The notes under the pieces: generated by a model
What the model saw: only the letters and a program-made list of their open reading frames with translations
The model's database searches: none
What the model was told of the DNA's origin: nothing
Shown here: in pieces, positions 1 through 64,000 of the stretch
Position numbering within the stretch: the stretch's first letter is position 1
How the letters are laid out: each line of letters begins with the position of its first letter
Program-made: the position numbers and the translations under genes
Virus record (IMG/VR): IMGVR_UViG_3300032307_000691
Length of the DNA: 64,000 nt
Origin: a virus
Lineage: Duplodnaviria; Heunggongvirae; Uroviricota; Caudoviricetes
Strand: one strand, 5' to 3'

Positions 1-165
1 AAGATTATTGGAATCTCATGGGACGGTAACATTATGAGTGAAGATATGGAAGGTAAGGAGATATACCTGAGATATCGGGATGTATCCTTAGAGAACTTAG
101 ATATGATGTTAGTATACCTTCGACGGGGAGAATTTTCAAAATCAGGGCTAACACTGTCAATTTAG
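1..165 (+). CDS. hypothetical protein, C-terminal fragment (gene begins upstream of window)
   Basis: Open frame from window edge to TAG at 163-165; the stop lies inside the first TTAGTTTGGCAA motif. Confidence 0.35.
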   Translation, partial: KIIGISWDGNIMSEDMEGKEIYLRYRDVSLENLDMMLVYLRRGEFSKSGLTLSI

Positions 166-173
166 TTTGGCAA
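162..173 (+). promoter_or_regulatory. TTAGTTTGGCAA junction motif, copy 1
   Basis: Exact 12-mer; contains TAnnTTTG (TAGTTTGG); 27 nt upstream of ATG at 200. Confidence 0.5.
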
Positions 174-199
174 TTTTATAAACAGTTAATTTTTAAATC

Positions 200-391
200 A
201 TGAAAAGAAATCAAATTTTAATTACGGTAATTGCTTGGGCAATGCAAGTGTTCTTATTCTGTCAAATCCCTGCGGATTTCACAACCAACACACTCTTGGC
301 ATTCATATGTATGGGGTTATTTTTCCTCGGGTGGTTACCATACTACATCTACTTCACGAAACAGAACCTGAAGGAAACAGGGGAGAATTAG
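200..391 (+). CDS. small membrane protein (63 aa, two hydrophobic segments)
   Basis: ORF track; ATG start; hydrophobic stretches; preceded by motif copy 1. Confidence 0.5.
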   Translation: MKRNQILITVIAWAMQVFLFCQIPADFTTNTLLAFICMGLFFLGWLPYYIYFTKQNLKETGEN

Positions 392-399
392 TTTGGCAA
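388..399 (+). promoter_or_regulatory. TTAGTTTGGCAA junction motif, copy 2
   Basis: Exact 12-mer overlapping stop TAG of 200..391. Confidence 0.5.
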
Positions 400-414
400 A
401 AAAATATTCTAGTA

Positions 415-433
415 TTTGTTTGGATATTCCAAA
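415..433 (+). promoter_or_regulatory. TTTGGATATTCCAAA box (plus-strand copy of the GAATATTC-type motif)
   Basis: tttgtttggatattccaaa; same core as the boxes upstream of minus-strand genes; 38 nt before ATG 472. Confidence 0.4.
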
Positions 434-471
434 TCAAATGAGTAATTTCGAACAACTAAACTTTTATAACT

Positions 472-1068
472 ATGACAAAATTTAAATTAGGTACTCAGGT
501 CGTTGTATCTGACCCTTGTTACACCATCCCTACTTGGTGTCAAATCATTGTAGAGAATGTTCTACCCGGTTACTATGAACCCCATGTCAAGAAAACTGAT
601 TTGGGAGATTGGGGTAATCGTATCGGAGCTCTACTGGCAATCCACGAGGATTACATAGGTAAGGAAGATGAATTGAATTTAACTTGGGTTGACCACGCTG
701 GTGAAGTTGGTGTGGATTCAGGTCAAGCTGGTATCTTCTCAAGAGAATCTTATCGAAACGATTCCATCACGGACCGTATTGGTTTGGGAGAAGGTGATAT
801 ATCTTTCTTCAAGGATTTCCCAAATGATGAGGAGGGACAGAAATGGTATACCCATATGGCGTCCCGTACACTTGGTGTATCACATTGGGGGATGTATGAC
901 GAGGGTGTAGTTTCATCATCAGGTATTGGGGACGGAGGATATGACCTCTATGTTCTTACCACAGAAGATGGGGTGGTAGTTGGTTTTTGTATCGATTACC
1001 TCATCGATGATGAAGGATTTATGTTCGATTTTTATATGGACCCATTAATTGTAACAGAACAGAAATGA
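472..1068 (+). CDS. hypothetical protein (198 aa)
   Basis: ORF track; ATG start; ATGA overlap with next gene. Confidence 0.6.
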   Translation: MTKFKLGTQVVVSDPCYTIPTWCQIIVENVLPGYYEPHVKKTDLGDWGNRIGALLAIHEDYIGKEDELNLTWVDHAGEVGVDSGQAGIFSRESYRNDSITDRIGLGEGDISFFKDFPNDEEGQKWYTHMASRTLGVSHWGMYDEGVVSSSGIGDGGYDLYVLTTEDGVVVGFCIDYLIDDEGFMFDFYMDPLIVTEQK

Positions 1069-1358
1069 GAAAAATAGTTTTCCCCCTAAGTGTGATGGTG
1101 ATGGGATTGATGTCATGTCAGTCCCACACATCCTTAGTTCAGGTTTCAGATTACACTGTAATGAAACAGGACTCAACAACATTATTCATTAAGGATTGTG
1201 AATTCGGTCGAACCATTTATAATTCTTGGCAATCAGGTGGTCCATATGTCCCCACGAAAACCAAAGTAGTTTTGGTGGATACCACTGAGTTCAAGAATTT
1301 GTGTGGCAAAGCGGAACCTCACAAGAGTTACCTCCCTCAGGTGACGACGAATCCGTAA
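1065..1358 (+). CDS. putative lipoprotein (97 aa)
   Basis: N-terminal signal with lipobox-like LMSC; ORF track. Confidence 0.5.
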   Translation: MRKIVFPLSVMVMGLMSCQSHTSLVQVSDYTVMKQDSTTLFIKDCEFGRTIYNSWQSGGPYVPTKTKVVLVDTTEFKNLCGKAEPHKSYLPQVTTNP

Positions 1359-1359
1359 A

Positions 1360-1371
1360 TTAGTTTGGCAA
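1360..1371 (+). promoter_or_regulatory. TTAGTTTGGCAA junction motif, copy 3
   Basis: Exact 12-mer directly after stop TAA of 1065..1358 and abutting ATG at 1371. Confidence 0.5.
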
Positions 1372-1814
1372 TGGAAACAAATGAACATGTAGTAACTCTT
1401 CAACCATCTCAGTGGATTAATGCCGGATGGTTCATCCTCCCTGTAGTTGCGGGTTACGTATACCTACCACTTGGTGGAGTCGCAGCTGTGGTAGCTCTAT
1501 ACAAATATTTGGAGGTGGCCACATGGAAGTACAACTTAAACATGAGGACCATAGAAGAAAAGAAAGGAGTCTTCAGTGTCTCTACTGAAGAGATTCAATA
1601 TTATCGAATCAAATCCATCATGGTAGATGAACCGTTATGGATGAGAATCTTTGGATTATCTATTGTACGTGTTGTGTCATCAGAACAGTACAAACCAAAT
1701 CTAGTTCTTTATGCAATCTCCAACGGGGAGTATGTTAAGAATCTACTTAGTGAACATGCATATGAGTGGAGGAAAGAACTTGGTATCCGTGATTACGACA
1801 TCTTTAATTCTTAA
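1371..1814 (+). CDS. hypothetical membrane protein
   Basis: ORF track 1365..1814 begins at TTG inside the motif; first ATG is at 1371; hydrophobic N-terminus. Confidence 0.55.
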   Translation: METNEHVVTLQPSQWINAGWFILPVVAGYVYLPLGGVAAVVALYKYLEVATWKYNLNMRTIEEKKGVFSVSTEEIQYYRIKSIMVDEPLWMRIFGLSIVRVVSSEQYKPNLVLYAISNGEYVKNLLSEHAYEWRKELGIRDYDIFNS

Positions 1815-1817
1815 GCA

Positions 1818-1991
1818 ATGGCAAGTTTCGAAAAAGTAGGTATTGACAAAAGTATCCTCCATGGATGGGTGAAAGCTCAGATGGAGAAGGTAACTTCAGA
1901 AGACGCAAAGGAAGTACTTGACGCTCTCTTTGAAGATTTCTATCTTGAGGAGGTCGATGAAACTCAGGACGGAGTCCCACTGTTCATTTAG
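1818..1991 (+). CDS. small acidic protein (57 aa), not in ORF track
   Basis: ATG at 1818 (MASFEKVGID...); stop TAG 1989-1991 falls inside motif copy 4. Confidence 0.35.
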   Translation: MASFEKVGIDKSILHGWVKAQMEKVTSEDAKEVLDALFEDFYLEEVDETQDGVPLFI

Positions 1992-1999
1992 TTTGGCAA
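1988..1999 (+). promoter_or_regulatory. TTAGTTTGGCAA junction motif, copy 4
   Basis: Exact 12-mer. Confidence 0.5.
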
Positions 2000-2039
2000 A
2001 TTAAGGGTTTACCTTCAGGTGACCCCGGTCATCCCGATT

Positions 2040-2050
2040 TTGCTTGGCAA
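2040..2050 (+). promoter_or_regulatory. TTGCTTGGCAA degenerate motif copy
   Basis: Variant lacking the TA; upstream of 2131 gene. Confidence 0.3.
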
Positions 2051-2110
2051 ATCGTTCTTTGAAATATTTCTCACAGATATTTGGAATTGTGGGTATTTCT
2101 TGTTATATTT

Positions 2111-2127
2111 TATATATAAATATATAT
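2111..2127 (+). promoter_or_regulatory. TATATATAAATATATAT box (T4-late-like TATAAATA core)
   Basis: AT box 4 nt upstream of ATG 2131. Confidence 0.35.
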
Positions 2128-2130
2128 TAT

Positions 2131-2331
2131 ATGGCAACTAAGAAAACAACCACAAGCAAAGTGACCCGTACTCCGGTTACCACCTATGTACCGGTGTCAC
2201 ATCACATTTACCATGACGGTACCTCGTACCGTGTACGTGTAAGTGTTAACGGAACTCGCTACAGCCAGAACTTCTCTAGTAAGAAGAAAGCAATGGCGTT
2301 CCGTAAGAGTTTGTTGTCCCCGACGGTATAA
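2131..2331 (+). CDS. small DNA-binding protein, AP2/Arm-type-like (66 aa)
   Basis: YRVRVSVNGTRYSQNFSSKKKAMAFRK resembles AP2/integrase-arm DNA-binding fold; internal ATG (MATKK) of ORF 2044..2331. Confidence 0.45.
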   Translation: MATKKTTTSKVTRTPVTTYVPVSHHIYHDGTSYRVRVSVNGTRYSQNFSSKKKAMAFRKSLLSPTV

Positions 2332-2355
2332 TATACCGAACAACTAATTCACCCA

Positions 2356-2394
2356 AGGACCTGTGAGAAATACTCATGGGTCCTTTTTATTTTC
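2356..2394 (+). terminator. rho-independent terminator
   Basis: aaggacctgtgag...ctcatgggtcctt hairpin followed by TTTTTATTTT. Confidence 0.55.
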
Positions 2395-2440
2395 GGGGGT
2401 TCACCTCCGACGGGACCTGAGATGGTAGAATTAGTTTGGC

Positions 2441-2452
2441 AAAATCGATGTT
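2441..2452 (+). promoter_or_regulatory. TTAGTTTGGCAA junction motif, copy 5
   Basis: Exact 12-mer. Confidence 0.5.
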
Positions 2453-2488
2453 CAACCATCGTTGTTCCAACAACCTTCGGGGGGAGAT

Positions 2489-2500
2489 TTAGTTTGGCAA
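2489..2500 (+). promoter_or_regulatory. TTAGTTTGGCAA junction motif, copy 6
   Basis: Exact 12-mer, 16 nt upstream of ATG 2516. Confidence 0.5.
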
Positions 2501-2515
2501 AAAGTATTTATCTAT

Positions 2516-3316
2516 ATGAAGCACAAAATGTATGACATAGTATCCGAAGCGGTTAAGGGGGAAGATAACATCAAGAAACTTAAAGAGATGATATCTTATC
2601 TAGTGGATTACAAAAGAAAACAAACCGACACATATAGATTAAGAACCTCAGTACTTGCTGAAAGAAGTGAAGGTTCGGATAATGGTGAACCATTCAAGGA
2701 AGGACCGTTGGTCCTGATGGGTATAGATTTATTCCAACCTGATTTGAACCTCATCAATGGGGTGTTAAAAGATTTGGGTCAAGATATCCAATCCAAAGGT
2801 TACGGGGATATGGAATGTGCGTTCTCCATACATGAAATCATGGTAGAGGTCGGAGGGGTTAAAGTAGATGTGATGACCCTTCTTCCAGCAAACATTAAGA
2901 ATGACCTTAAATATGAACACCCCACACTTCAGGAGGTTCTGTTAGGGGATAATATATTCGAACTAAATAACGATGTATTACCTAAGGTTTCAGAATCACT
3001 CTCCGAGTGGATTGTTAAAATCAAAAAGAAAGGGGTCATCGGTTACGAAGCGTTAAAGAGGGGTACAATTAATGGGGTGTCATACACCCTGTCCCCGAGA
3101 AGGGGTGAAACAGAAGTGACCCCTGAAATTCATGTTACCTTCGGTAAATTAAATCCGGGTCAACAAATCACCCCTAAGATGGTGTACCCCATAATTCATG
3201 TTCGTATTACGTCGGTATCCGACAGAGATAAGTTGTACGAAACCATGGATAAAATCACCGACAAGTACTATAAGATTACCGGTGGTAAAATGGAAATCAG
3301 TACCGGTTTAAGTTAA
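2516..3316 (+). CDS. hypothetical protein (266 aa)
   Basis: ORF 2462..3316 trimmed to first ATG after motif copy 6 (MKHKMYD...). Confidence 0.55.
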   Translation: MKHKMYDIVSEAVKGEDNIKKLKEMISYLVDYKRKQTDTYRLRTSVLAERSEGSDNGEPFKEGPLVLMGIDLFQPDLNLINGVLKDLGQDIQSKGYGDMECAFSIHEIMVEVGGVKVDVMTLLPANIKNDLKYEHPTLQEVLLGDNIFELNNDVLPKVSESLSEWIVKIKKKGVIGYEALKRGTINGVSYTLSPRRGETEVTPEIHVTFGKLNPGQQITPKMVYPIIHVRITSVSDRDKLYETMDKITDKYYKITGGKMEISTGLS

Positions 3317-3344
3317 GAATATAACATATATATTTATATATACA

Positions 3345-3372
3345 CCCTGTCATACGACGGGGTTTTTTTATT
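3345..3372 (+). terminator. rho-independent terminator
   Basis: ccctgtcatacgacgggg hairpin followed by TTTTTTTATTTT. Confidence 0.55.
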
Positions 3373-3611
3373 TTATAACGTTATAAACCTGATACATTTC
3401 CAAAAAAAATAAAATAGTGTTCGTGATTCACACACAGGACAATTCCCGTGGTAGTGTCACAAAGTGGGGAATAGTGGGAGAATCTGGTTTTGTAATACGC
3501 CCAGCTGGAAATATAAAGAAAATATCCGTATATTAGTATATATTTTTCACTACGACAAAAAATGTTCAGATAGTGGGGTTAAAATCGGGGGTTTTTTACC
3601 ATTAATTTGTA

Positions 3612-3806
3612 TTACATATCGGTCGGGGGTTCTTCGAACCCAACCGACGAGTAACTCATAACGGAGGGTAAACCGCTGTACTGACAAATTTCTTCTTCCC
3701 TCTTTTTAACCAGTAGTTCCTTTATATGGGGGTCAAAGTAAACACCATTATCTTCCATATCGGATAGAGGTCGGTGGAGCATGTATTTTGGATTTTCCAT
3801 GACCAT
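3612..3806 (-). CDS. hypothetical protein (64 aa)
   Basis: ORF track; first gene of the long minus-strand block. Confidence 0.35.
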   Translation of the reverse strand: MVMENPKYMLHRPLSDMEDNGVYFDPHIKELLVKKREEEICQYSGLPSVMSYSSVGFEEPPTDM

Positions 3807-3814
3807 ATAACAAA

Positions 3815-4141
3815 TTAAACTACAAAAGGTTCATCACAGTTCGGACATTCTGTAAGGGTGAGTAACTTATTCTTTCTAAACGACCATCCTTCCACCATGG
3901 GTAGTTCCTGTGGGGAGAGTTTTGAATATCCATCCATACATAATACTTCTCCATCTATATCATAGAACCTTCCCTTATATCTGGTTACTATATGGTTTTT
4001 CTCTTTGGAGATATATGGGGTACATCCTTTATACATCTTCTTTAATAAGAGGTGGAATCTATAGCAACCTCCTTCTGTATAGATGTATCTTATGTACCCA
4101 TCTGTATTTCTCAATTCTTCTATGAATGATTCTATATCCAT
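3815..4141 (-). CDS. hypothetical protein (108 aa)
   Basis: ORF track. Confidence 0.5.
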   Translation of the reverse strand: MDIESFIEELRNTDGYIRYIYTEGGCYRFHLLLKKMYKGCTPYISKEKNHIVTRYKGRFYDIDGEVLCMDGYSKLSPQELPMVEGWSFRKNKLLTLTECPNCDEPFVV

Positions 4142-4162
4142 CTTATACTTTATGGTATTATA

Positions 4163-4375
4163 CTATATGGTATTATTCTCTATAGTATCTTCATTATTAT
4201 TTAATCCTCTTACTCTTATATAATCCATTGGAATTTCTCTTCTTAATGACTGTCTTAATCTATTTGTGAACCATTCAACATCATTGGGATTTATTTCTCC
4301 TAAATTGATATTATATGCATTACCTTCTACAGTATCATCATTGATATATCCCCTGCCGAATTTGATATGTTTCAT
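4163..4375 (-). CDS. hypothetical protein (70 aa)
   Basis: ORF track. Confidence 0.4.
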   Translation of the reverse strand: MKHIKFGRGYINDDTVEGNAYNINLGEINPNDVEWFTNRLRQSLRREIPMDYIRVRGLNNNEDTIENNTI

Positions 4376-4387
4376 ATATGGGTTATT

Positions 4388-5776
4388 TTATATTAATTCA
4401 AGTTGTATTTGCATTGTTTCTTGTTTCCACCCGTTTTTTATTAATCTTTTTCTTACCAACCAAACCACATTCGTGGATACACCCGTTATTTTACGAATAT
4501 CCTTATTTTGTACATTTTTTTTCAATAATTTAATTACTTCGGGGTACTTTTCTTCATAATACTCCATAGTTTTCATATATTCTTTATATCTTAGTAATGG
4601 AGATAATAATTCCTCCCATTTTTCATTTTTTATTCTACAATAATATCCATTTGCATTTTCGTAAAAATCTTTTAATGTTTTATATTCGGATACCTTGTTT
4701 TTACATTGTTCATATGTGTATTTATTCTTTCCCCCACCCAACGAACCACCTTTATTACCGTTTAATATCTTCCAACCATTTTCTTTATATTGACGAATAT
4801 AACGACGTTCTTCATGAGATGCATCCAACATTACCAATTTATCGGTTAAAATCTTAAAATCGAATGATAACCCGGTACTCTCATGATATTCCCTAACTTT
4901 GGATGTTGAACCTTCACACAGGTGGTCGGTTTTTCTTTTCTCAGGATTGTAACTCAAACCAACATAAACAGAACCATCAGGGAATTCAAAAGAGTAAACG
5001 TATCTATAACCCAATGTTGGTAATTTTACCATATGGTCAAGCAACTCATACCACCCATTTCTATAAATGGTCGTTTTAGGTACGTGTGGTAATTCCTTCC
5101 TATTATTATATTTTAACGCACATTCTTTGCATCTCTCATATGTCCAATAACCCGATTTATTCTGTCTCCGTTCAAGAGTATCTAATAAATCTTTCCACCC
5201 ATGTCTGCGAATGTTATCATATAAACTGTAATCCTTCTCCCTTAACTCATAAAGAGATTTATATTTGGTAATCAATTCTTTACATTCATCATATGTTCTT
5301 GATGGAGTTGGTTTTTTATAGTTTGGAAAAAATTCCTCCAACCACCCATTTTGATTACAAACATTATACACGGGTCGATTATTTTCAAAAAGTTCACCGG
5401 GGGATTTGTACATCCCTGAAATACTCTGACATTTTTCATATGTAAATGATTCGTAATCCGCCCTTTCTTTAGGGGTTTTCCGATTCGGATAAAAATCATT
5501 TAACCAACCATATTTCCTAATTGCCTTAGATGCCCCCGGATAATCTCTACTTAGATATGTTATATTTTTATATTTTTTAGATATCTCACTACATTTATCA
5601 TATGACCAAATATCGGGCTCATCGTGATTTGGGTATTTAACAGGGAATAGGTCATCTAAAAGATTATTCTTTTTCGCAAACTTAAATGCTCCACTCCATT
5701 TATTCTGGAGTTCACTACGATGTTTACAGGTTTTCGAAACCTTTAACAACTCCTCGTATGTCCACGTTATCGGCAT
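4388..5776 (-). CDS. GIY-YIG nuclease-domain protein with tandem ~45-aa repeats
   Basis: YVYSFEFPDGSVYVGLS...KRKTDH...NGWKILN matches GIY-YIG; five N-terminal and one C-terminal repeat of the type W/Y-x-Y-E-x-C...KYK...NGW(L/Y)E(E/L)(F/L). Confidence 0.6.
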   Translation of the reverse strand: MPITWTYEELLKVSKTCKHRSELQNKWSGAFKFAKKNNLLDDLFPVKYPNHDEPDIWSYDKCSEISKKYKNITYLSRDYPGASKAIRKYGWLNDFYPNRKTPKERADYESFTYEKCQSISGMYKSPGELFENNRPVYNVCNQNGWLEEFFPNYKKPTPSRTYDECKELITKYKSLYELREKDYSLYDNIRRHGWKDLLDTLERRQNKSGYWTYERCKECALKYNNRKELPHVPKTTIYRNGWYELLDHMVKLPTLGYRYVYSFEFPDGSVYVGLSYNPEKRKTDHLCEGSTSKVREYHESTGLSFDFKILTDKLVMLDASHEERRYIRQYKENGWKILNGNKGGSLGGGKNKYTYEQCKNKVSEYKTLKDFYENANGYYCRIKNEKWEELLSPLLRYKEYMKTMEYYEEKYPEVIKLLKKNVQNKDIRKITGVSTNVVWLVRKRLIKNGWKQETMQIQLELI

Positions 5777-6141
5777 TAGAAGTGATAGTTGAATATCTTA
5801 CAGTATGGATTAAGGTTAGATAAATCAGGGAAGGTTACATCTCCAATACTATTATCATTTATATGGGATATATGGAGTTCAGTGAAATGTTCACAATACT
5901 TCTCATATGTTTTCTTCCCCCCGATGCACCAATCCACGTTTAGATTGATATTATCCCTTATATCAACAATTAGTTCCCTGTCCTTTAGTGTGGGTAGAGA
6001 TTGATATGTCCTATATCCCACCAGAAGTTTGGAATTCAAGGTTAATTTCCTGAAATGTATCAAATCATCAGGGTTCCTCCATAAAAGGTCCTCCCCGATT
6101 CCAATAAACCCGAGATTGTTTGTTGCGATGATTGCTTTCAT
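5776..6141 (-). CDS. folA: dihydrofolate reductase (compact, 121 aa)
   Basis: IIATNNLGFIGIGEDLLWRNPDDLIHFRKLTLNSKLLVGYRTYQSLP...CIGGKKTYEKY aligns with the DHFR N-terminal and GGxxxY motifs. Confidence 0.8.
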   Translation of the reverse strand: MKAIIATNNLGFIGIGEDLLWRNPDDLIHFRKLTLNSKLLVGYRTYQSLPTLKDRELIVDIRDNINLNVDWCIGGKKTYEKYCEHFTELHISHINDNSIGDVTFPDLSNLNPYCKIFNYHF

Positions 6142-6518
6142 TTCTTTTTGGATAGTTCCACCTTAATTCCTTTTATAAGGTATGAAGCGGTCATATAGTT
6201 TGTTGCCAATGGAATATTATATACATTACAGATACGTAATAACATATTCACATCCACCTGATGGGGATGAACATCCAATGGGTCAATAAAGAATAGAACG
6301 GCAGAGATTTCCCCGTCAGCAATCATTGAAGCAATCTGAGCATCACCACCCAACGGACCGGATTTTAAACAGTTTACATCCAATCCCGCATGTTCAATGT
6401 GTTTACCGGTAGTTCCCGTGGCAATTACATCCACCGTTTTGAAGAACTCCAACCTCTTCATGATGAACGCAACCATGTCCGCCTTCTTCCCATCATGAGC
6501 AATTACCGCAATTTTCAT
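6138..6518 (-). CDS. mgsA: methylglyoxal synthase
   Basis: MKIAVIAHDGKK...ATGTTG...SGPLGGDAQIASMIADGEISAVLFFIDPLDVHPHQVD...YNIPLATN aligns along the whole length with E. coli MgsA; catalytic His/Asp/His/Asp positions conserved; start trimmed to the internal ATG of ORF 6138..6566. Confidence 0.8.
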   Translation of the reverse strand: MKIAVIAHDGKKADMVAFIMKRLEFFKTVDVIATGTTGKHIEHAGLDVNCLKSGPLGGDAQIASMIADGEISAVLFFIDPLDVHPHQVDVNMLLRICNVYNIPLATNYMTASYLIKGIKVELSKKK

Positions 6519-6519
6519 A

Positions 6520-6741
6520 TTATTTATTTTTCCTCCATCCCCACGGTTCAGGTGCATTACTAGCAAGTGACGCTACATCGACATCTAATGTTTTATCATA
6601 AACAGCAACGTAAGAGTTTCCTCTTTGGGTATCAAGAGTTCTCTCAACTTCCTTTTCGGTATAGAGGGGTTCCAACTCAACCTCACCGTTCTTCCAAGAT
6701 TTCCATACATCGAAATCTTTTAGTTCTTCTAATGTAATCAT
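6520..6741 (-). CDS. hypothetical protein (73 aa)
   Basis: ORF track. Confidence 0.4.
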   Translation of the reverse strand: MITLEELKDFDVWKSWKNGEVELEPLYTEKEVERTLDTQRGNSYVAVYDKTLDVDVASLASNAPEPWGWRKNK

Positions 6742-7085
6742 ATTTCAATGTATGGATTGTCCTTTACAATCTCTTTAACATAGTTGTTTAGTTCTTCCTC
6801 AGTTTTAAAATAAACCGTTGATGAATAAGTTCTATCGTTCATATAGATGTCCACATGTGGTTGATAATAAACCTTATCATCTTCTATGTATTGATTTGGT
6901 TCATTGAAATCCTCGATGAAACATCTGAATTCACCCCAATGATATAGTGCGGGTTTCTTCTCGTATACCGGAATAAAACCATATTTGAATCCAACACGCT
7001 TTCGTTTCGTACCAATTCTGCTATTACGAACCTCGTGTTTGGGTTGTACCGATAATCGTGTGATGTTGTTCTTAAATAAAATCAT
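6738..7085 (-). CDS. hypothetical protein (115 aa)
   Basis: ORF track; ATGA overlap. Confidence 0.5.
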   Translation of the reverse strand: MILFKNNITRLSVQPKHEVRNSRIGTKRKRVGFKYGFIPVYEKKPALYHWGEFRCFIEDFNEPNQYIEDDKVYYQPHVDIYMNDRTYSSTVYFKTEEELNNYVKEIVKDNPYIEI

Positions 7086-7215
7086 TTCTTCTTTTTGGTG
7101 TTAAAGGTTTTCATGTTCTGTTTTATTCGCTCTCTACTTTCTGCAACCTTTTCAGGTGGTATTATCTCGTACTTTCCCTTGTTTATGATTTCAAAATTTA
7201 TTTTAACTCGTTTAC

Positions 7216-7434
7216 TCATAATCGTTGGTTCAGTTGTAAAGAATTACTTACAACTCTCATTTGTCGCACAATAAACACCATTAATGCCGCAATAAGGATA
7301 AACCCTGTTAAGGGCCACAGTAACGCAATTCCTCTTTGAGCAGGGTCATCCTCAATACCATCATGTGTCGGACCTACAACCCAATGGGTTACAAAGAACC
7401 CTATGATGTAGATTAGTAAAATAATTAGTATCAT
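7216..7434 (-). CDS. small membrane protein (72 aa)
   Basis: Two hydrophobic helices; ORF track. Confidence 0.45.
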   Translation of the reverse strand: MILIILLIYIIGFFVTHWVVGPTHDGIEDDPAQRGIALLWPLTGFILIAALMVFIVRQMRVVSNSLQLNQRL

Positions 7435-7440
7435 ACCTTC

Positions 7441-7719
7441 TTATTCTTCTAAATCTTCAACATCAATTTCATCCCCGACATTCACAAATAAATCTGCTTT
7501 ACATGAGTAAGCAATTTTATCTGCCAGTTCAACCAATTCGGCGTCCTCAACCTCATATGATTTCAAAAGTTCTCCGTCGTTAATACGGATATATGTTTCT
7601 GAACCTTCCCATCCTTCGTAGTAACGGACGGTGATGTCTCTTTCTCCGTCATTGACGGTAACTTCTATGGTCTCTGCCGACCAAATAACCCTTTGGGATT
7701 CTTTAACTGTTAGTTTCAT
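7441..7719 (-). CDS. hypothetical protein
   Basis: ORF 7441..7806 trimmed to an internal ATG to avoid overlap with 7733..8275. Confidence 0.4.
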   Translation of the reverse strand: MKLTVKESQRVIWSAETIEVTVNDGERDITVRYYEGWEGSETYIRINDGELLKSYEVEDAELVELADKIAYSCKADLFVNVGDEIDVEDLEE

Positions 7720-7732
7720 TTTGTTTTTGTTT

Positions 7733-8275
7733 TTAAAAAAGATAAAAGAAACATCCTTTGGACCAATAATCTCCGTATTCATCCAACTCCAAAGATTGTC
7801 CGTCATATTTTAAATCAGTAATGACTTCAACGTACTCATGAACATCAACACGCTTGAATGAAAGTTTCTCAGGGTCAAACTCATCTTCGATATTCAATTC
7901 ATATTCCTTGAAGGTACCTTTCACGTAATGTTCAATCACAAGAATGTTTTCCTTCTCAATGAATGTGTAATCACCTTCATCTTCTCCCTCGTTCATATAG
8001 AAATCATTATCTGACTTCCACACAACTTCCTCATTCTCATCCAAAACTTGGATGTGGTAACTCTCAGGAGAACAGTACGAACCTGTGTAGGTTTCATCCG
8101 CGTAATCCCAACTGTCAACCTCCAACAAATCTGTTAAATCGTCGAGGTCAATATCCGATTCGGGAGAATCGTTATCAACTCCCCATTCCTGAAGTTGTTG
8201 TTTTTGTTCTTCATTGACCGGATGGATATAGATATCCGCGCCACGTCCACTGAAAATAAGTTTATATTTTTTCAT
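7733..8275 (-). CDS. acidic hypothetical protein (180 aa)
   Basis: ORF track; D/E-rich. Confidence 0.5.
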   Translation of the reverse strand: MKKYKLIFSGRGADIYIHPVNEEQKQQLQEWGVDNDSPESDIDLDDLTDLLEVDSWDYADETYTGSYCSPESYHIQVLDENEEVVWKSDNDFYMNEGEDEGDYTFIEKENILVIEHYVKGTFKEYELNIEDEFDPEKLSFKRVDVHEYVEVITDLKYDGQSLELDEYGDYWSKGCFFYLF

Positions 8276-8277
8276 GA

Positions 8278-8451
8278 TTAGTTTTCTTTAAAGAGTGAAA
8301 GGTACATTAAGTATAGTGCCAGTATTCCCATACCAACAAACATACTCATAACAACAAGGGTGTATAATTCGAACCATAGTAAGATTGGTCCGACCATTAA
8401 CCCCAACGATAATGCCCCAATAGCATTAATTCTTGATTCCCACTTTTCCAT
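8278..8451 (-). CDS. small membrane protein
   Basis: ORF track start is TTG; first ATG gives MEKWESRI...; two TM helices. Confidence 0.4.
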   Translation of the reverse strand: MEKWESRINAIGALSLGLMVGPILLWFELYTLVVMSMFVGMGILALYLMYLSLFKEN

Positions 8452-8475
8452 GATGTTGAACAAATATACGAAATG

Positions 8476-8497
8476 TTTTTGAATATTCCAAAAAATT
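8476..8497 (-). promoter_or_regulatory. GAATATTC-type promoter-like box (minus strand reads AATTTTTTGGAATATTCAAAAA)
   Basis: Followed on the minus strand by TATATTTG (TAnnTTTG) just before the start of 8278..8463. Confidence 0.5.
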
Positions 8498-8849
8498 ATG
8501 AATCCAAATATACAACTGATGCTCTAATAAACATTCCTGATTGGTCCATCGGCATTTGTTCTATGTTTCCATTATCCGATGAATATATTGTCCCGTCTTG
8601 GGTTGAGATTGCTTGATAAAAGAAAACTCGGTTACCAATGTTTGAACTAAAAAAATCTGCAATTGTTGATTGTAACCTAAACAACTCAACCGGAACCCTT
8701 CGTTCAACTATTTGTCCCATATATTCGTTACATGTGTAATAACAAACAATCGGTCGATTGACGAGGGTAATCCCTGACGCTAATCGACCGGTAACATCCC
8801 CAAATACGGGACCATTATCATAACCTCTACCAAATTTAAATTCTCTCAC
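8496..8849 (-). CDS. hypothetical protein (117 aa)
   Basis: ORF track. Confidence 0.5.
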   Translation of the reverse strand: MREFKFGRGYDNGPVFGDVTGRLASGITLVNRPIVCYYTCNEYMGQIVERRVPVELFRLQSTIADFFSSNIGNRVFFYQAISTQDGTIYSSDNGNIEQMPMDQSGMFIRASVVYLDS

Positions 8850-8852
8850 AAA

Positions 8853-9500
8853 TTAGTTAACTGCCTGATATTGTGAAGTACTAATAAAATTTTTATTTTC
8901 TATTTCTAAATCAAAAGAGTGGACATCACCAAATTCCTTTGTTATGAAGTAATTTTTATATAACATTCGTGGTAGTAATGCCCCAATTGCCTTATTATAT
9001 TCTCCACCTTTAGTGATTCTAAAATTAGAATGGGTAATTAAGTTACGTAAAATTGGTGATTCGCCAATCCAAATTTCTCGTTTAAAGAAGAGAATTGTTA
9101 TGTAATAATCTGAAGTAGTGGCAATAATACCTGACTTGTGTCCTTTATGTTCAATTTCCATAAAAAGATTACCAGTTTCGTTACCGGGAGAAATAAGTAA
9201 GTCGGTTTTTACCTCAAATCTTTTTTCTATACCATTCTTAGTTGCCCTTATATCGAATTTTATATATTCTGTTTTGTCAATATGTGTCATTTCAGAAGAT
9301 ACCACTTTCCATCCTCTTTGTTTAAGGAATTGGGTGATTATGTTCTCACCAATCTTACCCACTTTATTATCTAATTTGTGGAAATCGTAATCCTCTTTAG
9401 TATCTCTTTTTCTTTTTACTTCTAAAATGAAGAAATAATCTTTTTGACTTATCTTAAAACTATATTTTTTCATATAAATAAGTACCCATTTATTAATCAA
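8853..9500 (-). CDS. hypothetical protein (215 aa)
   Basis: ORF track; possible PD-(D/E)xK-like D...EVK segment, not verifiable by eye. Confidence 0.5.
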   Translation of the reverse strand: MINKWVLIYMKKYSFKISQKDYFFILEVKRKRDTKEDYDFHKLDNKVGKIGENIITQFLKQRGWKVVSSEMTHIDKTEYIKFDIRATKNGIEKRFEVKTDLLISPGNETGNLFMEIEHKGHKSGIIATTSDYYITILFFKREIWIGESPILRNLITHSNFRITKGGEYNKAIGALLPRMLYKNYFITKEFGDVHSFDLEIENKNFISTSQYQAVN

Positions 9501-9501
9501 G

Positions 9502-9699
9502 TTATTTAGTTTTCTCTTCGATGTATGCTAAAGCTTCGTCTCTATCATTTGCTGGAAATGGGTAAACCACTTGGGCAACAAAAGGACTTTCTTCTGCTTC
9601 ATCGGTATCTCTTTTATCCCAATACCTTTTAGCTTGTAAGGTTCCTGATACATGTCGATAACCCCACCATAGATTTTTAACTTCTTCTGTTTGTGTCAT
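9502..9699 (-). CDS. hypothetical protein (65 aa)
   Basis: ORF track. Confidence 0.4.
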   Translation of the reverse strand: MTQTEEVKNLWWGYRHVSGTLQAKRYWDKRDTDEAEESPFVAQVVYPFPANDRDEALAYIEEKTK

Positions 9700-10031
9700 A
9701 ACACTTCAGTTAAAACTCTCCACTCTTTTAATAGGTTGCCGTCGAATATTACTTCAACAGGAATACCCTTTAGTTTATCAACACTATCAACTTTTGCATC
9801 TTTTAAAAGTTTTGATAAAAAACGAACCGTTTCACCAATGTTATTGGTTCTATCTTCCTCGGTCCACTTAGTGTGTTCAGAGCATTTAATCATTTCAGGG
9901 TCCCATGTACCCTTGAAGTCACCAACACCCCAACTACCGTTGCCAAGTGTAACCGATAAACCAATACAAGCGTCTTGGTATCCGCCGTGTCCGAATCTTA
10001 CTGATTCGATTTTTCCTAATTTCTTTTCCAT
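9696..10031 (-). CDS. hypothetical protein (111 aa)
   Basis: ORF track. Confidence 0.5.
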   Translation of the reverse strand: MEKKLGKIESVRFGHGGYQDACIGLSVTLGNGSWGVGDFKGTWDPEMIKCSEHTKWTEEDRTNNIGETVRFLSKLLKDAKVDSVDKLKGIPVEVIFDGNLLKEWRVLTEVL

Positions 10032-10037
10032 ATTTTT

Positions 10038-10259
10038 TTATTGAGGACTAATACCACATTTATGTTTATGTTCAACATACCACATGATTCTAAATGTACC
10101 TAACACAAAGAAGTATGTGTCGAATTCATTAATATCATCGGTTGATTTACAAATACCTGTGTGATATGCAGGTACTTTGGTTTGTACCGTCTTTGCACTC
10201 TTCGGGAATTTGTTAAATGCAATACTATGTCGTTTAGTTAATTTGAATGATTTATACAT
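10038..10259 (-). CDS. hypothetical protein (73 aa)
   Basis: ORF track. Confidence 0.4.
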   Translation of the reverse strand: MYKSFKLTKRHSIAFNKFPKSAKTVQTKVPAYHTGICKSTDDINEFDTYFFVLGTFRIMWYVEHKHKCGISPQ

Positions 10260-10491
10260 AATTTATCTTGTTATTAAAAGTGCGGCAATTATTATGATGA
10301 TGGCAACGATTGACCAAAACGCAACAGTTTCACTGAATTGTACTTGGTCCTTTCTTCGTCCTTGTCTGTCTTTTCTGCTCATAGGTCGTCAATTTTATCC
10401 ATTATTACGGTTATCAACCAGAGGATTACAAGAATAATTCCTCCGAAAATCATGAATCCCCAAAACACATTTCCCATCTCACAATTGATTT

Positions 10492-11190
10492 TTAGTTGTT
10501 AATCTTTACATCGAACTTTTCCACCTCATTTGCATTAACCATGTTACCCATGATTAGAATAAACATTTTTTCATTTGGAATGCCAAAGAATGTTTTAATA
10601 TCAGAATCAGTAGAATAAACATCCAATTCTTCGACACCAACATGTTTTAGGTTGTCAACCACTTCTCTCATTTCACCAAGAGATAGATGGTTACCATGAA
10701 TTTTTATGTAATGATTTTCAGGATAACGGTATTCACCTGTTTCTTCTTCACCACACTCGATTTTACCTTCACCATCACATTCATCACATTCGTTAATGTG
10801 ACCACAGCAATTACATTCTACTTCACCTTCACCATCACATTCATCACAATCCCTGTACTTTTTATCATACTCGGGCATCATCTTGATGTCATCAAAAATC
10901 TTTTCGACATCGGAAATCAAAATTTTACCAAATCGACCCATACCTTTTTCGTAAATCCTTTCGTATTCCTCCATGATTTTTAGTGCATTGGCACCGTCAC
11001 CTTTTGAGAAATCATGAACATTTTCACGATTAATAAACTCGGGGTCATAAACCCACAATAATTTGTGGGAGTTGGTTGATGCTAACCAACCGTTGGGATA
11101 ACAAATAGGTTTGAAGATTGGGTCTCTCCAATCATTATCTGAAGCCCACGACCTAACAAAGGCTTCGTATTTTGGATTATCCTTTATCAT
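10492..11190 (-). CDS. protein with DnaJ-type CxxCxGxG zinc-finger repeats
   Basis: CDECDGEGEVECNCCGHINECDECDGEGKIECGEEETGE: two CxxCxGxG units. Confidence 0.55.
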   Translation of the reverse strand: MIKDNPKYEAFVRSWASDNDWRDPIFKPICYPNGWLASTNSHKLLWVYDPEFINRENVHDFSKGDGANALKIMEEYERIYEKGMGRFGKILISDVEKIFDDIKMMPEYDKKYRDCDECDGEGEVECNCCGHINECDECDGEGKIECGEEETGEYRYPENHYIKIHGNHLSLGEMREVVDNLKHVGVEELDVYSTDSDIKTFFGIPNEKMFILIMGNMVNANEVEKFDVKINN

Positions 11191-11749
11191 CTACTTTCTG
11201 ACTAATTTGTTCAACAATATTTTTCATAAACGACATTACTTGTTCGTTTGGTTCTTTACCATTTTCCATATCTTGGATTTCTTTTTGGAACTTCTCACTA
11301 ACAGTTTCCAACTTACCGGTCTTAACTCCGTCAAAGAAATCAATTACAATTTGTGGTGCTTTAAATTCAATGTAAGCATATGTTGAATCAAAGTCATCAT
11401 CATAGTTTTGAATGTACAATGGATGTTCTGATAGTAATTCGAAAACATAAGAATACCAATCACGATTACCTCCACCATTTCTTGTATACAAAACGATTTT
11501 AGGTTCACTACCCTCTTCATTTTGAAAAAAGATATCACGGAATCTACCGGTTGGGTAGTATCTATTCTTCTTACAGTCATTCATCAGAGCAATACCATCT
11601 TCGCAATCCCAATTTGGTTCACCCCAAGTGTCAGTGATTTTTTCATAACGTTCCTCCCAATTCTCAGGAACATTCTTATCCAATTCCAATGCGCCGATTA
11701 GAAGTGGTGTTGCCGGATTTACTCCGAACAATGTATTGTACAAACTCAT
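11177..11749 (-). CDS. hypothetical protein (190 aa)
   Basis: ORF track. Confidence 0.5.
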   Translation of the reverse strand: MSLYNTLFGVNPATPLLIGALELDKNVPENWEERYEKITDTWGEPNWDCEDGIALMNDCKKNRYYPTGRFRDIFFQNEEGSEPKIVLYTRNGGGNRDWYSYVFELLSEHPLYIQNYDDDFDSTYAYIEFKAPQIVIDFFDGVKTGKLETVSEKFQKEIQDMENGKEPNEQVMSFMKNIVEQISQKVDDKG

Positions 11750-12009
11750 TTTAGTTCTTTTAACTTATTGGTCAGTTCTTCAGCCAAAATATCTTTTCGG
11801 GTGAGGGTTGGTTTCTCGACAACATTAACTGTACTTCCACACCACGTGTTAATATATTCGTGTGGTAAGAATGTTGAGCCCGAGAAGTAAACTTCTTGTG
11901 GTGTTTCTTCGATTGGTTCCATATTTTCTAATAGTTTTTTAGTTGCTCCCATGTTTCTTATTGTTTTGTAAAGTTGGTACGGTGCGAATGATTCGAATAA
12001 CTTTTTCAT
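11746..12009 (-). CDS. hypothetical protein (87 aa)
   Basis: ORF track. Confidence 0.45.
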   Translation of the reverse strand: MKKLFESFAPYQLYKTIRNMGATKKLLENMEPIEETPQEVYFSGSTFLPHEYINTWCGSTVNVVEKPTLTRKDILAEELTNKLKELK

Positions 12010-12335
12010 ATGTTGGTTACTTTATCAGTTACCCAAAGTTCTCTCGGCATACCAACATTACTCATCATCACCACATAAAAATAAATGCATTGGCGATTAA
12101 CACTGTCGGCGTTGGCAAATGAACCGTACAAATCATTTTTAACCAATGATTGAACGAAGGAACCACCGGGGTAACCGACGTTCCATTTGGTACATAGTAT
12201 ACTAACGGCAATGGATTTAACGTGGTCCATTGATTCAGTGTCTCCCAATATGTTTAATGGGAGTAGTTGACGATTCTCAAAAAGGAACTTCGTAACAGCT
12301 CCTTCGACAGCGGTGATTTGTTCATCTATGTTCAT
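12006..12335 (-). CDS. hypothetical protein (109 aa)
   Basis: ORF track; ATG confirmed at 12333-12335. Confidence 0.5.
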   Translation of the reverse strand: MNIDEQITAVEGAVTKFLFENRQLLPLNILGDTESMDHVKSIAVSILCTKWNVGYPGGSFVQSLVKNDLYGSFANADSVNRQCIYFYVVMMSNVGMPRELWVTDKVTNI

Positions 12336-12351
12336 GATACAATAATAAGAA

Positions 12352-12380
12352 TTTTTTTGAATATACCAAAAATTTTTTTT
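12352..12380 (-). promoter_or_regulatory. GAATATTC-type promoter-like box (variant GGTATATTC)
   Basis: tttttttgaatataccaaaaatttttttt, 17 nt upstream of start 12335. Confidence 0.45.
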
Positions 12381-12599
12381 CTAATCACATAATCTCTTGT
12401 GTGTCAGGTTCATACATTTGAGTGAACAGTACTTCATACTACCATTTTTTACCTGATACACATTACCACAACAAATACAAATTCTTTTTGTGTTATAACG
12501 TTTCATTTCCTCCGAATTAGGTTTTTCGGTTTCAAATAGATTACTAAAGAAAGTTTTAATTCGTTTCCACATATTAAAAAGGAAGTTCTTCTCTATCAT
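12381..12599 (-). CDS. small zinc-ribbon protein (72 aa)
   Basis: CICCGN...CSLKC pairs of cysteines. Confidence 0.45.
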   Translation of the reverse strand: MIEKNFLFNMWKRIKTFFSNLFETEKPNSEEMKRYNTKRICICCGNVYQVKNGSMKYCSLKCMNLTHKRLCD

Positions 12600-13473
12600 C
12601 TATCGAACCTGTTCGGAGAGAGTTAGTTATTACTTGATTTATATCCACACCCAAAACCCCCATCAATTGATTTAAATCTAATGAAGTGTTACCAGCCATT
12701 GTTGCTATACTCGCCCCGTTGTTTGATGAAATTGCTTGGGCATATTCTCCCACCGTCAGGTCTTTCTTTTTTATAACCCCTTCAATCTCTTTGTTTTTAC
12801 TAAGGTCATCAACTGTTTCGGATTTCTGAACCTCTTCCGCAAGGATACCGAAGATGTCTGGTGGTAGTGGGAAATTAAACGGACTTGATTCTTTATCATT
12901 TGCTAACCAACCCTGAACGGCACCGCCATGTGAATCACATGAAACCGCCCACTTTCCATTGGTTCTTTTATTGATAATATAAATTAATTTATATCTACTA
13001 CGGTAGTTGTTCCAATGTTGTTGTTGGGTGGTGCACCATTTTGTATTTGAACCATACACTTTTGATGCCTCGTATGAAAGAGGAATCAATACCAACCACG
13101 TATCGGTTTCATATAGTTTCTTAACTTGTTTCTCAACTTCTTTTAATCGAACAATATCATCTGCTTTCTTAACCGCTGTGGTGATGTCCTCAAAGTTTCT
13201 ATATGTTCCAATGTCTGGTTTCTCAATACGATTTGCTCTTGAGTGCTTTTCAAAATCGACAAGTGCGGATAGATTATCATAACCAAAGAGAGTGATGCAA
13301 ATTCCTTTATAAAATGCATCGTAGTTACCCTTCTTCAGGTATTCATCCTTGAGAACCTTGACAAGAAATTGTACATACTTGTAACTGTCAGTTGGTTCAA
13401 CCGATGTAATGATATCCAGTAGTGAAACATTCAACTCAGGATTCTGCTCTTTGATTTTATCTAACCTACTCAT
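12574..13473 (-). CDS. conserved phage protein, paralog of 27881..28861 (family A)
   Basis: Shared block WLVLIPLSYEASKVYGSNTKWCTT vs WVVLRPLTYLASRKYGSSTKWCTA. Confidence 0.55.
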   Translation of the reverse strand: MSRLDKIKEQNPELNVSLLDIITSVEPTDSYKYVQFLVKVLKDEYLKKGNYDAFYKGICITLFGYDNLSALVDFEKHSRANRIEKPDIGTYRNFEDITTAVKKADDIVRLKEVEKQVKKLYETDTWLVLIPLSYEASKVYGSNTKWCTTQQQHWNNYRSRYKLIYIINKRTNGKWAVSCDSHGGAVQGWLANDKESSPFNFPLPPDIFGILAEEVQKSETVDDLSKNKEIEGVIKKKDLTVGEYAQAISSNNGASIATMAGNTSLDLNQLMGVLGVDINQVITNSLRTGSIDDREELPF

Positions 13474-13655
13474 CTTATATAATGTAAATAATTTTTTCTA
13501 AAATTCAAAATATTATCCAATCAAAGAACAGATTTGCTCATTCATCTTTCTTTTATTGTTGATAACCAATAACTTTTTCTTACAAGTGGGACCACAGGTT
13601 TTCTTATTAGAATAACCGGTAATTTCCTTTTTACAGATTTGGCAATTCTTTACCA

Positions 13656-13874
13656 TCACTTCTTCTTTTTCTTTTTGAACTTGTTCTTGAATTTGGTAAC
13701 CTTTGATTTGAGCTTTGAAACTTTGTTCCCTAACTCCTTTTCCCTTTCAATGAAAATACCTTCGTTCTCTAAGAATTCAAAGTGACGTTTTTTCATCATT
13801 GGGATTGACAACAGGAACCCTCCCGCAAGAAGTGTAATAGAGAGAGTAATCAGCGCAATGACTTCGTTGTTCAT
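13656..13874 (-). CDS. small membrane protein with K-rich tail (72 aa)
   Basis: Single TM helix; ORF track. Confidence 0.45.
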   Translation of the reverse strand: MNNEVIALITLSITLLAGGFLLSIPMMKKRHFEFLENEGIFIEREKELGNKVSKLKSKVTKFKNKFKKKKKK

Positions 13875-13916
13875 TTGATACGTTATTAAAAATTCAACGC
13901 ATCAAATCTAAAAAAA

Positions 13917-13941
13917 TATTTTCGAATATCCAAACTATTTT
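13917..13941 (-). promoter_or_regulatory. GAATATTC-type promoter-like box (minus strand reads AAAATAGTTTGGATATTCGAAAA)
   Basis: Contains TAGTTTGG, the same core as the plus-strand TTAGTTTGGCAA motif. Confidence 0.45.
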
Positions 13942-14396
13942 CCGATGGCATCCTTTTCCGATATTGTGATGGGGTGATGACCAACATAACCTTTCACAAT
14001 ATCAAACACTTCCTTGTTTTGAGACCAAACTATTGAGTGTTCAGATGATGGATTATATTCACCATGAACTAAGTAAACAACAATCGTATTGGGTGTTAGT
14101 GTAAGGAACCCGTGAGCTTTATCATCGGGAATGTAAACCGCATAACCTGAAGTAACATGTTCGTGGTCGACTTCTCCGGTGTTTAAATCCACAGCAAAAT
14201 CTATAATCTCACCTTGGATTACTTTGATGTACTTTCTTTGTGGTGGGTCAGTTTGATAATGTAAACCACGAAAGGTGAAAGGTTTATCGTTGACACTAAT
14301 GGAACATTGTGTCCAGTCCATATCCATAGCTCTTAACCCCACTGGCGTATAAGAACCTCTTTCATCAAAGAATGTTGGGTGTATAATCTTTTCCAT
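13935..14396 (-). CDS. dTDP-4-dehydrorhamnose 3,5-epimerase-like cupin (RmlC family)
   Basis: DERG...RGLHYQ...KYIKVIQGEIIDFAVDL...AHGFLTL...YNPSSEHSIVW match the RmlC His/Lys/Tyr catalytic motifs. Confidence 0.7.
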   Translation of the reverse strand: MEKIIHPTFFDERGSYTPVGLRAMDMDWTQCSISVNDKPFTFRGLHYQTDPPQRKYIKVIQGEIIDFAVDLNTGEVDHEHVTSGYAVYIPDDKAHGFLTLTPNTIVVYLVHGEYNPSSEHSIVWSQNKEVFDIVKGYVGHHPITISEKDAIGK

Positions 14397-14397
14397 A

Positions 14398-14601
14398 TTA
14401 CCAAGAATCTGTATCTGTTAAATCTAATTCCAATTTAAGGTCATGACTGTAAACCTTAATCTCGGGACCAATACCGAAATTGGTAATTTTCCATGTTAAT
14501 ATCCCGATTTCGCCTCGGAGTGCTTTTATATGACCACACCACTCCTCAAACCTGAGTTGTTGTTTGTCATTTAATTCAATATGAATTACTTTATTTCCCA
14601 T
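14398..14601 (-). CDS. hypothetical protein
   Basis: ORF 14398..14673 trimmed to an internal ATG (MGNKVIH) adjacent to the upstream gene. Confidence 0.4.
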   Translation of the reverse strand: MGNKVIHIELNDKQQLRFEEWCGHIKALRGEIGILTWKITNFGIGPEIKVYSHDLKLELDLTDTDSW

Positions 14602-14602
14602 A

Positions 14603-15328
14603 TTAAAATAGTTTTCCTTGTATATATTCTTTCTTTTTATTGACGATGGTTGGTACTGAGTTAACACTACCATCCAAGTATCTCTCTAATATTATATTCA
14701 CATTGTTTTCTGTTGGGTCATATATTGAATTGGCAATATTATTCCCATCAATTATATGAGGTCGAGCATAATAAGTTAGTTTCTGAAACGCCTCACCGTA
14801 CTTGTGGAACTGCTTTTTAAATTCTTCTGCAGCAAGCTCCTTAATCCGTTCTTTAAATCTATAATACTCATCACCAATCTCCTTTGTCCATCCGTACTCC
14901 AAACTTGTGAAAAGATAAATCTTCTTCTCAGTTTTGTGGAAGAAGGTTATAATTTTATCCTCACCGGGTGAACCAGTGTTCCATTCAATCTTCTCTTGGT
15001 TATTGGATTTATCTTCGACACCAAAGATTCCGTTTGGTGTGATGAAAAGATAATCAGGTGAACATTTAGAACCGAAGGGTTCGTGGATAACAAAGTAACC
15101 TCCACCTAATCTCTCTGAGGTAAAATCACCGTGTTCACATCTGAAATAGATACCTTTTAATTCGTCCCTATTTTTCTTATTTTCAACATAGAAGGAACCA
15201 TCATTCAACCATGATAATTCTAAGAACTTCTCCATGGTGTGGGTTTCTCGTTCCTTACTATTCCAATCGTTTTCTATTTCGGTAACGATACCCTTCAGAA
15301 TCGATTTAACCTCCTCGCTTTTATTCAT
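14603..15328 (-). CDS. hypothetical protein (241 aa)
   Basis: ORF track. Confidence 0.55.
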   Translation of the reverse strand: MNKSEEVKSILKGIVTEIENDWNSKERETHTMEKFLELSWLNDGSFYVENKKNRDELKGIYFRCEHGDFTSERLGGGYFVIHEPFGSKCSPDYLFITPNGIFGVEDKSNNQEKIEWNTGSPGEDKIITFFHKTEKKIYLFTSLEYGWTKEIGDEYYRFKERIKELAAEEFKKQFHKYGEAFQKLTYYARPHIIDGNNIANSIYDPTENNVNIILERYLDGSVNSVPTIVNKKKEYIQGKLF

Positions 15329-15409
15329 ATATAAAGTATAAGAAATATTTTTCTTTATGTCAAATTATTTCTCAAAACCGAATATATATGAAATGTAAAA
15401 TTTACTACA

Positions 15410-15814
15410 TTGGAATTAAGAGAAGAATTTAAACCGTACCATCAACACTTATTGATGAAGGTTTGGGTCGAGAATCCGCCCAAGGACGCAAGTGTCCTAA
15501 ACGAATGGTTCATTAACTTGGTTCACGCTGTTGGCATGGAAGTCGTAGGGGGACCTACCAGTGTCTATGTCGATTACCCGGGTAATGAGGGATTAACAGG
15601 TACTGTAACCTTAGCAACATCCCATTCATCAATCCACATTTGGGACCATTATGAACTACCAATGGCTCAGTTTGACATCTACAGTTGTAAATGTTTCACT
15701 TTGGAACAAGTCATGGAATGTTTTAAACCATGGGGACTTGTAAAAGCCGAATGGGTAATGATTGATAGAAACGAATTCCCACAGATTACCGAAACCGGTA
15801 CGTGGGGTGTTTAA
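15410..15814 (+). CDS. speH: pyruvoyl-dependent decarboxylase of the SpeH/AdoMetDC class-1 family
   Basis: VDYPGNEGLTGTVTLATSHSSIHIWDHYELPMAQFDIYSC aligns with B. subtilis SpeH ...[29 protein letters not shown]; lone plus-strand gene in a minus block. Confidence 0.7.
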   Translation: MELREEFKPYHQHLLMKVWVENPPKDASVLNEWFINLVHAVGMEVVGGPTSVYVDYPGNEGLTGTVTLATSHSSIHIWDHYELPMAQFDIYSCKCFTLEQVMECFKPWGLVKAEWVMIDRNEFPQITETGTWGV

Positions 15815-16818
15815 ATCCCATATGGAGTTACACTGAACTTAACTCCCATCACCGAGGGACAGTTCTGTAGTATGTGCATTTCAACCAACTCTTGGAAGTA
15901 TTTGACATCTAATGCATCTCTAAGGACACCGTCGTGATAGTATTTTAATGCTCCCGCATCCTCAAGAATATCTAACTTATTAATGATTAATTCAGTAACA
16001 CCATTGATGTTACACGCTTTAATTAAATCATTAACATTTAACCAATCTATTTGTCTCTTTCTACCGGTGGTTGCGCCGTATTCCTGTCCCAGCTCCCTGA
16101 TGGTTTCAAACACCGGGTCATCACCTTCAAAGTCCTTTGCCCCGACATACGTTCTATATGCCTTGGCAATACCATATACGTTTCTAATACTTTGAGGAGG
16201 AACCCCATTAAGAACCGCACTACCAACGGTACAATGTGATGACGTTACATATGGATAATCACCCCAATCAATATCGAGTTCAAACCCTTGAGCTCCCTCA
16301 AATAGAATGGTACACCACTCTTTACCGTGGAACTCTTCGTAAACATCTATCACCATAGAATTAAGGAACGGAGCGTCAATCGCTCTGATACCTTTACGAT
16401 AGTACTTATCTCGGTAGCAAGGACCATTACCTGTTTTAGTTGTACCAATCTGAGTATCCTTTGAATCCTCTTCAATATGTGAATTGGTAATGATATGTGC
16501 ACGTTTATCGATGAAAAGATAATCCTTTACATTTACCCCATTGTCTTGGAGTTCATTTATCTCTTTTACCAATTTATCGATGTTGATAACACAACCTAAT
16601 CCAATGATTGATTTGATTCCATAGAACACACCAACCGGAACCAAATGGGTTACGAATTTCTTATCGTTATGGTAAACAGTGTGTCCCGCATTACCACCAC
16701 CATTGTATCGAACAACGTGTGTGTATCGATTGGGTTCTTTGGCAAGTGCGTGGGCAACTTTACCCTTACCCGTGTCACCGGCTTGGAGGTCGACAATAAC
16801 GTCTGAATATGAAATCAT
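15811..16818 (-). CDS. purA: adenylosuccinate synthetase (shortened)
   Basis: QAGDTGKGKV...GGNAGHT...IGTTKTGNGPCY...FEGAQG...YPYVTSS...GATTGRKR match the PurA GDEGKGK, GHT, GTTxxGIGP and TTGRxRR motifs. Confidence 0.85.
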   Translation of the reverse strand: MISYSDVIVDLQAGDTGKGKVAHALAKEPNRYTHVVRYNGGGNAGHTVYHNDKKFVTHLVPVGVFYGIKSIIGLGCVINIDKLVKEINELQDNGVNVKDYLFIDKRAHIITNSHIEEDSKDTQIGTTKTGNGPCYRDKYYRKGIRAIDAPFLNSMVIDVYEEFHGKEWCTILFEGAQGFELDIDWGDYPYVTSSHCTVGSAVLNGVPPQSIRNVYGIAKAYRTYVGAKDFEGDDPVFETIRELGQEYGATTGRKRQIDWLNVNDLIKACNINGVTELIINKLDILEDAGALKYYHDGVLRDALDVKYFQELVEMHILQNCPSVMGVKFSVTPYGI

Positions 16819-16888
16819 TTCTTATTGGATAGTTTTTTGTTAATCGATAATAGAACGATTAAGATAACGACAAGTAGTAATCCAATCA

Positions 16889-17062
16889 TTATTGGAGAAA
16901 TTGATAGATTGTTGCCAAAATAAAACACGCAAGCCCAAAACCATTTAGGGTCCCTGAAACATATGCGTGTACTCTTTCATTGTTTTTAATAAGTTTAGGT
17001 ATGGTCCACGAACCAACAAGTCCGAACCAACCAATAATCATCGCTATTGTGTGAAATTCCAT
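16889..17062 (-). CDS. small membrane protein (57 aa), not in ORF track
   Basis: ATG at 17060-17062 (MEFHTIAMIIGWFGLVGSW...), stop TAA 16889-16891; fills a gap in the operon. Confidence 0.3.
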   Translation of the reverse strand: MEFHTIAMIIGWFGLVGSWTIPKLIKNNERVHAYVSGTLNGFGLACFILATIYQFLQ

Positions 17063-17078
17063 TTTGTTTAATCTTTTT

Positions 17079-17816
17079 TTATTTTACTTCAACAAAATCA
17101 TCGGTATCATCGAGAGTAATTTCTTGAATCACCTTTTCTTTTGGTGAATATGTTTTGATTATAGTTATTTTTTCCTCACCATCAGAAGGTAAATGATGGT
17201 AAATGCTGTTTGGGTTTGGTAATCCGCTTGGGTAATTGTTATTGACAACAATTGCCTCACCCTTTATTGATTTGAATTTCATATCAACCTTCGGAAATTC
17301 AATCTCACCTCCTTCAATAATACTATTTAAAAATATAATGGCCGTCCAAGTACCGGAGATAGTACTGTAAACGTCTTCATCATTGTGTTTCTGAACTTCA
17401 ATGATGTCCTGTTCTCCCGATTCAATTCCGGTTAAAACATTGATTCTCTTTTCGATGATGTCAAGGAATTCTTGATTCATTTCAATGACACTATCGCACT
17501 CGGCATATGTTAGAAACTCAGGTACTCGATAAATTTCGAGAGATGTGTTTTCAATTAGATATGCATTAGGATTATCACATAATGTTCGATTTAACGGTAC
17601 CAATGTGACTTCAGGAGTTTTTTGTAACTCCGTTTGTGTATACTGTCGTCTCCATATCATAGGATTCACAGGTTCAATATCTAATTCATTTTTCACAAGT
17701 TCATAACTAAAACCGTGATTTAAAAGAATGTTGAAGATGGATTCTTTATTAAAACCATTAACCACATTGGTCCAAATCCATAGTTTCCACTCGGGAGAAA
17801 ATTTTGTAATGTACAT
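17079..17816 (-). CDS. 2OG-Fe(II) oxygenase, prolyl-4-hydroxylase-like
   Basis: HND...IIEGGEIEFP...YHHLP...K matches HxD...GGxxxFP...H...K/R. Confidence 0.5.
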   Translation of the reverse strand: MYITKFSPEWKLWIWTNVVNGFNKESIFNILLNHGFSYELVKNELDIEPVNPMIWRRQYTQTELQKTPEVTLVPLNRTLCDNPNAYLIENTSLEIYRVPEFLTYAECDSVIEMNQEFLDIIEKRINVLTGIESGEQDIIEVQKHNDEDVYSTISGTWTAIIFLNSIIEGGEIEFPKVDMKFKSIKGEAIVVNNNYPSGLPNPNSIYHHLPSDGEEKITIIKTYSPKEKVIQEITLDDTDDFVEVK

Positions 17817-17827
17817 TATAATATCAA

Positions 17828-18316
17828 TTAATTATCAAACCAAAAAACAACTCTGAAAGCATTCTCTTTTACAGTATATCTTTTTTCATCGTCATTTGTA
17901 ATCCAAAACTCATCTCTAAATCTATTTTCCATCAGTTCAACGAATCCTCTTAACGTTTCCGTCACTTCCTCGTCTTCCGAATTATTATAGAGGTAATCTT
18001 TGAGTTCTTTTAATGTATAATAAGATGGTGTGTGAGCATCTATACCCCATCTTTCAAACTCTTTTCGTGTGGCATCTGTCACATCCTCTGGTAATCCACG
18101 AGGGTCATCAATTGGGTCATAAGAACCTCTAACCTCAGCGAGAATACTGAACAAATCATAGTTCCTTCCCCAATAGAATGGTATTAAATCATATTCTCGT
18201 TCATTCTCATGTGAACTGAAGTCCGGATTTAATTGCCAATGGTCAACATTGACCCATTTGTATTCACCATTTACTGAGGTGTACTTCTCTAAATAAACAT
18301 GTATATCGCATCCCAT
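17828..18316 (-). CDS. hypothetical protein (162 aa)
   Basis: ORF track. Confidence 0.5.
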   Translation of the reverse strand: MGCDIHVYLEKYTSVNGEYKWVNVDHWQLNPDFSSHENEREYDLIPFYWGRNYDLFSILAEVRGSYDPIDDPRGLPEDVTDATRKEFERWGIDAHTPSYYTLKELKDYLYNNSEDEEVTETLRGFVELMENRFRDEFWITNDDEKRYTVKENAFRVVFWFDN

Positions 18317-18352
18317 ATCTAAAAGATAATAAATAAAATTTGAAAAACCAAA

Positions 18353-19324
18353 TTAGAATACGTTTAATTGTTTAACTAATGAATGAATGGTTTTGTGTCT
18401 TGAGAACGTATCTACAATGGTTCCGTCTTGGATATCTTTTACACTATTCGTACAGTAGATACCATCAAAGTATTGTACTAAGAAGTCAAACCCCACACTA
18501 AAAATACCATGGGTAACCACTAAGTAGTTCTTACCATAATGTTGTGGTTGAACTGAACTTGATAACTTTCTTTTCTCTTCGATTGCCTTAGCAATTTCAA
18601 TAAAGGTTCTACCACCATCACAAATGTCATCAAAGATGAAGAAGTCCTTATCGGCATCATGTACTGACATTGGTACATCGGTGTAATCAATTGCACCTGT
18701 TTCAATATTACGATGTTTTGATGAGATGATAACGTTGTGTTTGTATTTTACATTCTCAGCAACATGGAATACTTTTTTCAATGCACCAGCGTCAGGAGAA
18801 ACAAACCGAACCTTTTCAAAATTATCGGTACTCCATGTTTCAAATCCTTTTGAAATGAAATAATCACGTAACGCAAAATCGGCAAGGTCTATGTTATCAA
18901 TTTTCTTGAAGTTGCCAATACACGCCTCAAGTACATCACTATGTGGGTCTATGACGGTAACACTATTATAGCCCTGTGAGTTAATAATTGGTGCAATAAC
19001 ATGTTTGATGTAATTAATACCACCATCCATGAATTTTCTATCACTTCTACCACCAATACAATATGGAATGTAGAGGTCAATGTTTTTAACACCAACTTCT
19101 TTCAATGCTTGTGTTGCACAGATGATAAGTTCAAGGTCACTGAATGTATTCAATCTTGATTTGATTTCGATGCCATGGGTCTTATCTGAATCTCTAAGAG
19201 ATTCAAATGTATTGTACCCGTCTTCAATCAATCTTACCGATTGTTGACCATCAGGAAAACGACTAATTTCATATTTGAATGAGAATCTGTCGTTTGGATT
19301 TACGAGATTTAAAGTTTCTGCCAT
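18353..19324 (-). CDS. prs: ribose-phosphate pyrophosphokinase (PRPP synthetase)
   Basis: VRFVSPDAGALKKV and DDICDGGRTF match the Prs VSPDxGGxxRA and DDxxDTGGT PRPP-binding motifs. Confidence 0.75.
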   Translation of the reverse strand: MAETLNLVNPNDRFSFKYEISRFPDGQQSVRLIEDGYNTFESLRDSDKTHGIEIKSRLNTFSDLELIICATQALKEVGVKNIDLYIPYCIGGRSDRKFMDGGINYIKHVIAPIINSQGYNSVTVIDPHSDVLEACIGNFKKIDNIDLADFALRDYFISKGFETWSTDNFEKVRFVSPDAGALKKVFHVAENVKYKHNVIISSKHRNIETGAIDYTDVPMSVHDADKDFFIFDDICDGGRTFIEIAKAIEEKRKLSSSVQPQHYGKNYLVVTHGIFSVGFDFLVQYFDGIYCTNSVKDIQDGTIVDTFSRHKTIHSLVKQLNVF

Positions 19325-19336
19325 TTTGATTTTGTT

Positions 19337-20128
19337 TTAACTTGACCAATGAAGGTAATATTGTTCTTTATTTTCTTTTGATAGCACGTACTTAATTGTG
19401 TCACGAACAATTTCAAGTGCTTGGATGTACCAAGTATTATCACTTTCAGTTACTACATATACACATGGTTGTTCGTTGAAAATCTTGTAGGTACCGGGAA
19501 TCATCGCCAAAACCTTTAGTGGTTCCGCCATATTAAATTCTCCACGTGAGCTTGAATAGTTGTACTTTTCTCTATCATGGTTACGTTCTTTATCCAACTC
19601 TTCCAAGAAGATATCTAACGCATCTTTTTCAGAGTGTACATCAGGTTCTTTAAACATATTTCCTGATACCTGATGGACACGGTATGCCCCTTTCTTTTTG
19701 AATTCTTCAATGGTTTCTTCACAACGAACCAAACAATCTTCCCATTTTGGTTTAAATACGTAATCCTCTTCTTCCTTGTTGAAAATGTCATAGAGGGTTG
19801 GTAAATCTAAATTTCTAAGAATCCTTTCAATACCACTTTCATTGTATGAACTCCTGAAGTAACCAATTTTAAAGTGGTGGTCAGGATAATCGGGATGAGA
19901 CTCTTCAATTTGTTCTTTGTTTGTGTCATCGTCTCCCCATTCATCTAAACCAAGTGATTCGGCGTATTCTTTACACTTTGTTCTAATCTCATCTTTTGTT
20001 TGTTGAGATAGTGTATCGTATTCACCAACTTCACCCCACAATTTATCACTATACTCTTGGTATTTGGTTTGAAGTTCCTGTGTCTTGTTGATATCGTCAT
20101 AACGATATAAATAAATGTCAAGTCCCAT
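19337..20128 (-). CDS. hypothetical protein (263 aa)
   Basis: ORF track; no NMNAT (H/T)xGH motif seen. Confidence 0.5.
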   Translation of the reverse strand: MGLDIYLYRYDDINKTQELQTKYQEYSDKLWGEVGEYDTLSQQTKDEIRTKCKEYAESLGLDEWGDDDTNKEQIEESHPDYPDHHFKIGYFRSSYNESGIERILRNLDLPTLYDIFNKEEEDYVFKPKWEDCLVRCEETIEEFKKKGAYRVHQVSGNMFKEPDVHSEKDALDIFLEELDKERNHDREKYNYSSSRGEFNMAEPLKVLAMIPGTYKIFNEQPCVYVVTESDNTWYIQALEIVRDTIKYVLSKENKEQYYLHWSS

Positions 20129-20129
20129 G

Positions 20130-21650
20130 TTACAATCTATTTAAACGTTTACGAATTTCTGTTAAAGTTATTTGATTATGGAACTGTCCATTCTCATAAA
20201 TCGTTTGGAGAATACCCTGTGATTCTTGCTCCCAAGTACATTGTGTTAATACTTCATGTTCTTCAGTTACACAAATCAAACCCTTCAGGGATTTCTTGGT
20301 ACCATCATCAGTAACTGGGTCCTTATAGATGTCGTAAGAATGATATGTTTCTATCCCCACCTCATCTATTGTTTTTACCTCAAACCAAGCACCTTTAGCT
20401 GCGAAACCTAATGTGTCACGGGTATTCATTTGGTAAGTGAATGAACCAACACCTAATACGATGTTTGTTGCCGCAAATCCTTTAGCTTCTAATCTTCTAT
20501 AGATTTCCAATTGACGTTCTAACGTGATTGAATCACCGTAGATTGCTCCGATGTGTGGGTCAAGAACTTTGTAACCTTTATCATTGATTGTTCCACCAAA
20601 GATGTCCCAAAGTAATTCGATAACACCCTTAGCAGCAGGGTCCGTGACATTCTTATTTTCAGTGTACTGTAGTTCGTCATCGATAGAATAACTAAATCCA
20701 TAATCACCACAAATAATATCCACCGGATTACCTGAGTCAGGACGGATAACCAACTTACCGTCACGAGCCATGATAGCTTCTTTGTTTGCTGGTAAGTATT
20801 CGGTAATCAACTTCCACAAGTCAAATGTGTCAGATACGATTGAAAGGATTCCTTTAGGAAAATCAACCAACCAATCGGCAATCATTTGTTGTTCACCAAC
20901 CGTAAAGATTTTAGTTGTTGATACTGAGTGTTCAGATGCGTTTACTGAGTACACACATACTTGGTCTTCAGGTTCGTTGTAGAAGTAACGAGCACCGGGG
21001 ATGCAAATGATTGTATCAGAACCAAGGAATGAAGATGCGTGTCCTAATCCACTTGATAACATATCCCAAGGACTTAATCCACGTGCGGAGAAGTCATGAC
21101 AAAGGAAAGGAATCAAGAAAGCATTTGACGGGTCTGTCTTCATAACCCACTCAACAACATTACGTCTGTATTGTAGGGCAATTGTTGCTGATGTTGAAGG
21201 TTTCCATGACAATGAACTGATGATTGTTTCCAAGTACAAAGTCAACCATGCAAATCCATCAACAGTATTGATGAAAGTCATGTGAGGTACGTTTGGATTC
21301 GTTTCAATACCTTCGGGTAATGACTTAACACGGATAGGTAGGTACCCTAACTTGTGTAACTCAACGAAGTGTGTTGCATCGTAATCCATTCCAAGATACA
21401 TCGACATATCCTTTCCGAATCTTTCTGCAACCTCAATTGGTTGGTTGAAGAAGTTCTCTTGGAACTCGTCATGTAACCATTTAACAACAAGTTGTTGTCC
21501 GAATGATACAATTTTACTTACACCTCTTGGTGCATACTTAACACTACGTGGAATCCATGTTCCGTACAAACGTGTTGTGTCTTTTGCTAACATTCTTTTG
21601 TGGCCAATCTTATAGCCATCAGTGTAGAATAATGAATTTGGTTTAAACAT
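20130..21650 (-). CDS. nadV: nicotinamide phosphoribosyltransferase
   Basis: TDGYKIGH, KSLPEG, HDFSARG, IRPDSGNP, KDPVTDDGTKKSLKG align with NAMPT. Confidence 0.85.
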   Translation of the reverse strand: MFKPNSLFYTDGYKIGHKRMLAKDTTRLYGTWIPRSVKYAPRGVSKIVSFGQQLVVKWLHDEFQENFFNQPIEVAERFGKDMSMYLGMDYDATHFVELHKLGYLPIRVKSLPEGIETNPNVPHMTFINTVDGFAWLTLYLETIISSLSWKPSTSATIALQYRRNVVEWVMKTDPSNAFLIPFLCHDFSARGLSPWDMLSSGLGHASSFLGSDTIICIPGARYFYNEPEDQVCVYSVNASEHSVSTTKIFTVGEQQMIADWLVDFPKGILSIVSDTFDLWKLITEYLPANKEAIMARDGKLVIRPDSGNPVDIICGDYGFSYSIDDELQYTENKNVTDPAAKGVIELLWDIFGGTINDKGYKVLDPHIGAIYGDSITLERQLEIYRRLEAKGFAATNIVLGVGSFTYQMNTRDTLGFAAKGAWFEVKTIDEVGIETYHSYDIYKDPVTDDGTKKSLKGLICVTEEHEVLTQCTWEQESQGILQTIYENGQFHNQITLTEIRKRLNRL

Positions 21651-21686
21651 ATTTTTTATTTTTGGTTAAAGAATTTACAATCTATA

Positions 21687-22214
21687 TTATGTGTGCATTG
21701 GGTTACCAACTAAACCACAAAGAAACTCTGAAACTAAATCTGCCTCAGAATTTCTCCAAGAATGATTTAAATAAACATCGGCGTTTTTGTGGTAATGATA
21801 ATAGTTTGAATCGAGGTGTTCTTGTGCCGCTTTGGCGGTCAAGAATGAATTAACATAAACCGGTTCTAAAGAATAAGAATGTCGTTCTAAATCCTTACAA
21901 TTCTCTTCAATCCAATCAGGTAAACCGAAGTCACAATCATTAACCCACATGTCCCTAATTTCATCTTCATTGAATTCAATCTCAGAATCTTTAAGGTAAT
22001 CGATTAATTGTTCGACGGTTTCAATTTCAATACCATAACCTCTATCCAAATAAATGTGTGTGTCACCATTTAAATCAGCATCGTATACTTTTTTCCAATC
22101 TCTAATTTGAAATAGGTGTGGCATACGAGTACCTCTTGGGTCCTGTGTTGTCATCTCTGTTGCGAGTTTAATCAACTTCGCATACATTTCATCAGATACT
22201 TCTATTGTTTTCAT
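21687..22214 (-). CDS. hypothetical protein (175 aa)
   Basis: ORF track. Confidence 0.5.
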   Translation of the reverse strand: MKTIEVSDEMYAKLIKLATEMTTQDPRGTRMPHLFQIRDWKKVYDADLNGDTHIYLDRGYGIEIETVEQLIDYLKDSEIEFNEDEIRDMWVNDCDFGLPDWIEENCKDLERHSYSLEPVYVNSFLTAKAAQEHLDSNYYHYHKNADVYLNHSWRNSEADLVSEFLCGLVGNPMHT

Positions 22215-22813
22215 TATGATAAAGAATTTGGTAAGTACAATAATGTGGGATTCTTCTTTTGAATATCAACGTCAGGATACACATTCTTAAACTGCAACAC
22301 ATCAAACCTTGAGGTAATAAAATGATAACCGTTCTTTGTTGGAATGATACATTCAATTTTATCTCCTTCGGGTCTGGTTGCGTTAATAACTTTCGTCATT
22401 CTCACAACTTCATTTTCATCTGTTGTATCCAAATCAACAATCCATCTTTTCTCTTGAGTTTTTATCTGACCAACAACAGAATCAAACAATCCTTTCTGAT
22501 TGTGTTGTCCATTCTGAATACGTTGTGCTAAGTCAACCATCATACTCAATGAAACATTAAAATGATTTTGTTTCTGAACATGGATGTATGCTCTTGCCTT
22601 AAACATCTCACATAGTTGTTTAATCTCGTCGTATCTCCTGTCAAGATGTTCGATACTTTCAATACAGTAAGTTTTAATTGTTCTTACTGATTGGTGATTA
22701 TCTCTTTCATCTTCGGGCTGGTCTTTCTTTCTTTTGAATACATAAAGCATGTAGAAGTCTCCTTTCTCTGAGAAGTTCAAAAGACCTTTTACTAATTCAA
22801 TATTATCAATCAT
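22214..22813 (-). CDS. hypothetical protein (199 aa)
   Basis: ORF track. Confidence 0.5.
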   Translation of the reverse strand: MIDNIELVKGLLNFSEKGDFYMLYVFKRKKDQPEDERDNHQSVRTIKTYCIESIEHLDRRYDEIKQLCEMFKARAYIHVQKQNHFNVSLSMMVDLAQRIQNGQHNQKGLFDSVVGQIKTQEKRWIVDLDTTDENEVVRMTKVINATRPEGDKIECIIPTKNGYHFITSRFDVLQFKNVYPDVDIQKKNPTLLYLPNSLS

Positions 22814-22814
22814 A

Positions 22815-23546
22815 TTACTGTTCTAATGTTGGTTTAAGCCACAAAATATTTTCCTTGAAAATGTAATTTCTAAGTGCAGGATAATCGTTGAGAATTTTTA
22901 ATGTTTTAATCGTATCGTGTTTGAAACATTTAAATAACTCTTCCCTAATCCTTTCAATTGAAACTACTTTCATTTTTGTTTCGTAATCATAATCTTGGAT
23001 TACCCCGTCCATGAATGGTCCAATCCAAAATCCTTTGGTTACACAAAAACGAATTGCTCTGAGTATCCTCAATGGGTCATCATCAAAGGTTACTTTACAA
23101 TCCAACGGTGTTCTCAAGTAACCTCGTTTTAAATCTTCGATTCCGTTGAAGTAATCGATTAGGTTACCATCGGTATCTTTAGCAATCGCATTTAAAGTGA
23201 AGTCCCTACGAATCAAATCATCGTATAAAGTGCCAGGTTCAATTATTGGTTGTCTTGTGCCGGGAATGTAACCAACCTCTTTACGAGCCATTACAAAATC
23301 GGCAACACCCTGATGTTTATGTCCCACCGGAAACTTTGCTCGTATGGTAAAACAATCAGGTGTAACCAAAAATAATTCAAACCCTTCCTGTTTAAGATAT
23401 TCTTCAAGAATGCCAAACATGGTATGAGCAGAACTAACGTCTTTTAATAAATCATCTGATGGTACTGCAACGTAATCGACATCCTTAGATTCTAATTCAA
23501 GAATCTCGTCTCTAACCTTACCACCCACTTCATAAAATGTAAACAT
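22815..23546 (-). CDS. minimal nucleotidyltransferase (CCA-adding / polyA-polymerase head domain)
   Basis: N-terminal YEVGGKVRDEIL...DVDYV matches the GGxVRD...DxD head-domain motif. Confidence 0.6.
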   Translation of the reverse strand: MFTFYEVGGKVRDEILELESKDVDYVAVPSDDLLKDVSSAHTMFGILEEYLKQEGFELFLVTPDCFTIRAKFPVGHKHQGVADFVMARKEVGYIPGTRQPIIEPGTLYDDLIRRDFTLNAIAKDTDGNLIDYFNGIEDLKRGYLRTPLDCKVTFDDDPLRILRAIRFCVTKGFWIGPFMDGVIQDYDYETKMKVVSIERIREELFKCFKHDTIKTLKILNDYPALRNYIFKENILWLKPTLEQ

Positions 23547-23567
23547 AGTACAAAAATAAAAAATTAT

Positions 23568-23588
23568 TTAGAATATCCAAAAAAAATA
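23568..23588 (-). promoter_or_regulatory. GAATATTC-type promoter-like box (GGATATTCTAAA)
   Basis: 22 nt upstream of start 23546. Confidence 0.45.
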
Positions 23589-23609
23589 AAACCCCTTTCG
23601 GGGTTTTTT
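23588..23609. terminator. bidirectional rho-independent terminator
   Basis: AAAACCCCTTTCGGGGTTTTTT. Confidence 0.7.
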
Positions 23610-23644
23610 ATTCATCGTAGAAATCTACGTAATCAATATGTTCC

Positions 23645-23935
23645 TCATCCATGGTATTCGTATATGTCCCATTCGGGTTTGTTGAAACCGTACATTCTGT
23701 GAATGTGAGAATTCTCAGACCAATCCGCCTTTGCTTGACGTTTGATTTCAGTTAGGAATCGTTTAGCGTCCTTCATATTATCAAACAACTTAGGTCGGTA
23801 ATCCCCATCCTTTTCTTTTTTCTTTGGCCACATCGTAGTCCAAATGTTTTCCAAATCATTAGTGTCTTCATTAATGAATTGGATTGTGTCTTTACTGTGG
23901 TAAAGGTCTTGGATGATATATTTCTTATCAGACAT
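23645..23935 (-). CDS. hypothetical protein (96 aa)
   Basis: ORF track. Confidence 0.5.
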   Translation of the reverse strand: MSDKKYIIQDLYHSKDTIQFINEDTNDLENIWTTMWPKKKEKDGDYRPKLFDNMKDAKRFLTEIKRQAKADWSENSHIHRMYGFNKPEWDIYEYHG

Positions 23936-23984
23936 TTTGTTTTGAATTAATGTTTTACTAAATGTAAGAAAAAAATTTTAATAA

Positions 23985-24551
23985 TTAAAATAACGATTTG
24001 AGGTCTTCTCTCTCAACCGCTTTCTTCACTGCTTCGACGTATCCATCACCGGCTTCAGCATATACCGAAGAAAGGTATTGATAGTATTCACGTTCATTCC
24101 TGATATCAGAAAGATATCTACACTGATAAAAAGCATAATCATAAAGTGACTCATACCAGTTATCATAGTATGCGTGCCCATGTTGAGTGCCCTTTGCGGT
24201 GTTGATTCTAACTGTTGCTTGTTTCATTCCAAAGAGATTATGGTTCTCTTTGAATATTCTACTATTGAAGTTACCTGTCTCAATAATAGATTGTGCCATC
24301 ACGATGTGGGGGAATCTAACGTTCAATCGTTTCAATTCATCAACCATCTTTTCTTTACTGAATTTATTCTTTTCGGCTTCTAAACTAATGACCAGTAATT
24401 CTTTTTCGTAATGGTCAAGAGTACTGAACCTTTGGAATCTTCCAAGTAAGAAGGAGCCAATCATTAAAATCGCTATCGAAGAGAAAAACCATTTTGTCTT
24501 CTTTGTGTCTTTTTTCCAACGTAGGGACTTTTCATCAAATCTATAAAACAT
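23985..24551 (-). CDS. membrane-anchored peptidoglycan hydrolase, glucosaminidase (FlgJ-type) domain
   Basis: N-terminal TM helix; AQSIIETGNFNSRIFKENHNLFGMK matches the AQAxxESGWGxS...NNLFGIK glucosaminidase signature. Confidence 0.6.
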   Translation of the reverse strand: MFYRFDEKSLRWKKDTKKTKWFFSSIAILMIGSFLLGRFQRFSTLDHYEKELLVISLEAEKNKFSKEKMVDELKRLNVRFPHIVMAQSIIETGNFNSRIFKENHNLFGMKQATVRINTAKGTQHGHAYYDNWYESLYDYAFYQCRYLSDIRNEREYYQYLSSVYAEAGDGYVEAVKKAVEREDLKSLF

Positions 24552-24591
24552 AATATTAGTTTTTAAAGTTAAACAAAAAATAAGCCAAAAG

Positions 24592-24753
24592 TTACAATGT
24601 CACATAATGTGAATCGTAATATGTTTTAGTCATTAAATGACCTCTAGTAACTTGTGAGAATGAGAGAGCTTCTTGGAATGTGTCAAAGTAGTATACCGTT
24701 TTACCGGTAACAATAACCCATCCTTTCTCTTTTCTTAAATCGGGACGTTCCAT
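24592..24753 (-). CDS. small hypothetical protein (53 aa), not in ORF track
   Basis: ATG at 24751-24753 (MERPDLRKEKGWVIVTGK...), stop 24592-24594. Confidence 0.25.
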   Translation of the reverse strand: MERPDLRKEKGWVIVTGKTVYYFDTFQEALSFSQVTRGHLMTKTYYDSHYVTL

Positions 24754-24754
24754 A

Positions 24755-24937
24755 TCATACTTTATTTGGATGAGAAAATGGGTAATCCTTAATATTCTTT
24801 ACCCGAGCACTCCATGAATATTTTCGAATCCAAGTGACAGCATCACGAGGGTCCTCGAAAACAACATTACGACGTTCCCAAGCTCTTACCTTGGGGTCAT
24901 CATTGAAGAAATCATAAAAAATGTGAACCTTGTTCAT
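24755..24937 (-). CDS. hypothetical protein (60 aa)
   Basis: ORF track. Confidence 0.4.
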   Translation of the reverse strand: MNKVHIFYDFFNDDPKVRAWERRNVVFEDPRDAVTWIRKYSWSARVKNIKDYPFSHPNKV

Positions 24938-24976
24938 TGTTTGTTAGATTTAATTTCATAACAAACATAAAACATA

Positions 24977-25002
24977 TTTTTGGAATATCCAAAAAAATAT
25001 TC
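24977..25002 (-). promoter_or_regulatory. GAATATTC-type promoter-like box (minus strand reads GAATATTTTTTTGGATATTCCAAAAA)
   Basis: 40 nt upstream of start 24937; abuts the stop of 25002..25307. Confidence 0.45.
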
Positions 25003-25307
25003 TAAAAACTTTTATAGGGAACGTCGACTTCTATTTCCCAACTTGGGTGACGTAATCTGAAATACTTGATTAAACCAAGTACATGTTCGTTGTGTTCATC
25101 ATTTACCAAACGGTAGGTAACTTCCTTTACGATTTTACCATCGTCATAAGCGAACTCGACATTCGACATGATAGCCATTAGTTTTCCATCATAATAGATA
25201 TCAGTTCCTATGAAACTGAATTTAGCGGTGCTAATGTTACGCAGGGGGTTAGAAGCACAACCTAAAACAATTAAGGTTGTGACAAAAAGGAGTGTGAATT
25301 TTTTCAC
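25002..25307 (-). CDS. lipoprotein (101 aa)
   Basis: Signal peptide with lipobox VLGC. Confidence 0.55.
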   Translation of the reverse strand: MKKFTLLFVTTLIVLGCASNPLRNISTAKFSFIGTDIYYDGKLMAIMSNVEFAYDDGKIVKEVTYRLVNDEHNEHVLGLIKYFRLRHPSWEIEVDVPYKSF

Positions 25308-25717
25308 GGTCTTGAGTTCAGTTGTTGGGTTAGTCGTTCACGAACTTTATCACTGATTGGAATGGAGTTTCCATCCTCATCAATACGTACAAATGTAATA
25401 TTGGTGGACAACAATACATCCTCTTCATGTGTATACACATTAAAGGAACGAGCTTCTAAGTATAGTGTGATTGAGGTGCTACCAATCTTGGCTACCTCAC
25501 CATAGATTTTAAGTAGAGAACCTTCTTTTGCTGGTTTCTTAAACACGCACTTATCTATACAGATGGTAACCATTCGTCTGTTATGACAAACCTCCATAGC
25601 ATATGCTGCAGCCGACGCGTCAATCCACGCCATTAATTTCCCCCCGAAGAGATTACCGTGAAACCCTAAGTCGGATTTCTTAATCGGGTGCATGTTAATT
25701 AAATTCAATTTCTTCAA
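25304..25717 (-). CDS. acyl-CoA thioesterase, hotdog fold (YciA-like)
   Basis: HPIKKSDLGFHGNLFGGKLMAWIDASAAAYAMEV matches the 4HBT/YciA N-terminal region. Confidence 0.65.
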   Translation of the reverse strand: MKKLNLINMHPIKKSDLGFHGNLFGGKLMAWIDASAAAYAMEVCHNRRMVTICIDKCVFKKPAKEGSLLKIYGEVAKIGSTSITLYLEARSFNVYTHEEDVLLSTNITFVRIDEDGNSIPISDKVRERLTQQLNSRP

Positions 25718-25719
25718 AA

Positions 25720-25914
25720 TTATAAATTACCGAGATTAAAACGCTTTACTAAGATGTCGTAAAGTGATTTTAATTTGAACGATTTAAACGAATCGTTTTT
25801 GTCAATCACATTTAAGATTACAACATCGTTTTCAACTTCTTTTCTCTTTTCGAATTCGTTAAAAGATTTCTCAAGAGTTTCATCAATCCAATTTTTCATG
25901 TCTTTAGTTTTCAA
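25720..25914 (-). CDS. hypothetical protein (64 aa)
   Basis: ORF track. Confidence 0.4.
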   Translation of the reverse strand: MKTKDMKNWIDETLEKSFNEFEKRKEVENDVVILNVIDKNDSFKSFKLKSLYDILVKRFNLGNL

Positions 25915-26396
25915 AACAAATAAATTTTTGCCCCAAGTGTGAGATTAGTATTTCCATCTCGATACATTTCCTGAAAGGTGTGCAAAGATAGGTATATTGG
26001 ATTTACAATTCTAAAATCAATACCAACCTTACCGACCATCCCATTGTATGTTTTATAGATAGAAGGACCAATCCCGCCACTAATAAACAATCTTTTCGTC
26101 TTTTTGTTCTGATAAACATAGTTTATTAAATAATAAAAGTTTACCGGTTGACTGTTTAGTACAAATGGTTCATTCTGAACAATGTACATGCCCAAAGAAA
26201 TTGGTCTATGACCTAATTCAATTGATGATATGGAATTCTTAGAATTGAATCCATACCCAATGGAATAGAATGTGTTATAGTTTCTCGGTCCATATGATAG
26301 TGAATGGTTAAACAAACGAGAACCAATACCCGGATTTAATTGTGCGGATACTTGAACGCTTGTCAATACCAATAAAACTATAACTAATCTTTTCAT
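25911..26396 (-). CDS. small outer-membrane beta-barrel-like protein
   Basis: Signal peptide ending VSAQ; Y/G/N-rich alternating pattern; C-terminal ...KIYLF aromatic terminus. Confidence 0.5.
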   Translation of the reverse strand: MKRLVIVLLVLTSVQVSAQLNPGIGSRLFNHSLSYGPRNYNTFYSIGYGFNSKNSISSIELGHRPISLGMYIVQNEPFVLNSQPVNFYYLINYVYQNKKTKRLFISGGIGPSIYKTYNGMVGKVGIDFRIVNPIYLSLHTFQEMYRDGNTNLTLGAKIYLF

Positions 26397-26830
26397 TTCA
26401 TTAATGGTTCTAAACCTACTTTATCAAATACAATATTAGACAGTTTCCTGAATGAAACATCGGTTTCATAAACGTCCTCAAACTTTCTTACGTTATGAAT
26501 CGCGGTGGTGTGGTCCCTGTTACCAATCTTATGACCGATATGGGTATATGTTAACCTACATTTTTTTCTTAAAATGTATGCAACTATAAGACGAGCATCT
26601 ACAAACTCACGATTCCTATTTTTAGAAACCATTTGTTCATGAGTAATCCCAAACCTCTCAAGAATAATCTTAATTATTACGTCTTCATTCATTCGGTCTT
26701 TTAATTTGTACAAATATGGATGTTTACTCACATCCAACATTTCAACTTTAAGACCGGGATATATGTAAGGACTAATTTTATTACTCATTAGGTAGTTCTT
26801 GAATTTGAGCCAGATAATCGGTAACCTCAT
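26393..26830 (-). CDS. DnaA domain-IV-like helix-turn-helix protein
   Basis: [13 protein letters not shown]...[23 protein letters not shown] matches the DnaA C-terminal DNA-binding motif (GRDHTTVLHAxRKI). Confidence 0.6.
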
Positions 26831-27050
26831 CTTCTGTTAGATACCCAATCACATCGTTGGTAATTGGTGTATCATAAGTTAAGTTACCATTAGAATCCAA
26901 AACCGCCATCTCGTACTGACCATTACTACCACCATAGGTATATGGTCCTTTAACCACGGATGCTCCGTATCCGTTATCAAATTGAATGCGAGCAGCTATT
27001 CCCATGTTGTGGGGTTTATCTTCAAAAACTAAATCCTTAAAGGTTTTCAT
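26781..27050 (-). CDS. hypothetical protein (89 aa)
   Basis: ORF track; overlaps the start region of 26393..26830, so one of the two starts is probably downstream. Confidence 0.4.
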
Positions 27051-27256
27051 TAATCTACAATTTTACGTACAAAATAAGAGTGTCCCGAATCAGTGTTTGC
27101 GTTAAGTATTTCTACCATTTTGTTTACCTCATCTTCATTTTCGAATTCCTCAACTTCTCCTTGTGAGTCATTCATGATTACGTGGACATAGTGAGGTTCC
27201 CCATCAGCGTGGAGTTTGTCCGTAACCATTTTCTTTACGATAATGTATCTTGCCAT
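27050..27256 (-). CDS. hypothetical protein
   Basis: ORF 27050..27316 trimmed to an internal ATG (MARYIIV). Confidence 0.4.
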
Positions 27257-27257
27257 T

Positions 27258-27806
27258 TTAGAGTGATAAATAAAGTCGGTTATGATTATACAAGGCGACG
27301 GGATTAGAATCGGCAATCAGACCGTACTTATCCATTACGTGCTCGTAAGCTTTCTCTTGTGGTTCATTAATAACCTCAGATAAGATGTTACAGAAACCAA
27401 AATTGGATTCGTCAACAACATCTTGTTTTGTACCAGGTAAACCACAGTAGTAAGCTTCTCCAACCTCGGAGATAAACATCCCGGAGTAGAATCCTTTAAG
27501 TCCGTGGAGGTCCACAAACCTGTCGGCATTACACCAAATAAAAACTGAGTTGTCTTTTTCCTTTAACAAAGGAACCATAGTTTGGTCGATGATGTAACCA
27601 CCGGCTCCACCAAATCTTCCAATACTAAACAATCCACCGGGTGAACCGTGACCCATCATCATAACGCGGTCATGTTCCTTTATTAACTTTTTTATGTCTT
27701 CTTTACTAACCCCACCAGTAACTACTGTCTTGTTAGGAATTGGGTTGTAGACGATATCCAAGAAAGACGTTGATGAGTCTTCAGGATGTATAATTAATGT
27801 TTTCAT
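27258..27806 (-). CDS. hypothetical protein (182 aa)
   Basis: ORF track. Confidence 0.5.
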   Translation of the reverse strand: MKTLIIHPEDSSTSFLDIVYNPIPNKTVVTGGVSKEDIKKLIKEHDRVMMMGHGSPGGLFSIGRFGGAGGYIIDQTMVPLLKEKDNSVFIWCNADRFVDLHGLKGFYSGMFISEVGEAYYCGLPGTKQDVVDESNFGFCNILSEVINEPQEKAYEHVMDKYGLIADSNPVALYNHNRLYLSL

Positions 27807-27827
27807 ACCACAAAGATATTAACAACA

Positions 27828-27851
27828 TTTGAATATTCCAAAAAATATTTC
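27828..27851 (-). promoter_or_regulatory. GAATATTC-type promoter-like box (GGAATATTCAAA)
   Basis: 22 nt upstream of start 27806. Confidence 0.5.
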
Positions 27852-27880
27852 AAATATTTTTATATAAATCTATTTTTGTT

Positions 27881-28861
27881 TTATCCTCTACCCAAGTTGA
27901 TTTCAGGCATTGCTTCTGACATTACCTCACGAATTGTTCGAACTTCGTTCCCCACCAGTCTTTCCTCCATTGGTGCTTCATTCATTTCCATCATTGGTTC
28001 TTGTTCAGTAACCGCCATTTCCATATCCATAGGTTCAGGTTCAATCATACGTGACTTTTCATAAACTTGGGCGAAACTCTCTTCGATTTTTCTATCTTCT
28101 TCACTCAAGAATTGCATGTTTGGTACCGCAAGAACATTTTGAAATTCCTTTCTGATGATTTCCAAAATGAATGTTGGTAATGTTGTTTCCATTGAATCAA
28201 TTCGGTTATCGGTTTGATTCCAAAATGAAAGTTCGGGGTCATCGGCTCTTAACGATTTAAATGCGGCAACTTTTAATCCGGTAAGTTTGTTAATCACATA
28301 AACCAAGATACCTTTCTTTGAATAACGAAGGAAGTATTCAGGATTGCTCTCAGATGCAGTACACCATTTTGTTGATGAACCATATTTGCGAGATGCCAAG
28401 TATGTTAATGGTCTCAATACCACCCACTCATTGTCATTGTGTAATTTAATAACCTGTTTTTCCAAATCCTTCTCCATGGTTTTGATTTCCGCCAAACTAT
28501 TGGCACTCATTACCATTTCGAAATTGGTATACTTTGAAAGGTCATTGTCGGCAATCAAGCCTCTCTCATTGTACTCACAGAATTTTTGAAAAGCTTTGAT
28601 ATCTGATTGGTTGAACATCGTGTCAATCATACGATAGAAGAATATCATTTGGAAGTCGGATATCTCATCTAATTTATTCGGTGAAACATCGAAAGTGTTT
28701 GTGAATTCTCTTTTTATATCTCTAATGTAACTATCGGAATTACGGGTCTTCCTCATTATTCGAAGAAGTGTTTCAACATACTTTGGTTTACCCTCAGGTA
28801 CAAAGATTTTTAAAAGTTCAGCGACGTTGATAACGTTTTCAGAGTTATTTCTTAGATTCAT
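27881..28861 (-). CDS. conserved phage protein, paralog of 12574..13473 (family A)
   Basis: Shared YGSSTKWCTA block. Confidence 0.55.
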   Translation of the reverse strand: MNLRNNSENVINVAELLKIFVPEGKPKYVETLLRIMRKTRNSDSYIRDIKREFTNTFDVSPNKLDEISDFQMIFFYRMIDTMFNQSDIKAFQKFCEYNERGLIADNDLSKYTNFEMVMSANSLAEIKTMEKDLEKQVIKLHNDNEWVVLRPLTYLASRKYGSSTKWCTASESNPEYFLRYSKKGILVYVINKLTGLKVAAFKSLRADDPELSFWNQTDNRIDSMETTLPTFILEIIRKEFQNVLAVPNMQFLSEEDRKIEESFAQVYEKSRMIEPEPMDMEMAVTEQEPMMEMNEAPMEERLVGNEVRTIREVMSEAMPEINLGRG

Positions 28862-28878
28862 GTTATTTTGGTTTTTAA

Positions 28879-29544
28879 TTAGTATTGTGTTCTTAAAATT
28901 TCAATTACATCCCAAGCATCTTCAAGTGCATTATGTGTAACAATACCGTTGATGTTTGCTCGTTCTTTACAGGTTGTTAATGATGGAAGTGATTTATCTT
29001 CTTTCCAATCAACAAATAAAATTGCCGGGTCAAGGACTCTTTGTCGAGTTCTAATTAGTTTCTTCCACCATGGAAGGTCTTCAAGGAATAACTTATCAAA
29101 TGTTCCGAAGTTTTTACCTGCAACATTGATAGTGATTGACGGTGTGTTACTACCGAATACGGGAAATGGAACACCATCAACGATTCTAACGGTCTTTAAT
29201 GATTCAACATGCATCATGTAACCATTTGCCCACAAGAAATCGTAGAACTTCTGTACAACTTCATCTTCAGTACAAAAAATGTAATCACCCTGATTGTTCA
29301 TGTTTGCCTTAGTTTCATCATCACCTTCCAAGTAATCACCAATCATCCCAATGATTTCTTTATTCATTGTAATTGCTCTTGGTGAACCCTGAATATTGTG
29401 TTGTAGAACTATGGTATTAAACTTTGGTAGTTCCTCGTATGGTAACTTCTTTTCGGTGTCTTCAATTATGGCACCAATTGATAAGATATTGTTCATATCA
29501 GGATTCAAACCTGACGTTTCAATATCGATACTTACATATTTCAT
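28879..29544 (-). CDS. DEDDh 3'-5' exonuclease (DnaQ-like)
   Basis: VSIDIETSGLNP (Exo I DxE) and HNALEDAWDV (Exo III HxxxxD). Confidence 0.65.
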   Translation of the reverse strand: MKYVSIDIETSGLNPDMNNILSIGAIIEDTEKKLPYEELPKFNTIVLQHNIQGSPRAITMNKEIIGMIGDYLEGDDETKANMNNQGDYIFCTEDEVVQKFYDFLWANGYMMHVESLKTVRIVDGVPFPVFGSNTPSITINVAGKNFGTFDKLFLEDLPWWKKLIRTRQRVLDPAILFVDWKEDKSLPSLTTCKERANINGIVTHNALEDAWDVIEILRTQY

Positions 29545-29735
29545 TAATCAAACATTTTAATAAATGCAACAATCATAACAAATAAAAAGATAAGAGCAAA
29601 TCCACCCCACAAAGGTGCGGTTACCCACCACCATGACCAATCAATATAATTGGTGAGTTTTAAGGTCATAAAAATTAAAAACATCAGACCGAAGAATCCC
29701 ACTCCTCCTGATGAACTTGAGTTGTTGTTCGACAT
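29544..29735 (-). CDS. small membrane protein (63 aa)
   Basis: Two TM helices. Confidence 0.45.
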   Translation of the reverse strand: MSNNNSSSSGGVGFFGLMFLIFMTLKLTNYIDWSWWWVTAPLWGGFALIFLFVMIVAFIKMFD

Positions 29736-29736
29736 A

Positions 29737-30210
29737 TTAAACTATATTATATTTCTCTCTTAATGTTCTAATTGTATCTGCAGCAGATACATGAAGGATT
29801 CCTTCACCACCATCTTCAATCCAACCTTGGATATTATCTGAACGGTCATCAATAAGGATGTGATTGGGTGCCGCAAATTCTCTTTTGCGGGATGCACTTC
29901 TTAGAATCAATTCAACACCGGGTAATTCTCTTTGAACCCAATCAAATTTACCAACTCGTGAATCGTTATTTCTTGATGGTGCAGATAAAAGTATTGGACT
30001 GTATTTTGATATGACTTTCCACAAATCATTTCCGTCGGGCATCCATTCCATGTTTACCCAAAAGTCATATCCCGCATCATTAATGGGGTCCCAAAAATTC
30101 TTATCGTTGAAGTGTTGTCCGGTAATGTCAACACCAGTAAGGTCAAAGTATGCCTTATTGAAGTTCGTTAGAACCCCATCCATATCACAGTATATCTTGT
30201 AATCCCCCAT
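29737..30210 (-). CDS. HAD-family 5'(3')-deoxyribonucleotidase-like phosphatase
   Basis: IYCDMDGVLTNF DxDGV motif; start trimmed to MGDYKIY. Confidence 0.55.
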   Translation of the reverse strand: MGDYKIYCDMDGVLTNFNKAYFDLTGVDITGQHFNDKNFWDPINDAGYDFWVNMEWMPDGNDLWKVISKYSPILLSAPSRNNDSRVGKFDWVQRELPGVELILRSASRKREFAAPNHILIDDRSDNIQGWIEDGGEGILHVSAADTIRTLREKYNIV

Positions 30211-30277
30211 TATCTTAAAAAGGTTTTTACAAATATACAAATAAATCTTTAAAATAAAAAAATATTAGAAATGTTTT

Positions 30278-30616
30278 TTACCAATTTTCATCTTGGTCAT
30301 CGTCAAAGTCGTCATCCTCGTCTTCGTAATCATCATCTTCGTCCTCCCATAACGCATCTTCTTCTAATTCTTCAATAAGTGCATCGTAAATCAAATCTTC
30401 ATTTACCCATTCAGGTAAATCTTCGTCGTCATTGGATTCGAAATGTTTGATATCAACGTCTTCTCGACTTATGTATGGTGAATCACCGAATGAATCATCC
30501 ATATCTTCTTCTTCATTAAAGAATGTATACGTAACGTACACATCAAATTCATCATCCCCGTTTGGGTTGTAAACGGTAACGACTTTGTTGTTTAAACCTT
30601 TTTTAGATTTTCCCAT
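30278..30616 (-). CDS. highly acidic protein (112 aa)
   Basis: D/E-rich tail DEDDDYEDEDDDFDDDQDENW. Confidence 0.5.
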   Translation of the reverse strand: MGKSKKGLNNKVVTVYNPNGDDEFDVYVTYTFFNEEEDMDDSFGDSPYISREDVDIKHFESNDDEDLPEWVNEDLIYDALIEELEEDALWEDEDDDYEDEDDDFDDDQDENW

Positions 30617-30621
30617 ATCAA

Positions 30622-31173
30622 TTGTTAGTGATATTTATTACTAGAATGTTCAAATATATATCTGAAATATTATCAAAATTCACTCAGGGTCAAAGAATTA
30701 TGGCTCTTTTATTGTTATTGTTTTCAATAACATTAATATCTGTGGGTCCAAAAATCGTGGAATCTTTCACTTCAAGTAGTGAAGAACTGGAATTGAGAGT
30801 GCAATCACAAAACACACAAATCATTCAACTAAATAAAAGGGTAAATGAATTAACCACTCAAATTATTGACAATCAAAGAGAGTGTACCAATTCAATTGTG
30901 GTTAGGGAAGCAGAGATTTTGATGGAGATTGCCGAACTTGAACGTAGAATTAAGAACGAAATGAAGAACCAAAATGGTTTGGTTAAAGAAGAAGAGATTT
31001 TCGTTAATAGAATGGAGAAATATGACGGTGAATATCCGAGAGTTGCTATGTCACCTCCACCACCGGCACCTGTAAAAATAGAAACCCCCCAAACAAATCA
31101 AATGATGCTTGAGGGGTTATCCAAAATCAAATCAAATATCAAAAAGGACATCAAGTCCAAAAGTGGTAATTAA
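30622..31173 (+). CDS. membrane-anchored coiled-coil protein
   Basis: TM helix followed by heptad-rich segment; lone plus-strand gene. Confidence 0.5.
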   Translation: MLVIFITRMFKYISEILSKFTQGQRIMALLLLLFSITLISVGPKIVESFTSSSEELELRVQSQNTQIIQLNKRVNELTTQIIDNQRECTNSIVVREAEILMEIAELERRIKNEMKNQNGLVKEEEIFVNRMEKYDGEYPRVAMSPPPPAPVKIETPQTNQMMLEGLSKIKSNIKKDIKSKSGN

Positions 31174-31443
31174 TTATTTCTGACCAAGAATATTACCTGA
31201 GTTGGTATCAACAACTACAATGTTACCTTCTTTGTCCTTACCAATAACTACGTCACTGGTATCTTGAGGTTGTTCCTCATTACCCATTTCTTTTTCCAAT
31301 TCTTTCTCGGCTTCGTAATCTTCATAACCCGGTAATTCCTCAGGTTGGATTTTTGTGTCGAAATCATCGAATTGAGCTTCGCTAATCGTTTTCTTAACGA
31401 TATTTTCAATATCAGAGAGTTTTAATTTAATAACCTTAGCCAT
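31174..31443 (-). CDS. hypothetical protein (89 aa)
   Basis: ORF track. Confidence 0.5.
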   Translation of the reverse strand: MAKVIKLKLSDIENIVKKTISEAQFDDFDTKIQPEELPGYEDYEAEKELEKEMGNEEQPQDTSDVVIGKDKEGNIVVVDTNSGNILGQK

Positions 31444-31450
31444 ACTATAT

Positions 31451-31469
31451 TTTTATATATAAATATCAT
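31451..31469 (-). promoter_or_regulatory. TATTTATATATA AT-box (T4-late-like)
   Basis: Immediately upstream of start 31443. Confidence 0.35.
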
Positions 31470-31478
31470 TAGACAATA

Positions 31479-31503
31479 AAAAACCCCTCCGAAGAGGGGT
31501 TTA
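31479..31503. terminator. rho-independent terminator
   Basis: AAAAACCCCTCCGAAGAGGGGTTT. Confidence 0.65.
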
Positions 31504-31505
31504 TA

Positions 31506-32456
31506 TTACTTAATACCTAACATTATGTTCTGTCCGTTCCCTAACATGGTTTCGGGTAGTTTTCCGTTCCACTTATCAATCCATTGTTGTTGTAACAACA
31601 TCTGAGTAAGGGTTTTCTGTTTCAAAGAGTTGGCTTCCGCCTCCGCCTTAGCCGATGTCAACATTGCCTTAGCGTTACCCTCGGCGGTTGCGATTTTAAT
31701 CTTGGCTTGTGCTTCTGCGGTTTTAACCTCATTTTCTGCTCGAAGTGCCGCTTGAACCGCATTGTTCTTAGCTTCAATCGCTTTCTTAAATGTTTCAGGG
31801 TAAACCAAGTTAGAAGTAAACTGAGCAATGGTGAAACCTTCCTTCAGTAATTGAGATTCTAAGATTCTCCTAACCTCAATCTCATATTGCTGTCGGTTAC
31901 CAATCAACTCATCGGCGGTGTATTTGTTTGTTGCCAAACGGAACGCATCGAATACTGCGGTTTTAAGGAACCCTTCTTCAATACTACTTAACTCTCTACG
32001 GTACTTAGAGAAGATTGAAGGAACTTTCTCACGTTGTACTGAGTAGTTAATGATAGGGCTCACATGGAACTCACTACCGTCCTTAGAATTGACAATAAAT
32101 GAATTATCACCAACGTACTCTTTGTGTTGAACAAAGGTTGGGAACTCGTAGATACTGTGAGTAAATGGATTGTAAAATACCATACCAGTTACTTCAGTAA
32201 CATTATCCACTCCTTTATTGTCACCATAAAGGTTTACTTTGACACCAACGTGTCCTGCATCAATTCTCTCACAAGAGAAGAATAATACCATTAGTAGGAA
32301 GAAACCTACCACTCCGAAAATAATTTTTCTTACCATTTTTTTTATTTTAATTGATTGTTCTTGATTAAATTCTTCTTCTAATCTGTTTAATTCTTCCTCC
32401 GTTCTGCGATTACCATAACGGTCATATCTTTCACTGTATCTGTTAAACTTTGACAT
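31506..32456 (-). CDS. SPFH/band-7 (prohibitin-like) membrane protein
   Basis: N-terminal TM helix; SPFH-like core followed by an A/E/K-rich coiled coil. Confidence 0.6.
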   Translation of the reverse strand: MSKFNRYSERYDRYGNRRTEEELNRLEEEFNQEQSIKIKKMVRKIIFGVVGFFLLMVLFFSCERIDAGHVGVKVNLYGDNKGVDNVTEVTGMVFYNPFTHSIYEFPTFVQHKEYVGDNSFIVNSKDGSEFHVSPIINYSVQREKVPSIFSKYRRELSSIEEGFLKTAVFDAFRLATNKYTADELIGNRQQYEIEVRRILESQLLKEGFTIAQFTSNLVYPETFKKAIEAKNNAVQAALRAENEVKTAEAQAKIKIATAEGNAKAMLTSAKAEAEANSLKQKTLTQMLLQQQWIDKWNGKLPETMLGNGQNIMLGIK

Positions 32457-32826
32457 TGTTTTTTGGTTTTTTTGCTTTTGGTTTTGGTTTCTTTACCGCC
32501 TTAATTGGTGGTGTCTTCTTAGTTGGGTGTTGACCTTTGGTTACTGTTGGGTCGTAATCCAATTCCGTTTCGGGTTCTTTATCTTCGTCTATGTTTAAAG
32601 AGATAATCATTTCGGGGTCCTTAACATCAAACCAAGTATTCTTTACAAAGTAGAATACAAAGCCGAGAGTTAAGACTCCTGAAACACCACTGACGATATT
32701 TGCCATTGTATTAGCCACGGTTAAACCTGGCCAGATGACAAATTCAAATAAACCAATGACACCAACCGATACAAAGAAGGTTAGTAAAAAGGGTGATTTA
32801 CACAAATCGATAAATGATTTTTTCAT
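32443..32826 (-). CDS. membrane protein with lysine-rich tail (possible NfeD-like partner of the SPFH protein)
   Basis: Two TM helices; K/P-rich C-terminus; translationally coupled upstream of the SPFH gene. Confidence 0.45.
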   Translation of the reverse strand: MKKSFIDLCKSPFLLTFFVSVGVIGLFEFVIWPGLTVANTMANIVSGVSGVLTLGFVFYFVKNTWFDVKDPEMIISLNIDEDKEPETELDYDPTVTKGQHPTKKTPPIKAVKKPKPKAKKPKNNVKV

Positions 32827-33037
32827 AGTTTGGTTTTTAAAGGAGGATTGGGTTCAAATTCAAATTAAAAGATTAGAATGAGTGTTAAAGTTTGACGTGG
32901 GAGTTTTGAGTGTTTTGAAATCTGAGTGTTGAGTTCCAATCAAAATCATCTTATCATTTACCACTAATTGCTGAATATTTGTAGGTACGTCGGATACGAC
33001 GAATCAATTAATTATCCTTCTCCCCCAATCCAAGTTC
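32827..33037. other. 211-nt non-coding region with GAGTGTT repeats and a cgtcg-gata-cgacg hairpin
   Basis: No ORF; four GAGTGTT copies within about 50 nt. Confidence 0.4.
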
Positions 33038-33469
33038 TTATATTTCAGTGTATGTGTTGAACTTATCCAACTCATCCTGAATCAATTCGATTCTTGCCTC
33101 CATGTCTTTTACCATGGTATCTCTTTCCACAGTATTGATTTCGGCATGACGAATGATTGGTTCGTTTTCGTTCCAACGATTTCTTTCCTTACCCTGAGAA
33201 CAGTTTAAACCCCTCAAGTGTTTAATCTGACTTTTAAGTTCTGACATCATAAAAATCTTATCGTACACCGGAGCGTTTGCTCTGTGAATTCGAGTTTTCA
33301 ATGCCACCAACTCATCCGAGTATTCTTGCCATTTCTGAATTGCTTCAGTGGCGGAGTATGGACGAGCGTTACCCTCTTCAATACTATTGTATGAAGATGC
33401 TTTAGAGAACTCCTCGGAAATCAACGTTACCAATTTGTTCTTTCTTTTTAATGCTTGTTTAATATTCAT
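33038..33469 (-). CDS. hypothetical protein (143 aa)
   Basis: ORF track. Confidence 0.5.
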   Translation of the reverse strand: MNIKQALKRKNKLVTLISEEFSKASSYNSIEEGNARPYSATEAIQKWQEYSDELVALKTRIHRANAPVYDKIFMMSELKSQIKHLRGLNCSQGKERNRWNENEPIIRHAEINTVERDTMVKDMEARIELIQDELDKFNTYTEI

Positions 33470-33515
33470 CTGACTTCTTTTTTAAAATATAAAAAATTAA
33501 TTTTGATTTTCCAAA

Positions 33516-34169
33516 TTATCCAACAACATTTTGCATGTCATCCAAATGATGGTCGAGTGGACCCATCTCGGAACCAATTTCTCGTTTCTTCAACATCTTG
33601 ATTACTTCATGTAAATCATATGGTTCAAATTCAGGATTACCATCCATACCAACATCCATTCGACGACCATTACTAATCTTTTGGTTATGTGGTAAATGGC
33701 AATGTCCATGAAGATGAACACGACCTTTACGAAGGTTGTTCCAACTTGATATTGGGTAATGACAACATTCAATTGTTTCACCCATATATTCAAATTGTTC
33801 AAACCAAGACACACTCAAGAATAACTTTCGAATATCTCCACGATTCCTATCAATGTGGTGGTCATGATTACCCAAAATCAAATGGATGTTTTGACAAATA
33901 ATTCTATTTCTGAACTCCTCAATCTTTTCAAACCCACCGAATGACCAATCACCCAAGTGAATTAAAATATCATCTTGACCAACAAGTGAATTGATGTTGT
34001 TCACAATTGCGGCGTTCATCTTTTCAATGGTTGGGAAATCCCTTGTTTGATTAACAGGAACATCTCCATTGGGTAACCTCCAATTTGTCACACCACGACA
34101 TATGTTCGTATGTCCGTAATGTGTATCGGATGTAATCCAAACTTTCTTTTCTTTTTCTAACTTAATCAT
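33516..34169 (-). CDS. calcineurin-like metallophosphoesterase
   Basis: SDTHYGH, LGDW and LGNHDHH motifs (DxH...GD...GNHD/E). Confidence 0.7.
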   Translation of the reverse strand: MIKLEKEKKVWITSDTHYGHTNICRGVTNWRLPNGDVPVNQTRDFPTIEKMNAAIVNNINSLVGQDDILIHLGDWSFGGFEKIEEFRNRIICQNIHLILGNHDHHIDRNRGDIRKLFLSVSWFEQFEYMGETIECCHYPISSWNNLRKGRVHLHGHCHLPHNQKISNGRRMDVGMDGNPEFEPYDLHEVIKMLKKREIGSEMGPLDHHLDDMQNVVG

Positions 34170-34170
34170 A

Positions 34171-34671
34171 TCAACTAAAATCTGTGGATGAACTTACTCG
34201 AAGTCCATCGATTATTAAATCATCATATTTCTCATCGTCCAACCAAAAGGACCCATGTCCTCTCGCCCTTTCCGCTTTACGATATTCTTCGTTAACAACC
34301 CAACCATCTGGTTGACCCCATTCAAGAGCCATGGCAATAAACTCCTCAACGTTCCATTCTTCACCGTATTCATCAACAACTCTACCTGAACGAATGAATG
34401 AGAGTAATTCCTCTTTATTTGAATAATGTTTGTTCTTGTGGAAATTCCAACAAAACTTCCACCCGCCACTTCGTTTACCTAAATGAATGTTAGTTCCGTC
34501 AATAAAAATACCCCACGGACTTTCTCTACCCCATTGGTCATCAATGGGTTCGTTAAAACCGCACTCAATGTTAATTGGAGTTAAATCCAAATCCATAACT
34601 CGTTGAACTAGAACCTTTTTTCGTTCTTCCATTTCTTCCGCCCGTGGAATTCTATAATAGTTCGTACCCAT
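34171..34671 (-). CDS. hypothetical protein (166 aa)
   Basis: ORF track. Confidence 0.5.
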   Translation of the reverse strand: MGTNYYRIPRAEEMEERKKVLVQRVMDLDLTPINIECGFNEPIDDQWGRESPWGIFIDGTNIHLGKRSGGWKFCWNFHKNKHYSNKEELLSFIRSGRVVDEYGEEWNVEEFIAMALEWGQPDGWVVNEEYRKAERARGHGSFWLDDEKYDDLIIDGLRVSSSTDFS

Positions 34672-34701
34672 TTTTTATGATTATTGTACAAAGATATAAA
34701 A

Positions 34702-34725
34702 TTTTTTAGAATATACAAAAAAATT
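34702..34725 (-). promoter_or_regulatory. GAATATTC-type promoter-like box (variant GTATATTCTAAAAAA)
   Basis: 31 nt upstream of start 34671. Confidence 0.45.
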
Positions 34726-34727
34726 AA

Positions 34728-34758
34728 CAAAAAAAAAATCCCCGATTTCTCGGGGATT
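34728..34758 (-). terminator. rho-independent terminator
   Basis: ATCCCCGATTTCTCGGGGAT hairpin followed by a U-run on the minus strand. Confidence 0.65.
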
Positions 34759-34784
34759 CTTCTAACTAATTGAAAATCAGTTTA

Positions 34785-35129
34785 TTATTCTGAAACGTAT
34801 TCTGCAAATGTTAAATCAGGATTCTCAGTTGTGAATTTTTCAATTAAAAAATCTTGAACCGATGCTAACAACTGTTCGTATGGGTCTGTTAATGAAACGT
34901 CAAAACTTAATTCTGTTCTATCGATGTTACTCACGGTAAATTGTGAAACATTCATTAATTGTAATGATGTAACATTACCGGGATTAGTGATTTCTTTCTC
35001 CACACATAATTGACATTCAACATCCAATCTACCCATAGGTACTTGTTTAACATTCAATGTTATTACGGCATCTTTGATATAACTGTCGTTGTTTGGATTT
35101 GGGAAGAATCCAGTTACTTGTATTGCCAT
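34785..35129 (-). CDS. hypothetical protein (114 aa)
   Basis: ORF track. Confidence 0.5.
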   Translation of the reverse strand: MAIQVTGFFPNPNNDSYIKDAVITLNVKQVPMGRLDVECQLCVEKEITNPGNVTSLQLMNVSQFTVSNIDRTELSFDVSLTDPYEQLLASVQDFLIEKFTTENPDLTFAEYVSE

Positions 35130-35130
35130 T

Positions 35131-36318
35131 TTACTTATTTAATTTATTTACAATTCTCTTTATTAACTTTTCAGTTAGTGATTCATTAACCGGTCTCTTA
35201 ATTTGATACTGTTTAACTGTCGCAACTTTTAAAGTTTCTTTAGGGTCAATTGCTTCGATTTGTGATTTCAAATCCTCAATTGCTTGGAGTAATGCGTTTA
35301 CTACGTTGATGTCATCCATCACAGTATATTCATCACTAAATTGTTTTGTTGGGTCAAGTTGTGCTGTTGTGGTTGCTTGGAATAACTTATCATCTAAGAA
35401 TCCACCTCTCAATCCACTCTCATCACTTAACTTTTTACCAATCTTATTCGTCATTCTAACATTCCAAGAAAAACTCTCACCCATTTTCTCACCTGAGATT
35501 TGGAAATCCATACGGATTGAAACGTCAAGGTTTTTCTCTTCTAAACCATAAGCATCTAATTTATATACATCGGTTTTACCGGCATATTGCTTTTGATTCT
35601 TCTTATCTGCTGCCCAATTACGATAATTGTTATTGTATTGTCTTGCTAAGTGATAAGTTTTCATTTCAGGTGTGTCTCCACCCTTAACACGAGCAATTGC
35701 CGCTTTCAAGAAATCCTGAACGGTTTCGTAGGCATTGTAGTTGTGAGTTTCGTAAACGATTTTTTCGTTATCAAATCTTGTATAAAGATTGATGTGTTTA
35801 CGGTCTCTCGCAACAATGGTTGGGATACTTCTCTTGTTCAATACTTCAGAGAATTCTTCGTTAGTGAACTCACTATCGATAACTGAGAATAACTTTCTTT
35901 TAATCCTTTCCTGAGCCGACATCTTTTCACCCGAAGCATAATAAGGTGTACCTGTTTTATAACTTCTTGGTTGGTCTTTGGTTCTTTTACAAGCAACCAA
36001 TTCAGGTTCGATTTTGTGTAGAGCACCTAAACTATCTAACCACTCCTTATTCTTTTCAATGAATTCATTTAATTCATCACAATCCAAAGGAACGATTAGT
36101 TTTTCTTTACCCGCTTCTAATGTTGGGTTTAGAATCCACGCATCGGGAACTCCGTGTTCACCTGGAGGTGTTGGGTTATCCTCTCTCCACACTGGTTGGA
36201 ACTTCTTCGGTTTACCCTCGTCTCTCATTCCCTTTTGTCTTAATGCCATTTCATCGACATCGACACCATGGGATTCTCTAATGAGACTTTTCAAATATTT
36301 TTCGGTATTCTTATCCAT
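35131..36318 (-). CDS. hypothetical protein (395 aa)
   Basis: ORF track. Confidence 0.55.
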   Translation of the reverse strand: MDKNTEKYLKSLIRESHGVDVDEMALRQKGMRDEGKPKKFQPVWREDNPTPPGEHGVPDAWILNPTLEAGKEKLIVPLDCDELNEFIEKNKEWLDSLGALHKIEPELVACKRTKDQPRSYKTGTPYYASGEKMSAQERIKRKLFSVIDSEFTNEEFSEVLNKRSIPTIVARDRKHINLYTRFDNEKIVYETHNYNAYETVQDFLKAAIARVKGGDTPEMKTYHLARQYNNNYRNWAADKKNQKQYAGKTDVYKLDAYGLEEKNLDVSIRMDFQISGEKMGESFSWNVRMTNKIGKKLSDESGLRGGFLDDKLFQATTTAQLDPTKQFSDEYTVMDDINVVNALLQAIEDLKSQIEAIDPKETLKVATVKQYQIKRPVNESLTEKLIKRIVNKLNK

Positions 36319-36330
36319 CTAACGATATAA

Positions 36331-36350
36331 TTTTACTATATATAAATACC
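36331..36350 (-). promoter_or_regulatory. TATTTATATATAGTA AT-box
   Basis: Same family as the boxes at 49681 and 62243. Confidence 0.35.
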
Positions 36351-36367
36351 AACGAAAAGAGTATTTA

Positions 36368-36595
36368 TCACATTCTATTGAATATGTCTCTTACTTTTTT
36401 ACCCAATTCCATATCGTTAGGTGTTTCCCTAATTAATTCGATTGGAATGGTGATTACATCTACATTAGGGGTTTTATCAAAACAAGTTTTACATAACTGT
36501 CCCAATCCTTCAATGTAACCATGTCTTTGGTCAATGTGTGTGTCGATTTCGTATGGGGTAACTTTCCCACATGATACGCAAATTTCTTTATCCAT
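36368..36595 (-). CDS. small zinc-ribbon protein
   Basis: CVSCGKV...CKTCFDK; ORF 36368..36784 trimmed to MDKEIC. Confidence 0.4.
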   Translation of the reverse strand: MDKEICVSCGKVTPYEIDTHIDQRHGYIEGLGQLCKTCFDKTPNVDVITIPIELIRETPNDMELGKKVRDIFNRM

Positions 36596-36647
36596 GTTGT
36601 TCGTTTTAACTAAAGATAAGAAATATTTTAATAAAAAAAAATATTTT

Positions 36648-38102
36648 TTAAGCCATTGTTTCAGACCCCGATGGTTTCTTAGATACAAGTTTTGCCATAA
36701 CAGGTGCCGATATTCTATGGGCTTGTGCTGCCAATGTATTAAGGTGTTTCTCGTAATCAGGTGCCGAAGCGTATCTATTACCACTCTTGTTTACGAAATT
36801 GGTAATTAAATCTTTAGCGGTTCTTCCCTTACCTAAGTAATTCTTAGCCACCAAGTTATAGTATGCATTAATACCTGACTGAACCTCACTATGTTCAATG
36901 TTGGCACCAGAATCGGTGTTTCCTACGTTGAATGGGTTCTTAGTACGAATAGGTCTACTTTCTAACTTACCGTTACGGATACCACCTTCCAATACTAATT
37001 GACTGAGTGCCAACTCAGGTGGTACATATCTTTGGTATCTCATAAATGCATTTTTAGCCCCCTTTGCCATCATATCTCCTGTGATTCCCAATGGGTTAGG
37101 ACCATTTGCACTTATGAATTTTTGACAGATTTCGGCATATGCGTTGAAACCTTCGTTGGTATTTAAATCTAAATCGGTGAACTCGGCACTACCACCGGTA
37201 AGAACCGCGTCGATAAATACCTTTAATTCTTCTGATTTGACACCTCTCTCCTTGAGTAACTCAACCATCTTATTCAACATTTCAGGAGTTGCTTGGGTGT
37301 TGCCCGAACCTTTTGCCGTTCCGACACCGTATTGTAGATGGAAATGACCTCCTGTTGCTGCTCCCGATGGATTAGTGTACTCGTCGATATATGAGAACTT
37401 CGCGTCTTTTGATTTGTATTTGTTTAAGATATTAATAAAGGACTTAGCATTCGCTGAATTATATGGTTTTAAAACCAAATCAATTGCTTTACCTTCAACG
37501 TGCTTACTCTTATATCCTAAGTTCTTATGGAAATTATCATTACCCGCAGTAACGATAACCTTAACGTCTGGATTTGTTTGTTTGTAATCTTTTAGAACGT
37601 CACTAACTATTTTACTGATTTCATCTGTGATATTTCCTCCACTTGAGATTTCACTACCCTTTTCGTCATAACCTAAAGAATCTAAAGTACTTCTTAAATC
37701 AGACGCATCTTCTTTAAGTTCACCAACCTTTTCACTGGTGAATTTTCTAACCGCCTGTGCTGTCTCAGGTCCAAATAACCCATCAACACCGTGTTTTGGT
37801 AATTCATATCCCAAAAGGATTAAACCAATTTGCATTGATTCTACCGCCTTTTGCCAAGACATTCCACCTGAAGATTGTTGGGATAATCCACCAGTTGCTG
37901 ACGCATCTTCCAATGTTTTAAAGAATTCTGCAACATCTGTGGTAACTAAATCAGCTTTCTTTGGCTCATCTAATTTCTTATCTCCGTCAGTTTTTATACC
38001 GACTTTTTGAAGAATACTATCGATAAAACCCTCGTTGATTACATTGTTTCCATATGTAATCCCGTGGATTCTTTCTAATTCTTCCTGTAAGCTCTTCTTC
38101 AT
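36648..38102 (-). CDS. multidomain peptidoglycan hydrolase (PG-binding + M15 peptidase + glucosaminidase-like)
   Basis: LILLGYELPKHGVDGLFGPETAQAVRKF (PG_binding_1); SKHVEGKAIDL (M15/VanY SxHxxGxAxD); C-terminal ALSQLVLEGG...NPFNVGN. Confidence 0.6.
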   Translation of the reverse strand: MKKSLQEELERIHGITYGNNVINEGFIDSILQKVGIKTDGDKKLDEPKKADLVTTDVAEFFKTLEDASATGGLSQQSSGGMSWQKAVESMQIGLILLGYELPKHGVDGLFGPETAQAVRKFTSEKVGELKEDASDLRSTLDSLGYDEKGSEISSGGNITDEISKIVSDVLKDYKQTNPDVKVIVTAGNDNFHKNLGYKSKHVEGKAIDLVLKPYNSANAKSFINILNKYKSKDAKFSYIDEYTNPSGAATGGHFHLQYGVGTAKGSGNTQATPEMLNKMVELLKERGVKSEELKVFIDAVLTGGSAEFTDLDLNTNEGFNAYAEICQKFISANGPNPLGITGDMMAKGAKNAFMRYQRYVPPELALSQLVLEGGIRNGKLESRPIRTKNPFNVGNTDSGANIEHSEVQSGINAYYNLVAKNYLGKGRTAKDLITNFVNKSGNRYASAPDYEKHLNTLAAQAHRISAPVMAKLVSKKPSGSETMA

Positions 38103-38130
38103 ATCTAAATAAATATCACTAATAAATATT

Positions 38131-38153
38131 AAAAAACCCCTTTTCAGGGGTTT
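38131..38153 (-). terminator. rho-independent terminator
   Basis: AACCCCTGAAAAGGGGTT followed by a U-run on the minus strand; overlaps the stop of 38144..38719. Confidence 0.55.
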
Positions 38154-38719
38154 AAAAATTGAATTATTTTGTCTTTTATTCCTGACTGTTTTATGCCTTC
38201 ATTACCCTTGGGTGTGAGGACAAAGTTATCTAATCCCCAATCTTTCCAATCCTCACCGTTTTTACCCATATCCAAATCATCGATGGAAACCCAATGAGTA
38301 ACTTCAGGGTGGTCATGTAAGAATTGTCTTATCTCAATAACACGAGTCATCTCTAAATCCCAACGTGGGGACCAAATCCAAACCTTATCATTGTACCAAT
38401 TACATTGACCTAAGTTAGTGGTTACCGCAATTGGTTTTTTGATGATACCTTGAAGTTCATAGTATTCACCCAATTCATCCAAGTTTGCATGGTGTTTCCA
38501 ATCAGAACTTATAACGATTTCTGCACCGGTTTCTTCTAAGATTTGATTAAGTACTTCGACCGCTTTCTTGTTAAAGTTGTCAAATCGATACTGTAATGGA
38601 ATTTCTCTACTTGACATGGATAGTTTACGTCCACCCCATTTGTCTTGTTTCTTGTAACGACCCCCCCACTCTGAGGATAAACAGATTACTCCGTCATGGT
38701 CTAAAAATATAACTTTCAT
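38144..38719 (-). CDS. HAD-superfamily phosphatase (PNK 3'-phosphatase-like)
   Basis: MKVIFLDHDGVI DxDGV motif; tandem paralog of 38722..39294. Confidence 0.55.
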   Translation of the reverse strand: MKVIFLDHDGVICLSSEWGGRYKKQDKWGGRKLSMSSREIPLQYRFDNFNKKAVEVLNQILEETGAEIVISSDWKHHANLDELGEYYELQGIIKKPIAVTTNLGQCNWYNDKVWIWSPRWDLEMTRVIEIRQFLHDHPEVTHWVSIDDLDMGKNGEDWKDWGLDNFVLTPKGNEGIKQSGIKDKIIQFLNP

Positions 38720-38721
38720 AA

Positions 38722-39294
38722 TTAATAGTTCATTTCTATGACGGTTTTATCCAACATTGCCTTGGCTATTTCGTAATAGTGTTGGTTAAAACCATCTTTG
38801 TTTCTCGGTGAAGGTAACACATGGACAAAATGATTTCTTTGTCCATATAACATATCGGAATCATCATCTATGATAATGTAGTTCTCTACACCAGATTCAT
38901 CCATTATTTTTTGTTGTTCCTCTTCTGACCAATTTATATGGTGAAATTTTAAATCATTCTCTAAGTAGTACTGAATCTCTAAACCTCTTGGTATGTGTAG
39001 TTTTGATGTCCTCAATGATGGTGTGATTCCAATAATCTCACCACTCATGTTTTCGTACTCCCACACCTTTTTCATAAACTCAATTCCACTCATTCTCCAA
39101 GTGGATGAAATCACAATCTTTGCCCCCGTTTCCTCGATGAGTTTGTTTAATAGGTCTTTACTATTAACACAAAATCTTTGGTAATGGTCCTTACGACCAT
39201 CTTCCCATACCCATTCTTGGTATTGACATTCACCAGCTCGGTAAGCATTTTCACAATTCAATACACCATCAATATCTAAAAAGATTATCTTCAT
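38722..39294 (-). CDS. HAD-superfamily phosphatase, tandem paralog
   Basis: MKIIFLDIDGVLNC; ...ISSTWR / ...ISSDWK shared. Confidence 0.55.
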   Translation of the reverse strand: MKIIFLDIDGVLNCENAYRAGECQYQEWVWEDGRKDHYQRFCVNSKDLLNKLIEETGAKIVISSTWRMSGIEFMKKVWEYENMSGEIIGITPSLRTSKLHIPRGLEIQYYLENDLKFHHINWSEEEQQKIMDESGVENYIIIDDDSDMLYGQRNHFVHVLPSPRNKDGFNQHYYEIAKAMLDKTVIEMNY

Positions 39295-39296
39295 GG

Positions 39297-39644
39297 TTAT
39301 TTGAAATAAATTTTTTTAGGAAACTCACCAAACACAAATTTAGTCACGTCACAGAGCCACATCTTTAAATTGTAATCTAAACCCATATAACTCCTTAATC
39401 CATACCATGCCCCCTCACCGATTTCGGGACCTTCGAATCTACCTAAATGTAAAAACTCAAGAGTTTCTGAACCTTCGAATTCCTCGGTCGACATTCTTAT
39501 GAATACTTCATTTTCACTTTGAGATAATAAATCAAGAAATATGTCGGCACCCATTACCATTTGGAGTTCCCATTGTTCTCCTTCCCATTCAGGTAAATCA
39601 ACGAACCAACCTAATTCATTTCTATAAAATTTATATAATCTCAT
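39297..39644 (-). CDS. hypothetical protein (115 aa)
   Basis: ORF track. Confidence 0.5.
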   Translation of the reverse strand: MRLYKFYRNELGWFVDLPEWEGEQWELQMVMGADIFLDLLSQSENEVFIRMSTEEFEGSETLEFLHLGRFEGPEIGEGAWYGLRSYMGLDYNLKMWLCDVTKFVFGEFPKKIYFK

Positions 39645-39743
39645 TTTTTGGGTTTAGTTAGTAAACACTCATAACATACAATGGATAATCCACTAAGGAT
39701 TGGTATGGGTTTACCGCATTTTTTACAATTGTTAATACTACTA

Positions 39744-40427
39744 TTACTCATAAAACTTTTTAAATACCTTTTTAAATTCTTTATAATATAGTTTATATGT
39801 TATATCACTCCACATATGTAATTTACCGGTGGACATGAAAGCTTGAATCTCGTCGTCAATTATTTTTTTATCATCAACATAACCAACCTTTATCAAATGT
39901 CTTTTCAAATGATTATAATGGATTGGTTTGATATGTGATATTAAATAATCCATCTCAACTTTATAATTCAGATTGGTATAATATAAACCATGAGCAATCT
40001 CATGATTCATTGTTGAAGATTTGAGGGTGTCCGCACCAATCAAATACCACGGGTGTGGTGTGCCGTCATTCCGTATTTGCGATTCCCTATCGCAATAATT
40101 GATGATTTCATTCATTACCTCATCATAATTGGTTTCGGTTTTTCTAAACAACTTCTTCGCTTCAAATAAAATATTTGATGGGATGTTGTAACCACTCCAA
40201 TCTGCGGGATAGGTGAAAACATTCTTCTTGTTTGTTTTCGTGTAGAGTCTCATGTACTGCTCTAACGTGAAGAACTGTCTTCTTATTTCAGGGAATGGGG
40301 ATTCGTAGAACTCTTGGTATCTACAAAACAACATTGACCTGTCGTAATTATCTTTAATTACTGTTGCGAATATAAATGGTCTGATTTCTTCAACGTGTCC
40401 TTTAACTAATGGATTGTCTATTGTCAT
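39744..40427 (-). CDS. putative zinc metallopeptidase (HExxH)
   Basis: MNHEIAHGLYY HExxH motif. Confidence 0.4.
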   Translation of the reverse strand: MTIDNPLVKGHVEEIRPFIFATVIKDNYDRSMLFCRYQEFYESPFPEIRRQFFTLEQYMRLYTKTNKKNVFTYPADWSGYNIPSNILFEAKKLFRKTETNYDEVMNEIINYCDRESQIRNDGTPHPWYLIGADTLKSSTMNHEIAHGLYYTNLNYKVEMDYLISHIKPIHYNHLKRHLIKVGYVDDKKIIDDEIQAFMSTGKLHMWSDITYKLYYKEFKKVFKKFYE

Positions 40428-40750
40428 TATTTACCATTAAGAAATTCATTAGATAGAGAATCTGTTTTAATTTCATCGATGTTTTGCATCTCAATCTTTT
40501 TGTTCTCGTTTCTCAGTTTATTAATTTCTCTTCTTTGAAAATAACAAAGTAATAAAAGAGCCAGTGCTCCTGCCATTGTTAGATTTTTCTGGTTTTTCTT
40601 TAAAAAATCAATCATATTAAAAATCTCCTTCAGTGTGTGTTTTATTTTCTTCGTCCTCGTCCCACCATAAAAAATCCTCACCCTTATAATTGGGGTGATT
40701 CCTATGCATGTAATCAATTCCCCGTACCCAAAAGTACGAAACCACCCCAA
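40427..40750 (-). CDS. membrane protein (107 aa)
   Basis: ORF track; hydrophobic segments. Confidence 0.4.
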   Translation of the reverse strand: MGWFRTFGYGELITCIGITPIIRVRIFYGGTRTKKIKHTLKEIFNMIDFLKKNQKNLTMAGALALLLLCYFQRREINKLRNENKKIEMQNIDEIKTDSLSNEFLNGK

Positions 40751-40798
40751 CGAATGGTAACATCATAAGAAAAATCCAAAAATTGCCCATACTAATAA

Positions 40799-41014
40799 TT
40801 ATTTGTTTCTTTCCATTGCCTTCTTTAATTCTTCGGCATATTCTTTTTTAATCTCTTCTATTGACTTGATGATTCTACCGTGGTCGTCCACGATGTTACC
40901 TTCTTTATCAATAAGGTTACCTTTTTCATCCATCATGGGTGCTGTTAACATCCCATAAACAAAAATGACTGATGCCAATAAAACTGCGGCAATTATGTAA
41001 TATAAAATTGTCAT
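40799..41014 (-). CDS. small membrane protein
   Basis: ORF 40799..41074 trimmed to MTILYYIIAAV to avoid overlap. Confidence 0.4.
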   Translation of the reverse strand: MTILYYIIAAVLLASVIFVYGMLTAPMMDEKGNLIDKEGNIVDDHGRIIKSIEEIKKEYAEELKKAMERNK

Positions 41015-41445
41015 GGCGTAAAATATTTTGACTTCCAGAATTGATACCATTTTCTCTTCTGTACTGGTCGACATTGAGAGAATGGATTATCCCCAAAATT
41101 CACTTTACCTAAATATTTTGATGATAAAACATTCAAGAAAATTTCATGATAATCTTGGGGGATTGTATTAAAATCGGCGGTAATATCTACCTTTAAAACT
41201 ATTGGACCGTTATTGTGTTGGACTATTAATGTTTCTTGTAATTTAACAACGGTTGATGCCTTTATATCAATCCATTCACCGCCGTATCCTATTTCTAAAT
41301 GATTCTTGTTGTCCGGGTTTACTACTGTCATATCGTCTTCTTTTATGTTCGGTGTTACTTTCTTCCTTGCTCTACTCGGTTTCTTCGGAGATGATTGTTC
41401 CATATTGTTCTGCTGCTTTGGGGTTCCTTTCCATAAAAATATCAT
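41011..41445 (-). CDS. hypothetical basic protein
   Basis: ORF track; true start may be an internal ATG. Confidence 0.4.
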   Translation of the reverse strand: MIFLWKGTPKQQNNMEQSSPKKPSRARKKVTPNIKEDDMTVVNPDNKNHLEIGYGGEWIDIKASTVVKLQETLIVQHNNGPIVLKVDITADFNTIPQDYHEIFLNVLSSKYLGKVNFGDNPFSQCRPVQKRKWYQFWKSKYFTP

Positions 41446-41665
41446 AAGCCACTTGGTATCTACCTAACTCTACTTGAGCAGGAAAAACCTCCCAATAAAG
41501 AGAATCTTTTTGTGACTCTAATTTTTTAATAGTTTCATTTAATAATCCAACTTCTTTTTTTAAATCATCTATCTCTTTGGTTCTAATTATGGTTTGATTG
41601 ATTGCCCAAATTAAACTCAATAAAGTAATGACGATATAAAATCTAATGTCATTAAGAATTTTCAT
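41372..41665 (-). CDS. membrane-anchored coiled-coil protein (97 aa)
   Basis: ORF track. Confidence 0.45.
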   Translation of the reverse strand: MKILNDIRFYIVITLLSLIWAINQTIIRTKEIDDLKKEVGLLNETIKKLESQKDSLYWEVFPAQVELGRYQVAYDIFMERNPKAAEQYGTIISEETE

Positions 41666-41914
41666 ATAATGTTTTTAAAATACCTCCTCCGCTATACCAA
41701 GTATTTCAGCAATACAAAGTAGTGCTGCGGCACCAGTAAAATTTAATGTAAAGAGACAATAACATGCCCCAATTCGTATTCCTGACTTCACGATACTAAT
41801 TCGGAAGTGGACATTGGTTTTTGATTCTTTTTCCTGCATATTAAAAGTATAAATAATTTTTTTCAGTTTTCCAAATTGGTGACAAAACTAAACACTAGAA
41901 TTTAAATTAACAAA

Positions 41915-41940
41915 TATTTTTTAGAATATCTTAAATAAAA
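41915..41940 (-). promoter_or_regulatory. GAATATTC-type promoter-like box (AGATATTCTAAAAAA)
   Basis: Overlaps the stop of 41931..43319; upstream of a small unlisted ORF (~41683..41838). Confidence 0.35.
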
Positions 41941-43319
41941 TCGAATTTTTCTTTCTTTATTTCTAAATTCGAGAAGTTTTCCATCCTTTTGTTTAAGATT
42001 TCTATGGATTTGCTAAACAATTTATCTACCGGAGTATTAGCTTTACCATATGATTGTGATAGCTTACCCTTACGATATTGTAAGTTTATCGTCTTTTTAT
42101 TATGTGTCATTGAGAGATAAACATATGAGAGTGCCGTAACAAATTGTTTACCCATACAATTTTTCATATTATATCCTTCAGTTATGAAATCATCTTCAGT
42201 TTTTAAAACTCTAATCTCAAATTTTTCATCATCAATTATGATTGGTATTTCAATCTGATTAACGAAATCACCTGAGTGACTCACCCTAACTCTATAACCT
42301 TTTTTAAAGTGGTTTTTTAAACTCTCCCATTTTTTAAACATTAATTCAAAACTGTCATCATCTTTAGCAATGAATTTAACTTCCATATTTTTATTTGAAA
42401 GGAATTCTCTAATGGTGAGAACTTCATTTAATGAGTGTACCAATGAACTGGTTTGTAATCCTGACTTCTCCCAATTATTAAACAACTGCACTAAGTATTT
42501 TTTCTCGGATTCGTTTTTTAATGTGTGGTAACGGTTGTTCGCAACATTAATTCCACAACTATGTTCCATCCAATTAATTTGTTTTATATAATCAATATAA
42601 TTCTCACCAAACAATCTACAGATGTAACTCAATGTTCTAATGTTCACATCTCTTTCTTGTGCTTTGTTTATTTCACCAATTAGATATTTGTTTTTGATTC
42701 CATACGAATCAAGAACTGACGGTATGAATTTATATTCATTCTCCTTTAACCATTTTGATTTGGGGTAGTCATGTAGAAGGGAGTAGTAAACACCATCATG
42801 GCCTTTTATTTTCTTCCTATCCAAATGAAAGTCAACAATCAAATCATAGAAACTATTGAGGTTTGTTTTGTTAACGTAATCTTTATCCTTGAGGTGTTCA
42901 CTCTCAATTAATGGGGTTAATCTTGACACGAGATATCTAACAACATCATCACATGCTCGTTTATATTTTACTCCCCAATAATTGGTTCTCTTCTCACCTT
43001 TCAAACAACCATTTTCAGTTAGGTCCAATAGATAATCAAATCTATTATCGCCTCTCTTACTTTTATTCTTTATCATTTCTTCACCCAAACTTTCATTTAC
43101 CAATTGATAGTAAACGTTGAAGTTCCCACTCTTTAATTTCAAACTAAATCCATGGGAGATTAAAATCTTTTTGAGCTTGCCGAATCTTTTATAATCAAAT
43201 GAGAACTCGGAATAGAAATGTATATCTTCTGAGGTTTCATATAACCTCATCTCACAAACATATTCGAGATTTGTTTTGCGTTCTTTTTTAACTTGTCGGT
43301 GATTAACCAATAAATCCAT
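41931..43319 (-). CDS. large conserved phage protein, paralog of 43365..45245 (family B)
   Basis: Shared blocks IPSVLDSYGIKNKY / LLSVLDSYGIKSKF and EGYNMKNCMGKQF / EGSFMHHCVASYANK. Confidence 0.55.
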   Translation of the reverse strand: MDLLVNHRQVKKERKTNLEYVCEMRLYETSEDIHFYSEFSFDYKRFGKLKKILISHGFSLKLKSGNFNVYYQLVNESLGEEMIKNKSKRGDNRFDYLLDLTENGCLKGEKRTNYWGVKYKRACDDVVRYLVSRLTPLIESEHLKDKDYVNKTNLNSFYDLIVDFHLDRKKIKGHDGVYYSLLHDYPKSKWLKENEYKFIPSVLDSYGIKNKYLIGEINKAQERDVNIRTLSYICRLFGENYIDYIKQINWMEHSCGINVANNRYHTLKNESEKKYLVQLFNNWEKSGLQTSSLVHSLNEVLTIREFLSNKNMEVKFIAKDDDSFELMFKKWESLKNHFKKGYRVRVSHSGDFVNQIEIPIIIDDEKFEIRVLKTEDDFITEGYNMKNCMGKQFVTALSYVYLSMTHNKKTINLQYRKGKLSQSYGKANTPVDKLFSKSIEILNKRMENFSNLEIKKEKFDFI

Positions 43320-43364
43320 ATATAAAATATATATGGACTCACGGTCATTATGTAGTGTTAATTT

Positions 43365-45245
43365 CTAAAAACCAAATGGGTCGTGTTCTAAAAACCCGGC
43401 ACCTCCACCCGCTTGTGGGATTGGTACTTCTTTACCGTTAATTTTAACCCTAACTTTTTTAACATCAATGTGGTCGAGTAATCTCGAATACCTCAATGAT
43501 TTGATTCTATCTGACACAACACTAAGTGCTTTATTGAAATGTTCAGGTGGTATACGATTACAGAAATGACGTTCTTGTACAACGTGACCTGTTTTCTTAT
43601 CGTACTCACAGGTTACCCTATCCATTCCATTATTTAAACGAATAGATACTATCATTGACGTTTCTTTATTTGCATATGATGCAACGCAGTGATGCATAAA
43701 TGAACCTTCCTCAGCGTACTCCTCCTCCCTCTTTAATATCGTGGGATGAAATTCATAGATTTCATCATTGAATTCATAGATGATAGGGGTTTCAATCTTC
43801 CTTACCGTTCTGTTATCGTAAACATATTCTTTGGACCAACCTTTACGAATAGTTGATATTAGTTTGGTTAGCTCCAAGTGTTCAGTGTGAAACTCATCGT
43901 AGGTTGTTGACCTCAATTTATATGAAGGGTCGTACTCCTTTAATTTTTTAATCATATCAACGTGGTCCCTAAACAAACTGTATAATCCACTGACCGCTCT
44001 TAGTGGTGATTCGTTACCCGCTTTGACAAGTGAGTTGATGATTTTAATTATGTTCTCCTTTTCTGATTGTTCCAAATCATGTTGTTCAGTCAACCTTCGA
44101 GCATTAATTGGTACTGGTGACTGGTAAACATTCTTTTCTTTTTTATCAAAAAACTTTAAAACCTTTTCATCCAAATTACCCATGTACTTACTGTACTCAC
44201 TACCAAAGAAACTTGCGAAATTTCTTATCTCAAAGATGTCCATGTTGGTATTGGTATGGAATAACTTGTTTGTGAATTTTGATTTGATTCCATAACTATC
44301 CAACACCGATAATAAAAGTTTATTATCATTCCGTTTTAGGTATTTCTGACCCGGATAGTGGAATCGAATTAAGGACATGTAATCATTTGGTACCTTAATC
44401 TTCTTTGTTTTAACGAAGAAATCGATAAACCTTTTTAATAGGTCATTCCTACCCTCGTTCTCCCTGATGTTAGGTAACCACGAATTTAATTGACCCATCT
44501 CCTCCAAGATTGCTTGTATGAATTCGGTATCGTTGATTGTTTTACAAAACTCAGGATAGATTTTATGATTCCCATTTACTACACTAATGAAATTAAAGAA
44601 ACCATTTGATGTGATGAGACGCTCAACAAATGCAAAGGAGTTTTTTCTAAAACGTGTACTCCTACTATTACCAATAACATTTGTTTCACCTATTGTGAAG
44701 TTACCGGTTGATAGGTCGAATGTTAAACTCTCGGAATGAAATTTCCTTTTAAAGTATATTCTATTTACTCCTCTGTATTTTGTAAATTTCTTTGCCTTAA
44801 TAACAAGTTTTCCTTCATCGATAACAATTGTTCTTTCTATTGTTACTATAATAATAGATGATGAGGGTCTACCGTAATGTCTTTTGATGTGTTTGTCTTC
44901 GGTGGTGTAGAAATTCTCCCCACCATCAGTACCATAAAAGCTTATGAATGGAACTTTACTATGTTCCTTTGGTTCATCATTATCTAAATGATAATGATTG
45001 GTTTTCCTATTATTCTTTTTTTTGAAGAAGGTGATATCGGTAACAACTTTCCTAAATGGAGTTGGGCGTTTTTTAAGCTCATCAATTAAACGAACTGTGT
45101 TCTCACCAAATATGTCATCGAAATCGTAATTCTTGGTCTCATGTTTATTCATTCGTTTTAACATGATACCCCTATCCTGAATGTTACAATAATCCTTACA
45201 GACCTTGATTATCGCGTATTGGAATCTCTGATTTAATATTTCCAT
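43365..45245 (-). CDS. large conserved phage protein (626 aa, family B)
   Basis: Tandem paralog; HHCVASY Cys motif. Confidence 0.55.
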   Translation of the reverse strand: MEILNQRFQYAIIKVCKDYCNIQDRGIMLKRMNKHETKNYDFDDIFGENTVRLIDELKKRPTPFRKVVTDITFFKKKNNRKTNHYHLDNDEPKEHSKVPFISFYGTDGGENFYTTEDKHIKRHYGRPSSSIIIVTIERTIVIDEGKLVIKAKKFTKYRGVNRIYFKRKFHSESLTFDLSTGNFTIGETNVIGNSRSTRFRKNSFAFVERLITSNGFFNFISVVNGNHKIYPEFCKTINDTEFIQAILEEMGQLNSWLPNIRENEGRNDLLKRFIDFFVKTKKIKVPNDYMSLIRFHYPGQKYLKRNDNKLLLSVLDSYGIKSKFTNKLFHTNTNMDIFEIRNFASFFGSEYSKYMGNLDEKVLKFFDKKEKNVYQSPVPINARRLTEQHDLEQSEKENIIKIINSLVKAGNESPLRAVSGLYSLFRDHVDMIKKLKEYDPSYKLRSTTYDEFHTEHLELTKLISTIRKGWSKEYVYDNRTVRKIETPIIYEFNDEIYEFHPTILKREEEYAEEGSFMHHCVASYANKETSMIVSIRLNNGMDRVTCEYDKKTGHVVQERHFCNRIPPEHFNKALSVVSDRIKSLRYSRLLDHIDVKKVRVKINGKEVPIPQAGGGAGFLEHDPFGF

Positions 45246-45263
45246 AAAATTTGTGTTCGGTGG

Positions 45264-45284
45264 TCAAATATACAAAATTTTTTT
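45264..45284 (-). promoter_or_regulatory. weak GAATATTC-type box (GTATATTTGACC)
   Basis: Between the divergent genes 43365..45245 and 45318..45467. Confidence 0.3.
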
Positions 45285-45317
45285 GTGAAATCACTATTTA
45301 TATAAAAAATTTATAAT

Positions 45318-45467
45318 ATGGCAGCTAAAGGTTCAAAAGGCGGAAGTAAATCCAATGTTTCAATGAAAGTTAGTTTCGGTAAGAAAGGTACCGGAAAGGC
45401 TAAAAAATCATTCAACAAGCACGACCGTAAAGAGAAGAACTATAGAGGACAAGGTGGTCGTCGTTGA
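45318..45467 (+). CDS. small highly basic protein (49 aa), not in ORF track
   Basis: MAAKGSKGGSKSNVSMKVSFGKKGTGKAKKSFNKHDRKEKNYRGQGGRR; ATG at 45318-45320, TGA at 45465-45467; preceded by a TATTTATATA box. Confidence 0.4.
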   Translation: MAAKGSKGGSKSNVSMKVSFGKKGTGKAKKSFNKHDRKEKNYRGQGGRR

Positions 45468-45468
45468 C

Positions 45469-45798
45469 TCACTGAAACATCTGTAGAAGGTAGTAAGATA
45501 ACTTATATCCTGTAAATGCACCTAATGCCGACGGTATTGGGAACACTATCATTTTACCCAAATCAGTCACATATTTCGGTCGATTCACGATACGACCCAT
45601 GAAATAATAATAGATTACATAACCAATAAGAACAGCGATATCAGTTCGGGTGGCAATGAAAACAACCAACGTTGCACCAATAAACCCAAATGTGAAGTTG
45701 TCCCGTATACCCTCCCAAATTTCGTATATACTAGCATTTTTATATTCCTTTACAATCTTATTAAACTGAACCTTTTGTTTTCTTATAACTTTCTCCAT
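45469..45798 (-). CDS. membrane protein (109 aa)
   Basis: ORF track; three hydrophobic segments. Confidence 0.5.
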   Translation of the reverse strand: MEKVIRKQKVQFNKIVKEYKNASIYEIWEGIRDNFTFGFIGATLVVFIATRTDIAVLIGYVIYYYFMGRIVNRPKYVTDLGKMIVFPIPSALGAFTGYKLSYYLLQMFQ

Positions 45799-46046
45799 TA
45801 CTTATTTTTAGTTGACCTTATATTAATTGTAATCCCCGCAGGTCCGGCGGTGATATCATATGTGTTGAATCTATTGTCGGTCACATATCCAAAATCATTA
45901 AATCTGAAAATGATAATATCTTCCCCTTCGAAGTTTGCATGAATGGCATTCGTATAGTAATCGATGCTCGGGTGTTTAATCCAACCCAACTTCCAAGAGT
46001 TCCTATATTCTTCTACCAGTTCTTCAGGGGAAATAAAAAGTATCAT
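45798..46046 (-). CDS. hypothetical protein (82 aa)
   Basis: ORF track. Confidence 0.45.
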   Translation of the reverse strand: MILFISPEELVEEYRNSWKLGWIKHPSIDYYTNAIHANFEGEDIIIFRFNDFGYVTDNRFNTYDITAGPAGITINIRSTKNK

Positions 46047-46309
46047 TCGTCAATATTGAAATCATCATTCAAGTACTCTTGGTACTTTACTTGAATCATG
46101 TGTGTGTAATGTTGTTCTCTTGTGTGTCTTTGGATAGTTTCAACAACCGCATCCGCGTGTCCCTGTCCAAACTTTTCTACCATCTCGGTATACTCATCAG
46201 TATTTTCGAAGTCCAATAAATGGTCAACCACCTCATATACTTTAGTGGATGCTAATGGTTCGAAATCATCAAAGGTTAGTTTTAAATTTTCCATAACAAT
46301 AAATATCAA
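46043..46309 (-). CDS. hypothetical protein (88 aa)
   Basis: ORF track. Confidence 0.45.
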   Translation of the reverse strand: MIFIVMENLKLTFDDFEPLASTKVYEVVDHLLDFENTDEYTEMVEKFGQGHADAVVETIQRHTREQHYTHMIQVKYQEYLNDDFNIDE

Positions 46310-47508
46310 TTACTTAAAGGTGCCTTAATTGATGGGTGAGATTGGTAATTCAACAATTCAAAATTATGAATACTGTAATAATCCAAATCTAACTTATTTG
46401 GGTCCGGTTTCCCAAATTCAAATAAGGTAGGACTTATTTTTAATATGGGTAACTTAAATGGTTCTCTAGTATGTCTTGGTATTTCATATTCATCGTATGC
46501 CCAACTTAAACCTCCACCAAATGGTACCAAATCTTTTACCGCGGAATTATAATTCTTCTCACCCATTGCATTTTTTAATAACGTAATTCTCTCTTCATGA
46601 GAATACTTTCTACCAATTTGTTCTTTAGCTTGTTCAATATGATTTAGATATAAGTGTGTGTCACCCAAGTTTCCAATCAATTCATCTGGAATCATATTTA
46701 CTTCTTTTGCGATAATTTCGAGTAACAAAGCATAACTCGCTATATTGAATGGTAATCCTAAAAAAGTATCAACTGAACGTTGATTCCACATTAATGAGAT
46801 TGCTCGTTTTGGAACTCTCAAACTATCCATATGGACGTGATGATAATCCGAACTTCTACCCAACGGGTCTTTTGTTTTGTTGTAATAATCGATTCGTTCA
46901 TCCAAGTTCAACTCTCTTGTATAAACTTGAAACCCATAATGACAAGGTGGAAGTACCATTCGGTTTAATTCACCTACATTCCAAGCATTAACCATTAATC
47001 GTCTTGAGTCAGGATTTGTTTTAAGGTCGTTGATTAGGTTTACGATTTGGTCTGTGTTAGAATTTAATCCTTCCCAACTTCTCCATTGTTCACCATAGAT
47101 TGGACCTAATTCACCCCACTTTTTAGCAAACTCATCATCGGTTTTGATTTTGTTGATGAAGTCTTCTTTAGAAATTAAAATTCGAGTTTCGTGAAAATCT
47201 TTATCATTCTCATTAGGTCGACTATTGTTTAAATAATTCATATACGCATCACCATCCCAAATATGACAACCATTATCAACAAGGAACTTGATATTTGTAT
47301 CACCACGAAGGAACCATAATAACTCGGTCACCATAGTTTTCCAAGCCATCTTCTTAGTAGTTAGAAGAGGAAACCCTTCACTCATCTTATGACGGATTTG
47401 TCTACCGAATACTGAAATAGTGCCGGTACCTGTTCTGTCTTTCTTCTCCACACCATTATCTATGATGTCCTGAAGAAGTTTCTGATATTGCTTATCAATG
47501 TTATTCAT
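46306..47508 (-). CDS. thyA: thymidylate synthase family protein with large insertions (ThyA; a dNMP hydroxymethylase cannot be excluded)
   Basis: GFPLLTTKK...LLWFLRGDTN, GPIYGEQWRSW, LPPCHYGFQVYT, DTFLGLPFNIASYALLLEIIA...GDTHLY; about 400 aa versus roughly 264-316 typical. Confidence 0.75.
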   Translation of the reverse strand: MNNIDKQYQKLLQDIIDNGVEKKDRTGTGTISVFGRQIRHKMSEGFPLLTTKKMAWKTMVTELLWFLRGDTNIKFLVDNGCHIWDGDAYMNYLNNSRPNENDKDFHETRILISKEDFINKIKTDDEFAKKWGELGPIYGEQWRSWEGLNSNTDQIVNLINDLKTNPDSRRLMVNAWNVGELNRMVLPPCHYGFQVYTRELNLDERIDYYNKTKDPLGRSSDYHHVHMDSLRVPKRAISLMWNQRSVDTFLGLPFNIASYALLLEIIAKEVNMIPDELIGNLGDTHLYLNHIEQAKEQIGRKYSHEERITLLKNAMGEKNYNSAVKDLVPFGGGLSWAYDEYEIPRHTREPFKLPILKISPTLFEFGKPDPNKLDLDYYSIHNFELLNYQSHPSIKAPLSN

Positions 47509-47870
47509 TATTCAAATGTTTGAATTTTGGCGTCAACCTCTTTTAATTCTGACCATGTTCCAAGATATGTGATTGCTCTAACCTTTCGGTTATCAATCCA
47601 TACATATTCTTGACCATCTTTTATTCTTGGTTTATCCATAACTAAACCATGGTATCTAAATCCTTTTTCTTTTAACCATGTCTCAGTTACTTCTCTGTCT
47701 TTACTTTCCCTTGCGGTAAAGAAAGTAATGATATGACCTTCATCATACCATTTGTTAATTATTTCTAATGCTCTTGGGAAATGATTCGCCGTCGGGTAAA
47801 GATGTGAATCTTCATTTTTGATGTCATCACAGACCGTACCATCAATGTCAATTAAAAATACCTTATTCAT
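47508..47870 (-). CDS. HAD-like phosphatase
   Basis: VFLIDIDGTVCD DxDGT motif. Confidence 0.55.
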   Translation of the reverse strand: MNKVFLIDIDGTVCDDIKNEDSHLYPTANHFPRALEIINKWYDEGHIITFFTARESKDREVTETWLKEKGFRYHGLVMDKPRIKDGQEYVWIDNRKVRAITYLGTWSELKEVDAKIQTFE

Positions 47871-48096
47871 TTTCTTTTATAATCTCATAACCTTTTTGTG
47901 ATTGGAATCCAATCATTATAGTTAACCACCTGAAAGCAAATCCCCAAGCAGGTGTGTAGACACCGGTTTCAAGAAATGTATCTTTCCTGTAAAAAAATAC
48001 GACAGTTGGAATAATAAACCAATGGTATCTCTTATTATAGATAAAGAAATCTTTATCCCAAGTTGTCCTCATTTTCATTTTGTTCTCGCTTTTCAT
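47863..48096 (-). CDS. hypothetical protein (77 aa)
   Basis: ORF track. Confidence 0.4.
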   Translation of the reverse strand: MKSENKMKMRTTWDKDFFIYNKRYHWFIIPTVVFFYRKDTFLETGVYTPAWGFAFRWLTIMIGFQSQKGYEIIKENE

Positions 48097-48283
48097 CTTT
48101 CAATTTTGTTATGCATTTGAAAATACAATACGATTCATCTATGGTAAACGCACCTTGAATGTTGGCATGTGATAACGCTAAATCAATAATGGTAAGTGCT
48201 TGATTTGGTTCAATCTCTTCTAACCAATCAATCAAATCTTTTTTATTATCGTATTCAAATGATTCCCCAAATAAATTTGGCAT
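48053..48283 (-). CDS. hypothetical protein (76 aa)
   Basis: ORF track. Confidence 0.4.
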   Translation of the reverse strand: MPNLFGESFEYDNKKDLIDWLEEIEPNQALTIIDLALSHANIQGAFTIDESYCIFKCITKLKDEKREQNENEDNLG

Positions 48284-48294
48284 ATGTTTAAGTT

Positions 48295-48615
48295 TTAATC
48301 GTCGTAATCTCCGGTGGTTCTTCTTAGAAGTTTATCCACTTCGTCTTCTCTTTCCTTTAATTCAATGATTCTTATGTAATAAGCATTGTCATCAGATTCG
48401 GGGGCTTCCGCTTTAATGTTTTTATCAAACCACTTCGCGAACCATTTCCCCTTGTACATCAAAACTTGGCATCTTTCACCAAATTCATCAGCATCTACTT
48501 TGTCCAGTAAACCTTCATCAACAAGTTTATTCAATACGATTTCTTTAACCTTGTTAAAGTTTGACATTTCTGAAGTTAAGTCCATATCTATCGTCTTTTT
48601 TAAAATATAACACAA
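48295..48615 (-). CDS. hypothetical protein (106 aa)
   Basis: ORF track. Confidence 0.5.
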   Translation of the reverse strand: MCYILKKTIDMDLTSEMSNFNKVKEIVLNKLVDEGLLDKVDADEFGERCQVLMYKGKWFAKWFDKNIKAEAPESDDNAYYIRIIELKEREDEVDKLLRRTTGDYDD

Positions 48616-48646
48616 ATATACGAGAAATCCAAATAATTATAGAAAT

Positions 48647-49012
48647 ATGTTAGCAATAGTAAACGGAAAACAATTCCAAGGAGAATACCTAACCCAACCC
48701 CATGAGATTCAAAAAGGAATGATGGGTAGAGATTCTCTTGATGGTTGTATGGTTTTTAAAATGGGAATGGGGCATCACACGTTTTGGATGAAAAACTGTG
48801 TTATCCCATTAGATATTGTATTTGTAAACAAGAATAGAATTTCCCATATACATCAGAATTGTCCTCCCGCAGATTCACACGATATGAATCCACCGAGGTA
48901 TACTGGTATCGGTGACCACGTAATAGAATTCCCTGCAGGTACCTGTCAAGGTTGGAAGGTTGGGGATAAGGTTAACCTCTATCTTGGTACTCCACAGAAC
49001 CCTGTGGGATAA
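48647..49012 (+). CDS. DUF192-family protein
   Basis: HTFWMKNCVIPLDIVFVNKNRI matches the DUF192/COG1430 core. Confidence 0.5.
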   Translation: MLAIVNGKQFQGEYLTQPHEIQKGMMGRDSLDGCMVFKMGMGHHTFWMKNCVIPLDIVFVNKNRISHIHQNCPPADSHDMNPPRYTGIGDHVIEFPAGTCQGWKVGDKVNLYLGTPQNPVG

Positions 49013-49672
49013 AATCGTAAGTAACCTTCGGTTTCACTTTCTCGAATACCCAAAAATAACTGTGGTACTTTCTTGCGTGGTGTTGTTTTGACCACTTGGT
49101 TCCGTTAAATGCATTCACTCTGATGTTGGAAGTTAAGACAAACATATCTCTTGGATAGAATCCAAGTGAGTATGCCATGTTCATAACCATAACGTGACTG
49201 AAATATTGTTTACCACCTGACACTGTGTCCTGACATTTCATCACCACAAATCCACCATCTTCACACAACCTGTAAAGTTCTTTGAGTGTGTTGTAGTAAT
49301 TTGATTTTAAATCATCGTAGGTTCCATAACCCTCAAATCTTTTAGCGATGATAGAACTTCCTTCTCTATTGTTTCTGTAACGAGCTCCACTACCAACAAT
49401 AACGAATGGTGGGTCGTACATGATATTTTTCATTGAACCTGATTCAAACGGTAAGTCCTCTGAGTTTGCCTCAATGACATGGTCGTAATGGGGATAAAGG
49501 TCGGTCTTATGTACCGGGTCGGGTAATCCCTTCCAAAAGTTTCCTTTTGAATAGGTACAATCCAAATCGAATCGTTCAATACCGTACAAATGCATGATAT
49601 TAGTAATTGCTTCGTGGTTAGAGGTATACACACTCTTTACCATCTTAAAATCTTTATCCATAGTTATCATAT
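48972..49672 (-). CDS. DNA N6-adenine/N4-cytosine methyltransferase-like protein
   Basis: IMYDPPF motif-IV-like DPPF; start trimmed to MITMDKDF. Confidence 0.45.
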
Positions 49673-49680
49673 CGTTGAAT

Positions 49681-49713
49681 TTACTAAAATATAAATAAAA
49701 ATTTTCAAATAAC
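49681..49713 (-). promoter_or_regulatory. 33-nt conserved AT-box (copy 1 of 2)
   Basis: tactaaaatataaataaaaattttcaaataacc; 29/33 identical to 62243..62275; 9 nt upstream of start 49672. Confidence 0.5.
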
Positions 49714-49805
49714 CAAACAACCCTACACATTGTCTCAAAAACCTCGTATACTTAGATAGAAACTTTTAAGAAGTAACATAATTATAAGAAAAAGAAATCA
49801 ATATT

Positions 49806-49982
49806 ATGGGATGTGGATGTAAAAAAAGAAACCAAACTCCGGTTCAACCTTCGAACACGGTAGTGATGACTGAAGGTCAATCAACGACTCAAGAAATCAA
49901 TCTTGTTGACCAACAACAAGTGGAATTATTGGTGAAGAAAATCGAAGAAATTAACGATTCCTTAGAAGAATCTGAACAATAA
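49806..49982 (+). CDS. small protein (58 aa) with MGCGCKK N-terminus, not in ORF track
   Basis: ATG at 49806-49808, TAA at 49980-49982; followed by a terminator. Confidence 0.35.
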   Translation: MGCGCKKRNQTPVQPSNTVVMTEGQSTTQEINLVDQQQVELLVKKIEEINDSLEESEQ

Positions 49983-49992
49983 TCACAACACT

Positions 49993-50020
49993 AATCGCGA
50001 CATCATGTCGTGATTTTTTT
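49993..50020 (+). terminator. rho-independent terminator
   Basis: aatcgcgacatcatgtcgtgatt hairpin followed by TTTTTTT. Confidence 0.55.
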
Positions 50021-50078
50021 ATCTAACCTATATATATTTATTATATACAGATATAATTTTTATATAAAATATTAAACA

Positions 50079-50282
50079 ATGAGTAAAGAATCTAACACTA
50101 AGCTAACTAGCGTAAAAATCATCGACAAGAACTACTACGAATTCAAAAGAGTTACTCTCGGTTCCGATTTGACATTACAAAAATTTGTCAATAGAGCAAT
50201 TGATTTATACCTGAGAGAACACGACTTTAAGAATAAGATTGATATCCACGAAACAGGTGGAGTTAAAAATTCCAAGTACTAA
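50079..50282 (+). CDS. small putative DNA-binding regulator (ribbon-helix-helix-like)
   Basis: 67 aa; first gene of the plus-strand glycosyltransferase island; the RHH assignment is tentative. Confidence 0.35.
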   Translation: MSKESNTKLTSVKIIDKNYYEFKRVTLGSDLTLQKFVNRAIDLYLREHDFKNKIDIHETGGVKNSKY

Positions 50283-50285
50283 TTC

Positions 50286-51644
50286 ATGAAGAAAAAGATT
50301 TTATTATTATCCGATGATTTGAGAATGACATCGGGAGTCGCAACCATGTCCAAAGAAATTGTACTTGGGACCATACACAAATATGATTGGGTACAATTGG
50401 GCGGTGCATTAAACCATCCTGAAGCCGGTAAGATTGTCGACATTAATGAAGATGTGAGAAAAAGAACAGGTGTTAAGGATGCCAATTTAAAAGTGATTCC
50501 AAACAATGGTTATGGAAATATTTTCACTTTAAGAATGTTAATGGAGGTTGAGAAACCTGATGCCATTTTACATTTCACCGACCCACATTATTGGCAATGG
50601 TTGTACGATGCGGAACATGAGATAAGACAACAAATTCCTATTCTATATTATCATGTTTGGGATAACCTACCCGACCCAACCTATAACAGAAACATCTATG
50701 AGAGTTGTGATTGGATTGGTTGTATCTCTAAACAAACATATGGTTTAGTTAAACGAGTTAGTTCAATTGATACTGAGGAAACATTCCAACCATTAAAGGA
50801 TTGGCAAGTTAGTTACGTTCCTCACGGTATTAATCCTGATGTGTTTAAACCGGTGGATACGTTGTCAGATGATTTACGTAAACATATCTTCGGTGAGAAA
50901 GATTACGAATTCATTTTATTCTTCAATAACAGAAACATTAAAAGGAAACAACCAGCTGATGTGATTCTATCATATAAACTATTCTGCGATTCTTTAACGA
51001 AAGAACAATCAGAGAAATGTTTATTGTTGATGCACACAACACCAATTGATGAGAACGGGACCGACTTAACTGTCGTATCTAAATCATTGTGTCCCGATTA
51101 TGATATTAAGTTTATTGATTTAAAATTAGAACAAGATAAATTAAATGAACTTTATAATATTGTTGATTGCACCATTAACATTTCAAACAATGAAGGTTTT
51201 GGTTTAGGTACCGCAGAGAGTATCATGGCGGGAACTCCAATCATTGTAAATGTTACCGGTGGATTACAAGACCAATGTGGTTTTAATTATACCGCGGAGA
51301 ACTATGTAACATTTGGTTCATTACACAATAAGAAGGTACATGGGTCAACAAAACACGGCGAGTGGGTTGTTCCGGTATGGTCGGATGTGAACAACCTAAA
51401 TGGTTCTATCCCCACACCATTCATTTATGAAGACCGAGTTAACAATAATATTGTTGCAGGTGCAATTGGTGAAGTATATGGTTGGGGTAGAGAAGAAAGA
51501 AAACGTAGAGGTTTAGTTGGTAGGGAATGGGCAATCGAAAACCTATCAAGTAAAGTAATGTGTGATGGAATTATAGATGGAATTGAAACCACTTTAAAAA
51601 AATATAAACCCCGTAAACGATTTGATTTATATAAGATAGTATGA
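50286..51644 (+). CDS. glycosyltransferase (GT4/GT1-like)
   Basis: C-terminal EGFGLGTAESIMAGTPII matches the GT4 E(G)FG...G.P(I/V)I signature. Confidence 0.65.
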   Translation: MKKKILLLSDDLRMTSGVATMSKEIVLGTIHKYDWVQLGGALNHPEAGKIVDINEDVRKRTGVKDANLKVIPNNGYGNIFTLRMLMEVEKPDAILHFTDPHYWQWLYDAEHEIRQQIPILYYHVWDNLPDPTYNRNIYESCDWIGCISKQTYGLVKRVSSIDTEETFQPLKDWQVSYVPHGINPDVFKPVDTLSDDLRKHIFGEKDYEFILFFNNRNIKRKQPADVILSYKLFCDSLTKEQSEKCLLLMHTTPIDENGTDLTVVSKSLCPDYDIKFIDLKLEQDKLNELYNIVDCTINISNNEGFGLGTAESIMAGTPIIVNVTGGLQDQCGFNYTAENYVTFGSLHNKKVHGSTKHGEWVVPVWSDVNNLNGSIPTPFIYEDRVNNNIVAGAIGEVYGWGREERKRRGLVGREWAIENLSSKVMCDGIIDGIETTLKKYKPRKRFDLYKIV

Positions 51645-52888
51645 GTAAACCATTTTTACTTTTTAGAGGACCAGTAGAAACCGTTAGTGGTTATGGTGCA
51701 CATTCGAGAGATTTATTAAGAGCACTACGTGATATGGATTTATTTGATATTCGTATTGATTCTTGTCATTGGGGTGCAACACCAAGAACCGCGTTAAATA
51801 AGAATGATGAATTCAGTAAATGGATTTATGCAAACAAAATAACAACCTTATCTGCCACACCTGACATCTATGTTCAAGTGACGGTACCGAATGAGTTTCA
51901 AAGAGTTGGTAAGTTTAATATAGGAATCACAGCAGGTATTGAAACTACCGCAGCACCAAAGGAATGGGTTGATGGGTGTAATAGAATGGATTTGATTATA
52001 ACAACTTCTAATTTTAGTAGGGATGTTCTTCTTCAAACCGTCTTCAATGAAACCGATAAGTTAACAGGCAAACTTGTTAAACAATATAAAATCGAAAGAC
52101 CGATTGAGGTTCTCTTCGAGGGTGTCGATACCGACGTGTACAATAATAAATTCACAAGTCTCGATGTTGATATTAAGGAAGATTTTTGTTATCTTTTTGT
52201 TGGTCACTGGTTGAAAGGTGACATTGGTCAGGATAGAAAGGATGTTGGTATGTTAATTAAATCATTTGTTGAGTCGTTCAAGGATACTGAGGACCAACCA
52301 GCATTAGTTTTAAAAACATCATCAGCAGGATTTTCTGTGAAGGAAAGAGAAACCTTCAAAAAGAAAATTAAAGACTTGGTGAAGGGTATTGAGAATCCTC
52401 CATCGATTTACCTTCTGTTCGGACAACTAACCGATAACGAAATGAACGAATTATATAATCACCCAAGAATTAAAAGCATGATTACTCTTACTAAGGGTGA
52501 AGGATTCGGTCGACCACTACTTGAATTTTCAATGACAGGTAAACCAATCATCGCATCCAATTGGTCAGGACATAGAGATTTCTTACCTATGGATAAAGCA
52601 ATTATGATTGGTGGAGCATTAACAGATGTTCATTCAAGTGCGGTTGACAATTTCATTGTTAAGGATTCTAAATGGTTCACTGCAAATTATTCGGAAGCAA
52701 TAGAAGTAATGAAGATTGTAAAGAGAGATTATGATGAGTTCTATGAGAAATCTCAAATTTTGATGGAAGAAAATAAAGAGAAGTTCTCAATGGAAAGAAT
52801 GAAAGAAGTGTTTCAATCAATCATCACACCGTATGTTGTTAAACCAAAAGAAGTTAAAATAAATTTACCTCAATTAACTAAATTATAA
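51641..52888 (+). CDS. glycosyltransferase (GT4/GT1-like)
   Basis: GEGFGRPLLEFSMTGKPIIASNWSGH. Confidence 0.6.
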   Translation: MSKPFLLFRGPVETVSGYGAHSRDLLRALRDMDLFDIRIDSCHWGATPRTALNKNDEFSKWIYANKITTLSATPDIYVQVTVPNEFQRVGKFNIGITAGIETTAAPKEWVDGCNRMDLIITTSNFSRDVLLQTVFNETDKLTGKLVKQYKIERPIEVLFEGVDTDVYNNKFTSLDVDIKEDFCYLFVGHWLKGDIGQDRKDVGMLIKSFVESFKDTEDQPALVLKTSSAGFSVKERETFKKKIKDLVKGIENPPSIYLLFGQLTDNEMNELYNHPRIKSMITLTKGEGFGRPLLEFSMTGKPIIASNWSGHRDFLPMDKAIMIGGALTDVHSSAVDNFIVKDSKWFTANYSEAIEVMKIVKRDYDEFYEKSQILMEENKEKFSMERMKEVFQSIITPYVVKPKEVKINLPQLTKL

Positions 52889-53163
52889 TGGGATTAAGTA
52901 GTTTTAAATTTGGTAGAGATAACTATACAAAGGAATTTACACTAACCAATGATTATCTACCTTTATTAAGAATTGCTCCGGCAATAACATTTCAACAAAC
53001 AGAGTGGGTGTTTCAGTTTGATGATGAACAGCCGGTGGTATTTGCTTCACAACAAGAAGAACCCAACCTAACCATCACACTCAACAACACAAATCACGCA
53101 TCAATAGAATTCACAGACAATAACAGAAGATTTAAAATATTCGCAAGGGAGAGACAACAATGA
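52888..53163 (+). CDS. hypothetical protein (91 aa)
   Basis: ORF track; translationally coupled. Confidence 0.45.
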   Translation: MGLSSFKFGRDNYTKEFTLTNDYLPLLRIAPAITFQQTEWVFQFDDEQPVVFASQQEEPNLTITLNNTNHASIEFTDNNRRFKIFARERQQ

Positions 53164-53786
53164 AAATCAGCTATGGAATCACGGTATGTAATGAGTTAGA
53201 GGAAATCAAACGATTGGTACCTCTATTAATTGAGAACAAAAGAATTGAGGATGAAATCATAATTCTTTTTGATGACAAAAATGGAAGTCAAGAAGTTTTA
53301 GATTTCTTATTACCATTTAATAAATTACCAAATGTTCAAACGTGGAGAGGTTTGGTATTTGTAAATGATTTTGCGATATGGAAAAATAAACTGAATGGTT
53401 ATTGTTCAGGAGATTATATTTTCCAACTTGATGCAGATGAATTAATTACAAAAGAACTAATATTGAATTTACCGGAAGTAATCGAATCTAATCCTGAGGT
53501 GGACTTGTTTGTATTCCCACGAATTAATACCGTGAAAGGAATCACAGACGAACACATTAAAATGTGGGGATGGAGAATGGACGATAAAGGTAGAATCAAT
53601 TTCCCCGATTGGCAAGGAAGATTATATAAGAAGGGTTTAAATTGGCACGGAAAGGTTCATGAAAAGATTGTGGGTGCTAAAACCTATTCTCTCATGCCCG
53701 AAGATGAGGGGTACTGTCTTATCCACGAGAAAACAATTGAAAGACAAGAAAGACAAAATAATTTTTATTCTAAAATAACTAAGTAA
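53160..53786 (+). CDS. glycosyltransferase family 2
   Basis: YGITVCNELEEIKRL...FDDKNG...QLDADE (DxD). Confidence 0.6.
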   Translation: MKISYGITVCNELEEIKRLVPLLIENKRIEDEIIILFDDKNGSQEVLDFLLPFNKLPNVQTWRGLVFVNDFAIWKNKLNGYCSGDYIFQLDADELITKELILNLPEVIESNPEVDLFVFPRINTVKGITDEHIKMWGWRMDDKGRINFPDWQGRLYKKGLNWHGKVHEKIVGAKTYSLMPEDEGYCLIHEKTIERQERQNNFYSKITK

Positions 53787-54580
53787 TGGTTAAAATCATA
53801 TCCAATTATTCTGGTTTAGGTGGGTCCACCATAATCTTAATTAACTTAACAAATCTATTCAACAGTAAAGGTATCAAAACAACATTCTATGGTCCACACG
53901 ATTACCACATGGATAAGTGTGACGGTAAAAAACTAACAGATTTAAAATTAGATAAAGATGATATCTTACTGACCCATTTTTTTAAATTTGATAAGAGACC
54001 GAATGTGAAACGTGTGGTATTGGCATCACATGAAAAATGGTGGTTTGAGATTGCAGATTGTCCGAGATATTTTGATACAGTTGTTTTCAATCATGAGGAA
54101 CAACGAAACTATCATAGTAGATATGACGGACCATATGTTCTAATACCCAATCCAAAAGATGTTACATCACCACTTTACGCAATTGACAAACCTGAAAAGG
54201 AAATGATTGCTGGTGTTATTGGTAGTATTGAGACAAGGAAACAAACTCACCTATCAATAGAAAGAGCTCTTGAGGATGGGTGTGAGAAAGTATTGGTGTA
54301 CGGTAAGATAATGGATGATGCATATTTTAAAAAATATTGTAGAAAATATGAATACCATCCAAACGTAAAATTCATGTGGCAAACTGACAATAAACAAGAA
54401 ATGTATAATAGTATTGGTCGAGTTTATCACATGTCAAAGGGTGAAGTTTCATGTTTAGTAAAAGATGAATGTCATTACACAAATACCAAATTCTTTGGTA
54501 ATGAACAAACTGAACACGTGGTATCAGATTTAACCAATGATGATATTTTCTTATTGTGGAAAGATGTTTTAAAATTTTAA
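53786..54580 (+). CDS. hypothetical protein, possible glycosyltransferase accessory (264 aa)
   Basis: ORF track; in-operon position. Confidence 0.45.
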   Translation: MVKIISNYSGLGGSTIILINLTNLFNSKGIKTTFYGPHDYHMDKCDGKKLTDLKLDKDDILLTHFFKFDKRPNVKRVVLASHEKWWFEIADCPRYFDTVVFNHEEQRNYHSRYDGPYVLIPNPKDVTSPLYAIDKPEKEMIAGVIGSIETRKQTHLSIERALEDGCEKVLVYGKIMDDAYFKKYCRKYEYHPNVKFMWQTDNKQEMYNSIGRVYHMSKGEVSCLVKDECHYTNTKFFGNEQTEHVVSDLTNDDIFLLWKDVLKF

Positions 54581-54583
54581 TGG

Positions 54584-55687
54584 ATGGACATTAGTTTAGT
54601 ACTTGCAGTATTCAATAAATTAGATTTAACTAAGGATTGTTATAAAAGAATCCGTGAAATTTATCCCGACGCACCACTTGTTATCAGTAGTGGTGGTTCT
54701 ACAGATGGAACTAAGGAATGGTTAGAGTCACTAGCCGATGATAACCTATCTTACATTCATGACGATGATAAGTTAGTTTTTTCAGAGAACTACAATGCTG
54801 CAATCAAGTTAGTGGATACTGAAAAGTTAGTGTTGATTCACAACGATATGGTCATTGGGAGACACTTTCTTGAGAATTTGGATAGATTACTCACGCCAGA
54901 CACTTTGTTGTCTTATACGACCTTAGAACCACCGATTTTTAAGGGACATAACAGACCCGGTAAGGTAATTGTAGATATGGGTTATGGTTTCCACGATTTC
55001 AAATGGTTAGAGTTTGACAAATATGTTGAAGAGAATAAATCAGATTGTAGAATATACGATGGTGCAGTATTCTTCATGAGTGGATACAAGAAGATGTTTG
55101 AGGATGTTGGGTTCTTTGATGGGTTTAGTTTCGTACCGGCATTTGCTGAGGACGATGATTTCTTAATCAGGGCCAAACTCAAAGGTTACAAATTAAAAAC
55201 AACCACTTGTGCAATCACCTATCACTTTGTTTCTCAAACATCAAGGTTTAGTGATGACTTTAAGAATGATAGAATGAAGTATGAGATTAACTCAAATAGA
55301 AACTTTGTTCGTAAGTGGGGCATACCCATCCCCGCATTTAATGAATTGAGGTATTGGGAGGATTCTTTGTTTACTTATAAAACATTTACCATGGGCTTAA
55401 CTACCCGAAATCGTTCAAGGTTATATGAGATTGAACCATTCTTCGATAAGATTGATTTAGGGATAATTCCTGAGGATTATTTGGAGAATGAACAGAAGAA
55501 CACCCGTTATGATTTAAGGTCAAAATTTGTCCTTACTGACGTTGTGGATGTAATGGTATATGAACTAAGTCCTTTGACCGATGAGGACATTTACACCCTA
55601 CAAAAATTGCGTTTATCGATACCACATTACCCCATTGGGGAATACAAGATTGGTTCGATGAAAATAGAAATAAAAAAGGGGGTATAA
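54584..55687 (+). CDS. glycosyltransferase family 2
   Basis: ISLVLAVFNKLDLTKDCYKRI...SSGGSTDGT...IHNDMVI. Confidence 0.6.
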   Translation: MDISLVLAVFNKLDLTKDCYKRIREIYPDAPLVISSGGSTDGTKEWLESLADDNLSYIHDDDKLVFSENYNAAIKLVDTEKLVLIHNDMVIGRHFLENLDRLLTPDTLLSYTTLEPPIFKGHNRPGKVIVDMGYGFHDFKWLEFDKYVEENKSDCRIYDGAVFFMSGYKKMFEDVGFFDGFSFVPAFAEDDDFLIRAKLKGYKLKTTTCAITYHFVSQTSRFSDDFKNDRMKYEINSNRNFVRKWGIPIPAFNELRYWEDSLFTYKTFTMGLTTRNRSRLYEIEPFFDKIDLGIIPEDYLENEQKNTRYDLRSKFVLTDVVDVMVYELSPLTDEDIYTLQKLRLSIPHYPIGEYKIGSMKIEIKKGV

Positions 55688-55698
55688 ACCCCCTTTAA
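55673..55698. terminator. bidirectional rho-independent terminator
   Basis: AAAAAGGGGGTATAAACCCCCTTTAA between convergent genes. Confidence 0.65.
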
Positions 55699-55717
55699 CC
55701 ACTCTAACTACTCGAAC

Positions 55718-56182
55718 TTATTCATTTGGTTTTTGTACCAACATGAACAATAAGTTATAATCGTCCGTTGTTTCTCCGACCTTTTCCAAATCTTCCATTG
55801 TTAGTGGCGTGTATTCAATCTCCTTGTCTTCGCCTAACAAAGCATTGAATTCGTTTTGGAATTCCACATATTGTGGGTTGAGTTCTCGTGAGATGACTTT
55901 ATCGTTTTCATCTTTTTGCTCGATGAATACGCCAATTTGAATTCCACCTTTACCATCATCCTCACCATGTTTTTGAATGATTTCATCACGAAGTGTTTCG
56001 ATTGCTTTGCGTTCAGCGGCCAATCTATCACCCAACTCGCTCAACCAATATTTTGTCTTTAGAGGTAGTTTATGTTTTCTAAAACCCACGAACACTTCTT
56101 TTCCGTTCTGTGGATTTACAAACCCATTAATCTCACTTTCTAATTGTAGGACCTGTCCTAATTTTAATGTTAGTTTTGCCAT
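55718..56182 (-). CDS. hypothetical protein (154 aa)
   Basis: ORF track. Confidence 0.5.
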   Translation of the reverse strand: MAKLTLKLGQVLQLESEINGFVNPQNGKEVFVGFRKHKLPLKTKYWLSELGDRLAAERKAIETLRDEIIQKHGEDDGKGGIQIGVFIEQKDENDKVISRELNPQYVEFQNEFNALLGEDKEIEYTPLTMEDLEKVGETTDDYNLLFMLVQKPNE

Positions 56183-56234
56183 TTTAATATTTTATTTTTT
56201 CTTTATTATACGAATTATTTTTTGATTTGTCAAG

Positions 56235-56795
56235 TCAATACCACCAACCTTTACCACTAAATTCGGCGAAATCAAATAATAAATTGATTCTATCGATTGA
56301 ACCTCGATTGTTGACCTCATGTTGACGCATGTTATTCAATTCAAACATTTGTCCAATCTCAAAGAATTTACTCTCTTCTTCAACAACATATTCTACTTTA
56401 TCCCATTCACAAATTAATGGTACGTGAATACGGTGTGATAGATTGTAAGAACCCCCAACATCTTTATGAGATTTAATACTTTGTCCTGCCGGTAATCTTA
56501 CCAGAACCGCCCGAACAACATAACCCCAATTATACTCTTGTTCAAGTTTCTTTAATAATGGGTCAATTAGTTTATCAAAATCTAATCTATGGTACAACTC
56601 ATGTTTGGTTCCGTTGAAATGTCGGAAATCGTTGTCATAGATTATTGCTAAGGTCTTCGATGCTCCGTGCATTGGATTAGCATCTTGTCTCCATGTATAT
56701 CTATCCCACTCTTCGGTTGGGATTTGAGATACCTTATCCAACCATGGTTGAATATCCACCTTACCGTAATCTTTGAAGTTTTCTTTTATATTCAT
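56235..56795 (-). CDS. aspartyl/asparaginyl beta-hydroxylase-family 2OG oxygenase
   Basis: SHKDVGGSYNLSHRIHVPL...NNMRQHEVNNRGSIDR resembles the AspH H...H(L/V)GL...fDDsfeHev.N...R pattern; start trimmed to MNIKENF (ATGA overlap). Confidence 0.5.
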   Translation of the reverse strand: MNIKENFKDYGKVDIQPWLDKVSQIPTEEWDRYTWRQDANPMHGASKTLAIIYDNDFRHFNGTKHELYHRLDFDKLIDPLLKKLEQEYNWGYVVRAVLVRLPAGQSIKSHKDVGGSYNLSHRIHVPLICEWDKVEYVVEEESKFFEIGQMFELNNMRQHEVNNRGSIDRINLLFDFAEFSGKGWWY

Positions 56796-57796
56796 AAAAT
56801 TGTAAACAGTGCGTAGGTTAACATTATTGAAATCCAAATGATAAGTGCCTTTAAATAAACCATAAATCCTGTGTGGAAATATTTCTGACCTATTGGTAAA
56901 CACTTATGTGTTGGTGATATTAAATATGCGGAGTATTCCAATGTGAAGAACAATACAAAGTATTCCATGCCAAATGCCGCTGTTAATAAACTAACGATAC
57001 CAGCATACTTTGCGGATGAACCGAGTAAGAAAGATGCAAGGAAACCAAAAATAGAAACCAAAACAATATTCTTACTCAAAGCAAATTGTTTGATGAATGC
57101 TTCGATGTATGTGTAATAAGAATTAATTAAGTTTCCGAGGACAATTACAATGGCAACAATCACAACTAACTCCCAATTAATATAATCCAATAGTTTGAAC
57201 CATGACTTGGAATAACTAACCAAGTAGTATGTGAATACAATGAAAGCTAAAAAGTAATAATCAGTTACACAACTAATTAAAATGGTGGTGAGGAATGGAA
57301 CCACAACCAACCACATGTTCTTCCAATTAATTGGTTCATCATGTACCTCTATGTCAATCTCATCATCGTTTAGTGACATGATGTAAAATGAAATGTATAC
57401 CCCTGTTATCAATAACAATGGCCATATATAAGACATAAAAGTCATATATGATAAACCAAGTACCGCCATCGGAATGATAACAGTTTTCTCGAGAGGTGAC
57501 CATAGATAATAATGGTGAGTTGCCAAGTAATCAATGATACCGAACTTCTTTCTTTTCTTATTATCCACAGGCGCAATACTATTCAACATACTAGCTGATA
57601 AAGCAACTCTACCGGGTATTGGAAGTACTCCACCAAACAATGAAACAAGAAAGACGACTGCTTTCTTTGATTTGATTTTCTGTGTTAGTAATCGAAATAA
57701 GTCCGTAAGGTATCCTCTTTCTTTGAGGATACCCGTTACGAACATTATTGAAATTAAATAGATTAGGAACTCTTGTCCCTTAATTAAAATCTCCAT
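56792..57796 (-). CDS. polytopic membrane protein (about 9-10 TM), putative transporter
   Basis: 334 aa, very hydrophobic. Confidence 0.5.
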   Translation of the reverse strand: MEILIKGQEFLIYLISIMFVTGILKERGYLTDLFRLLTQKIKSKKAVVFLVSLFGGVLPIPGRVALSASMLNSIAPVDNKKRKKFGIIDYLATHHYYLWSPLEKTVIIPMAVLGLSYMTFMSYIWPLLLITGVYISFYIMSLNDDEIDIEVHDEPINWKNMWLVVVPFLTTILISCVTDYYFLAFIVFTYYLVSYSKSWFKLLDYINWELVVIVAIVIVLGNLINSYYTYIEAFIKQFALSKNIVLVSIFGFLASFLLGSSAKYAGIVSLLTAAFGMEYFVLFFTLEYSAYLISPTHKCLPIGQKYFHTGFMVYLKALIIWISIMLTYALFTIL

Positions 57797-58746
57797 GCGA
57801 ATATGATTGTGCTTCGTGATGCTTTAGAATCTTGAGTTAACCCCGGCATCACTTCCACGGTTAAATAAGCATGACCATTAAATCGATATTGAAGAAGTGG
57901 TCCGAGATAATACTCATTACTACCACCACTATAATCATTGTGACGATACATACCACTAACACCTAAAGTTAAATCGTTGTTGACGATGTGACCATACGAT
58001 GCTGTTGATGCATACTCAGGTTCTCTTTCCTCTTTAGTATTGGCTAAATTACCTTCATAGATAAGGTTCAAACCCCAAATACCATTGTTACCGATTCTAT
58101 CACCAAGTAATAGTTTTGGTTCAATACCCCAATACCCATCTAACATTTTCATTTCATAATAGATGGTTGGGTTACCCCAAATCTTACCCCAATCGGCAAG
58201 TGCATACCTTAATTCCCATGAGAAGCCCCTCCAACTGAAGGTCTTGTTGCCATTTTCACCATCATAAACGGTATGAGAGTACAGGTCTAATTGTAATCTC
58301 TTTCCTAAACCGAAGGTGAATTCATCCCTCATTCTAATTTGGGCCGGACCGTCCCTGCGGTCACGAATGTCAAACCATTTCTCATACATGACTGAACCTG
58401 GTGGGTTCATCACGTAGACCCTAGTTGAAGGGAACATCCTCATTGTACTCCACAAGGGTTGGTTGTATGGACCTACCTTTGTTTGGAGGGGATATTTCTT
58501 TGCGGTTACAATAACAGCTTCCATTTCCATCGGACCCATAATGGTATCTTTTACCTTAGTTGAATCCTTGGTTCTTGCCTGTTCTGAACCTCTACTTATA
58601 GCAGAATTGCTGTATTGTGCATTTACAGATGTTGCACCCATCAAAAGAAGGAGAAATGTCAACTTCCCCGTTTTGTTTCCCACAAACCCAATGATTGTTG
58701 AAACGACATTGACCAACCAAAATGATGGTCTTTTTTTTACATTCAT
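57784..58746 (-). CDS. outer-membrane beta-barrel-like protein
   Basis: Signal peptide ending VNAQ; Y/W/G-rich; C-terminal ...IIFAWRF aromatic terminus typical of OMPs. Confidence 0.5.
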   Translation of the reverse strand: MNVKKRPSFWLVNVVSTIIGFVGNKTGKLTFLLLLMGATSVNAQYSNSAISRGSEQARTKDSTKVKDTIMGPMEMEAVIVTAKKYPLQTKVGPYNQPLWSTMRMFPSTRVYVMNPPGSVMYEKWFDIRDRRDGPAQIRMRDEFTFGLGKRLQLDLYSHTVYDGENGNKTFSWRGFSWELRYALADWGKIWGNPTIYYEMKMLDGYWGIEPKLLLGDRIGNNGIWGLNLIYEGNLANTKEEREPEYASTASYGHIVNNDLTLGVSGMYRHNDYSGGSNEYYLGPLLQYRFNGHAYLTVEVMPGLTQDSKASRSTIIFAWRF

Positions 58747-58810
58747 TCTTTTGTTATTAATGTAATTTATGTGTCAAAGCACCTTACAATAATAACAAAA
58801 AATATTCGAA

Positions 58811-59143
58811 TTATAAAATGTTTCTAAGGATAATTGTTAGAGAAATCATTATCCACAATGTATTGAAAACGATGAGTGTGGGTAGTGATTTTTTCATACT
58901 TGCCCAAATCAATAGAGAAGATGTAAGAAGCGTAAAGAAGTGTAACCACCAAACCTCTTTTCCAAAAATTAAACCGGGTATGATAATTGCGGCTTTAGCC
59001 ATCCAAGCTGCGAATTCAATTACATTGTAATCAGTCCAATACGATTTGTATTTGTACATCAAAATCTTATCCTTTATTCTACTGTAACCAATAAAGTAAA
59101 AGAGTAATCCGATAAAAATTGTATAGCTAAGAATGTTAATCAT
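58811..59143 (-). CDS. small membrane protein (110 aa, 3-4 TM)
   Basis: ORF track. Confidence 0.5.
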   Translation of the reverse strand: MINILSYTIFIGLLFYFIGYSRIKDKILMYKYKSYWTDYNVIEFAAWMAKAAIIIPGLIFGKEVWWLHFFTLLTSSLLIWASMKKSLPTLIVFNTLWIMISLTIILRNIL

Positions 59144-59309
59144 TGATTCGGTTTAAAAGGTTTTCTTTAATCTCATTCTCATCTTTGAATAAATGAAAAT
59201 GAACGGGTTTATTACACATACAAGTGAAGTCCATATATTCGTTCACTAGTTCTTTATACTTCGTTTCTAAAAATTCAATTCGTTCTTTTAATTCTTTAAT
59301 CTCGTCCAT
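59137..59309 (-). CDS. possible small coiled-coil protein (about 57 aa) bridging the halogenase and membrane genes; coordinates approximate
   Basis: MDEIKELKERIEFLETKYKELVNEYMDFTCMCNKPVHFHLF...; overlaps the halogenase 3' end in another frame. Confidence 0.2.
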
Positions 59310-60831
59310 ATTTCTCCCTTAATTGTTCATAAAGGTTTGGTAATAACTCAGTCAAGAGTTTTGTTTCATATTTAATTAAATCTATTTTCTTTTCCATGTA
59401 AGGAAGATACTTTTCTTTGATTTCAATCCTTGGTCTTCTTCCAAATGGATTGTTGTAAAAGAATCCCGTGCCCCATAACCATTGGAACCAGTTTACTGAA
59501 CCGAAGATTCTACCTCTGAATAATTCCTCAGCAGGTCTCACGGCCATAATCTGTAACTTCTGCATCAATGTGTCAGGAATAAATGATTTGGTTTTACAAT
59601 CTCTCCAAAAAGGAGTATCGTTTCTTTGACAAGTCAGGTAGTGTGCGTGAATGAAATCACGAATATCAATCATCATATCAATATTATCCTTGTTGATAAT
59701 ATCAATTGTTTGTGAAGTGTAGTTCAAATCGTTTCTTTCAAGTTCAGTTGCCAATGTTGACATAATTCCTTGGAAGGTAGAAATGCCGGTTGATTCCATT
59801 GGTTCGGCAAATCCTCCTGCCAATCCACAAGCAACAACATTTTTAACCGCAACTCTTTCACGAGTACCAACTCTCATGTTGATTTTTAAAACATCACCTT
59901 CATAACCACCATGGAATTCTCTAAACTCCTTCTCAGCTTCTTCATCAGTAATATACTTTGATGAGTAAACATAACCGGAACCGATTCTATCATAAATTGG
60001 TGTTTTCCATAACCAACCACTATTCATCGTATACAATCTACTGTAAGGTTCCATTTCTGTTGACTTATCCTTGTATTGAATAGGTGCAGCAATCGCCTTA
60101 TCACAGAATAATGAATCTTCAAATGAGATGAATGGTTCACCCATTACCGATTCAATCAACGCACCTTTGAAACCTGAACAATCTATATAAAGGTCCGCTT
60201 TGAACTTTTGTTGGTCCCATAATTTAATATCTTGGATGAATCCAAAATCATCAAGTTTAACTTGTTTAAGGTCACCCTCAACAAACTTTACTCCATTAGG
60301 GATACAAACTTTATTTTTGATTACCTCTGCGAATTTGATTGCATCGAAATTGTAACTATAAACACTTTCAATATCGTTAAACGTTGGGATGTAACTTAAT
60401 TCATCATCAACAGTTGGTGATAGGTTTTGAAGTGCTAAGGTTGGTGAGAGAAATAACTCATTTATTTTGTGTGGGTCATTCTCATGATATTTTAAAAGAT
60501 ATTGTAAGAGATTTGTTTTTTGATTGATGTACAATGTTTGTTCGTTCTCCACCAAAACAAAATGGTCGCCCTTTTCTGACCAATTCATAAATCTCCCACC
60601 GTATTTGTAAACTGCTGAAGATTCTTCCATCCAATCTTTTTCTTCCAATCCAATGAACTTCATAAAGGAATGAAGACTTGCGGTGGAGCTTTCACCCACA
60701 CCAATTGTTCCAATTTTTTTGGAATGAATTAATGTAATATCAAGTTTATCTTTAAAAACTTTTGATAATAATGCCGCGGTCATGATACCTGCGGTACCGC
60801 CACCGACGATTAATATTTTTTTTACTTCCAT
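59296..60831 (-). CDS. flavin-dependent halogenase (tryptophan-halogenase family)
   Basis: N-terminal ILIVGGGTAG FAD fold; GWLWKTPIYDRIG matches the halogenase WxWxIP motif. Confidence 0.7.
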   Translation of the reverse strand: MEVKKILIVGGGTAGIMTAALLSKVFKDKLDITLIHSKKIGTIGVGESSTASLHSFMKFIGLEEKDWMEESSAVYKYGGRFMNWSEKGDHFVLVENEQTLYINQKTNLLQYLLKYHENDPHKINELFLSPTLALQNLSPTVDDELSYIPTFNDIESVYSYNFDAIKFAEVIKNKVCIPNGVKFVEGDLKQVKLDDFGFIQDIKLWDQQKFKADLYIDCSGFKGALIESVMGEPFISFEDSLFCDKAIAAPIQYKDKSTEMEPYSRLYTMNSGWLWKTPIYDRIGSGYVYSSKYITDEEAEKEFREFHGGYEGDVLKINMRVGTRERVAVKNVVACGLAGGFAEPMESTGISTFQGIMSTLATELERNDLNYTSQTIDIINKDNIDMMIDIRDFIHAHYLTCQRNDTPFWRDCKTKSFIPDTLMQKLQIMAVRPAEELFRGRIFGSVNWFQWLWGTGFFYNNPFGRRPRIEIKEKYLPYMEKKIDLIKYETKLLTELLPNLYEQLREKYGRD

Positions 60832-60840
60832 AAAATGTTT

Positions 60841-61572
60841 TTATCCGTTTGAAGGTGTAACCGCATCGAAACGTGAGTCACCCGGAATGATTGTTCTTTC
60901 TACTGGTAAAACCACATTGATGATTTCATCTCCTTCTGCGGTTTTTAACTGATTAACGTATGTTTCTTCGTCAACAAATAACTGAGTAACTTGGGCATTG
61001 TAATTGTCAACTGCATTGAGTACTAATGGTACTAAATCTGCAACGGTTGTATTCTTAACGGTCGCTAATGCGGATAATGTCGGTGTGTCAACAGTGTTGT
61101 CTGCAAGATACATTCTCGCTTCATCCTCTTGTAACTTCCAAGTTGCCCTTTCTTGAGGAGTTTTATTTGCCGATAAGGTTTCAAATTTATTTTTAAAATA
61201 GTTCTTAACCATTCTAATTCTCAACCATCTAATTGCTTCATATCTATCGACAACTTCTTCATCAGTCATTGGTCTTTTGATTCTGATACCTTTTAATTTA
61301 TCAAAATCTTCATCAAAGAATTCTTCCTCTTGTCCGCTAGAATAACCTTTATATAATTTAGCAGAATCTTTAGTTGCTACATAAAAAGCCAATCCATCAA
61401 TTACTTGTTGTGGACATAATTGAATGCTGTACTTATTAAGTGTTGCCAACGATATTAAATTAATATCGGGTATTGAAGCGAAGAAGGTATTGTCAGCATA
61501 TCTTACAATTTCTATTCCGCTTAAATTTGGTTGTGGTTCTCCTTGAGGGACGTTAAATGCGATGTAATCCAT
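60841..61572 (-). CDS. hypothetical protein (243 aa), possible virion protein
   Basis: ORF track; adjacent to the tail-fibre-like genes. Confidence 0.5.
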   Translation of the reverse strand: MDYIAFNVPQGEPQPNLSGIEIVRYADNTFFASIPDINLISLATLNKYSIQLCPQQVIDGLAFYVATKDSAKLYKGYSSGQEEEFFDEDFDKLKGIRIKRPMTDEEVVDRYEAIRWLRIRMVKNYFKNKFETLSANKTPQERATWKLQEDEARMYLADNTVDTPTLSALATVKNTTVADLVPLVLNAVDNYNAQVTQLFVDEETYVNQLKTAEGDEIINVVLPVERTIIPGDSRFDAVTPSNG

Positions 61573-62228
61573 TATTGTTGTTGTTTAAAATCAATTTCTT
61601 TTATTTGACCAGATTGTAATTGTTCTTGGTCGCCCACCATATCTAAATATTTTACTTGACCCTTTACTTCATTCGCAATCTTAGTAGTTTCAACCAAAGC
61701 AGCTCTAAAATTTTCAGGTCCCATCTGCATCAATGCTTCAAGGTTACCGACCCCAATACGTCCAACGGTTAAAATCTCAAGAGCCGATTGTGTTGCCAAT
61801 CGTTTAATCCAATAATCATGTTCATGCGCTTCTTGATTACTCATCATTTCATTAACATCATATTGTGCCCTGAACTCACTTTCAATCTTTTGTAGATTTT
61901 CTATTTCAGAAATAATTCTTGTTCTATTTCTTAAAATGTTTTCATATGTGATATCATTTTTCTTGATATCAAATTCATATAATTTCTTTTGTGCTGGAGA
62001 TGTTTCATTCTCCATTTTTTCAATCAATAAATCTTTTTCTAATCTATTTTTTTCAACTTCCAAATTGATTTGCTCGGCATTCGTGTAACGAACTTCTAAT
62101 TCCAATAAAATTTGTTTAAACTGTCGGTATGGATTGTGTTGGGAATTAACAACAAAATGTTTGATTTGAAACTCCGACATGGAGAAAACCATATCCTTAT
62201 ACTCTTTTGGTAACAACTCTTCTTTCAT
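61572..62228 (-). CDS. coiled-coil protein (218 aa)
   Basis: ORF track; preceded by the conserved AT-box. Confidence 0.5.
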   Translation of the reverse strand: MKEELLPKEYKDMVFSMSEFQIKHFVVNSQHNPYRQFKQILLELEVRYTNAEQINLEVEKNRLEKDLLIEKMENETSPAQKKLYEFDIKKNDITYENILRNRTRIISEIENLQKIESEFRAQYDVNEMMSNQEAHEHDYWIKRLATQSALEILTVGRIGVGNLEALMQMGPENFRAALVETTKIANEVKGQVKYLDMVGDQEQLQSGQIKEIDFKQQQ

Positions 62229-62242
62229 AATATTACTTTTGT

Positions 62243-62275
62243 ACTAAAATATAAATAAAAGTTTTCAAAAAAACA
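62243..62275 (-). promoter_or_regulatory. 33-nt conserved AT-box (copy 2 of 2)
   Basis: tactaaaatataaataaaagttttcaaaaaaac; 15 nt upstream of start 62228. Confidence 0.5.
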
Positions 62276-62277
62276 AG

Positions 62278-63864
62278 TTAATATGAACTCCACATTGGGG
62301 AAGCTGAACTAATTTGTCTCGGAGCGTCGGCAATATTAACTATTGTCTCGACATTATAGTTAATCTTATCGGTATGAGCATTTTGACCTGAGTTACAGTT
62401 ATAACCACCAGCAAAGTACCCCCAATTCATTCCCATAACTCCCGAATGTTCGTTGTTGTATAATGTTTGAGATGCAGTACTACTTAATGTCCATGTTGAG
62501 GTCACCATATCGAATTTAAAAATTGCGTTTCCTGCTGTCGTCGTACAATAGGAACCACCCCAGTTACCCGCCAAGAAAAATTTCTCGTGTTTACTATTAA
62601 CACCTTTCTCGGCACCCCCACCCGGCATCCCTAATGAACCCGGACTGTTTGTTGTTGTAATTACTGCCCACGTATCGGTTGCATGAGGCATTCTATTTGT
62701 TACGGTGTTAGAACCACCATATGAAGATGCAAATTGAAAACTATAATCTTTGTTAAACCAACCAACACCATATTGACCAAGAGGAGCACCTCCTGAACTT
62801 GACCATGTTTCTGTACTAAATCTCAGAATATCCATTTGGTCATTACCCTTACCATGTTCGAATGCTCTTGTACCATATGTTGCCACGGTATTGTAAAGGT
62901 CACCTTGGTAACTTGGTAACGATGACGGCATAAATCCAACCCCTTCTTGTGAAGATGATGGTGAGCCACCGGCACCATTTGGTCTGTTGGCAATTGATTG
63001 TACAGAATCTGTTGGGAAGTTTACCCTATCATTTGTTACATCTCCATTCTGTACGTTATGATATACATAACCATTAACCAATGAACTTGCCCATCCACCA
63101 TACTTAATTGCCTTATTTAAGTTATTTGACATTGTGGACCAAGCATCAGTGGCAAATGAAAGTTTAGTTACTTGATTATATATGGTACTACCGATGTATC
63201 CCCCACCAATAAATCCTCTAATTAGGTTTAGTGAGAAACGATATAAATCTCTATCAAATCCAAATACTTCTCTACCATTATGTCTTAAACTTGCATAGTT
63301 ATCGACGATTGTTAATGGATTACCATTTGAACCCGCTTCACCACAAATAACACAAACAGCATCTGTTGATGCAATTGTTGTACTTGATGAATTTGTGAAG
63401 TTTGTCCATGGACCGTCCGCACTAATTGTTGAGTATTGTAATGTTAATGTGTTTCCTGAACGTTGCCATTTTAACCAATAACCAGGTGCGGATGAACCAC
63501 TACTTTGTATTGGTGCGTGATATTGACCAAAGAATGTTGCAGAATAACCATTTGGGAATCCTGAGGTGTTTAATGCACCGGCATATGGTCCTGCACCATC
63601 CGCAGAGTATCCATTAAAATCAAAGTGGTGTACGTTGGGGCCGTAAACAAACCCCGCACCGATATAATCATGTGCCCAATATGCTACAATTCTAAAATCT
63701 TCACCTGCCGCAAATGTTCTGTTGTATACAACAGTGGTATAACCGCCTGATGGAGGTGTAAATGTTTTGTTACTATTTGACAAAGTACCACCTGTGTGAT
63801 AGGTCGATGCCTTTCTCCATCCAGGACTTCCATCTAATATTTCTATGTCGCCGTTTACTATCAT
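62278..63864 (-). CDS. tail-fibre-like / receptor-binding-like Gly-rich structural protein
   Basis: 528 aa, G/S/T/N-rich; C-terminus ...CNSGQNAHTDKINYNVETIVNIADAPRQ paralogous to the next gene. Confidence 0.45.
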   Translation of the reverse strand: MIVNGDIEILDGSPGWRKASTYHTGGTLSNSNKTFTPPSGGYTTVVYNRTFAAGEDFRIVAYWAHDYIGAGFVYGPNVHHFDFNGYSADGAGPYAGALNTSGFPNGYSATFFGQYHAPIQSSGSSAPGYWLKWQRSGNTLTLQYSTISADGPWTNFTNSSSTTIASTDAVCVICGEAGSNGNPLTIVDNYASLRHNGREVFGFDRDLYRFSLNLIRGFIGGGYIGSTIYNQVTKLSFATDAWSTMSNNLNKAIKYGGWASSLVNGYVYHNVQNGDVTNDRVNFPTDSVQSIANRPNGAGGSPSSSQEGVGFMPSSLPSYQGDLYNTVATYGTRAFEHGKGNDQMDILRFSTETWSSSGGAPLGQYGVGWFNKDYSFQFASSYGGSNTVTNRMPHATDTWAVITTTNSPGSLGMPGGGAEKGVNSKHEKFFLAGNWGGSYCTTTAGNAIFKFDMVTSTWTLSSTASQTLYNNEHSGVMGMNWGYFAGGYNCNSGQNAHTDKINYNVETIVNIADAPRQISSASPMWSSY

Positions 63865-64000
63865 GCCATTTGTCCGCTATACATTGGGCACCCTGCGGAT
63901 AATGCTCGAGGTGCGTCGAAAACTTTTATTACTGTGTCTGTATTATATTCCACTCTATCTGTGTGTGCGTTTTGAACACCATTATAACCACCAGCAAAAT
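63861..64000 (-). CDS. tail-fibre-like paralog, C-terminal fragment (gene continues beyond the window)
   Basis: ...GGYNGVQNAHTDRVEYNTDTVIKVFDAPRALSAGCPMYSGQMA*; stop overlaps ATG 63864. Confidence 0.4.
   Translation of the reverse strand, partial: FAGGYNGVQNAHTDRVEYNTDTVIKVFDAPRALSAGCPMYSGQMA

Follow-up and report, generated by a model that had tools for sequence, protein, structure and literature searches.

We examined a 64-kb stretch of DNA from a Caudoviricetes virus, referred to here as the window. At 15410..15814 on its plus strand lies a gene for a SpeD-like proenzyme of 134 amino acids (aa), with a TTG start and a TAA stop. The protein matched the Pfam family AdoMet_dc (PF02675; 44.2 bits against a cutoff of 25; E value, 2.6e-11) and also PHROG 3125, "S-adenosylmethionine decarboxylase" (E value, 1.8e-12). 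The TTG is the sole in-frame start between an in-frame TGA at 15389 and Met16. The N-terminal segment EEFxPYHQHLL, which lies upstream of Met16, is kept across homologs and holds the first beta strand of the AF2 fold; thus, the TTG is the real start and Met16 is not. Most relatives start with an ATG 5 to 6 codons ahead of PYHQHLL, and the window lineage uses a TTG 8 codons ahead of it. Comparison of the gene with its relatives gave dN/dS values of 0.03 to 0.08, and the open reading frame (ORF) is a real gene under strong purifying selection.

A conserved block of ∼30 nucleotides (nt) directly precedes the gene (AATATATATGAAATGTAAAATTTACTACA; 15381..15409, plus strand) and is a degenerate copy of a family-wide inverted repeat, GATATATATGTA...ACATAT. 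In the family, the block reads GATATATATGTA(A/T)...(T/A)ACATAT and, in almost every genomic context (loci L003-L097), ends immediately ahead of the start codon. It is an AT-only inverted repeat with a loop of variable length. Manual pair counting put pairing in the repeat at 83.7% and showed a compensatory AU/UA swap in 12 of the sequences, which lends modest support to pairing; RNAalifold returned no consensus structure for the block. Elsewhere in the window the motif was not enriched (17 matches versus 12 ± 3 expected; 1 versus 0.4), and it was therefore rejected as a general promoter motif of the genome. We presume that the block provides the gene with a promoter or leader of its own; it may serve as a promoter, leader, or operator. 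We found no sigma-70 promoter for the SpeD-like gene on the plus strand. On the minus strand, a near-consensus sigma-70-type promoter (15335..15363; TTGACA, 17 nt, TATACT; 11 of 12 positions matched) is directed toward the divergent ORF of 241 aa at 14603..15328.

On its other side, the SpeD-like gene converges with a purA-like gene (15811..16818, minus strand), as the earlier note on this DNA had described, and their stop codons share a palindromic 4-nt TTAA (15811..15814). No terminator-like site was found between the two genes, which in relatives at 88% identity are 280 bp apart. The purA-like protein is 335 aa long, versus 411 to 432 aa for the matched bacterial PurA structures; it has an internal deletion of ∼45 aa, a truncated C terminus, and the P-loop GDTGKGK instead of GDEGKGK. 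Its phage matches were mostly to Arthrobacter, Vibrio, and Microbacterium phages, the usual PurZ carriers. PurZ, of the 2-aminoadenine pathway, was rejected as the primary reading because the protein scored 200 bits to bacterial PurA versus 53 to 68 bits to PurZ structures.

Predicted fold and catalytic residues

The AF2 model of the 134-aa protein, built with 96 diverse relatives as input, had a mean pLDDT of 97.2. In a Foldseek search, the top PDB matches were the T. maritima AdoMetDC structures 1tmi, 1tlu, and 1vr7 (TM, 0.66 to 0.77; probability, 1.0), followed by plant, human, and trypanosome AdoMetDCs. The best match among viral models was an "S-adenosylmethionine decarboxylase family" protein from an uncultured Caudovirales phage. 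As modeled, the protein has the class 1b AdoMetDC fold. The assignment to the SpeH class (class 1b AdoMetDC, SpeH/SpeD) had been made from the sequence, and both the PF02675 match and the model with its T. maritima top match uphold it; the structure prediction that had been proposed as a check for an unrelated fold returned the AdoMetDC fold.

In the alignment to AdoMetDC structures, LATSHSSIHIWD of the window protein pairs with LAESHISIHTWPE of 2iii and with a 13-residue stretch of 1tlu. Residues 69 to 74 thus read A-T-S-H-S-S, and Thr70 takes the position of the Glu found in canonical enzymes; this bears out the ATSHSS previously read at the predicted processing site. The SHxxIHxWxE core that had been described stood only in its first part: SHSSIHIW is present, but the Glu of WxE is absent, and the actual core is SHSSIHIWDH. 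From these alignments, the predicted self-cleavage site falls between Thr70 and Ser71 (codons ACA TCC, 15617..15622, plus strand), and Ser71 corresponds to T. maritima Ser63. His76 (CAC, 15635..15637, plus strand) is the counterpart of T. maritima His68, a residue required for processing (PMC10407285), and Cys93 (TGT, 15686..15688, plus strand) corresponds to T. maritima Cys83, which is among the residues essential for self-processing and is also involved in catalysis (PMC10407285). S63, H68, and C83 of the T. maritima enzyme are together essential to self-processing and catalysis (PMC10407285).

These three residues are also the only columns that were invariant among the 96 relatives (28 to 87% identity to the query), and they are likewise unchanged in all of the 120 closest homologs. 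A further set of positions (T70, H72, W78, D89, Y91, R120, H11, and H13) was at least 90% conserved in the 96-relative alignment.

The Thr-Ser site had been presented as unusual, but x-T-S-H is the norm in a large clade that is almost entirely phage and metagenomic and that includes pelagiphage HTVC201P. All of the 120 closest homologs (70 to 98% identity) carry TLATSH[A/S/C]S, and nearly all of the best 150 cluster representatives (≤50% identity) carry x-T-S-H, with E, A, S, T, K, Q, D, or N at the −2 position; F-S or E-S occupied the site in only a handful of these 150. Thr before Ser is, moreover, one of the four diagnostic residues of SpeDC (PMC10407285). The SpeDC site reads Q-L-I-E-T-S-L-I-S-G-H-F in the published supplementary alignment (PMC10407285), and the 120 SpeDC homologs that we retrieved confirm this motif. 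In the D. phosphitoxidans SpeDC, S229 follows T228, and the S229A substitution (in IETS) abolishes ODC activity (PMC10407285).

Distribution and genomic placement of the family

In a collection of cultured phages, the protein matched only 11 pelagiphages and one uncultured Pelagivirus, at 30 to 35% identity; the tblastn match to HTVC201P had 32% identity and an E value of 4e-18. A metagenomic protein search, on the other hand, returned 592 homologous clusters. In a library of representatives, 558 clusters matched at an E value of ≤1e-3 but just two at ≤1e-30, so the subfamily with ATSH at the processing site is a tight group distant from the rest. In IMG/VR, 212 contigs carry the ATSH subfamily, many of them 150 to 333 kb long (for example, IMGVR_UViG_3300027804_000001, at 333 kb), and other carriers measured 276 and 319 kb. 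A scan of 185,579 species genomes by close alignment yielded only four MAG contigs of 1.4 to 3.2 kb, and thus there is no evidence of a cellular source. Together, the IMG/VR contigs and the near-absence from species genomes indicate that the ATSH family is confined to uncultured jumbo phages. Neither a megablast search with 20 kb of the window nor a tblastn search with a 626-aa ORF produced a match in the phage collection, so the genome to which the window belongs is not close to any deposited phage.

Within the window, the SpeD-like gene had been described as the only plus-strand gene in a block of minus-strand genes. This is not exact, since plus-strand ORFs are also present at 48647..49012 and 30622..31173, both of which lie inside or at the edge of the block. 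The former has conserved homologs (E value, 1e-59). The latter encodes 183 aa and fills a gap without any minus-strand ORF of more than 44 aa; we found no homolog of it in the related loci that were fetched. Judging by its sequence, this protein appears to have a hydrophobic stretch at the N terminus, and its middle part appears charged and may form a coiled coil.

The placement of the SpeD-like gene differed among relatives. In the closest ones (88 to 98% protein identity), the order is the same as in the window: a dTDP-sugar epimerase gene, a small ORF, and the 241-aa ORF, all on the minus strand, followed by the SpeD-like gene in plus orientation and then purA, again in minus orientation. 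Because these relatives share the arrangement, the odd orientation was inherited and is not recent. In most of the 80 IMG/VR loci covered by a tblastn synteny survey (80+ loci in all), the SpeD-like gene is instead co-directional with its neighbors, flanked on one side by a methylase-like gene, with DUF6717 present or absent, and on the other by HAD_SAK_2, and in a third group of the surveyed loci it occupies other contexts. The window has its own, intact methylase-DUF6717-HAD block (38144..40427, minus strand), in which the site that holds the SpeD-like gene in most related phages is "empty." As identified by the synteny survey and Pfam, this block consists of the methylase-like gene (39744..40427), DUF6717 (39297..39644), and tandem HAD_SAK_2 paralogs of 190 and 191 aa (38144..39294), all on the minus strand. 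The 5′-side HAD_SAK_2 copy (38722..39294) stands where most relatives hold the SpeD-like gene, and the second paralog follows at 38144..38719.

These comparisons bear on the earlier suggestion of an independently acquired cassette, of which one part holds. The position and orientation of the gene vary while its upstream block is retained, so that the SpeD-like gene resembles a small, self-contained cassette relocated within the phage lineage. However, the family is limited to that lineage, the purA-convergent arrangement is conserved at 88 to 98% identity, and the GC content of the gene (0.41) is close to that of the adjoining purA-like gene (0.40). The restriction to one lineage and the conserved arrangement argue for relocation within the lineage and not for recent foreign acquisition.

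A plausible route of mobility is suggested by the fusions found in the wider clade. Four metagenomic relatives (P0211, P0228, P0248, and P0252; 34 to 39% identity) join the SpeD-like domain to a C-terminal GIY-YIG/SegE homing endonuclease, and other long members of the clade have an extension of ∼170 aa that lacks a Pfam match. We also searched the long clade members for Rosetta-stone fusions to polyamine enzymes and found none, as the extensions were either GIY-YIG/SegE or Pfam-less.

Relation to characterized decarboxylases

Two published groups of SpeD-derived decarboxylases, together with canonical AdoMetDC, provide the points of comparison. The nearest characterized enzyme is AXH71538 of pelagiphage HTVC201P, which reads IETSHIAFHSWDE...VQLDVYTC. 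It decarboxylates L-arginine with a kcat/Km of 290 M−1 s−1, does not complement an E. coli delta-speD mutant, and lacks AdoMetDC activity (PMC9992855). HTVC201P and its pelagiphage relatives (HTVC104P, 115P, 048P, 105P, and uvMED S35-C6) likewise have the class 1b AdoMetDC fold and a Thr-Ser-His site, and the pelagiphage SpeDA is likewise a single phage-borne gene. The pelagiphage group and the window family have in common, and do not share with canonical SpeD, an HxH motif, PPK, a GNxGLT insertion, TSH, WD, QxDxYxC, and DR. In profile-profile comparison, the window family aligned with the six pelagiphage proteins over its full length (117 columns; probability, 99.7; E value, 7e-27; score, 151), with canonical SpeD at an E value of 2e-12 (score, 71), and with 15 SpeDC proteins at an E value of 8e-6 (score, 37). 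There is no curated family definition for SpeDA of the HTVC201P type, and membership is assigned here on the profile relationship and the shared motifs.

The two groups nevertheless differ in several respects. Identity of the HTVC201P group to the window protein is only 30 to 35%. At the −2 position the window protein has Ala, where the pelagiphage enzymes have Glu or Asp (ETSH in HTVC201P), and at −5 it has Val instead of Gln. The window protein is 134 aa long, with an extra C-terminal strand, versus 121 to 132 aa for the six pelagiphage proteins. The carriers of the window family are uncultured jumbo phages with contigs of up to 333 kb, in contrast to pelagiphages of ∼40 to 55 kb, and whereas the Pelagivirus gene lies between exonuclease and ribonucleotide reductase genes, the window gene adjoins purA.

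SpeDC, found in bacteria, archaea, and freshwater phages, has the same fold, a Thr directly before the pyruvoyl-forming Ser, and the conserved Ser, His, and Cys (PMC10407285). The window protein differs from it in lacking the diagnostic Gln, Phe, and Tyr, and the SpeDC site is ETSL, with SL...HFA. A tblastn search with the SpeDC domain found no match in the phage collection. Canonical class 1b AdoMetDC (T. maritima 1TLU/1TMI; cyanophage SpeD) is the best structural match and has its catalytic Ser, His, and Cys at the same positions, but differs from the window protein in having Glu-Ser where the latter has Thr-Ser and WPE where the latter has WDH, and in lacking two short insertions (GNEG and a loop after WD).

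A Thr-Ser site and a shift toward arginine or ornithine within the AdoMetDC fold have thus already been published, in the HTVC201P and SpeDC work (PMC9992855, PMC10407285). When we searched the literature for more recent studies of SpeDA and SpeDC structure or specificity, we found none beyond these two 2023 papers and a 2026 homospermidine paper. As a further observation on phage-borne genes of this kind, Microcystis phage MaAM05, a cyanophage of 274 kb, has two speH genes side by side, with speE after them (MW495066.1, 247181..249093). The speH pair resembles the SpeD/SpeD-homolog pairs that have been used to spot neofunctionalized copies (PMC10407285).

Probable substrate and role in giant phages

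We propose, with a probability of about 0.7, that the window protein is a self-processing pyruvoyl decarboxylase that most likely converts L-arginine to agmatine, with L-ornithine to putrescine as the second choice and AdoMet as an unlikely substrate. An altered substrate, arginine or ornithine in place of AdoMet, had been suggested in the earlier note and appears most likely, given that the shift has been shown biochemically in the nearest characterized relatives (PMC9992855, PMC10407285). Since the protein is best read as being of the HTVC201P type, we infer L-arginine as the most likely reaction, at ∼32% identity to the nearest characterized enzyme and with mixed activities in the wider clade. 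Taken one by one, arginine decarboxylation (ADC) is our tentative favorite, at a little under even odds; ornithine decarboxylation (ODC) or a dual ADC/ODC activity is possible, with clearly lower expectation; bona fide AdoMetDC activity and a substrate of another kind are each given a small chance, and inactivity a very slight one.

The phylogeny by itself does not settle the substrate. Five freshwater phage homologs (LBP and UCP01-04) decarboxylate L-ornithine (PMC9992855), so that ADC and ODC both occur in the clade, and Sinorhizobium phage phiN3 has a bona fide AdoMetDC that is placed inside the phage ODC clade (PMC9992855). The phiN3 case also speaks for a true AdoMetDC (SpeD/SpeH) at the present locus, which would supply decarboxylated AdoMet to a spermidine synthase of the host or the phage. 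The fold and the catalytic triad are identical in kind to those of AdoMetDC, a true speD is carried by many marine phages, and automated pipelines label the family "S-adenosylmethionine/arginine decarboxylase-like enzyme." We nonetheless consider this reading improbable. On the NCBIfam AdoMetDC equivalog TIGR03330, the window protein scored 32.2 bits and the HTVC201P ADC 38.4 bits, both of which fail the cutoff of 75.65. In addition to Thr-Ser in place of Glu-Ser, the window protein has W78-D79-H80 in place of WPE, with WD in all of the 120 closest homologs; the Pro of H-x-W-P-E is invariant in bona fide AdoMetDC but variable in the SpeDA ADCs (PMC10407285, Fig. 8). The profile of the family is much nearer to the HTVC201P group, which failed delta-speD complementation (PMC9992855), than to canonical SpeD, and the spermidine synthase family was not found in the 64-kb window.

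The same Thr-Ser site that argues against AdoMetDC is common to the window protein and SpeDC, and would fit a pyruvoyl-dependent L-ornithine decarboxylase that makes putrescine directly, an activity found in five of five characterized phage homologs from freshwater metagenomes (PMC9992855). In published work, the argument has also been made that agmatine, unlike putrescine, depends on additional host enzymes. This SpeDC-like reading is unlikely, if less so than the previous one, because only one of the four SpeDC diagnostic residues is present. When the diagnostic positions were located by means of the D. phosphitoxidans SpeDC domain and 120 homologs of this domain, the window protein had the Thr, but Val66 at the Gln position (−5), Ile77 at the Phe position (+6), and Gln87 at the Tyr position (C-6). 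Moreover, it retains SH...HxW where SpeDC has SL...HFA, its family scored 37 against the SpeDC profile versus 151 against the ADC group, and BLASTP to the SpeDC domain gave an E value of 0.06. The absence of the canonical Glu ahead of Ser could alternatively mark a variant that does not process itself or is catalytically dead and has retained only the fold, as a pseudoenzyme or binding protein, and the earlier note had left room for such a variant; dead SpeDC domains are known, for example, in a Victivallis vadensis fusion. That dead domain, however, lost exactly the Ser, His, and Cys residues whose invariance in 96 relatives, and in all of the 120 closest homologs, argues strongly against a dead variant here. 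Thr-Ser enzymes do process and are active, the pyruvoyl group of one SpeDC enzyme has been proven to derive from the Ser that follows Thr, and the gene is under strong purifying selection. We therefore regard the dead variant as the least probable of the readings weighed here.

For the preferred reading, a pyruvoyl decarboxylase acting on a basic amino acid, the course of events can be sketched by homology. The proenzyme would fold first, after which the Ser71 hydroxyl would attack the Thr70 carbonyl with the assistance of His76. The chain is predicted to split into a beta chain (residues 1 to 70) and an alpha chain (residues 71 to 134), and the N-terminal Ser of the alpha chain, Ser71, would become the pyruvoyl group. 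This group would form a Schiff base with the alpha-amino group of the basic amino acid, CO2 would leave, and Cys93 would help to complete catalysis. As an auxiliary metabolic gene, the SpeD-like gene might thereby provide more polyamine precursor in an infected cell that has a very large phage genome to accommodate.

We found no genes for agmatine-to-putrescine conversion and no spermidine or homospermidine synthase genes in the 64-kb window, and the Spermine_synth family was absent from Pfam scans of all window ORFs of ≥100 aa. The downstream pathway must thus come from the host or from the rest of the genome. The SpeD-like gene itself is placed among genes of nucleotide and NAD metabolism. 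Metabolic genes are dense in the window at 17828..21650, 46306..47508, 50286..55687, and 59296..60831. An NAPRTase-family protein (20130..21650) is encoded near an ORF of 323 aa whose DDICDGGRT resembles a PRPP-binding motif and which has no Pfam match. Also in the metabolic set are thymidylate synthase, DHFR, a glycosyltransferase cluster on the plus strand, and a protein resembling tryptophan halogenases.

A more speculative reading, to which we give little weight, is that the ATSH subfamily represents a further independent neofunctionalization of SpeD, with a substrate other than arginine, ornithine, or AdoMet, or else a dual ADC/ODC tuned to very large genomes. The upstream inverted repeat would then possibly be a dedicated regulatory element, for example, one that senses a polyamine or an amino acid. 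The basis for this reading is the ∼32% identity to any characterized enzyme, the restriction to jumbo phages, the Ala at −2, and a conserved surface of the subfamily's own.

On balance, the window gene most likely belongs to an uncharacterized, sequence-distinct subfamily of the phage SpeD-derived arginine/ornithine decarboxylases that have already been described. Thr-Ser sites and substrate switching within this fold have been on record since 2023, and the gene therefore leaves the present view of polyamine metabolism unchanged. What the subfamily adds to the phage SpeD-derived decarboxylases is hundreds of metagenomic clusters and 212 IMG/VR contigs, many from jumbo phages of 150 to 330 kb, and this indicates that an entire lineage of uncultured giant phages has probably conserved the synthesis of polyamine precursors.

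What the first reader, a model, noticed from the sequence alone, without database searches (positions are those of the whole stretch)
25002..26830. Phage-encoded lipoprotein, hotdog thioesterase, small OMP-like barrel and DnaA domain-IV mimic in one stretch
Four consecutive genes encode a lipobox lipoprotein (VLGC), a YciA-like acyl-CoA thioesterase, a 140-aa beta-barrel-like OMP (VSAQ...KIYLF) and a protein carrying only the DnaA C-terminal DNA-binding helix-turn-helix ([16 protein letters not shown]). A free-standing DnaA domain IV could compete with host DnaA at DnaA boxes to shut off host replication or regulate phage origins. The envelope proteins suggest surface remodelling or superinfection exclusion.
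Basis: partly seen in the sequence, partly recalled or inferred. Interest (0 to 1): 0.55.

Follow-up and report, generated by a model that had tools for sequence, protein, structure and literature searches.

The report
Phage stand-alone DnaA DNA-binding domain protein
A giant uncultured phage carries a small protein that is just the DNA-reading head of the bacterial replication initiator DnaA plus a short conserved tail; it belongs to a large, uncharacterised phage family, and its neighbours (lipoprotein, thioesterase, outer-membrane barrel) are real but unrelated accessory genes.

Summary
On the minus strand of 25002-26830 lie five tightly packed genes, not four:
- a 101-aa lipoprotein precursor;
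- a hotdog (4HBT) thioesterase;
- a 161-aa signal-peptide protein that models as an 8-stranded outer-membrane barrel;
- a 131-aa protein whose residues 35-124 are a bona fide DnaA domain IV (Pfam 70 bits; 1.3 Å rmsd to 1J1V).

The DnaA-like protein keeps 5 of the 6 base-contacting residues of E. coli DnaA; Pro423 is replaced. It also carries a conserved N-terminal peptide, ISPYxFPGL, in a region modelled with low confidence.

It belongs to a large family of stand-alone proteins of about 110-190 aa. 265 copies were confirmed in IMG/VR viral contigs, many of them 200-335 kb. In other phages these genes sit in replication and recombination modules, and DnaB-type helicase is the commonest neighbour.

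The four genes are not a conserved unit. In relatives, only the DnaA-like gene persists.

Neither the window nor 68 homologous loci show an excess of canonical DnaA boxes.

Most likely the protein is a DnaA-box-type DNA binder acting in phage replication control. Whether it occludes host oriC, marks a phage origin or activates transcription is untested. I rate it a new member of a known but uncharacterised kind, of moderate interest.

The parts
26393..26788 (-). Stand-alone DnaA domain IV protein, 131 aa. The ORF extends to 26830, but the ATG at 26788 is the probable start.
   Evidence: Pfam Bac_DnaA_C, 70.3 bits. NCBIfam DnaA equivalog matched only over its C-terminal 86 positions. The 100% identical database protein P0001 is 131 aa. 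Start-site argument.
26417..26686 (-). Domain IV fold, residues 35-124 of the 131-aa protein.
   Evidence: AF2 pLDDT is 81-96 over this stretch. Foldseek against 1J1V: target-normalised TM 0.91, rmsd 1.3 Å over 93 columns.
26477..26524 (-). Recognition segment [16 protein letters not shown], equivalent to E. coli DnaA G430-E445. It holds D433, H434, T435 and H439.
   Evidence: Translation; alignment to 1J1V; residue census.
26750..26776 (-). Conserved N-terminal peptide motif ISPYIYPGL, lying in a region of low model confidence.
   Evidence: Translation. P7, Y8 and P11 are invariant in 19 divergent members. pLDDT is 47-61 over residues 1-30.
25911..26396 (-). 161-aa precursor of a small 8-stranded outer-membrane beta-barrel: signal peptide [18 protein letters not shown]|Q and C-terminal ...GAKIYLF.
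   Evidence: AF2 gives 8 strands with barrel pLDDT 81-91. Best PDB fold hits are OmpA-TM, NspA, OprF, OmpX and Ail. Many phage-encoded OM barrels appear in BFVD. The terminal F, Y159 and G155 are invariant in 10 homologues.
25720..25914 (-). Small ORF of 64 aa (59 aa from the ATG at 25899), function unknown.
   Evidence: ORF list; called as 59 aa in the source; 69% identical in L008; no family hit.
25304..25717 (-). Hotdog-fold acyl-CoA thioesterase, 137 aa from the TTG or 129 aa from the ATG at 25693.
   Evidence: Pfam 4HBT E 1.8e-14. phrog_18230 E 1e-22. Best PDB sequence matches are acyl-CoA hydrolases 3D6L, 1VPM and YciA 1YLI. It is 96% and 88% identical in L008 and L009, the best conserved of these genes.
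25002..25307 (-). 101-aa lipoprotein precursor, MKKFTLLFVTTLIVLG|C, with a GTG start overlapping the thioesterase stop.
   Evidence: Translation. The start is ATG in L008 and the N-terminus is conserved. Homologues of 101 aa occur only in this phage lineage. No family hit.

Best explanation
The 131-aa protein is a free-standing DnaA domain IV, the DNA-reading head of the bacterial initiator. It has none of the parts that oligomerise, bind ATP, unwind DNA or load helicase. It probably docks as a monomer on 9-bp sites resembling DnaA boxes. Its conserved, probably flexible N-terminal peptide (ISPYxFPGL) probably holds a partner protein. I therefore read it as a site-specific adaptor in the phage's replication programme. 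It would mark DnaA-box-like sites, on the phage or at host oriC, and bring or block another factor there. A purely passive competitor seems less likely.

Shown: the domain identity, the fold, the retained contact residues, the family, and the family's genomic context.
Inferred: DNA specificity, the role of the tail, and the outcome for replication.

The neighbouring lipoprotein, thioesterase and outer-membrane barrel are separate accessory genes. They point to a host with an outer membrane. They are probably co-transcribed with the DnaA-like gene but are not functionally tied to it.
For: - Domain identity: Pfam 70.3 bits against a cut-off of 31.5; PDB sequence hits are DnaA only.
- Fold: target-normalised TM 0.91 and rmsd 1.3 Å to the DnaA domain IV-DnaA box complex 1J1V.
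- Contact residues: the base-specific contacts are R399, P423, D433, H434, T435 and H439 (PMC2533591, PMC7561715). The window protein keeps five of them. In 60 short family members, R399 and H434 are kept in 60/60, D433 in 54/60, T435 in 42/60 (S in 11) and H439 in 45/60.
- Family: the best 150 of 11,254 hits among 1.84 billion representatives are mostly 110-150 aa and align from residue 4-5 onwards. 265 relatives were confirmed in IMG/VR contigs; in the 72 examined, the ORFs are 113-405 aa, mostly under 200.
- N-terminal motif: invariant P, Y and P within a low-pLDDT tail.
- Context: DnaB_C helicase is the commonest family among 115 proteins within two genes of viral homologues (14 hits). In 12 phages carrying the motif subfamily, the flanking 6 kb hold DnaB (3), DNA polymerase A, ERF (2), YqaJ (2) and DNA methylases (6).
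- Persistence: in jumbo relatives the gene is retained while the envelope genes and thioesterase are lost.
Against: - No excess of DnaA boxes in the 64-kb window: TTATCCACA with up to one mismatch occurs 29 times against 29.8 expected, and strict TTWTNCACA occurs 3 times.
- No excess of strict boxes within 1 kb of the gene in 68 viral loci: 0.138 against 0.109 per kb.
- No iteron arrays were seen beside homologues.
- P423 is replaced in all 60 family members (K, T or S), so the site recognised may differ from the canonical box. That would also weaken the box counts as a test.
- The 14 DnaB neighbours come largely from one related clade of 165-190-aa proteins, so they are not independent observations.
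- In this jumbo phage the immediate neighbours are not replication genes.
- No partner for the N-terminal motif is identified, and the host is unknown.
Confidence: 0.4

Rival explanations
1. Passive decoy. The free domain IV simply occupies the host's high-affinity DnaA boxes at oriC and in DnaA-regulated promoters. This keeps host DnaA off and shuts down host initiation during takeover.
For: Five of six base-contact residues are kept, and R399 and H434 are invariant across members only 30-40% identical. That pattern fits selection for a target conserved across hosts. The protein lacks every DnaA activity domain. No DnaA-box clusters occur in the window or beside homologues, so the targets could be in the host.
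Against: A decoy needs no conserved N-terminal peptide motif. P423 is never retained. The family's context in other phages is beside the phage's own helicase and recombination genes. No toxicity or binding data exist.
Confidence: 0.25
2. Transcription factor for phage genes. A DnaA-type helix-turn-helix is reused as the DNA-binding head of an activator or repressor. The precedents are the N-terminal DnaA-like domain of the gene-transfer-agent activator GafA, and the small DnaA-like genes upstream of gafA in Hyphomicrobiales.
For: PMC9638019 reports that GafA's DnaA-like N-terminal domain is probably essential for activating RcGTA promoters. It also reports stand-alone DnaA-like genes preceding gafA homologues. 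The window protein is small, and its N-terminal motif could contact RNA polymerase or a co-activator.
Against: GafA's similarity to DnaA is weak, whereas this family keeps the DnaA contact residues almost intact. No repeated DnaA-box-like motif was found in the window. There is no sigma-like second domain, and no adjacent gafA-like gene was seen among neighbours.
Confidence: 0.2
3. The lipoprotein, thioesterase, barrel and DnaA-like protein form one functional module that couples envelope remodelling to replication control.
For: All five ORFs are co-directional, with 4-nt start/stop overlaps or gaps of a few bases. No convincing internal promoter or terminator was found.
Against: Synteny breaks down in relatives. 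The lipoprotein is present only in L001, L002 and L008. The thioesterase is absent from L011. The barrel is absent from L012-L026. The DnaA-like gene persists throughout, travelling instead with the 182-aa and 326-aa proteins. Tight packing is the norm across this window: 92.6% is coding, and 85 of 110 ORFs lie on one strand.
Confidence: 0.04

Closest known systems
DnaA domain IV (E. coli DnaA residues 374-467, PDB 1J1V; Pfam PF08299 Bac_DnaA_C)
   Same: Same fold: rmsd 1.3 Å, target-normalised TM 0.91. Same RDHTT recognition segment. R399, D433, H434, T435 and H439 equivalents are kept.
   Different: No domains I-III: it is 131 aa against about 450, and scores 70 bits against the 343.9-bit DnaA equivalog cut-off. 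P423 is replaced by T. It has an extra conserved N-terminal ISPYxFPGL peptide that DnaA lacks.
GafA N-terminal DnaA-like domain, and the small DnaA-like genes upstream of gafA in Hyphomicrobiales (gene transfer agent activators; PMC9638019)
   Same: A DnaA-type DNA-binding head used outside the initiator, in a phage-derived element, sometimes as a separate small protein.
   Different: GafA shows only patchy similarity to DnaA and works together with a sigma-like C-terminal part and the RNA polymerase omega subunit. Here the DnaA residues are well kept, and no such partner domain or gene is seen.
Prophage-encoded DnaA antagonists YqaH (B. subtilis skin element) and YfdR (E. coli cryptic prophage)
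   Same: Phage-derived small proteins aimed at host replication initiation (listed).
   Different: By their titles and abstracts, they bind the DnaA protein itself. They are not DnaA homologues and are not thought to read DnaA boxes.
Hda (DnaA paralogue consisting of the AAA+ domain only)
   Same: A single DnaA domain used on its own, with a short N-terminal peptide (a clamp-binding motif) that tethers a partner. This comparison rests on my own knowledge of Hda.
   Different: Hda is the opposite fragment (domain III), is cellular, and does not bind DNA sequence-specifically. The ISPYxFPGL motif does not match the QL[SD]LF or QLSLPL clamp motifs.
Phage-encoded small outer-membrane barrels and lipoproteins (lambda Lom and Bor; T5 Llp and phi80 Cor exclusion lipoproteins)
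   Same: A signal peptide followed by an 8-stranded barrel ending in Phe. BFVD contains many phage barrels of this size, including ones from Tenacibaculum, Cellulophaga and Vibrio phages. The lipoprotein has a signal peptide and a lipobox Cys. The functions of Lom, Bor, Llp and Cor are from my own knowledge.
   Different: No sequence-family membership: there is no Pfam, PHROG or NCBIfam hit for either protein. Both occur only in this phage lineage. No function has been tested.
YciA/BH1999-type (TE6) hotdog acyl-CoA thioesterases
   Same: Pfam 4HBT hit. The best PDB sequence matches are acyl-CoA hydrolases 3D6L, 1VPM and H. influenzae YciA 1YLI.
   Different: It scores 39 bits against the 162-bit YciA equivalog cut-off, so it is not a YciA orthologue. 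It belongs to phage family phrog_18230, of unknown function.

Membership tests
DnaA domain IV (PF08299 Bac_DnaA_C) | Profile score above Pfam's gathering threshold | tested here: met
   70.3 bits against 31.5, E 1.4e-19, covering profile positions 2-68 of 69.
DnaA domain IV (PF08299 Bac_DnaA_C) | Helical fold superposable on solved domain IV-DNA complexes | tested here: met
   Foldseek against 1J1V gives target-normalised TM 0.91 and rmsd 1.3 Å; against 3PVP, TM 0.88. Model pLDDT is 81-96 over residues 31-120.
DnaA domain IV (PF08299 Bac_DnaA_C) | Base-specific contact residues R399, P423, D433, H434, T435 and H439 | tested here: inconclusive
   Five of six are kept and P423 is replaced by T. 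Across the family, P423 is kept in 0 of 60 members, while R399 and H434 are kept in 60 of 60.
DnaA domain IV (PF08299 Bac_DnaA_C) | Binds the 9-bp DnaA box TTWTNCACA | not testable with these tools
   This needs EMSA or SELEX. Only indirect data exist: no excess of boxes in the window or near homologues.
Chromosomal initiator DnaA (full length) | Domain I, linker and AAA+ domain III present | tested here: not met
   The protein is 131 aa. NCBIfam TIGR00362 gives 70 bits against a cut-off of 343.9, matching only positions 343-428 of 437.
GafA/GafY-type GTA activators | DnaA-like DNA-binding domain combined with, or adjacent to, a sigma-like/DUF6456 part | tested here: not met
   There is no second domain. 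No such family appeared among the top 25 families matched by 115 and 96 neighbour proteins of viral homologues.
8-stranded outer-membrane beta-barrel (OmpA-TM/OmpX/Ail class) | Signal peptide, eight antiparallel strands and a C-terminal aromatic residue | tested here: met
   AF2 gives 8 strands. The top PDB fold matches are all 8-stranded OM barrels, with probability 1.0 and TM 0.36-0.58. F161 is invariant. The signal peptide was read from the sequence; no predictor was available.
8-stranded outer-membrane beta-barrel (OmpA-TM/OmpX/Ail class) | Membership of a curated sequence family (such as Ail_Lom or OMP_b-brl) | tested here: not met
   No Pfam, NCBIfam or PHROG hit.
Bacterial lipoprotein | Basic N-region, hydrophobic core, and a lipobox ending in Cys within the first 15-35 residues | tested here: met
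   MKKFTLLFVTTLIVLG-C17, conserved in L008, which has an ATG start. The match to the PROSITE-type lipobox rule was judged by eye from memory. No acylation data exist.
Spanin (o-spanin or u-spanin) of a lysis cassette | Lipoprotein paired or embedded with an i-spanin, or carrying a C-terminal membrane helix, and retained together with the endolysin | tested here: not met
   There is no C-terminal hydrophobic helix, and the two small ORFs between it and the endolysin have no membrane segment. The lipoprotein is absent from L009-L011, which keep the glucosaminidase.
YciA acyl-CoA thioesterase (NCBIfam NF007970 equivalog) | Score above the equivalog cut-off | tested here: not met
   39.1 bits against 162. 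Only the superfamily domain 4HBT is met.

The most novel reading that the evidence does not exclude
The ISPYxFPGL-plus-domain-IV proteins are a widespread phage device for hijacking bacterial origins. The head reads the nearly universal DnaA box. The tail recruits a phage or host factor, such as a helicase or nuclease. The phage thereby blocks, or takes over, host oriC and other DnaA-box sites. That would be a new class of replication-takeover factor, and an easily transferable tool for probing DnaA-box occupancy.
Probability: 0.2. Interest if true: 0.7.

Novelty: new member of a known kind. Interest (0 to 1): 0.38.

Why it matters
DnaA-box recognition is conserved across bacteria. A phage family that keeps only the reading head, plus a tethering peptide, would be a compact and portable way to interfere with or exploit origin recognition. 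The family is abundant in viral metagenomes and has a PHROG entry, but in the literature I could search nobody has tested what it does. A handful of simple experiments would settle it: EMSA or SELEX, toxicity on expression, and a pull-down with the N-terminal peptide. The envelope genes and the thioesterase are ordinary phage accessory genes and add little.

Tried and rejected
- **Nearest phage.** Nothing at DNA level. The conserved 182-aa neighbour gave only one weak protein hit. The phage is uncultured and the host stays unknown.
- **DnaA-box enrichment in the window.** None overall. A cluster of 7 one-mismatch sites at 47.3-49.7 kb exceeds 300 block shuffles. However, it lies in coding DNA, contains no strict box, and has no iterons, so I treat it as weak.
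- **DnaA boxes near homologues in 68 viral loci.** No excess.
- **Iterons in the gap between the DnaA-C gene and the DnaB helicase in three loci.** None found.
- **Spanin reading of the lipoprotein.** Rejected on anatomy and on its loss from relatives that keep the endolysin.
- **Defence or anti-defence role.** No PADLOC hit for any of seven proteins.
- **Sigma-70 promoters and terminators in 24.5-28 kb.** At chance level.
- **Annotating the conserved 182-aa and 326-aa partners.** No Pfam or PDB match.
- **Literature on phage stand-alone DnaA domain IV.** Five searches found nothing directly relevant. The GafA precedent came from a sixth search.
- **Small viral contigs as microviruses.** I suspected this, but L085 proved to be a dsDNA phage fragment with a RecA-like gene.
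- **AFDB fold library.** Unavailable.
- **Family-wide locus search.** The wide alignment A2 was too divergent to search with, so the closer set A3 was used.
Full report
**What is there**

The minus strand of 25002-26830 carries five co-directional ORFs, joined by 4-nt start/stop overlaps or gaps of a few bases:
- 26393-26830: DnaA-like protein.
- 25911-26396: 161 aa.
- 25720-25914: 64 aa.
- 25304-25717: 137 aa.
- 25002-25307: 101 aa.

**Where it comes from**

- The window is an exact piece of a 318,562-bp metagenome contig, ENA ERZ28594783 scaffold_9.
- It is about 35% G+C and 92.6% coding, with 85 of 110 ORFs on one strand. It has no tRNA genes.
- PHROG and Pfam hits are typical of large phages: NAMPT, thymidylate synthase, a CCA-adding enzyme, a membrane-anchored glucosaminidase endolysin, PcfJ-like paralogues and glycosyltransferases.
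- Syntenic relatives are IMG/VR viral contigs of 245-335 kb.
- No deposited phage is close.
- 'Phage-encoded' is therefore well founded, although no virion gene lies in the window.
- The host is unknown. Two observations point to a diderm host, perhaps Bacteroidota: the outer-membrane barrel and lipoprotein themselves, and a threefold concentration of TAnnTTTG just upstream of genes. This is a weak inference.

**The DnaA-like protein: identity**

- Pfam Bac_DnaA_C scores 70.3 bits against a cut-off of 31.5.
- NCBIfam DnaA models match only their last ~86 positions, far below cut-off.
- PDB sequence hits are DnaA proteins only.
- An AlphaFold2 model built on 19 family members has pLDDT 81-96 over residues 31-120. 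It superposes on the E. coli domain IV-DnaA box complex 1J1V with rmsd 1.3 Å and target-normalised TM 0.91.
This is DnaA domain IV.
- The real start is most likely the ATG at 26788, giving 131 aa. The 14 upstream codons overlap the preceding gene, carry a stop in the L008 orthologue, and are absent from all database homologues.

**The DnaA-like protein: DNA-reading residues**

R399, P423, D433, H434, T435 and H439 make the base-specific contacts in 1J1V (PMC2533591 and PMC7561715).

| E. coli residue | Window protein | 60 short family members |
|---|---|---|
| R399 | kept | 60/60 |
| P423 | replaced by T | 0/60 (K, T or S) |
| D433 | kept | 54/60 |
| H434 | kept | 60/60 |
| T435 | kept | 42/60 (S in 11) |
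| H439 | kept | 45/60 |

Ungapped alignment to 1J1V shows the window protein keeps five of the six. The head very probably reads something close to a DnaA box, possibly with one position changed. This is an inference.

Residues 5-13, ISPYIYPGL, form a motif. Its P, Y and P are invariant in members only 33-50% identical to the window protein. It sits in a stretch of low model confidence (pLDDT 47-61). That is the signature of a short linear motif that binds a partner. It does not match the clamp-binding motifs I know of. This comparison is from memory.

**The family**

- An exhaustive HMMER search of 1.84 billion representatives found 11,254 hits. The best 150 are overwhelmingly 110-150 aa and align from residue 4-5 to about 126.
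- A few proteins carry 2-9 tandem copies of domain IV.
- A pattern scan of IMG/VR confirmed 265 viral copies. In the 72 loci examined, the ORFs are 113-405 aa, mostly under 200.
- In one genome per GTDB species, the best 80 matches cover only the domain IV part, as chromosomal DnaA would. The single exception is one short Patescibacteria contig.
- PHROGs holds a related family of unknown function, phrog_16091.
- One deposited Rhizobium phage annotates its copy as 'DnaA-like'.
- The gene is therefore a member of a common, named but uncharacterised phage family, not an oddity of this genome.

**Genomic context of the family**

- Among jumbo relatives the DnaA-like gene is retained down to 30% identity. 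It travels with a 182-aa and a 326-aa protein of unknown function and an RNase T-like exonuclease.
- The barrel is found only in L008-L011, the thioesterase only in L008-L010, and the lipoprotein only in L001, L002 and L008. The 'one stretch' is therefore not a module.
- In other phages, I scanned 115 proteins lying within two genes of a homologue. DnaB-type helicase was by far the commonest family, with 14 hits. Most of these belong to one clade of 165-190-aa proteins and so are not independent.
- In 12 phages with the ISPY-motif subfamily, the flanking 6 kb hold DnaB, DNA polymerase A, ERF, YqaJ, RecA/KaiC-like ATPases and DNA methylases. The usual setting is the replication and recombination region.

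**Tests of where the protein might bind**

- Canonical DnaA boxes are not enriched in the window: 29 observed against 29.8 expected with one mismatch allowed, and three strict boxes in 64 kb.
- They are not enriched within 1 kb of homologues in 68 loci: 0.138 against 0.109 per kb.
- No iterons lie beside three homologues.
- A local cluster of seven one-mismatch sites at 47.3-49.7 kb exceeds 300 shuffles. It is coding DNA, has no strict box, and has no repeats.
- I could read only 64 of the 318 kb, so a phage origin elsewhere cannot be excluded.

**Mechanism**

| Reading | Confidence | Main support | Main objection |
|---|---|---|---|
| Site-specific adaptor in the replication programme | about 0.4 | Conserved tail, helicase and recombination neighbourhood, systematic P423 change | No binding sites found |
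| Transcription factor in the manner of GafA (PMC9638019) | about 0.2 | Precedent for a DnaA-like head, needed for GTA promoter activation, and for small DnaA-like genes beside gafA | DnaA contact residues are far better kept than in GafA; no sigma-like partner seen |

In the adaptor reading, the head docks on DnaA-box-like sites and the tail holds a partner. All three readings are inferences. Only the anatomy is shown.

**The other genes**

- **Barrel.** The 161-aa protein has a signal peptide, eight modelled strands (barrel pLDDT 81-91) and an invariant C-terminal Phe. Its PDB fold neighbours are all 8-stranded outer-membrane barrels. BFVD shows many similar phage proteins, including ones from Tenacibaculum, Cellulophaga, Vibrio and Synechococcus phages.
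- **Lipoprotein.** The 101-aa protein has a textbook lipoprotein signal ending in LG-C17. Its start is ATG in L008 and its N-terminus is conserved. It occurs only in this lineage. It is not a spanin.
- **Thioesterase.** It is a 4HBT hotdog enzyme nearest to acyl-CoA hydrolases. It falls below the YciA orthologue cut-off. It belongs to phrog_18230 and is the most conserved gene of the set.
- **Roles.** Exclusion or surface remodelling are reasonable by analogy with Lom, Bor, Llp and Cor. That analogy rests on my own knowledge and is untested here.

**Verdict**

The finding is a new member of a known, uncharacterised kind. Interest is moderate. The family is abundant, it keeps the DnaA reading head intact together with an unexplained tail, and it is cheaply testable. 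Nothing here is categorically new, and the four-gene grouping is incidental.

Noticed in passing
Proteins P0051, P0075, P0055 and P0058 (not in the window): Some relatives carry tandem arrays of DnaA domain IV in one polypeptide: 5 copies in 673 aa, 9 matched stretches in 1680 aa, 3 in 343 aa and 2 in 232 aa. Such proteins could clamp whole clusters of DnaA boxes.
   Followed up: no
window 27258-27806 and 27881-28861 (minus strand); L017, L019, L021 and L026: A 182-aa protein with a GHGSPGG...WCNAD His/Cys pattern and a 326-aa protein stay next to the DnaA-like gene even in distant jumbo relatives. Neither has a Pfam or PDB match. They are candidate partners.
   Followed up: partly
window 47273-49662: Seven one-mismatch TTATCCACA sites lie within 2.4 kb, next to the strand switch at about 50 kb. 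This is more than in any of 300 block shuffles. All are in coding DNA, none is a strict box, and no repeats were found.
   Followed up: partly
L050-L072, L031, L037, L081 and L082 (viral loci): A second clade of viral DnaA domain IV proteins (165-190 aa, with an N-terminal helix and a GYYP motif) sits two genes upstream of a DnaB-type helicase. This resembles an initiator-helicase replication module.
   Followed up: partly
window 23985-24551 (minus strand): The glucosaminidase endolysin has an N-terminal hydrophobic segment (KWFFSSIAILMIGSFLLG), which suggests a signal-anchored endolysin. No holin or spanin was recognised nearby.
   Followed up: no
window 41931-43319 and 43365-45245 (minus strand): Two adjacent PcfJ-like paralogues (Pfam PF14284).
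   Followed up: no
window 59296-60831, 20130-21650 and 22815-23546 (minus strand): The same window carries three auxiliary genes: a tryptophan-halogenase-like protein (phrog_2928), NAMPT and a CCA-adding/poly(A) polymerase family enzyme.
   Followed up: no
whole window: TAnnTTTG, which I recall as the Bacteroidota -7 promoter box, is depleted overall (62 against 86 expected). However, 11 of the 62 lie in the oriented 60 nt upstream of ORFs, which make up 5% of the search space. This is a weak hint at a Bacteroidota host.
   Followed up: partly
L085 3212-3577: One family member keeps the N-terminal INPYIYPGL motif but has lost the RDHTT recognition segment (GLTTRAAITRL). The tail motif can therefore persist when the DnaA-type reading residues diverge.
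   Followed up: no

Follow-up and report, generated by a model that had tools for sequence, protein, structure and literature searches.

Positions 50079–55687 of the 64,000-nucleotide stretch of viral DNA analysed here (the window) very probably form a single operon, with an upstream terminator and a TATATA-N-TATATA element at its head, and gene comparisons point, as part of the same well-founded description, to a core module, vertically conserved and syntenic, shared by a large clade of aquatic phages, uncultured and of large or jumbo size. Flavobacterium phage immuto and Microcystis phage Mel-JY01 are distant cultured relatives. With confidence a little short of even, we propose that this soluble multi-glycosyltransferase (multi-GT) operon glycosylates a phage-encoded acceptor, likely a virion protein, using a glycan made in the cytoplasm; that the acceptor is indeed a virion protein is slightly less likely still. 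Among the three candidate roles put forward in a preliminary description of this DNA, virion-protein glycosylation would be the best remaining option, and the phage particle would then carry a glycan coat.

The operon consists of seven open reading frames on the plus strand: A (50079–50282), B (50286–51644), C (51641–52888), D (52888–53163), E (53160–53786), F (53786–54580) and G (54584–55687). This set was reproduced at exactly the coordinates given in the preliminary description, and the junctions, at which neighbouring genes are separated by 3 nt or overlap by 1 or 4 nt (TAATG, ATGA), are compatible with the translational coupling claimed there. The block was also said to run opposite to both flanks. 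The sign of GC skew does switch across it, but the upstream flank is not purely minus strand, as a DUF192 gene (48647–49012) and a 58-aa reading frame (49806–49982) likewise lie on the plus strand. Neighbouring genes belong to nucleotide metabolism or are auxiliary, with no structural genes among them, and the same is true in immuto and Mel-JY01. The term island, in the sense of an acquired or sporadic element, does not fit: operon GC (0.346, against 0.354 for the window) matches that of the flanks, and its synteny extends to the 80 related loci that were compared. Acquisition as a moron was likewise rejected, given the conserved order across the phage clade.

At the head of the operon, an intrinsic terminator with a 10-bp stem and a U-run (49993–50015, plus strand; dG -11.5 kcal/mol, z -6.05) shields it from upstream plus-strand transcription. 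A hairpin and T-run occur at the equivalent place in related loci, where the stem sequences differ. The spacer that follows (50021–50078, plus strand) has a measured GC content of 10% and is a candidate promoter or operator region. Both features had been described previously and are borne out, as is the broader idea of a self-contained glycan-synthesis module that is preceded by a terminator and a promoter region of its own. Within the spacer lies a TATATA-N3-9-TATATA element (50029–50047, unstranded), a candidate promoter core or operator for protein A. The pattern has five matches at four sites in the window, where 0.10 would be expected. It is found at most 90 nt upstream of gene A in 46 of 57 distinct related loci, and 49 of the 54 sites located within 10 kb on either side in related loci fall inside the 500 nt upstream of A.

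Protein A (67 aa) is the conserved first gene product, present in 81 of 82 loci with a median identity of 42% and with invariant residues that include K8, L9, T10, V12, F22, Q34, K35, V37, R39 and F50. It is possibly a small DNA-binding regulator and may control the operon via the TATATA element; sequence and structure lend this role no support. The earlier label ‘RHH-like’ has no backing from a Pfam scan of 19 family members or a PDB profile search (E<=10), neither of which returned an RHH match. An AF2 monomer model (pLDDT 65) contains three helices (8–26, 31–46 and 48–59) and gave no Foldseek match; RHH strands arise only in dimers.

The downstream boundary is less symmetrical than had been described. 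The terminator scan and folding energies identify a G+C hairpin at 55675–55696, at the junction with a convergent minus-strand gene (55718–56182). The hairpin is real (dG -14.7 on the plus strand, -16.2 on the minus strand) and makes a good minus-strand terminator, with six U after the stem. On the plus strand the stem, which reaches into the stop codon of G, has only three U after it; the scan scored it as a terminator for the minus strand only. The claim of a bidirectional terminator thus holds for one strand and is weak for the other.

The enzymatic core matches the earlier count of two GT4-like and two GT2-like enzymes: all four exceed their Pfam cut-offs, and a check for lost catalytic residues found that B, C, E and G all keep their catalytic motifs. 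On profile and motif evidence, B (452 aa) and C (415 aa) are GT4-like glycosyltransferases of the retaining GT-B type. Their Glycos_transf_1 matches (B, 28.8 bits, 1e-6; C, 26.8 bits, 4.2e-6) clear the cut-off of 26.4 by narrow margins, and a GT4-conflict match in B (7e-6) falls slightly below its own cut-off. The EX7E motif (E303/E311 in B, E287/E295 in C) is invariant across about 20 divergent relatives. Profile matches of the two proteins to GT-B structures comprise 3oy2, 2x6q, 5d00 and 2f9f. The best for B is B736L of chlorovirus NY-2A (3oy2, 9.4e-10), with weak matches to BshA and MshA, while C matches the mannosyltransferase WbaZ-1 (9.5e-5) and B736L (1e-3). A close paralogy of B and C was rejected, as their similarity is confined to the donor-binding motif region. 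B has 277 relatives, counted as cluster representatives at E<=1e-30.

Proteins E (208 aa) and G (367 aa) are assigned to the GT2 glycosyltransferases of the inverting GT-A type. E scores 35.7 bits (1e-8) and G 41.3 bits (2e-10) against Glycos_transf_2 (cut-off 23.3). E has an invariant DAD motif (D91-A-D93) of the DxD form. PDB profile matches of E include chondroitin synthase (5e-7), GmaR (8e-7) and SunS (5e-6), two unnamed glycosyltransferase entries and GalT1; its closest NCBIfam model is SunS, at a score far under the cut-off. G, the conserved last gene product (62 of 82 loci), had no match in the PDB profile search. Beyond the GT2 domain, its last 130 aa or so form an uncharacterised C-terminal region, and its invariant HND (86–88) and EDDD (189–192) plausibly provide a variant form of DxD metal and nucleotide-sugar binding. 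The nearest solved relatives are thus a chlorovirus GT for B and, for E, the protein or peptide GTs GmaR, SunS and GalT1. No characterised GT equivalog was reached in NCBIfam, where BshA, MshA, SunS, PgaC and WcaE score 16–30 bits against cut-offs of 180–460, and GT2/GT4 similarity at E values of about 1e-5 to 1e-9 is poorly informative about acceptor type.

The interval between E and G is a hypervariable cassette, which in the window holds F alone. Its length in related loci varies from 9 to 5525 bp, with a median of 2121 bp. Sugar-nucleotide epimerases or dehydratases, UDP-galactopyranose mutase, aminotransferases, extra GT2s and O-methyltransferase-like enzymes are encoded there. F (264 aa) is present in only 3 of 80 IMG/VR loci, although it has homologues in 297 metagenome clusters, some named by JGI ‘glycosyltransferase involved in cell wall biosynthesis’. 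A weak Glycos_transf_1 match (0.0045), which just 2 of the 29 family members show, and a conserved GGS loop with an E220-x7-E228 motif suggest that F is possibly a fifth, compact GT-B-like glycosyltransferase; the PDB profile search gave no match. F is one of the two proteins previously called accessory and may instead belong with the enzymes.

The operon recurs in near-constant form. A search of IMG/VR with B returned 153 stretches with relatives, of which 80, with B identities of 66–87%, were kept for locus comparison. These share the order terminator, TATATA element, A-B-C-(D)-E-variable-G, and the same strand flip. Median identities are 69% for B, 71% for C, 71% for G and 63% for E, in the range of the neighbouring methyltransferase (71%) and DUF192 (72%) genes and above that of ThyA (54%). 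Identical operon proteins were found on a 318-kb contig. A looser A-B-C-x-E core occurs in immuto, Mel-JY01 and marine MAG contigs; in a scan of GTDB it appeared only on MAG contigs, and neither the core nor the B lineage was found in any isolate bacterial genome. One possibility raised beforehand was a universal core module of a known family with a non-glycan role. The core-module half of this is true, and no non-glycan role is known.

Under the proposed mechanism, B, C, E and G would act in sequence within the cytoplasm of the infected cell, in line with the lack of a membrane segment in any of A–G, and in this phage would draw on host nucleotide sugars. The product would be an oligosaccharide with a constant inner part, made by these four enzymes, and an outer decoration that varies between phages. 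The phage itself would encode the acceptor, a conserved molecule that is most likely a protein of the virion, for example the gp23-like major capsid protein. The N-terminal half of GT-B enzymes is the acceptor side, and a conserved acceptor is inferred because the long near-invariant runs of B (e.g., DAILHFTDPHYWQWLY) fall in this half. Against a virion-protein acceptor, the window itself encodes no virion protein, the capsid gene lying outside it, and the operon is not placed among structural genes. In immuto, no Ser/Thr-rich acceptor tail is obvious at the C-terminus of the capsid protein; a 547-aa Thr/Ser-rich repeat protein is encoded two genes downstream of the capsid gene.

Chloroviruses provide one parallel. 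Their virus-encoded cytoplasmic GTs make capsid glycans in which a conserved core bears decorations that differ between strains and are partly O-methylated, a plan resembling the constant genes and methyltransferase-bearing (RMNT_CmcI-like) cassette of the window clade. However, chloroviruses are eukaryotic viruses without synteny to the window, the likeness is restricted to the GT4 donor-binding half, and the role of B736L is not established. A second parallel is found in mycobacteriophages, whose GT genes lie outside the structural module, as the window operon does. Subunits of the capsid and tail tube bear their glycans (Freeman et al. 2023, as relayed in PMC12619734), and, according to this second-hand account, several soluble phage GTs are encoded in a lytic phage genome, as in the apparently lytic window clade. 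The host phylum differs; the conserved seven-gene layout, hypervariable cassette and embedded small proteins are not described for mycobacteriophages in that account.

The small proteins bear directly on the acceptor. D (91 aa) belongs to a family with members in about 60 of the 82 loci and is predicted to be all-beta: its AF2 model (pLDDT 64) has seven strands. It has no match in Pfam, PHROG or NCBIfam, its model has none in Foldseek, and no homology to the capsid protein was detectable. In most relatives D begins with an M-x-FKFF-x-G motif, which is degenerate in the window copy (SFKFG). A mini-gene of 70–90 aa, D2, lies between D and E in 49 of 82 related loci, often with an 8-nt overlap with D; it is absent from the window. 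D2 is homologous to residues ~295–390 of gp23-like capsid proteins (hmmsearch against roughly 80 fetched capsid proteins, E ~1e-15; hhalign, 98.9%, E 3e-17), and tblastn matches include the capsid genes of immuto and Mel-JY01. Its presence in most related loci weakly hints at the capsid as the target.

These proteins could also be read differently, with the operon modifying another, non-virion acceptor in the cytoplasm. D and D2 could themselves become glycoproteins that are secreted or serve as decoys, or the target could be a host protein during takeover, a small molecule or a free glycan. The common N-terminal FKFF motif fits this reading, as it is restricted to the module, occurring in 88 reading frames of the related loci (45 D, 42 D2 and one further small reading frame between C and D) and in none outside it. 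So do the peptide S-glycosyltransferase SunS among the relatives of E and the weak resemblance of B to the small-molecule GTs BshA and MshA. Every similarity cited, however, falls far under family cut-offs, and genes for glycocin-type export or maturation are absent. In addition, immuto, Mel-JY01 and the marine relatives retain A-B-C-E but have neither D nor D2, which therefore cannot be the universal acceptor. Such a non-virion acceptor is considered improbable.

Remodelling of the host envelope is an unlikely alternative too, yet one with several points in its favour. Here, soluble GTs would act at the cytoplasmic membrane face on host lipid-linked intermediates of the LPS core or O-antigen, the capsule or a Bacteroidota O-glycan, and the altered surface might, for example, bring about superinfection exclusion or prevent adsorption of progeny to debris. 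None of A–G has a hydrophobic segment (19-residue Kyte–Doolittle windows: maximum 1.22, none >1.6). This leaves room for an envelope target, because soluble GT4 and GT2 enzymes also work on lipid-linked intermediates at the inner membrane face, and those of LPS and CPS pathways are usually peripheral and lack membrane segments. Among the NCBIfam and PDB neighbours are enzymes of the WbaZ-1, WcaE, PgaC and VpsD types, with weak scores throughout, and the variable cassette recalls the diversity of O-antigen loci. Host surface modification is, moreover, a common proposal for cyanophage GT clusters (PMC12801897). Against this, the operon lacks a flippase, a polymerase and a polyprenyl-phosphate transferase, and no initiating phosphoglycosyltransferase, flippase, polymerase or ligase occurs in it or in the cassettes of its relatives. 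Relatives from fresh water, from the sea and with cyanobacterial hosts should meet different host glycans, yet the acceptor-side half of B and the whole of C are highly conserved among them, the B lineage is missing from isolate bacterial genomes, and related loci embed capsid-derived mini-genes.

Seroconversion of the host surface was among the roles suggested in the preliminary description. The gtrABC and O-antigen cassettes of Shigella and Salmonella phages resemble the window in using phage GTs to alter a glycan. Seroconversion cassettes, however, encode an integral membrane GtrA flippase, a bactoprenol GT (GtrB) and GtrC, and are morons of temperate phages, whereas the seven proteins of the operon are all soluble and belong to a core module conserved in large phages that appear to be lytic. 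A gtr-type seroconversion role is consequently disfavoured, by the lack of membrane proteins and by an acceptor-side domain conserved across presumably different hosts.

The remaining candidate, DNA hypermodification, appears very improbable. GTs would place mono- to oligosaccharides on a modified base, shielding the genome from restriction. The setting is suggestive: the operon is surrounded by a nucleotide-metabolism region, a DNA methylase lies directly upstream, and a gene of the thymidylate synthase family (46306–47508) lies 2.6 kb upstream; of the 82 loci, 65 have a homologue of it in the 10 kb of upstream sequence that was fetched. DNA sugar clusters (T4 alpha/beta-GT; MT-5mYOX-GT and ThyS-GT) likewise combine multiple GT-A and GT-B enzymes and sugar-modifying extras, which in the window clade are found in relatives, with such genes. 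A GT near ThyS is a candidate pre-replicative DNA sugar pathway in Pyle et al. (bioRxiv 10.1101/2023.12.21.572611), who also report up to trisaccharides on 5hmC. In contrast to these clusters, no hydroxymethylpyrimidine-forming enzyme (a hydroxymethylase, or a C5 methyltransferase with TET/5mYOX) was found among about 50 window proteins scanned, which exclude small reading frames, nor was any TET/JBP, C5 methylase, hydroxymethylase-associated kinase or Que/DpdA. The adjoining methylase is of the N6/N4 type, not C5. ThyA looks like a true thymidylate synthase: its best PDB matches are bona fide thymidylate synthases (3e-71), it retains the Asn of PFNIASY and the C-terminal tail HPSIKAPL, and it shares 59% identity, along the entire protein, with its immuto counterpart. 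Immuto, with its homologous A-B-C-E core, shows no sugar-bearing nucleoside; LC-UV-MS of its DNA detected canonical dA, dC and dT, with fdPreQ1 in place of dG (PMC10516641). In addition, four to five GTs, together with the methyltransferases, mutases and acyl-carrier modules of relatives, go beyond any known DNA glycan. Together, the immuto nucleosides, the ThyA and methylase types and the missing hydroxymethylase weigh against a role in DNA glycosylation.

GTs are also prominent in moraphages, freshwater jumbo phages with predicted Bacteroidota hosts, like the window clade (PMC12619734). Four GT orthogroups stand out among their core orthogroups, with no function assigned by the authors (Perez-Hernandez et al. 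2025, PMC12619734). Moraphages are reported to be distinct from T4-like groups (PMC12619734), whereas relatives of the window module carry gp23-like capsid homology.

The plus-strand module at 50079-55687 is very probably a conserved core glycosyltransferase operon with a hypervariable cassette. It belongs to an ordinary type, phage glycosyltransferase clusters, of which it is an unusually well-defined example. The ORF listing returns seven plus-strand genes at the coordinates given in the preliminary description: A (50079-50282, 67 aa), B (50286-51644, 452 aa), C (51641-52888, 415 aa), D (52888-53163, 91 aa), E (53160-53786, 208 aa), F (53786-54580, 264 aa), and G (54584-55687, 367 aa). The A/B and F/G junctions are 3-nt gaps, and the remaining junctions are overlaps of 1 or 4 nt (TAATG, ATGA). 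The proposed two GT4-like and two GT2-like enzymes are borne out by Pfam, which places B and C in Glycos_transf_1, barely over the gathering score, and E and G in Glycos_transf_2, well over it; PHROGs assignments concur. The preliminary observation essentially holds, and the reading of the block as a self-contained glycan module is supported, but its portrayal as an island is not. In GC content it matches the window (0.346 against 0.354), GC skew changes sign across it, as its orientation would lead one to expect, and two plus-strand ORFs (a DUF192 gene and a 58-aa ORF) also lie in the immediate upstream flank. The same gene order and strand flip recur in related loci. An acquired island or moron is rejected on composition and synteny.

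The operon had also been described as bounded by terminators, the downstream one bidirectional. The upstream terminator stands, as a strong hairpin followed by a U-run at 49993-50015 (dG -11.5, z -6), beyond which the spacer at 50021-50078 has a GC content of 10%. The downstream hairpin (55675-55696) overlaps the G stop codon with its stem and is not equally bidirectional, having a U-run of 6 on the minus strand versus only 3 on the plus strand. It acts chiefly as terminator for the convergent gene at 55718-56182. The 58-aa ORF (49806-49982, +) lies just before the upstream terminator, encodes a protein with the N-terminus MGCGCKK, and is present in 12 related loci.

Isolated phages include no close nucleotide match to the window. 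Weak matches were found to two cultured phages, Flavobacterium phage immuto (host Flavobacterium sp. LMO8) and Microcystis phage Mel-JY01, both of which have the gene order GT-GT-small ORF-GT2 followed by more sugar genes; no paper was found on Mel-JY01 or on the glycosyltransferase cluster of immuto. A scan of IMG/VR with B gave 153 relatives, of which 80 were kept (66-87% identity to B, contigs ≤316 kb). When window proteins were searched against these loci by tblastn, a recurring order emerged: DUF192 (+), N6/N4 DNA methylase (-), sometimes the 58-aa ORF, A, B, C, usually D, E, a variable interval, G, and a 154-aa gene (-), with the strand flip at the module kept. Median identities are 69% for B, 71% for C, 63% for E, and 71% for G, compared with 71% for the methylase, 72% for DUF192, and 54% for the ThyA-family gene. 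The module genes are about as conserved as neighbouring core genes, and more so than ThyA. The cluster is a stable core module, in which the enzymatic backbone is constant and the sugar-tailoring cassette hypervariable.

The B lineage is confined to phage-like contigs. When 1.84 billion cluster representatives were scanned in full with HMMER, 277 relatives of B were recovered at E≤1e-30. Cultured phages with homologues are Mel-JY01 (49% identity), immuto (46.5%; gene immuto26A_90), Rhodothermus phage RM378 (28%), and Synechococcus phage S-CBS4 (27%, but across only half of the protein), and a 484-kb uncultured phage carries one at 36%. Across GTDB, scanned with one genome per species, relatives of B occur on 12 MAG contigs only, including marine TMED bins and one ‘Flavobacteriaceae’ contig of 248 kb, and in no isolate genome. 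Every MAG contig of judgeable length keeps the B, C, E order, and most also carry A. A 318,562-bp contig encodes a protein identical to D, as do several metagenomes.

The four enzymes retain conserved motifs. The E-x7-E motif is kept in B (E303/E311) and C (E287/E295), DAD is invariant in E, and both HND and EDDD are invariant in G. Similarity between B and C is confined to the region around the donor-binding motif. In profile searches of the PDB, B matches chlorovirus NY-2A B736L (9.4e-10), followed by TreT and BshA, while C matches WbaZ-1 and B736L. Matches to E comprise chondroitin synthase, the flagellin O-GlcNAc transferase GmaR, the peptide S-glycosyltransferase SunS, GalT1, and the unnamed glycosyltransferase entries 5tze and 6h1j; G had no match. 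No protein reached an NCBIfam equivalog cut-off, and no hydrophobic segment was found in A-G.

Variation is concentrated between E and G, where the gap ranges from 9 to 5525 bp (median 2121 bp) across the 56 loci with both genes. An NAD-dependent epimerase/dehydratase, absent from the window, is present in 45 of these, and UDP-galactopyranose mutase in nine. Other cargo includes GT2s, Methyltransf_24/RMNT_CmcI-like and other SAM methyltransferases, DUF3431 and, judged on sequence inspection alone, a DegT-type aminotransferase. By the same kind of inspection, the largest variant (L038, ~13800-19000) has an apparent acetyltransferase, acyl carrier protein, AMP-dependent ligase, short-chain dehydrogenase, and methyltransferase-GT2 fusion, which suggests an acylated amino sugar. 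The window's interval holds F alone, a gene found in three of the 80 loci but with 297 homologue clusters in metagenomes, several of them named ‘glycosyltransferase involved in cell wall biosynthesis’ by JGI. F is possibly a fifth glycosyltransferase. Its N-terminal GGS loop is conserved, and it carries an E220-x7-E228 motif; its match to Pfam Glycos_transf_1 is weak (0.0045), and only 2 of 29 family members touch that model. Neither the single sequence nor a 29-member profile matched the PDB, and hhalign found nothing between F and the B family. Since the operon lacks a sugar-nucleotide enzyme, the window's phage presumably relies on donors supplied by its host.

Of the small proteins, A opens the operon in 81 of 82 loci, as it does in immuto and the marine contigs. 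Residues that never vary in A include K8, L9, T10, V12, F22, Q34, K35, V37, R39, and F50. The earlier naming of A as an RHH regulator found no support: Pfam (searched with 19 family members), PDB profile search, AF2, and Foldseek gave nothing usable, and the AF2 model has three helices at a pLDDT of 65. By eye, A resembles the CopG strand-helix-GxS/T-helix pattern, which is a lead only. The D family, found in about 60 loci, has no database match; its AF2 model is all-beta at low confidence (pLDDT 64), and Foldseek gave only Ig-like matches, all non-significant.

In 49 of 82 loci, a further mini-gene of 70-90 aa, D2, lies between D and E, frequently overlapping D by 8 nt (for example L018 12837-13055, L008 12831-13049, and L079 10999-11238). 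D2 is, on sequence comparison, a paralogue of the gp23-type major capsid protein with the look of a fragment. It matches Pfam Gp23 (1.8e-5) and roughly 80 fetched gp23-like capsid proteins (E ~1e-15), and hhalign aligns it at capsid residues ~295-390 (98.9% probability, E 3e-17). Judging from the T4 gp23/gp24 structures, this region should presumably correspond to a strand and the spine helix. D and D2 have an N-terminal M-x-FKFF-x-G motif in common. All 88 ORFs with the FKFF motif across the loci fall within the module (45 D, 42 D2, and one other small ORF). In the window, D2 is absent and D carries a degenerate form, SFKFG. The idea that D is a detached capsid insertion domain was rejected, as hhalign probabilities were 0.06-0.15% against the full capsid alignment and its ~207-310 segment; the FKFF N-terminus compared with the capsid motif ‘GVRAFRFLSG’ scores 0.1-0.7 bits, not significant alone. 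The one other small ORF with the motif, in L051 (6175-6357, 60 aa), is a third kind of FKFF-tagged mini-ORF at a like position in the operon, and the rest of it resembles, by eye, a tail-fibre-type ‘GFVGIGT..P...LD’ motif.

Among the possible targets of the module, phage DNA is disfavoured. The A-B-C-E core is homologous in immuto, whose DNA, analysed by LC-UV-MS, contains dA, dC, and dT, with dG completely replaced by fdPreQ1 and no sugar adduct reported (Cui et al., PMC10516641). A ThyA-family gene (46306-47508, -) lying 2.6 kb upstream might suggest a ThyS-GT association such as Pyle et al. describe. Its 400-aa product, however, shares 59% identity with immuto ThyA along the whole length, matches bona fide thymidylate synthases best (3e-71), and retains the C-terminal HPSIKAPL tail as well as the Asn that specifies dUMP (PFNIASY). 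Moreover, the neighbouring methylase is of the N6/N4 type, and no TET/JBP, C5-MT, or deazaguanine genes were found among the ~50 window proteins scanned. The thymidylate synthase has two insertions and a C-terminal extension, the insertions being the same in the immuto enzyme. One stretch of ~150-250 bp in its gene is ~90% identical in nucleotide sequence to immuto, the genomes being otherwise diverged.

Seroconversion of the gtr type is disfavoured by the absence of membrane proteins from A-G. Action on host lipid-linked intermediates is conceivable but fits poorly with the strong conservation of the N-terminal half of B and the whole of C across phages of freshwater, marine, and cyanobacterial hosts, with the restriction of the lineage to phage-like contigs, and with the capsid-derived genes inside the operons of relatives. 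A conserved acceptor encoded by the phage itself would be the most parsimonious explanation.

Foremost among the candidates for that acceptor is a virion protein, a choice we hold tentatively. Against it, the operon lies among nucleotide and auxiliary-metabolism genes in the window, immuto, and Mel-JY01, and the immuto capsid protein has no obvious acceptor tail. An IMG/VR scan with the immuto capsid protein, which might have revealed the capsid gene of the window's phage, returned immuto-like contigs only, none of which corresponded to the glycosyltransferase-bearing contigs. Two genes downstream of the immuto capsid gene (L083 4112-5752) is a 547-aa protein with Thr/Ser-rich repeats ‘TPTGLPTGVTASW..ITISGTPT..GTFNYSIPLTGG’, possibly a surface or decoration protein and conceivably a target of O-glycosylation.

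The module could be a dedicated capsid or virion glycosylation system, widespread in large and jumbo aquatic phages of Bacteroidota and cyanobacteria, a joint reading that we regard as doubtful. In such a system, B, C, E, and G would build a conserved core glycan on a gp23-like capsid protein or another virion protein, and the swappable E-G cassette would make the exposed sugars differ between phage lineages. FKFF-tagged D and, in relatives, D2 might serve as adaptors or decoys linking the enzymes to capsids under assembly. Glycosylation by virus-encoded enzymes is well documented in giant eukaryotic viruses and a few mycobacteriophages, while glycosyltransferase clusters of the abundant large lake and ocean phages are usually annotated and then put down to DNA protection or host LPS modification. 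Among the closest analogues is chlorovirus capsid glycosylation, which also combines a conserved core with variable methylated decorations. The other is found in mycobacteriophages, where glycans occur on the capsid and tail tube, according to work cited in PMC12619734. If true, the joint reading would make this the first general system for virion glycans to be reported from environmental tailed phages. A glycan coat could influence adsorption, grazing, aggregation, and recognition by host defences. Because its DNA chemistry speaks against a DNA target, immuto is a directly testable system for self-made, lineage-specific particle glycans.

Upstream of A, related loci have hairpins of differing sequence and T-runs, followed by TATATA-N3-9-TATATA (50029-50047 in the window). 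This element lies ≤90 nt upstream of A in 46 of 57 distinct loci, and 49 of the 54 sites within ±10 kb fall in the 500 nt upstream of A. The window has five matches at four sites, versus 0.1 expected. From these site counts, it is a specific cis-element of the operon and a few other places (2111-2126, 3327-3342, and 43319-43333), and may be an operator, possibly for A, or else belong to a rare class of promoters. A general promoter was rejected: the window has four sites, which lie beside a DNA-binding-like small ORF, a PcfJ-like gene, and an operon end. Among immuto structural genes, no motif was clearly shared. Of the three copies away from the operon, one lies 4 nt before an ATG at 2131, opening a small ORF with an AP2/integrase-type DNA-binding look (by eye), another abuts the start of a PcfJ-like gene, and the third falls between a stop codon and a terminator. 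The window has two neighbouring large PcfJ-like proteins, of 462 and 626 aa (41931-43319 and 43365-45245, -).

Directly downstream of the operon, 56235-58746 (-) and 59296-60831 (-) encode an Asp/Arg beta-hydroxylase-like protein, a DUF401 protein that crosses the membrane several times, a 320-aa protein that matches no family and is hydrophobic over a stretch around residue 18, and a tryptophan-halogenase-like flavoenzyme. Among related loci, the DUF401 gene lies downstream of G in 23 and the 320-aa gene in 17. Elsewhere, 15811-16818 (-) encodes a short, 335-aa adenylosuccinate-synthetase-family protein, PurZ-like according to PHROGs. In NCBIfam, it scores 275 of 402 bits for PurA and 128 of 300 bits for PurZ, both under the cut-off, and it could be either a link to 2-aminoadenine DNA or an ordinary purine-salvage gene. 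A PRPP synthetase and a nicotinamide phosphoribosyltransferase, one gene apart (18353-19324 and 20130-21650, -; PHROG E 9e-54 and 9e-156), look like a phage NAD+ salvage pair. Finally, tandem HAD_SAK_2 (‘Swiss Army Knife RNA repair’) proteins (38144-39294, -), a poly(A)-polymerase/CCA-adding head-domain protein (22815-23546, -), and an RNase T-like exonuclease (28879-29544, -) suggest an RNA or tRNA repair toolkit.
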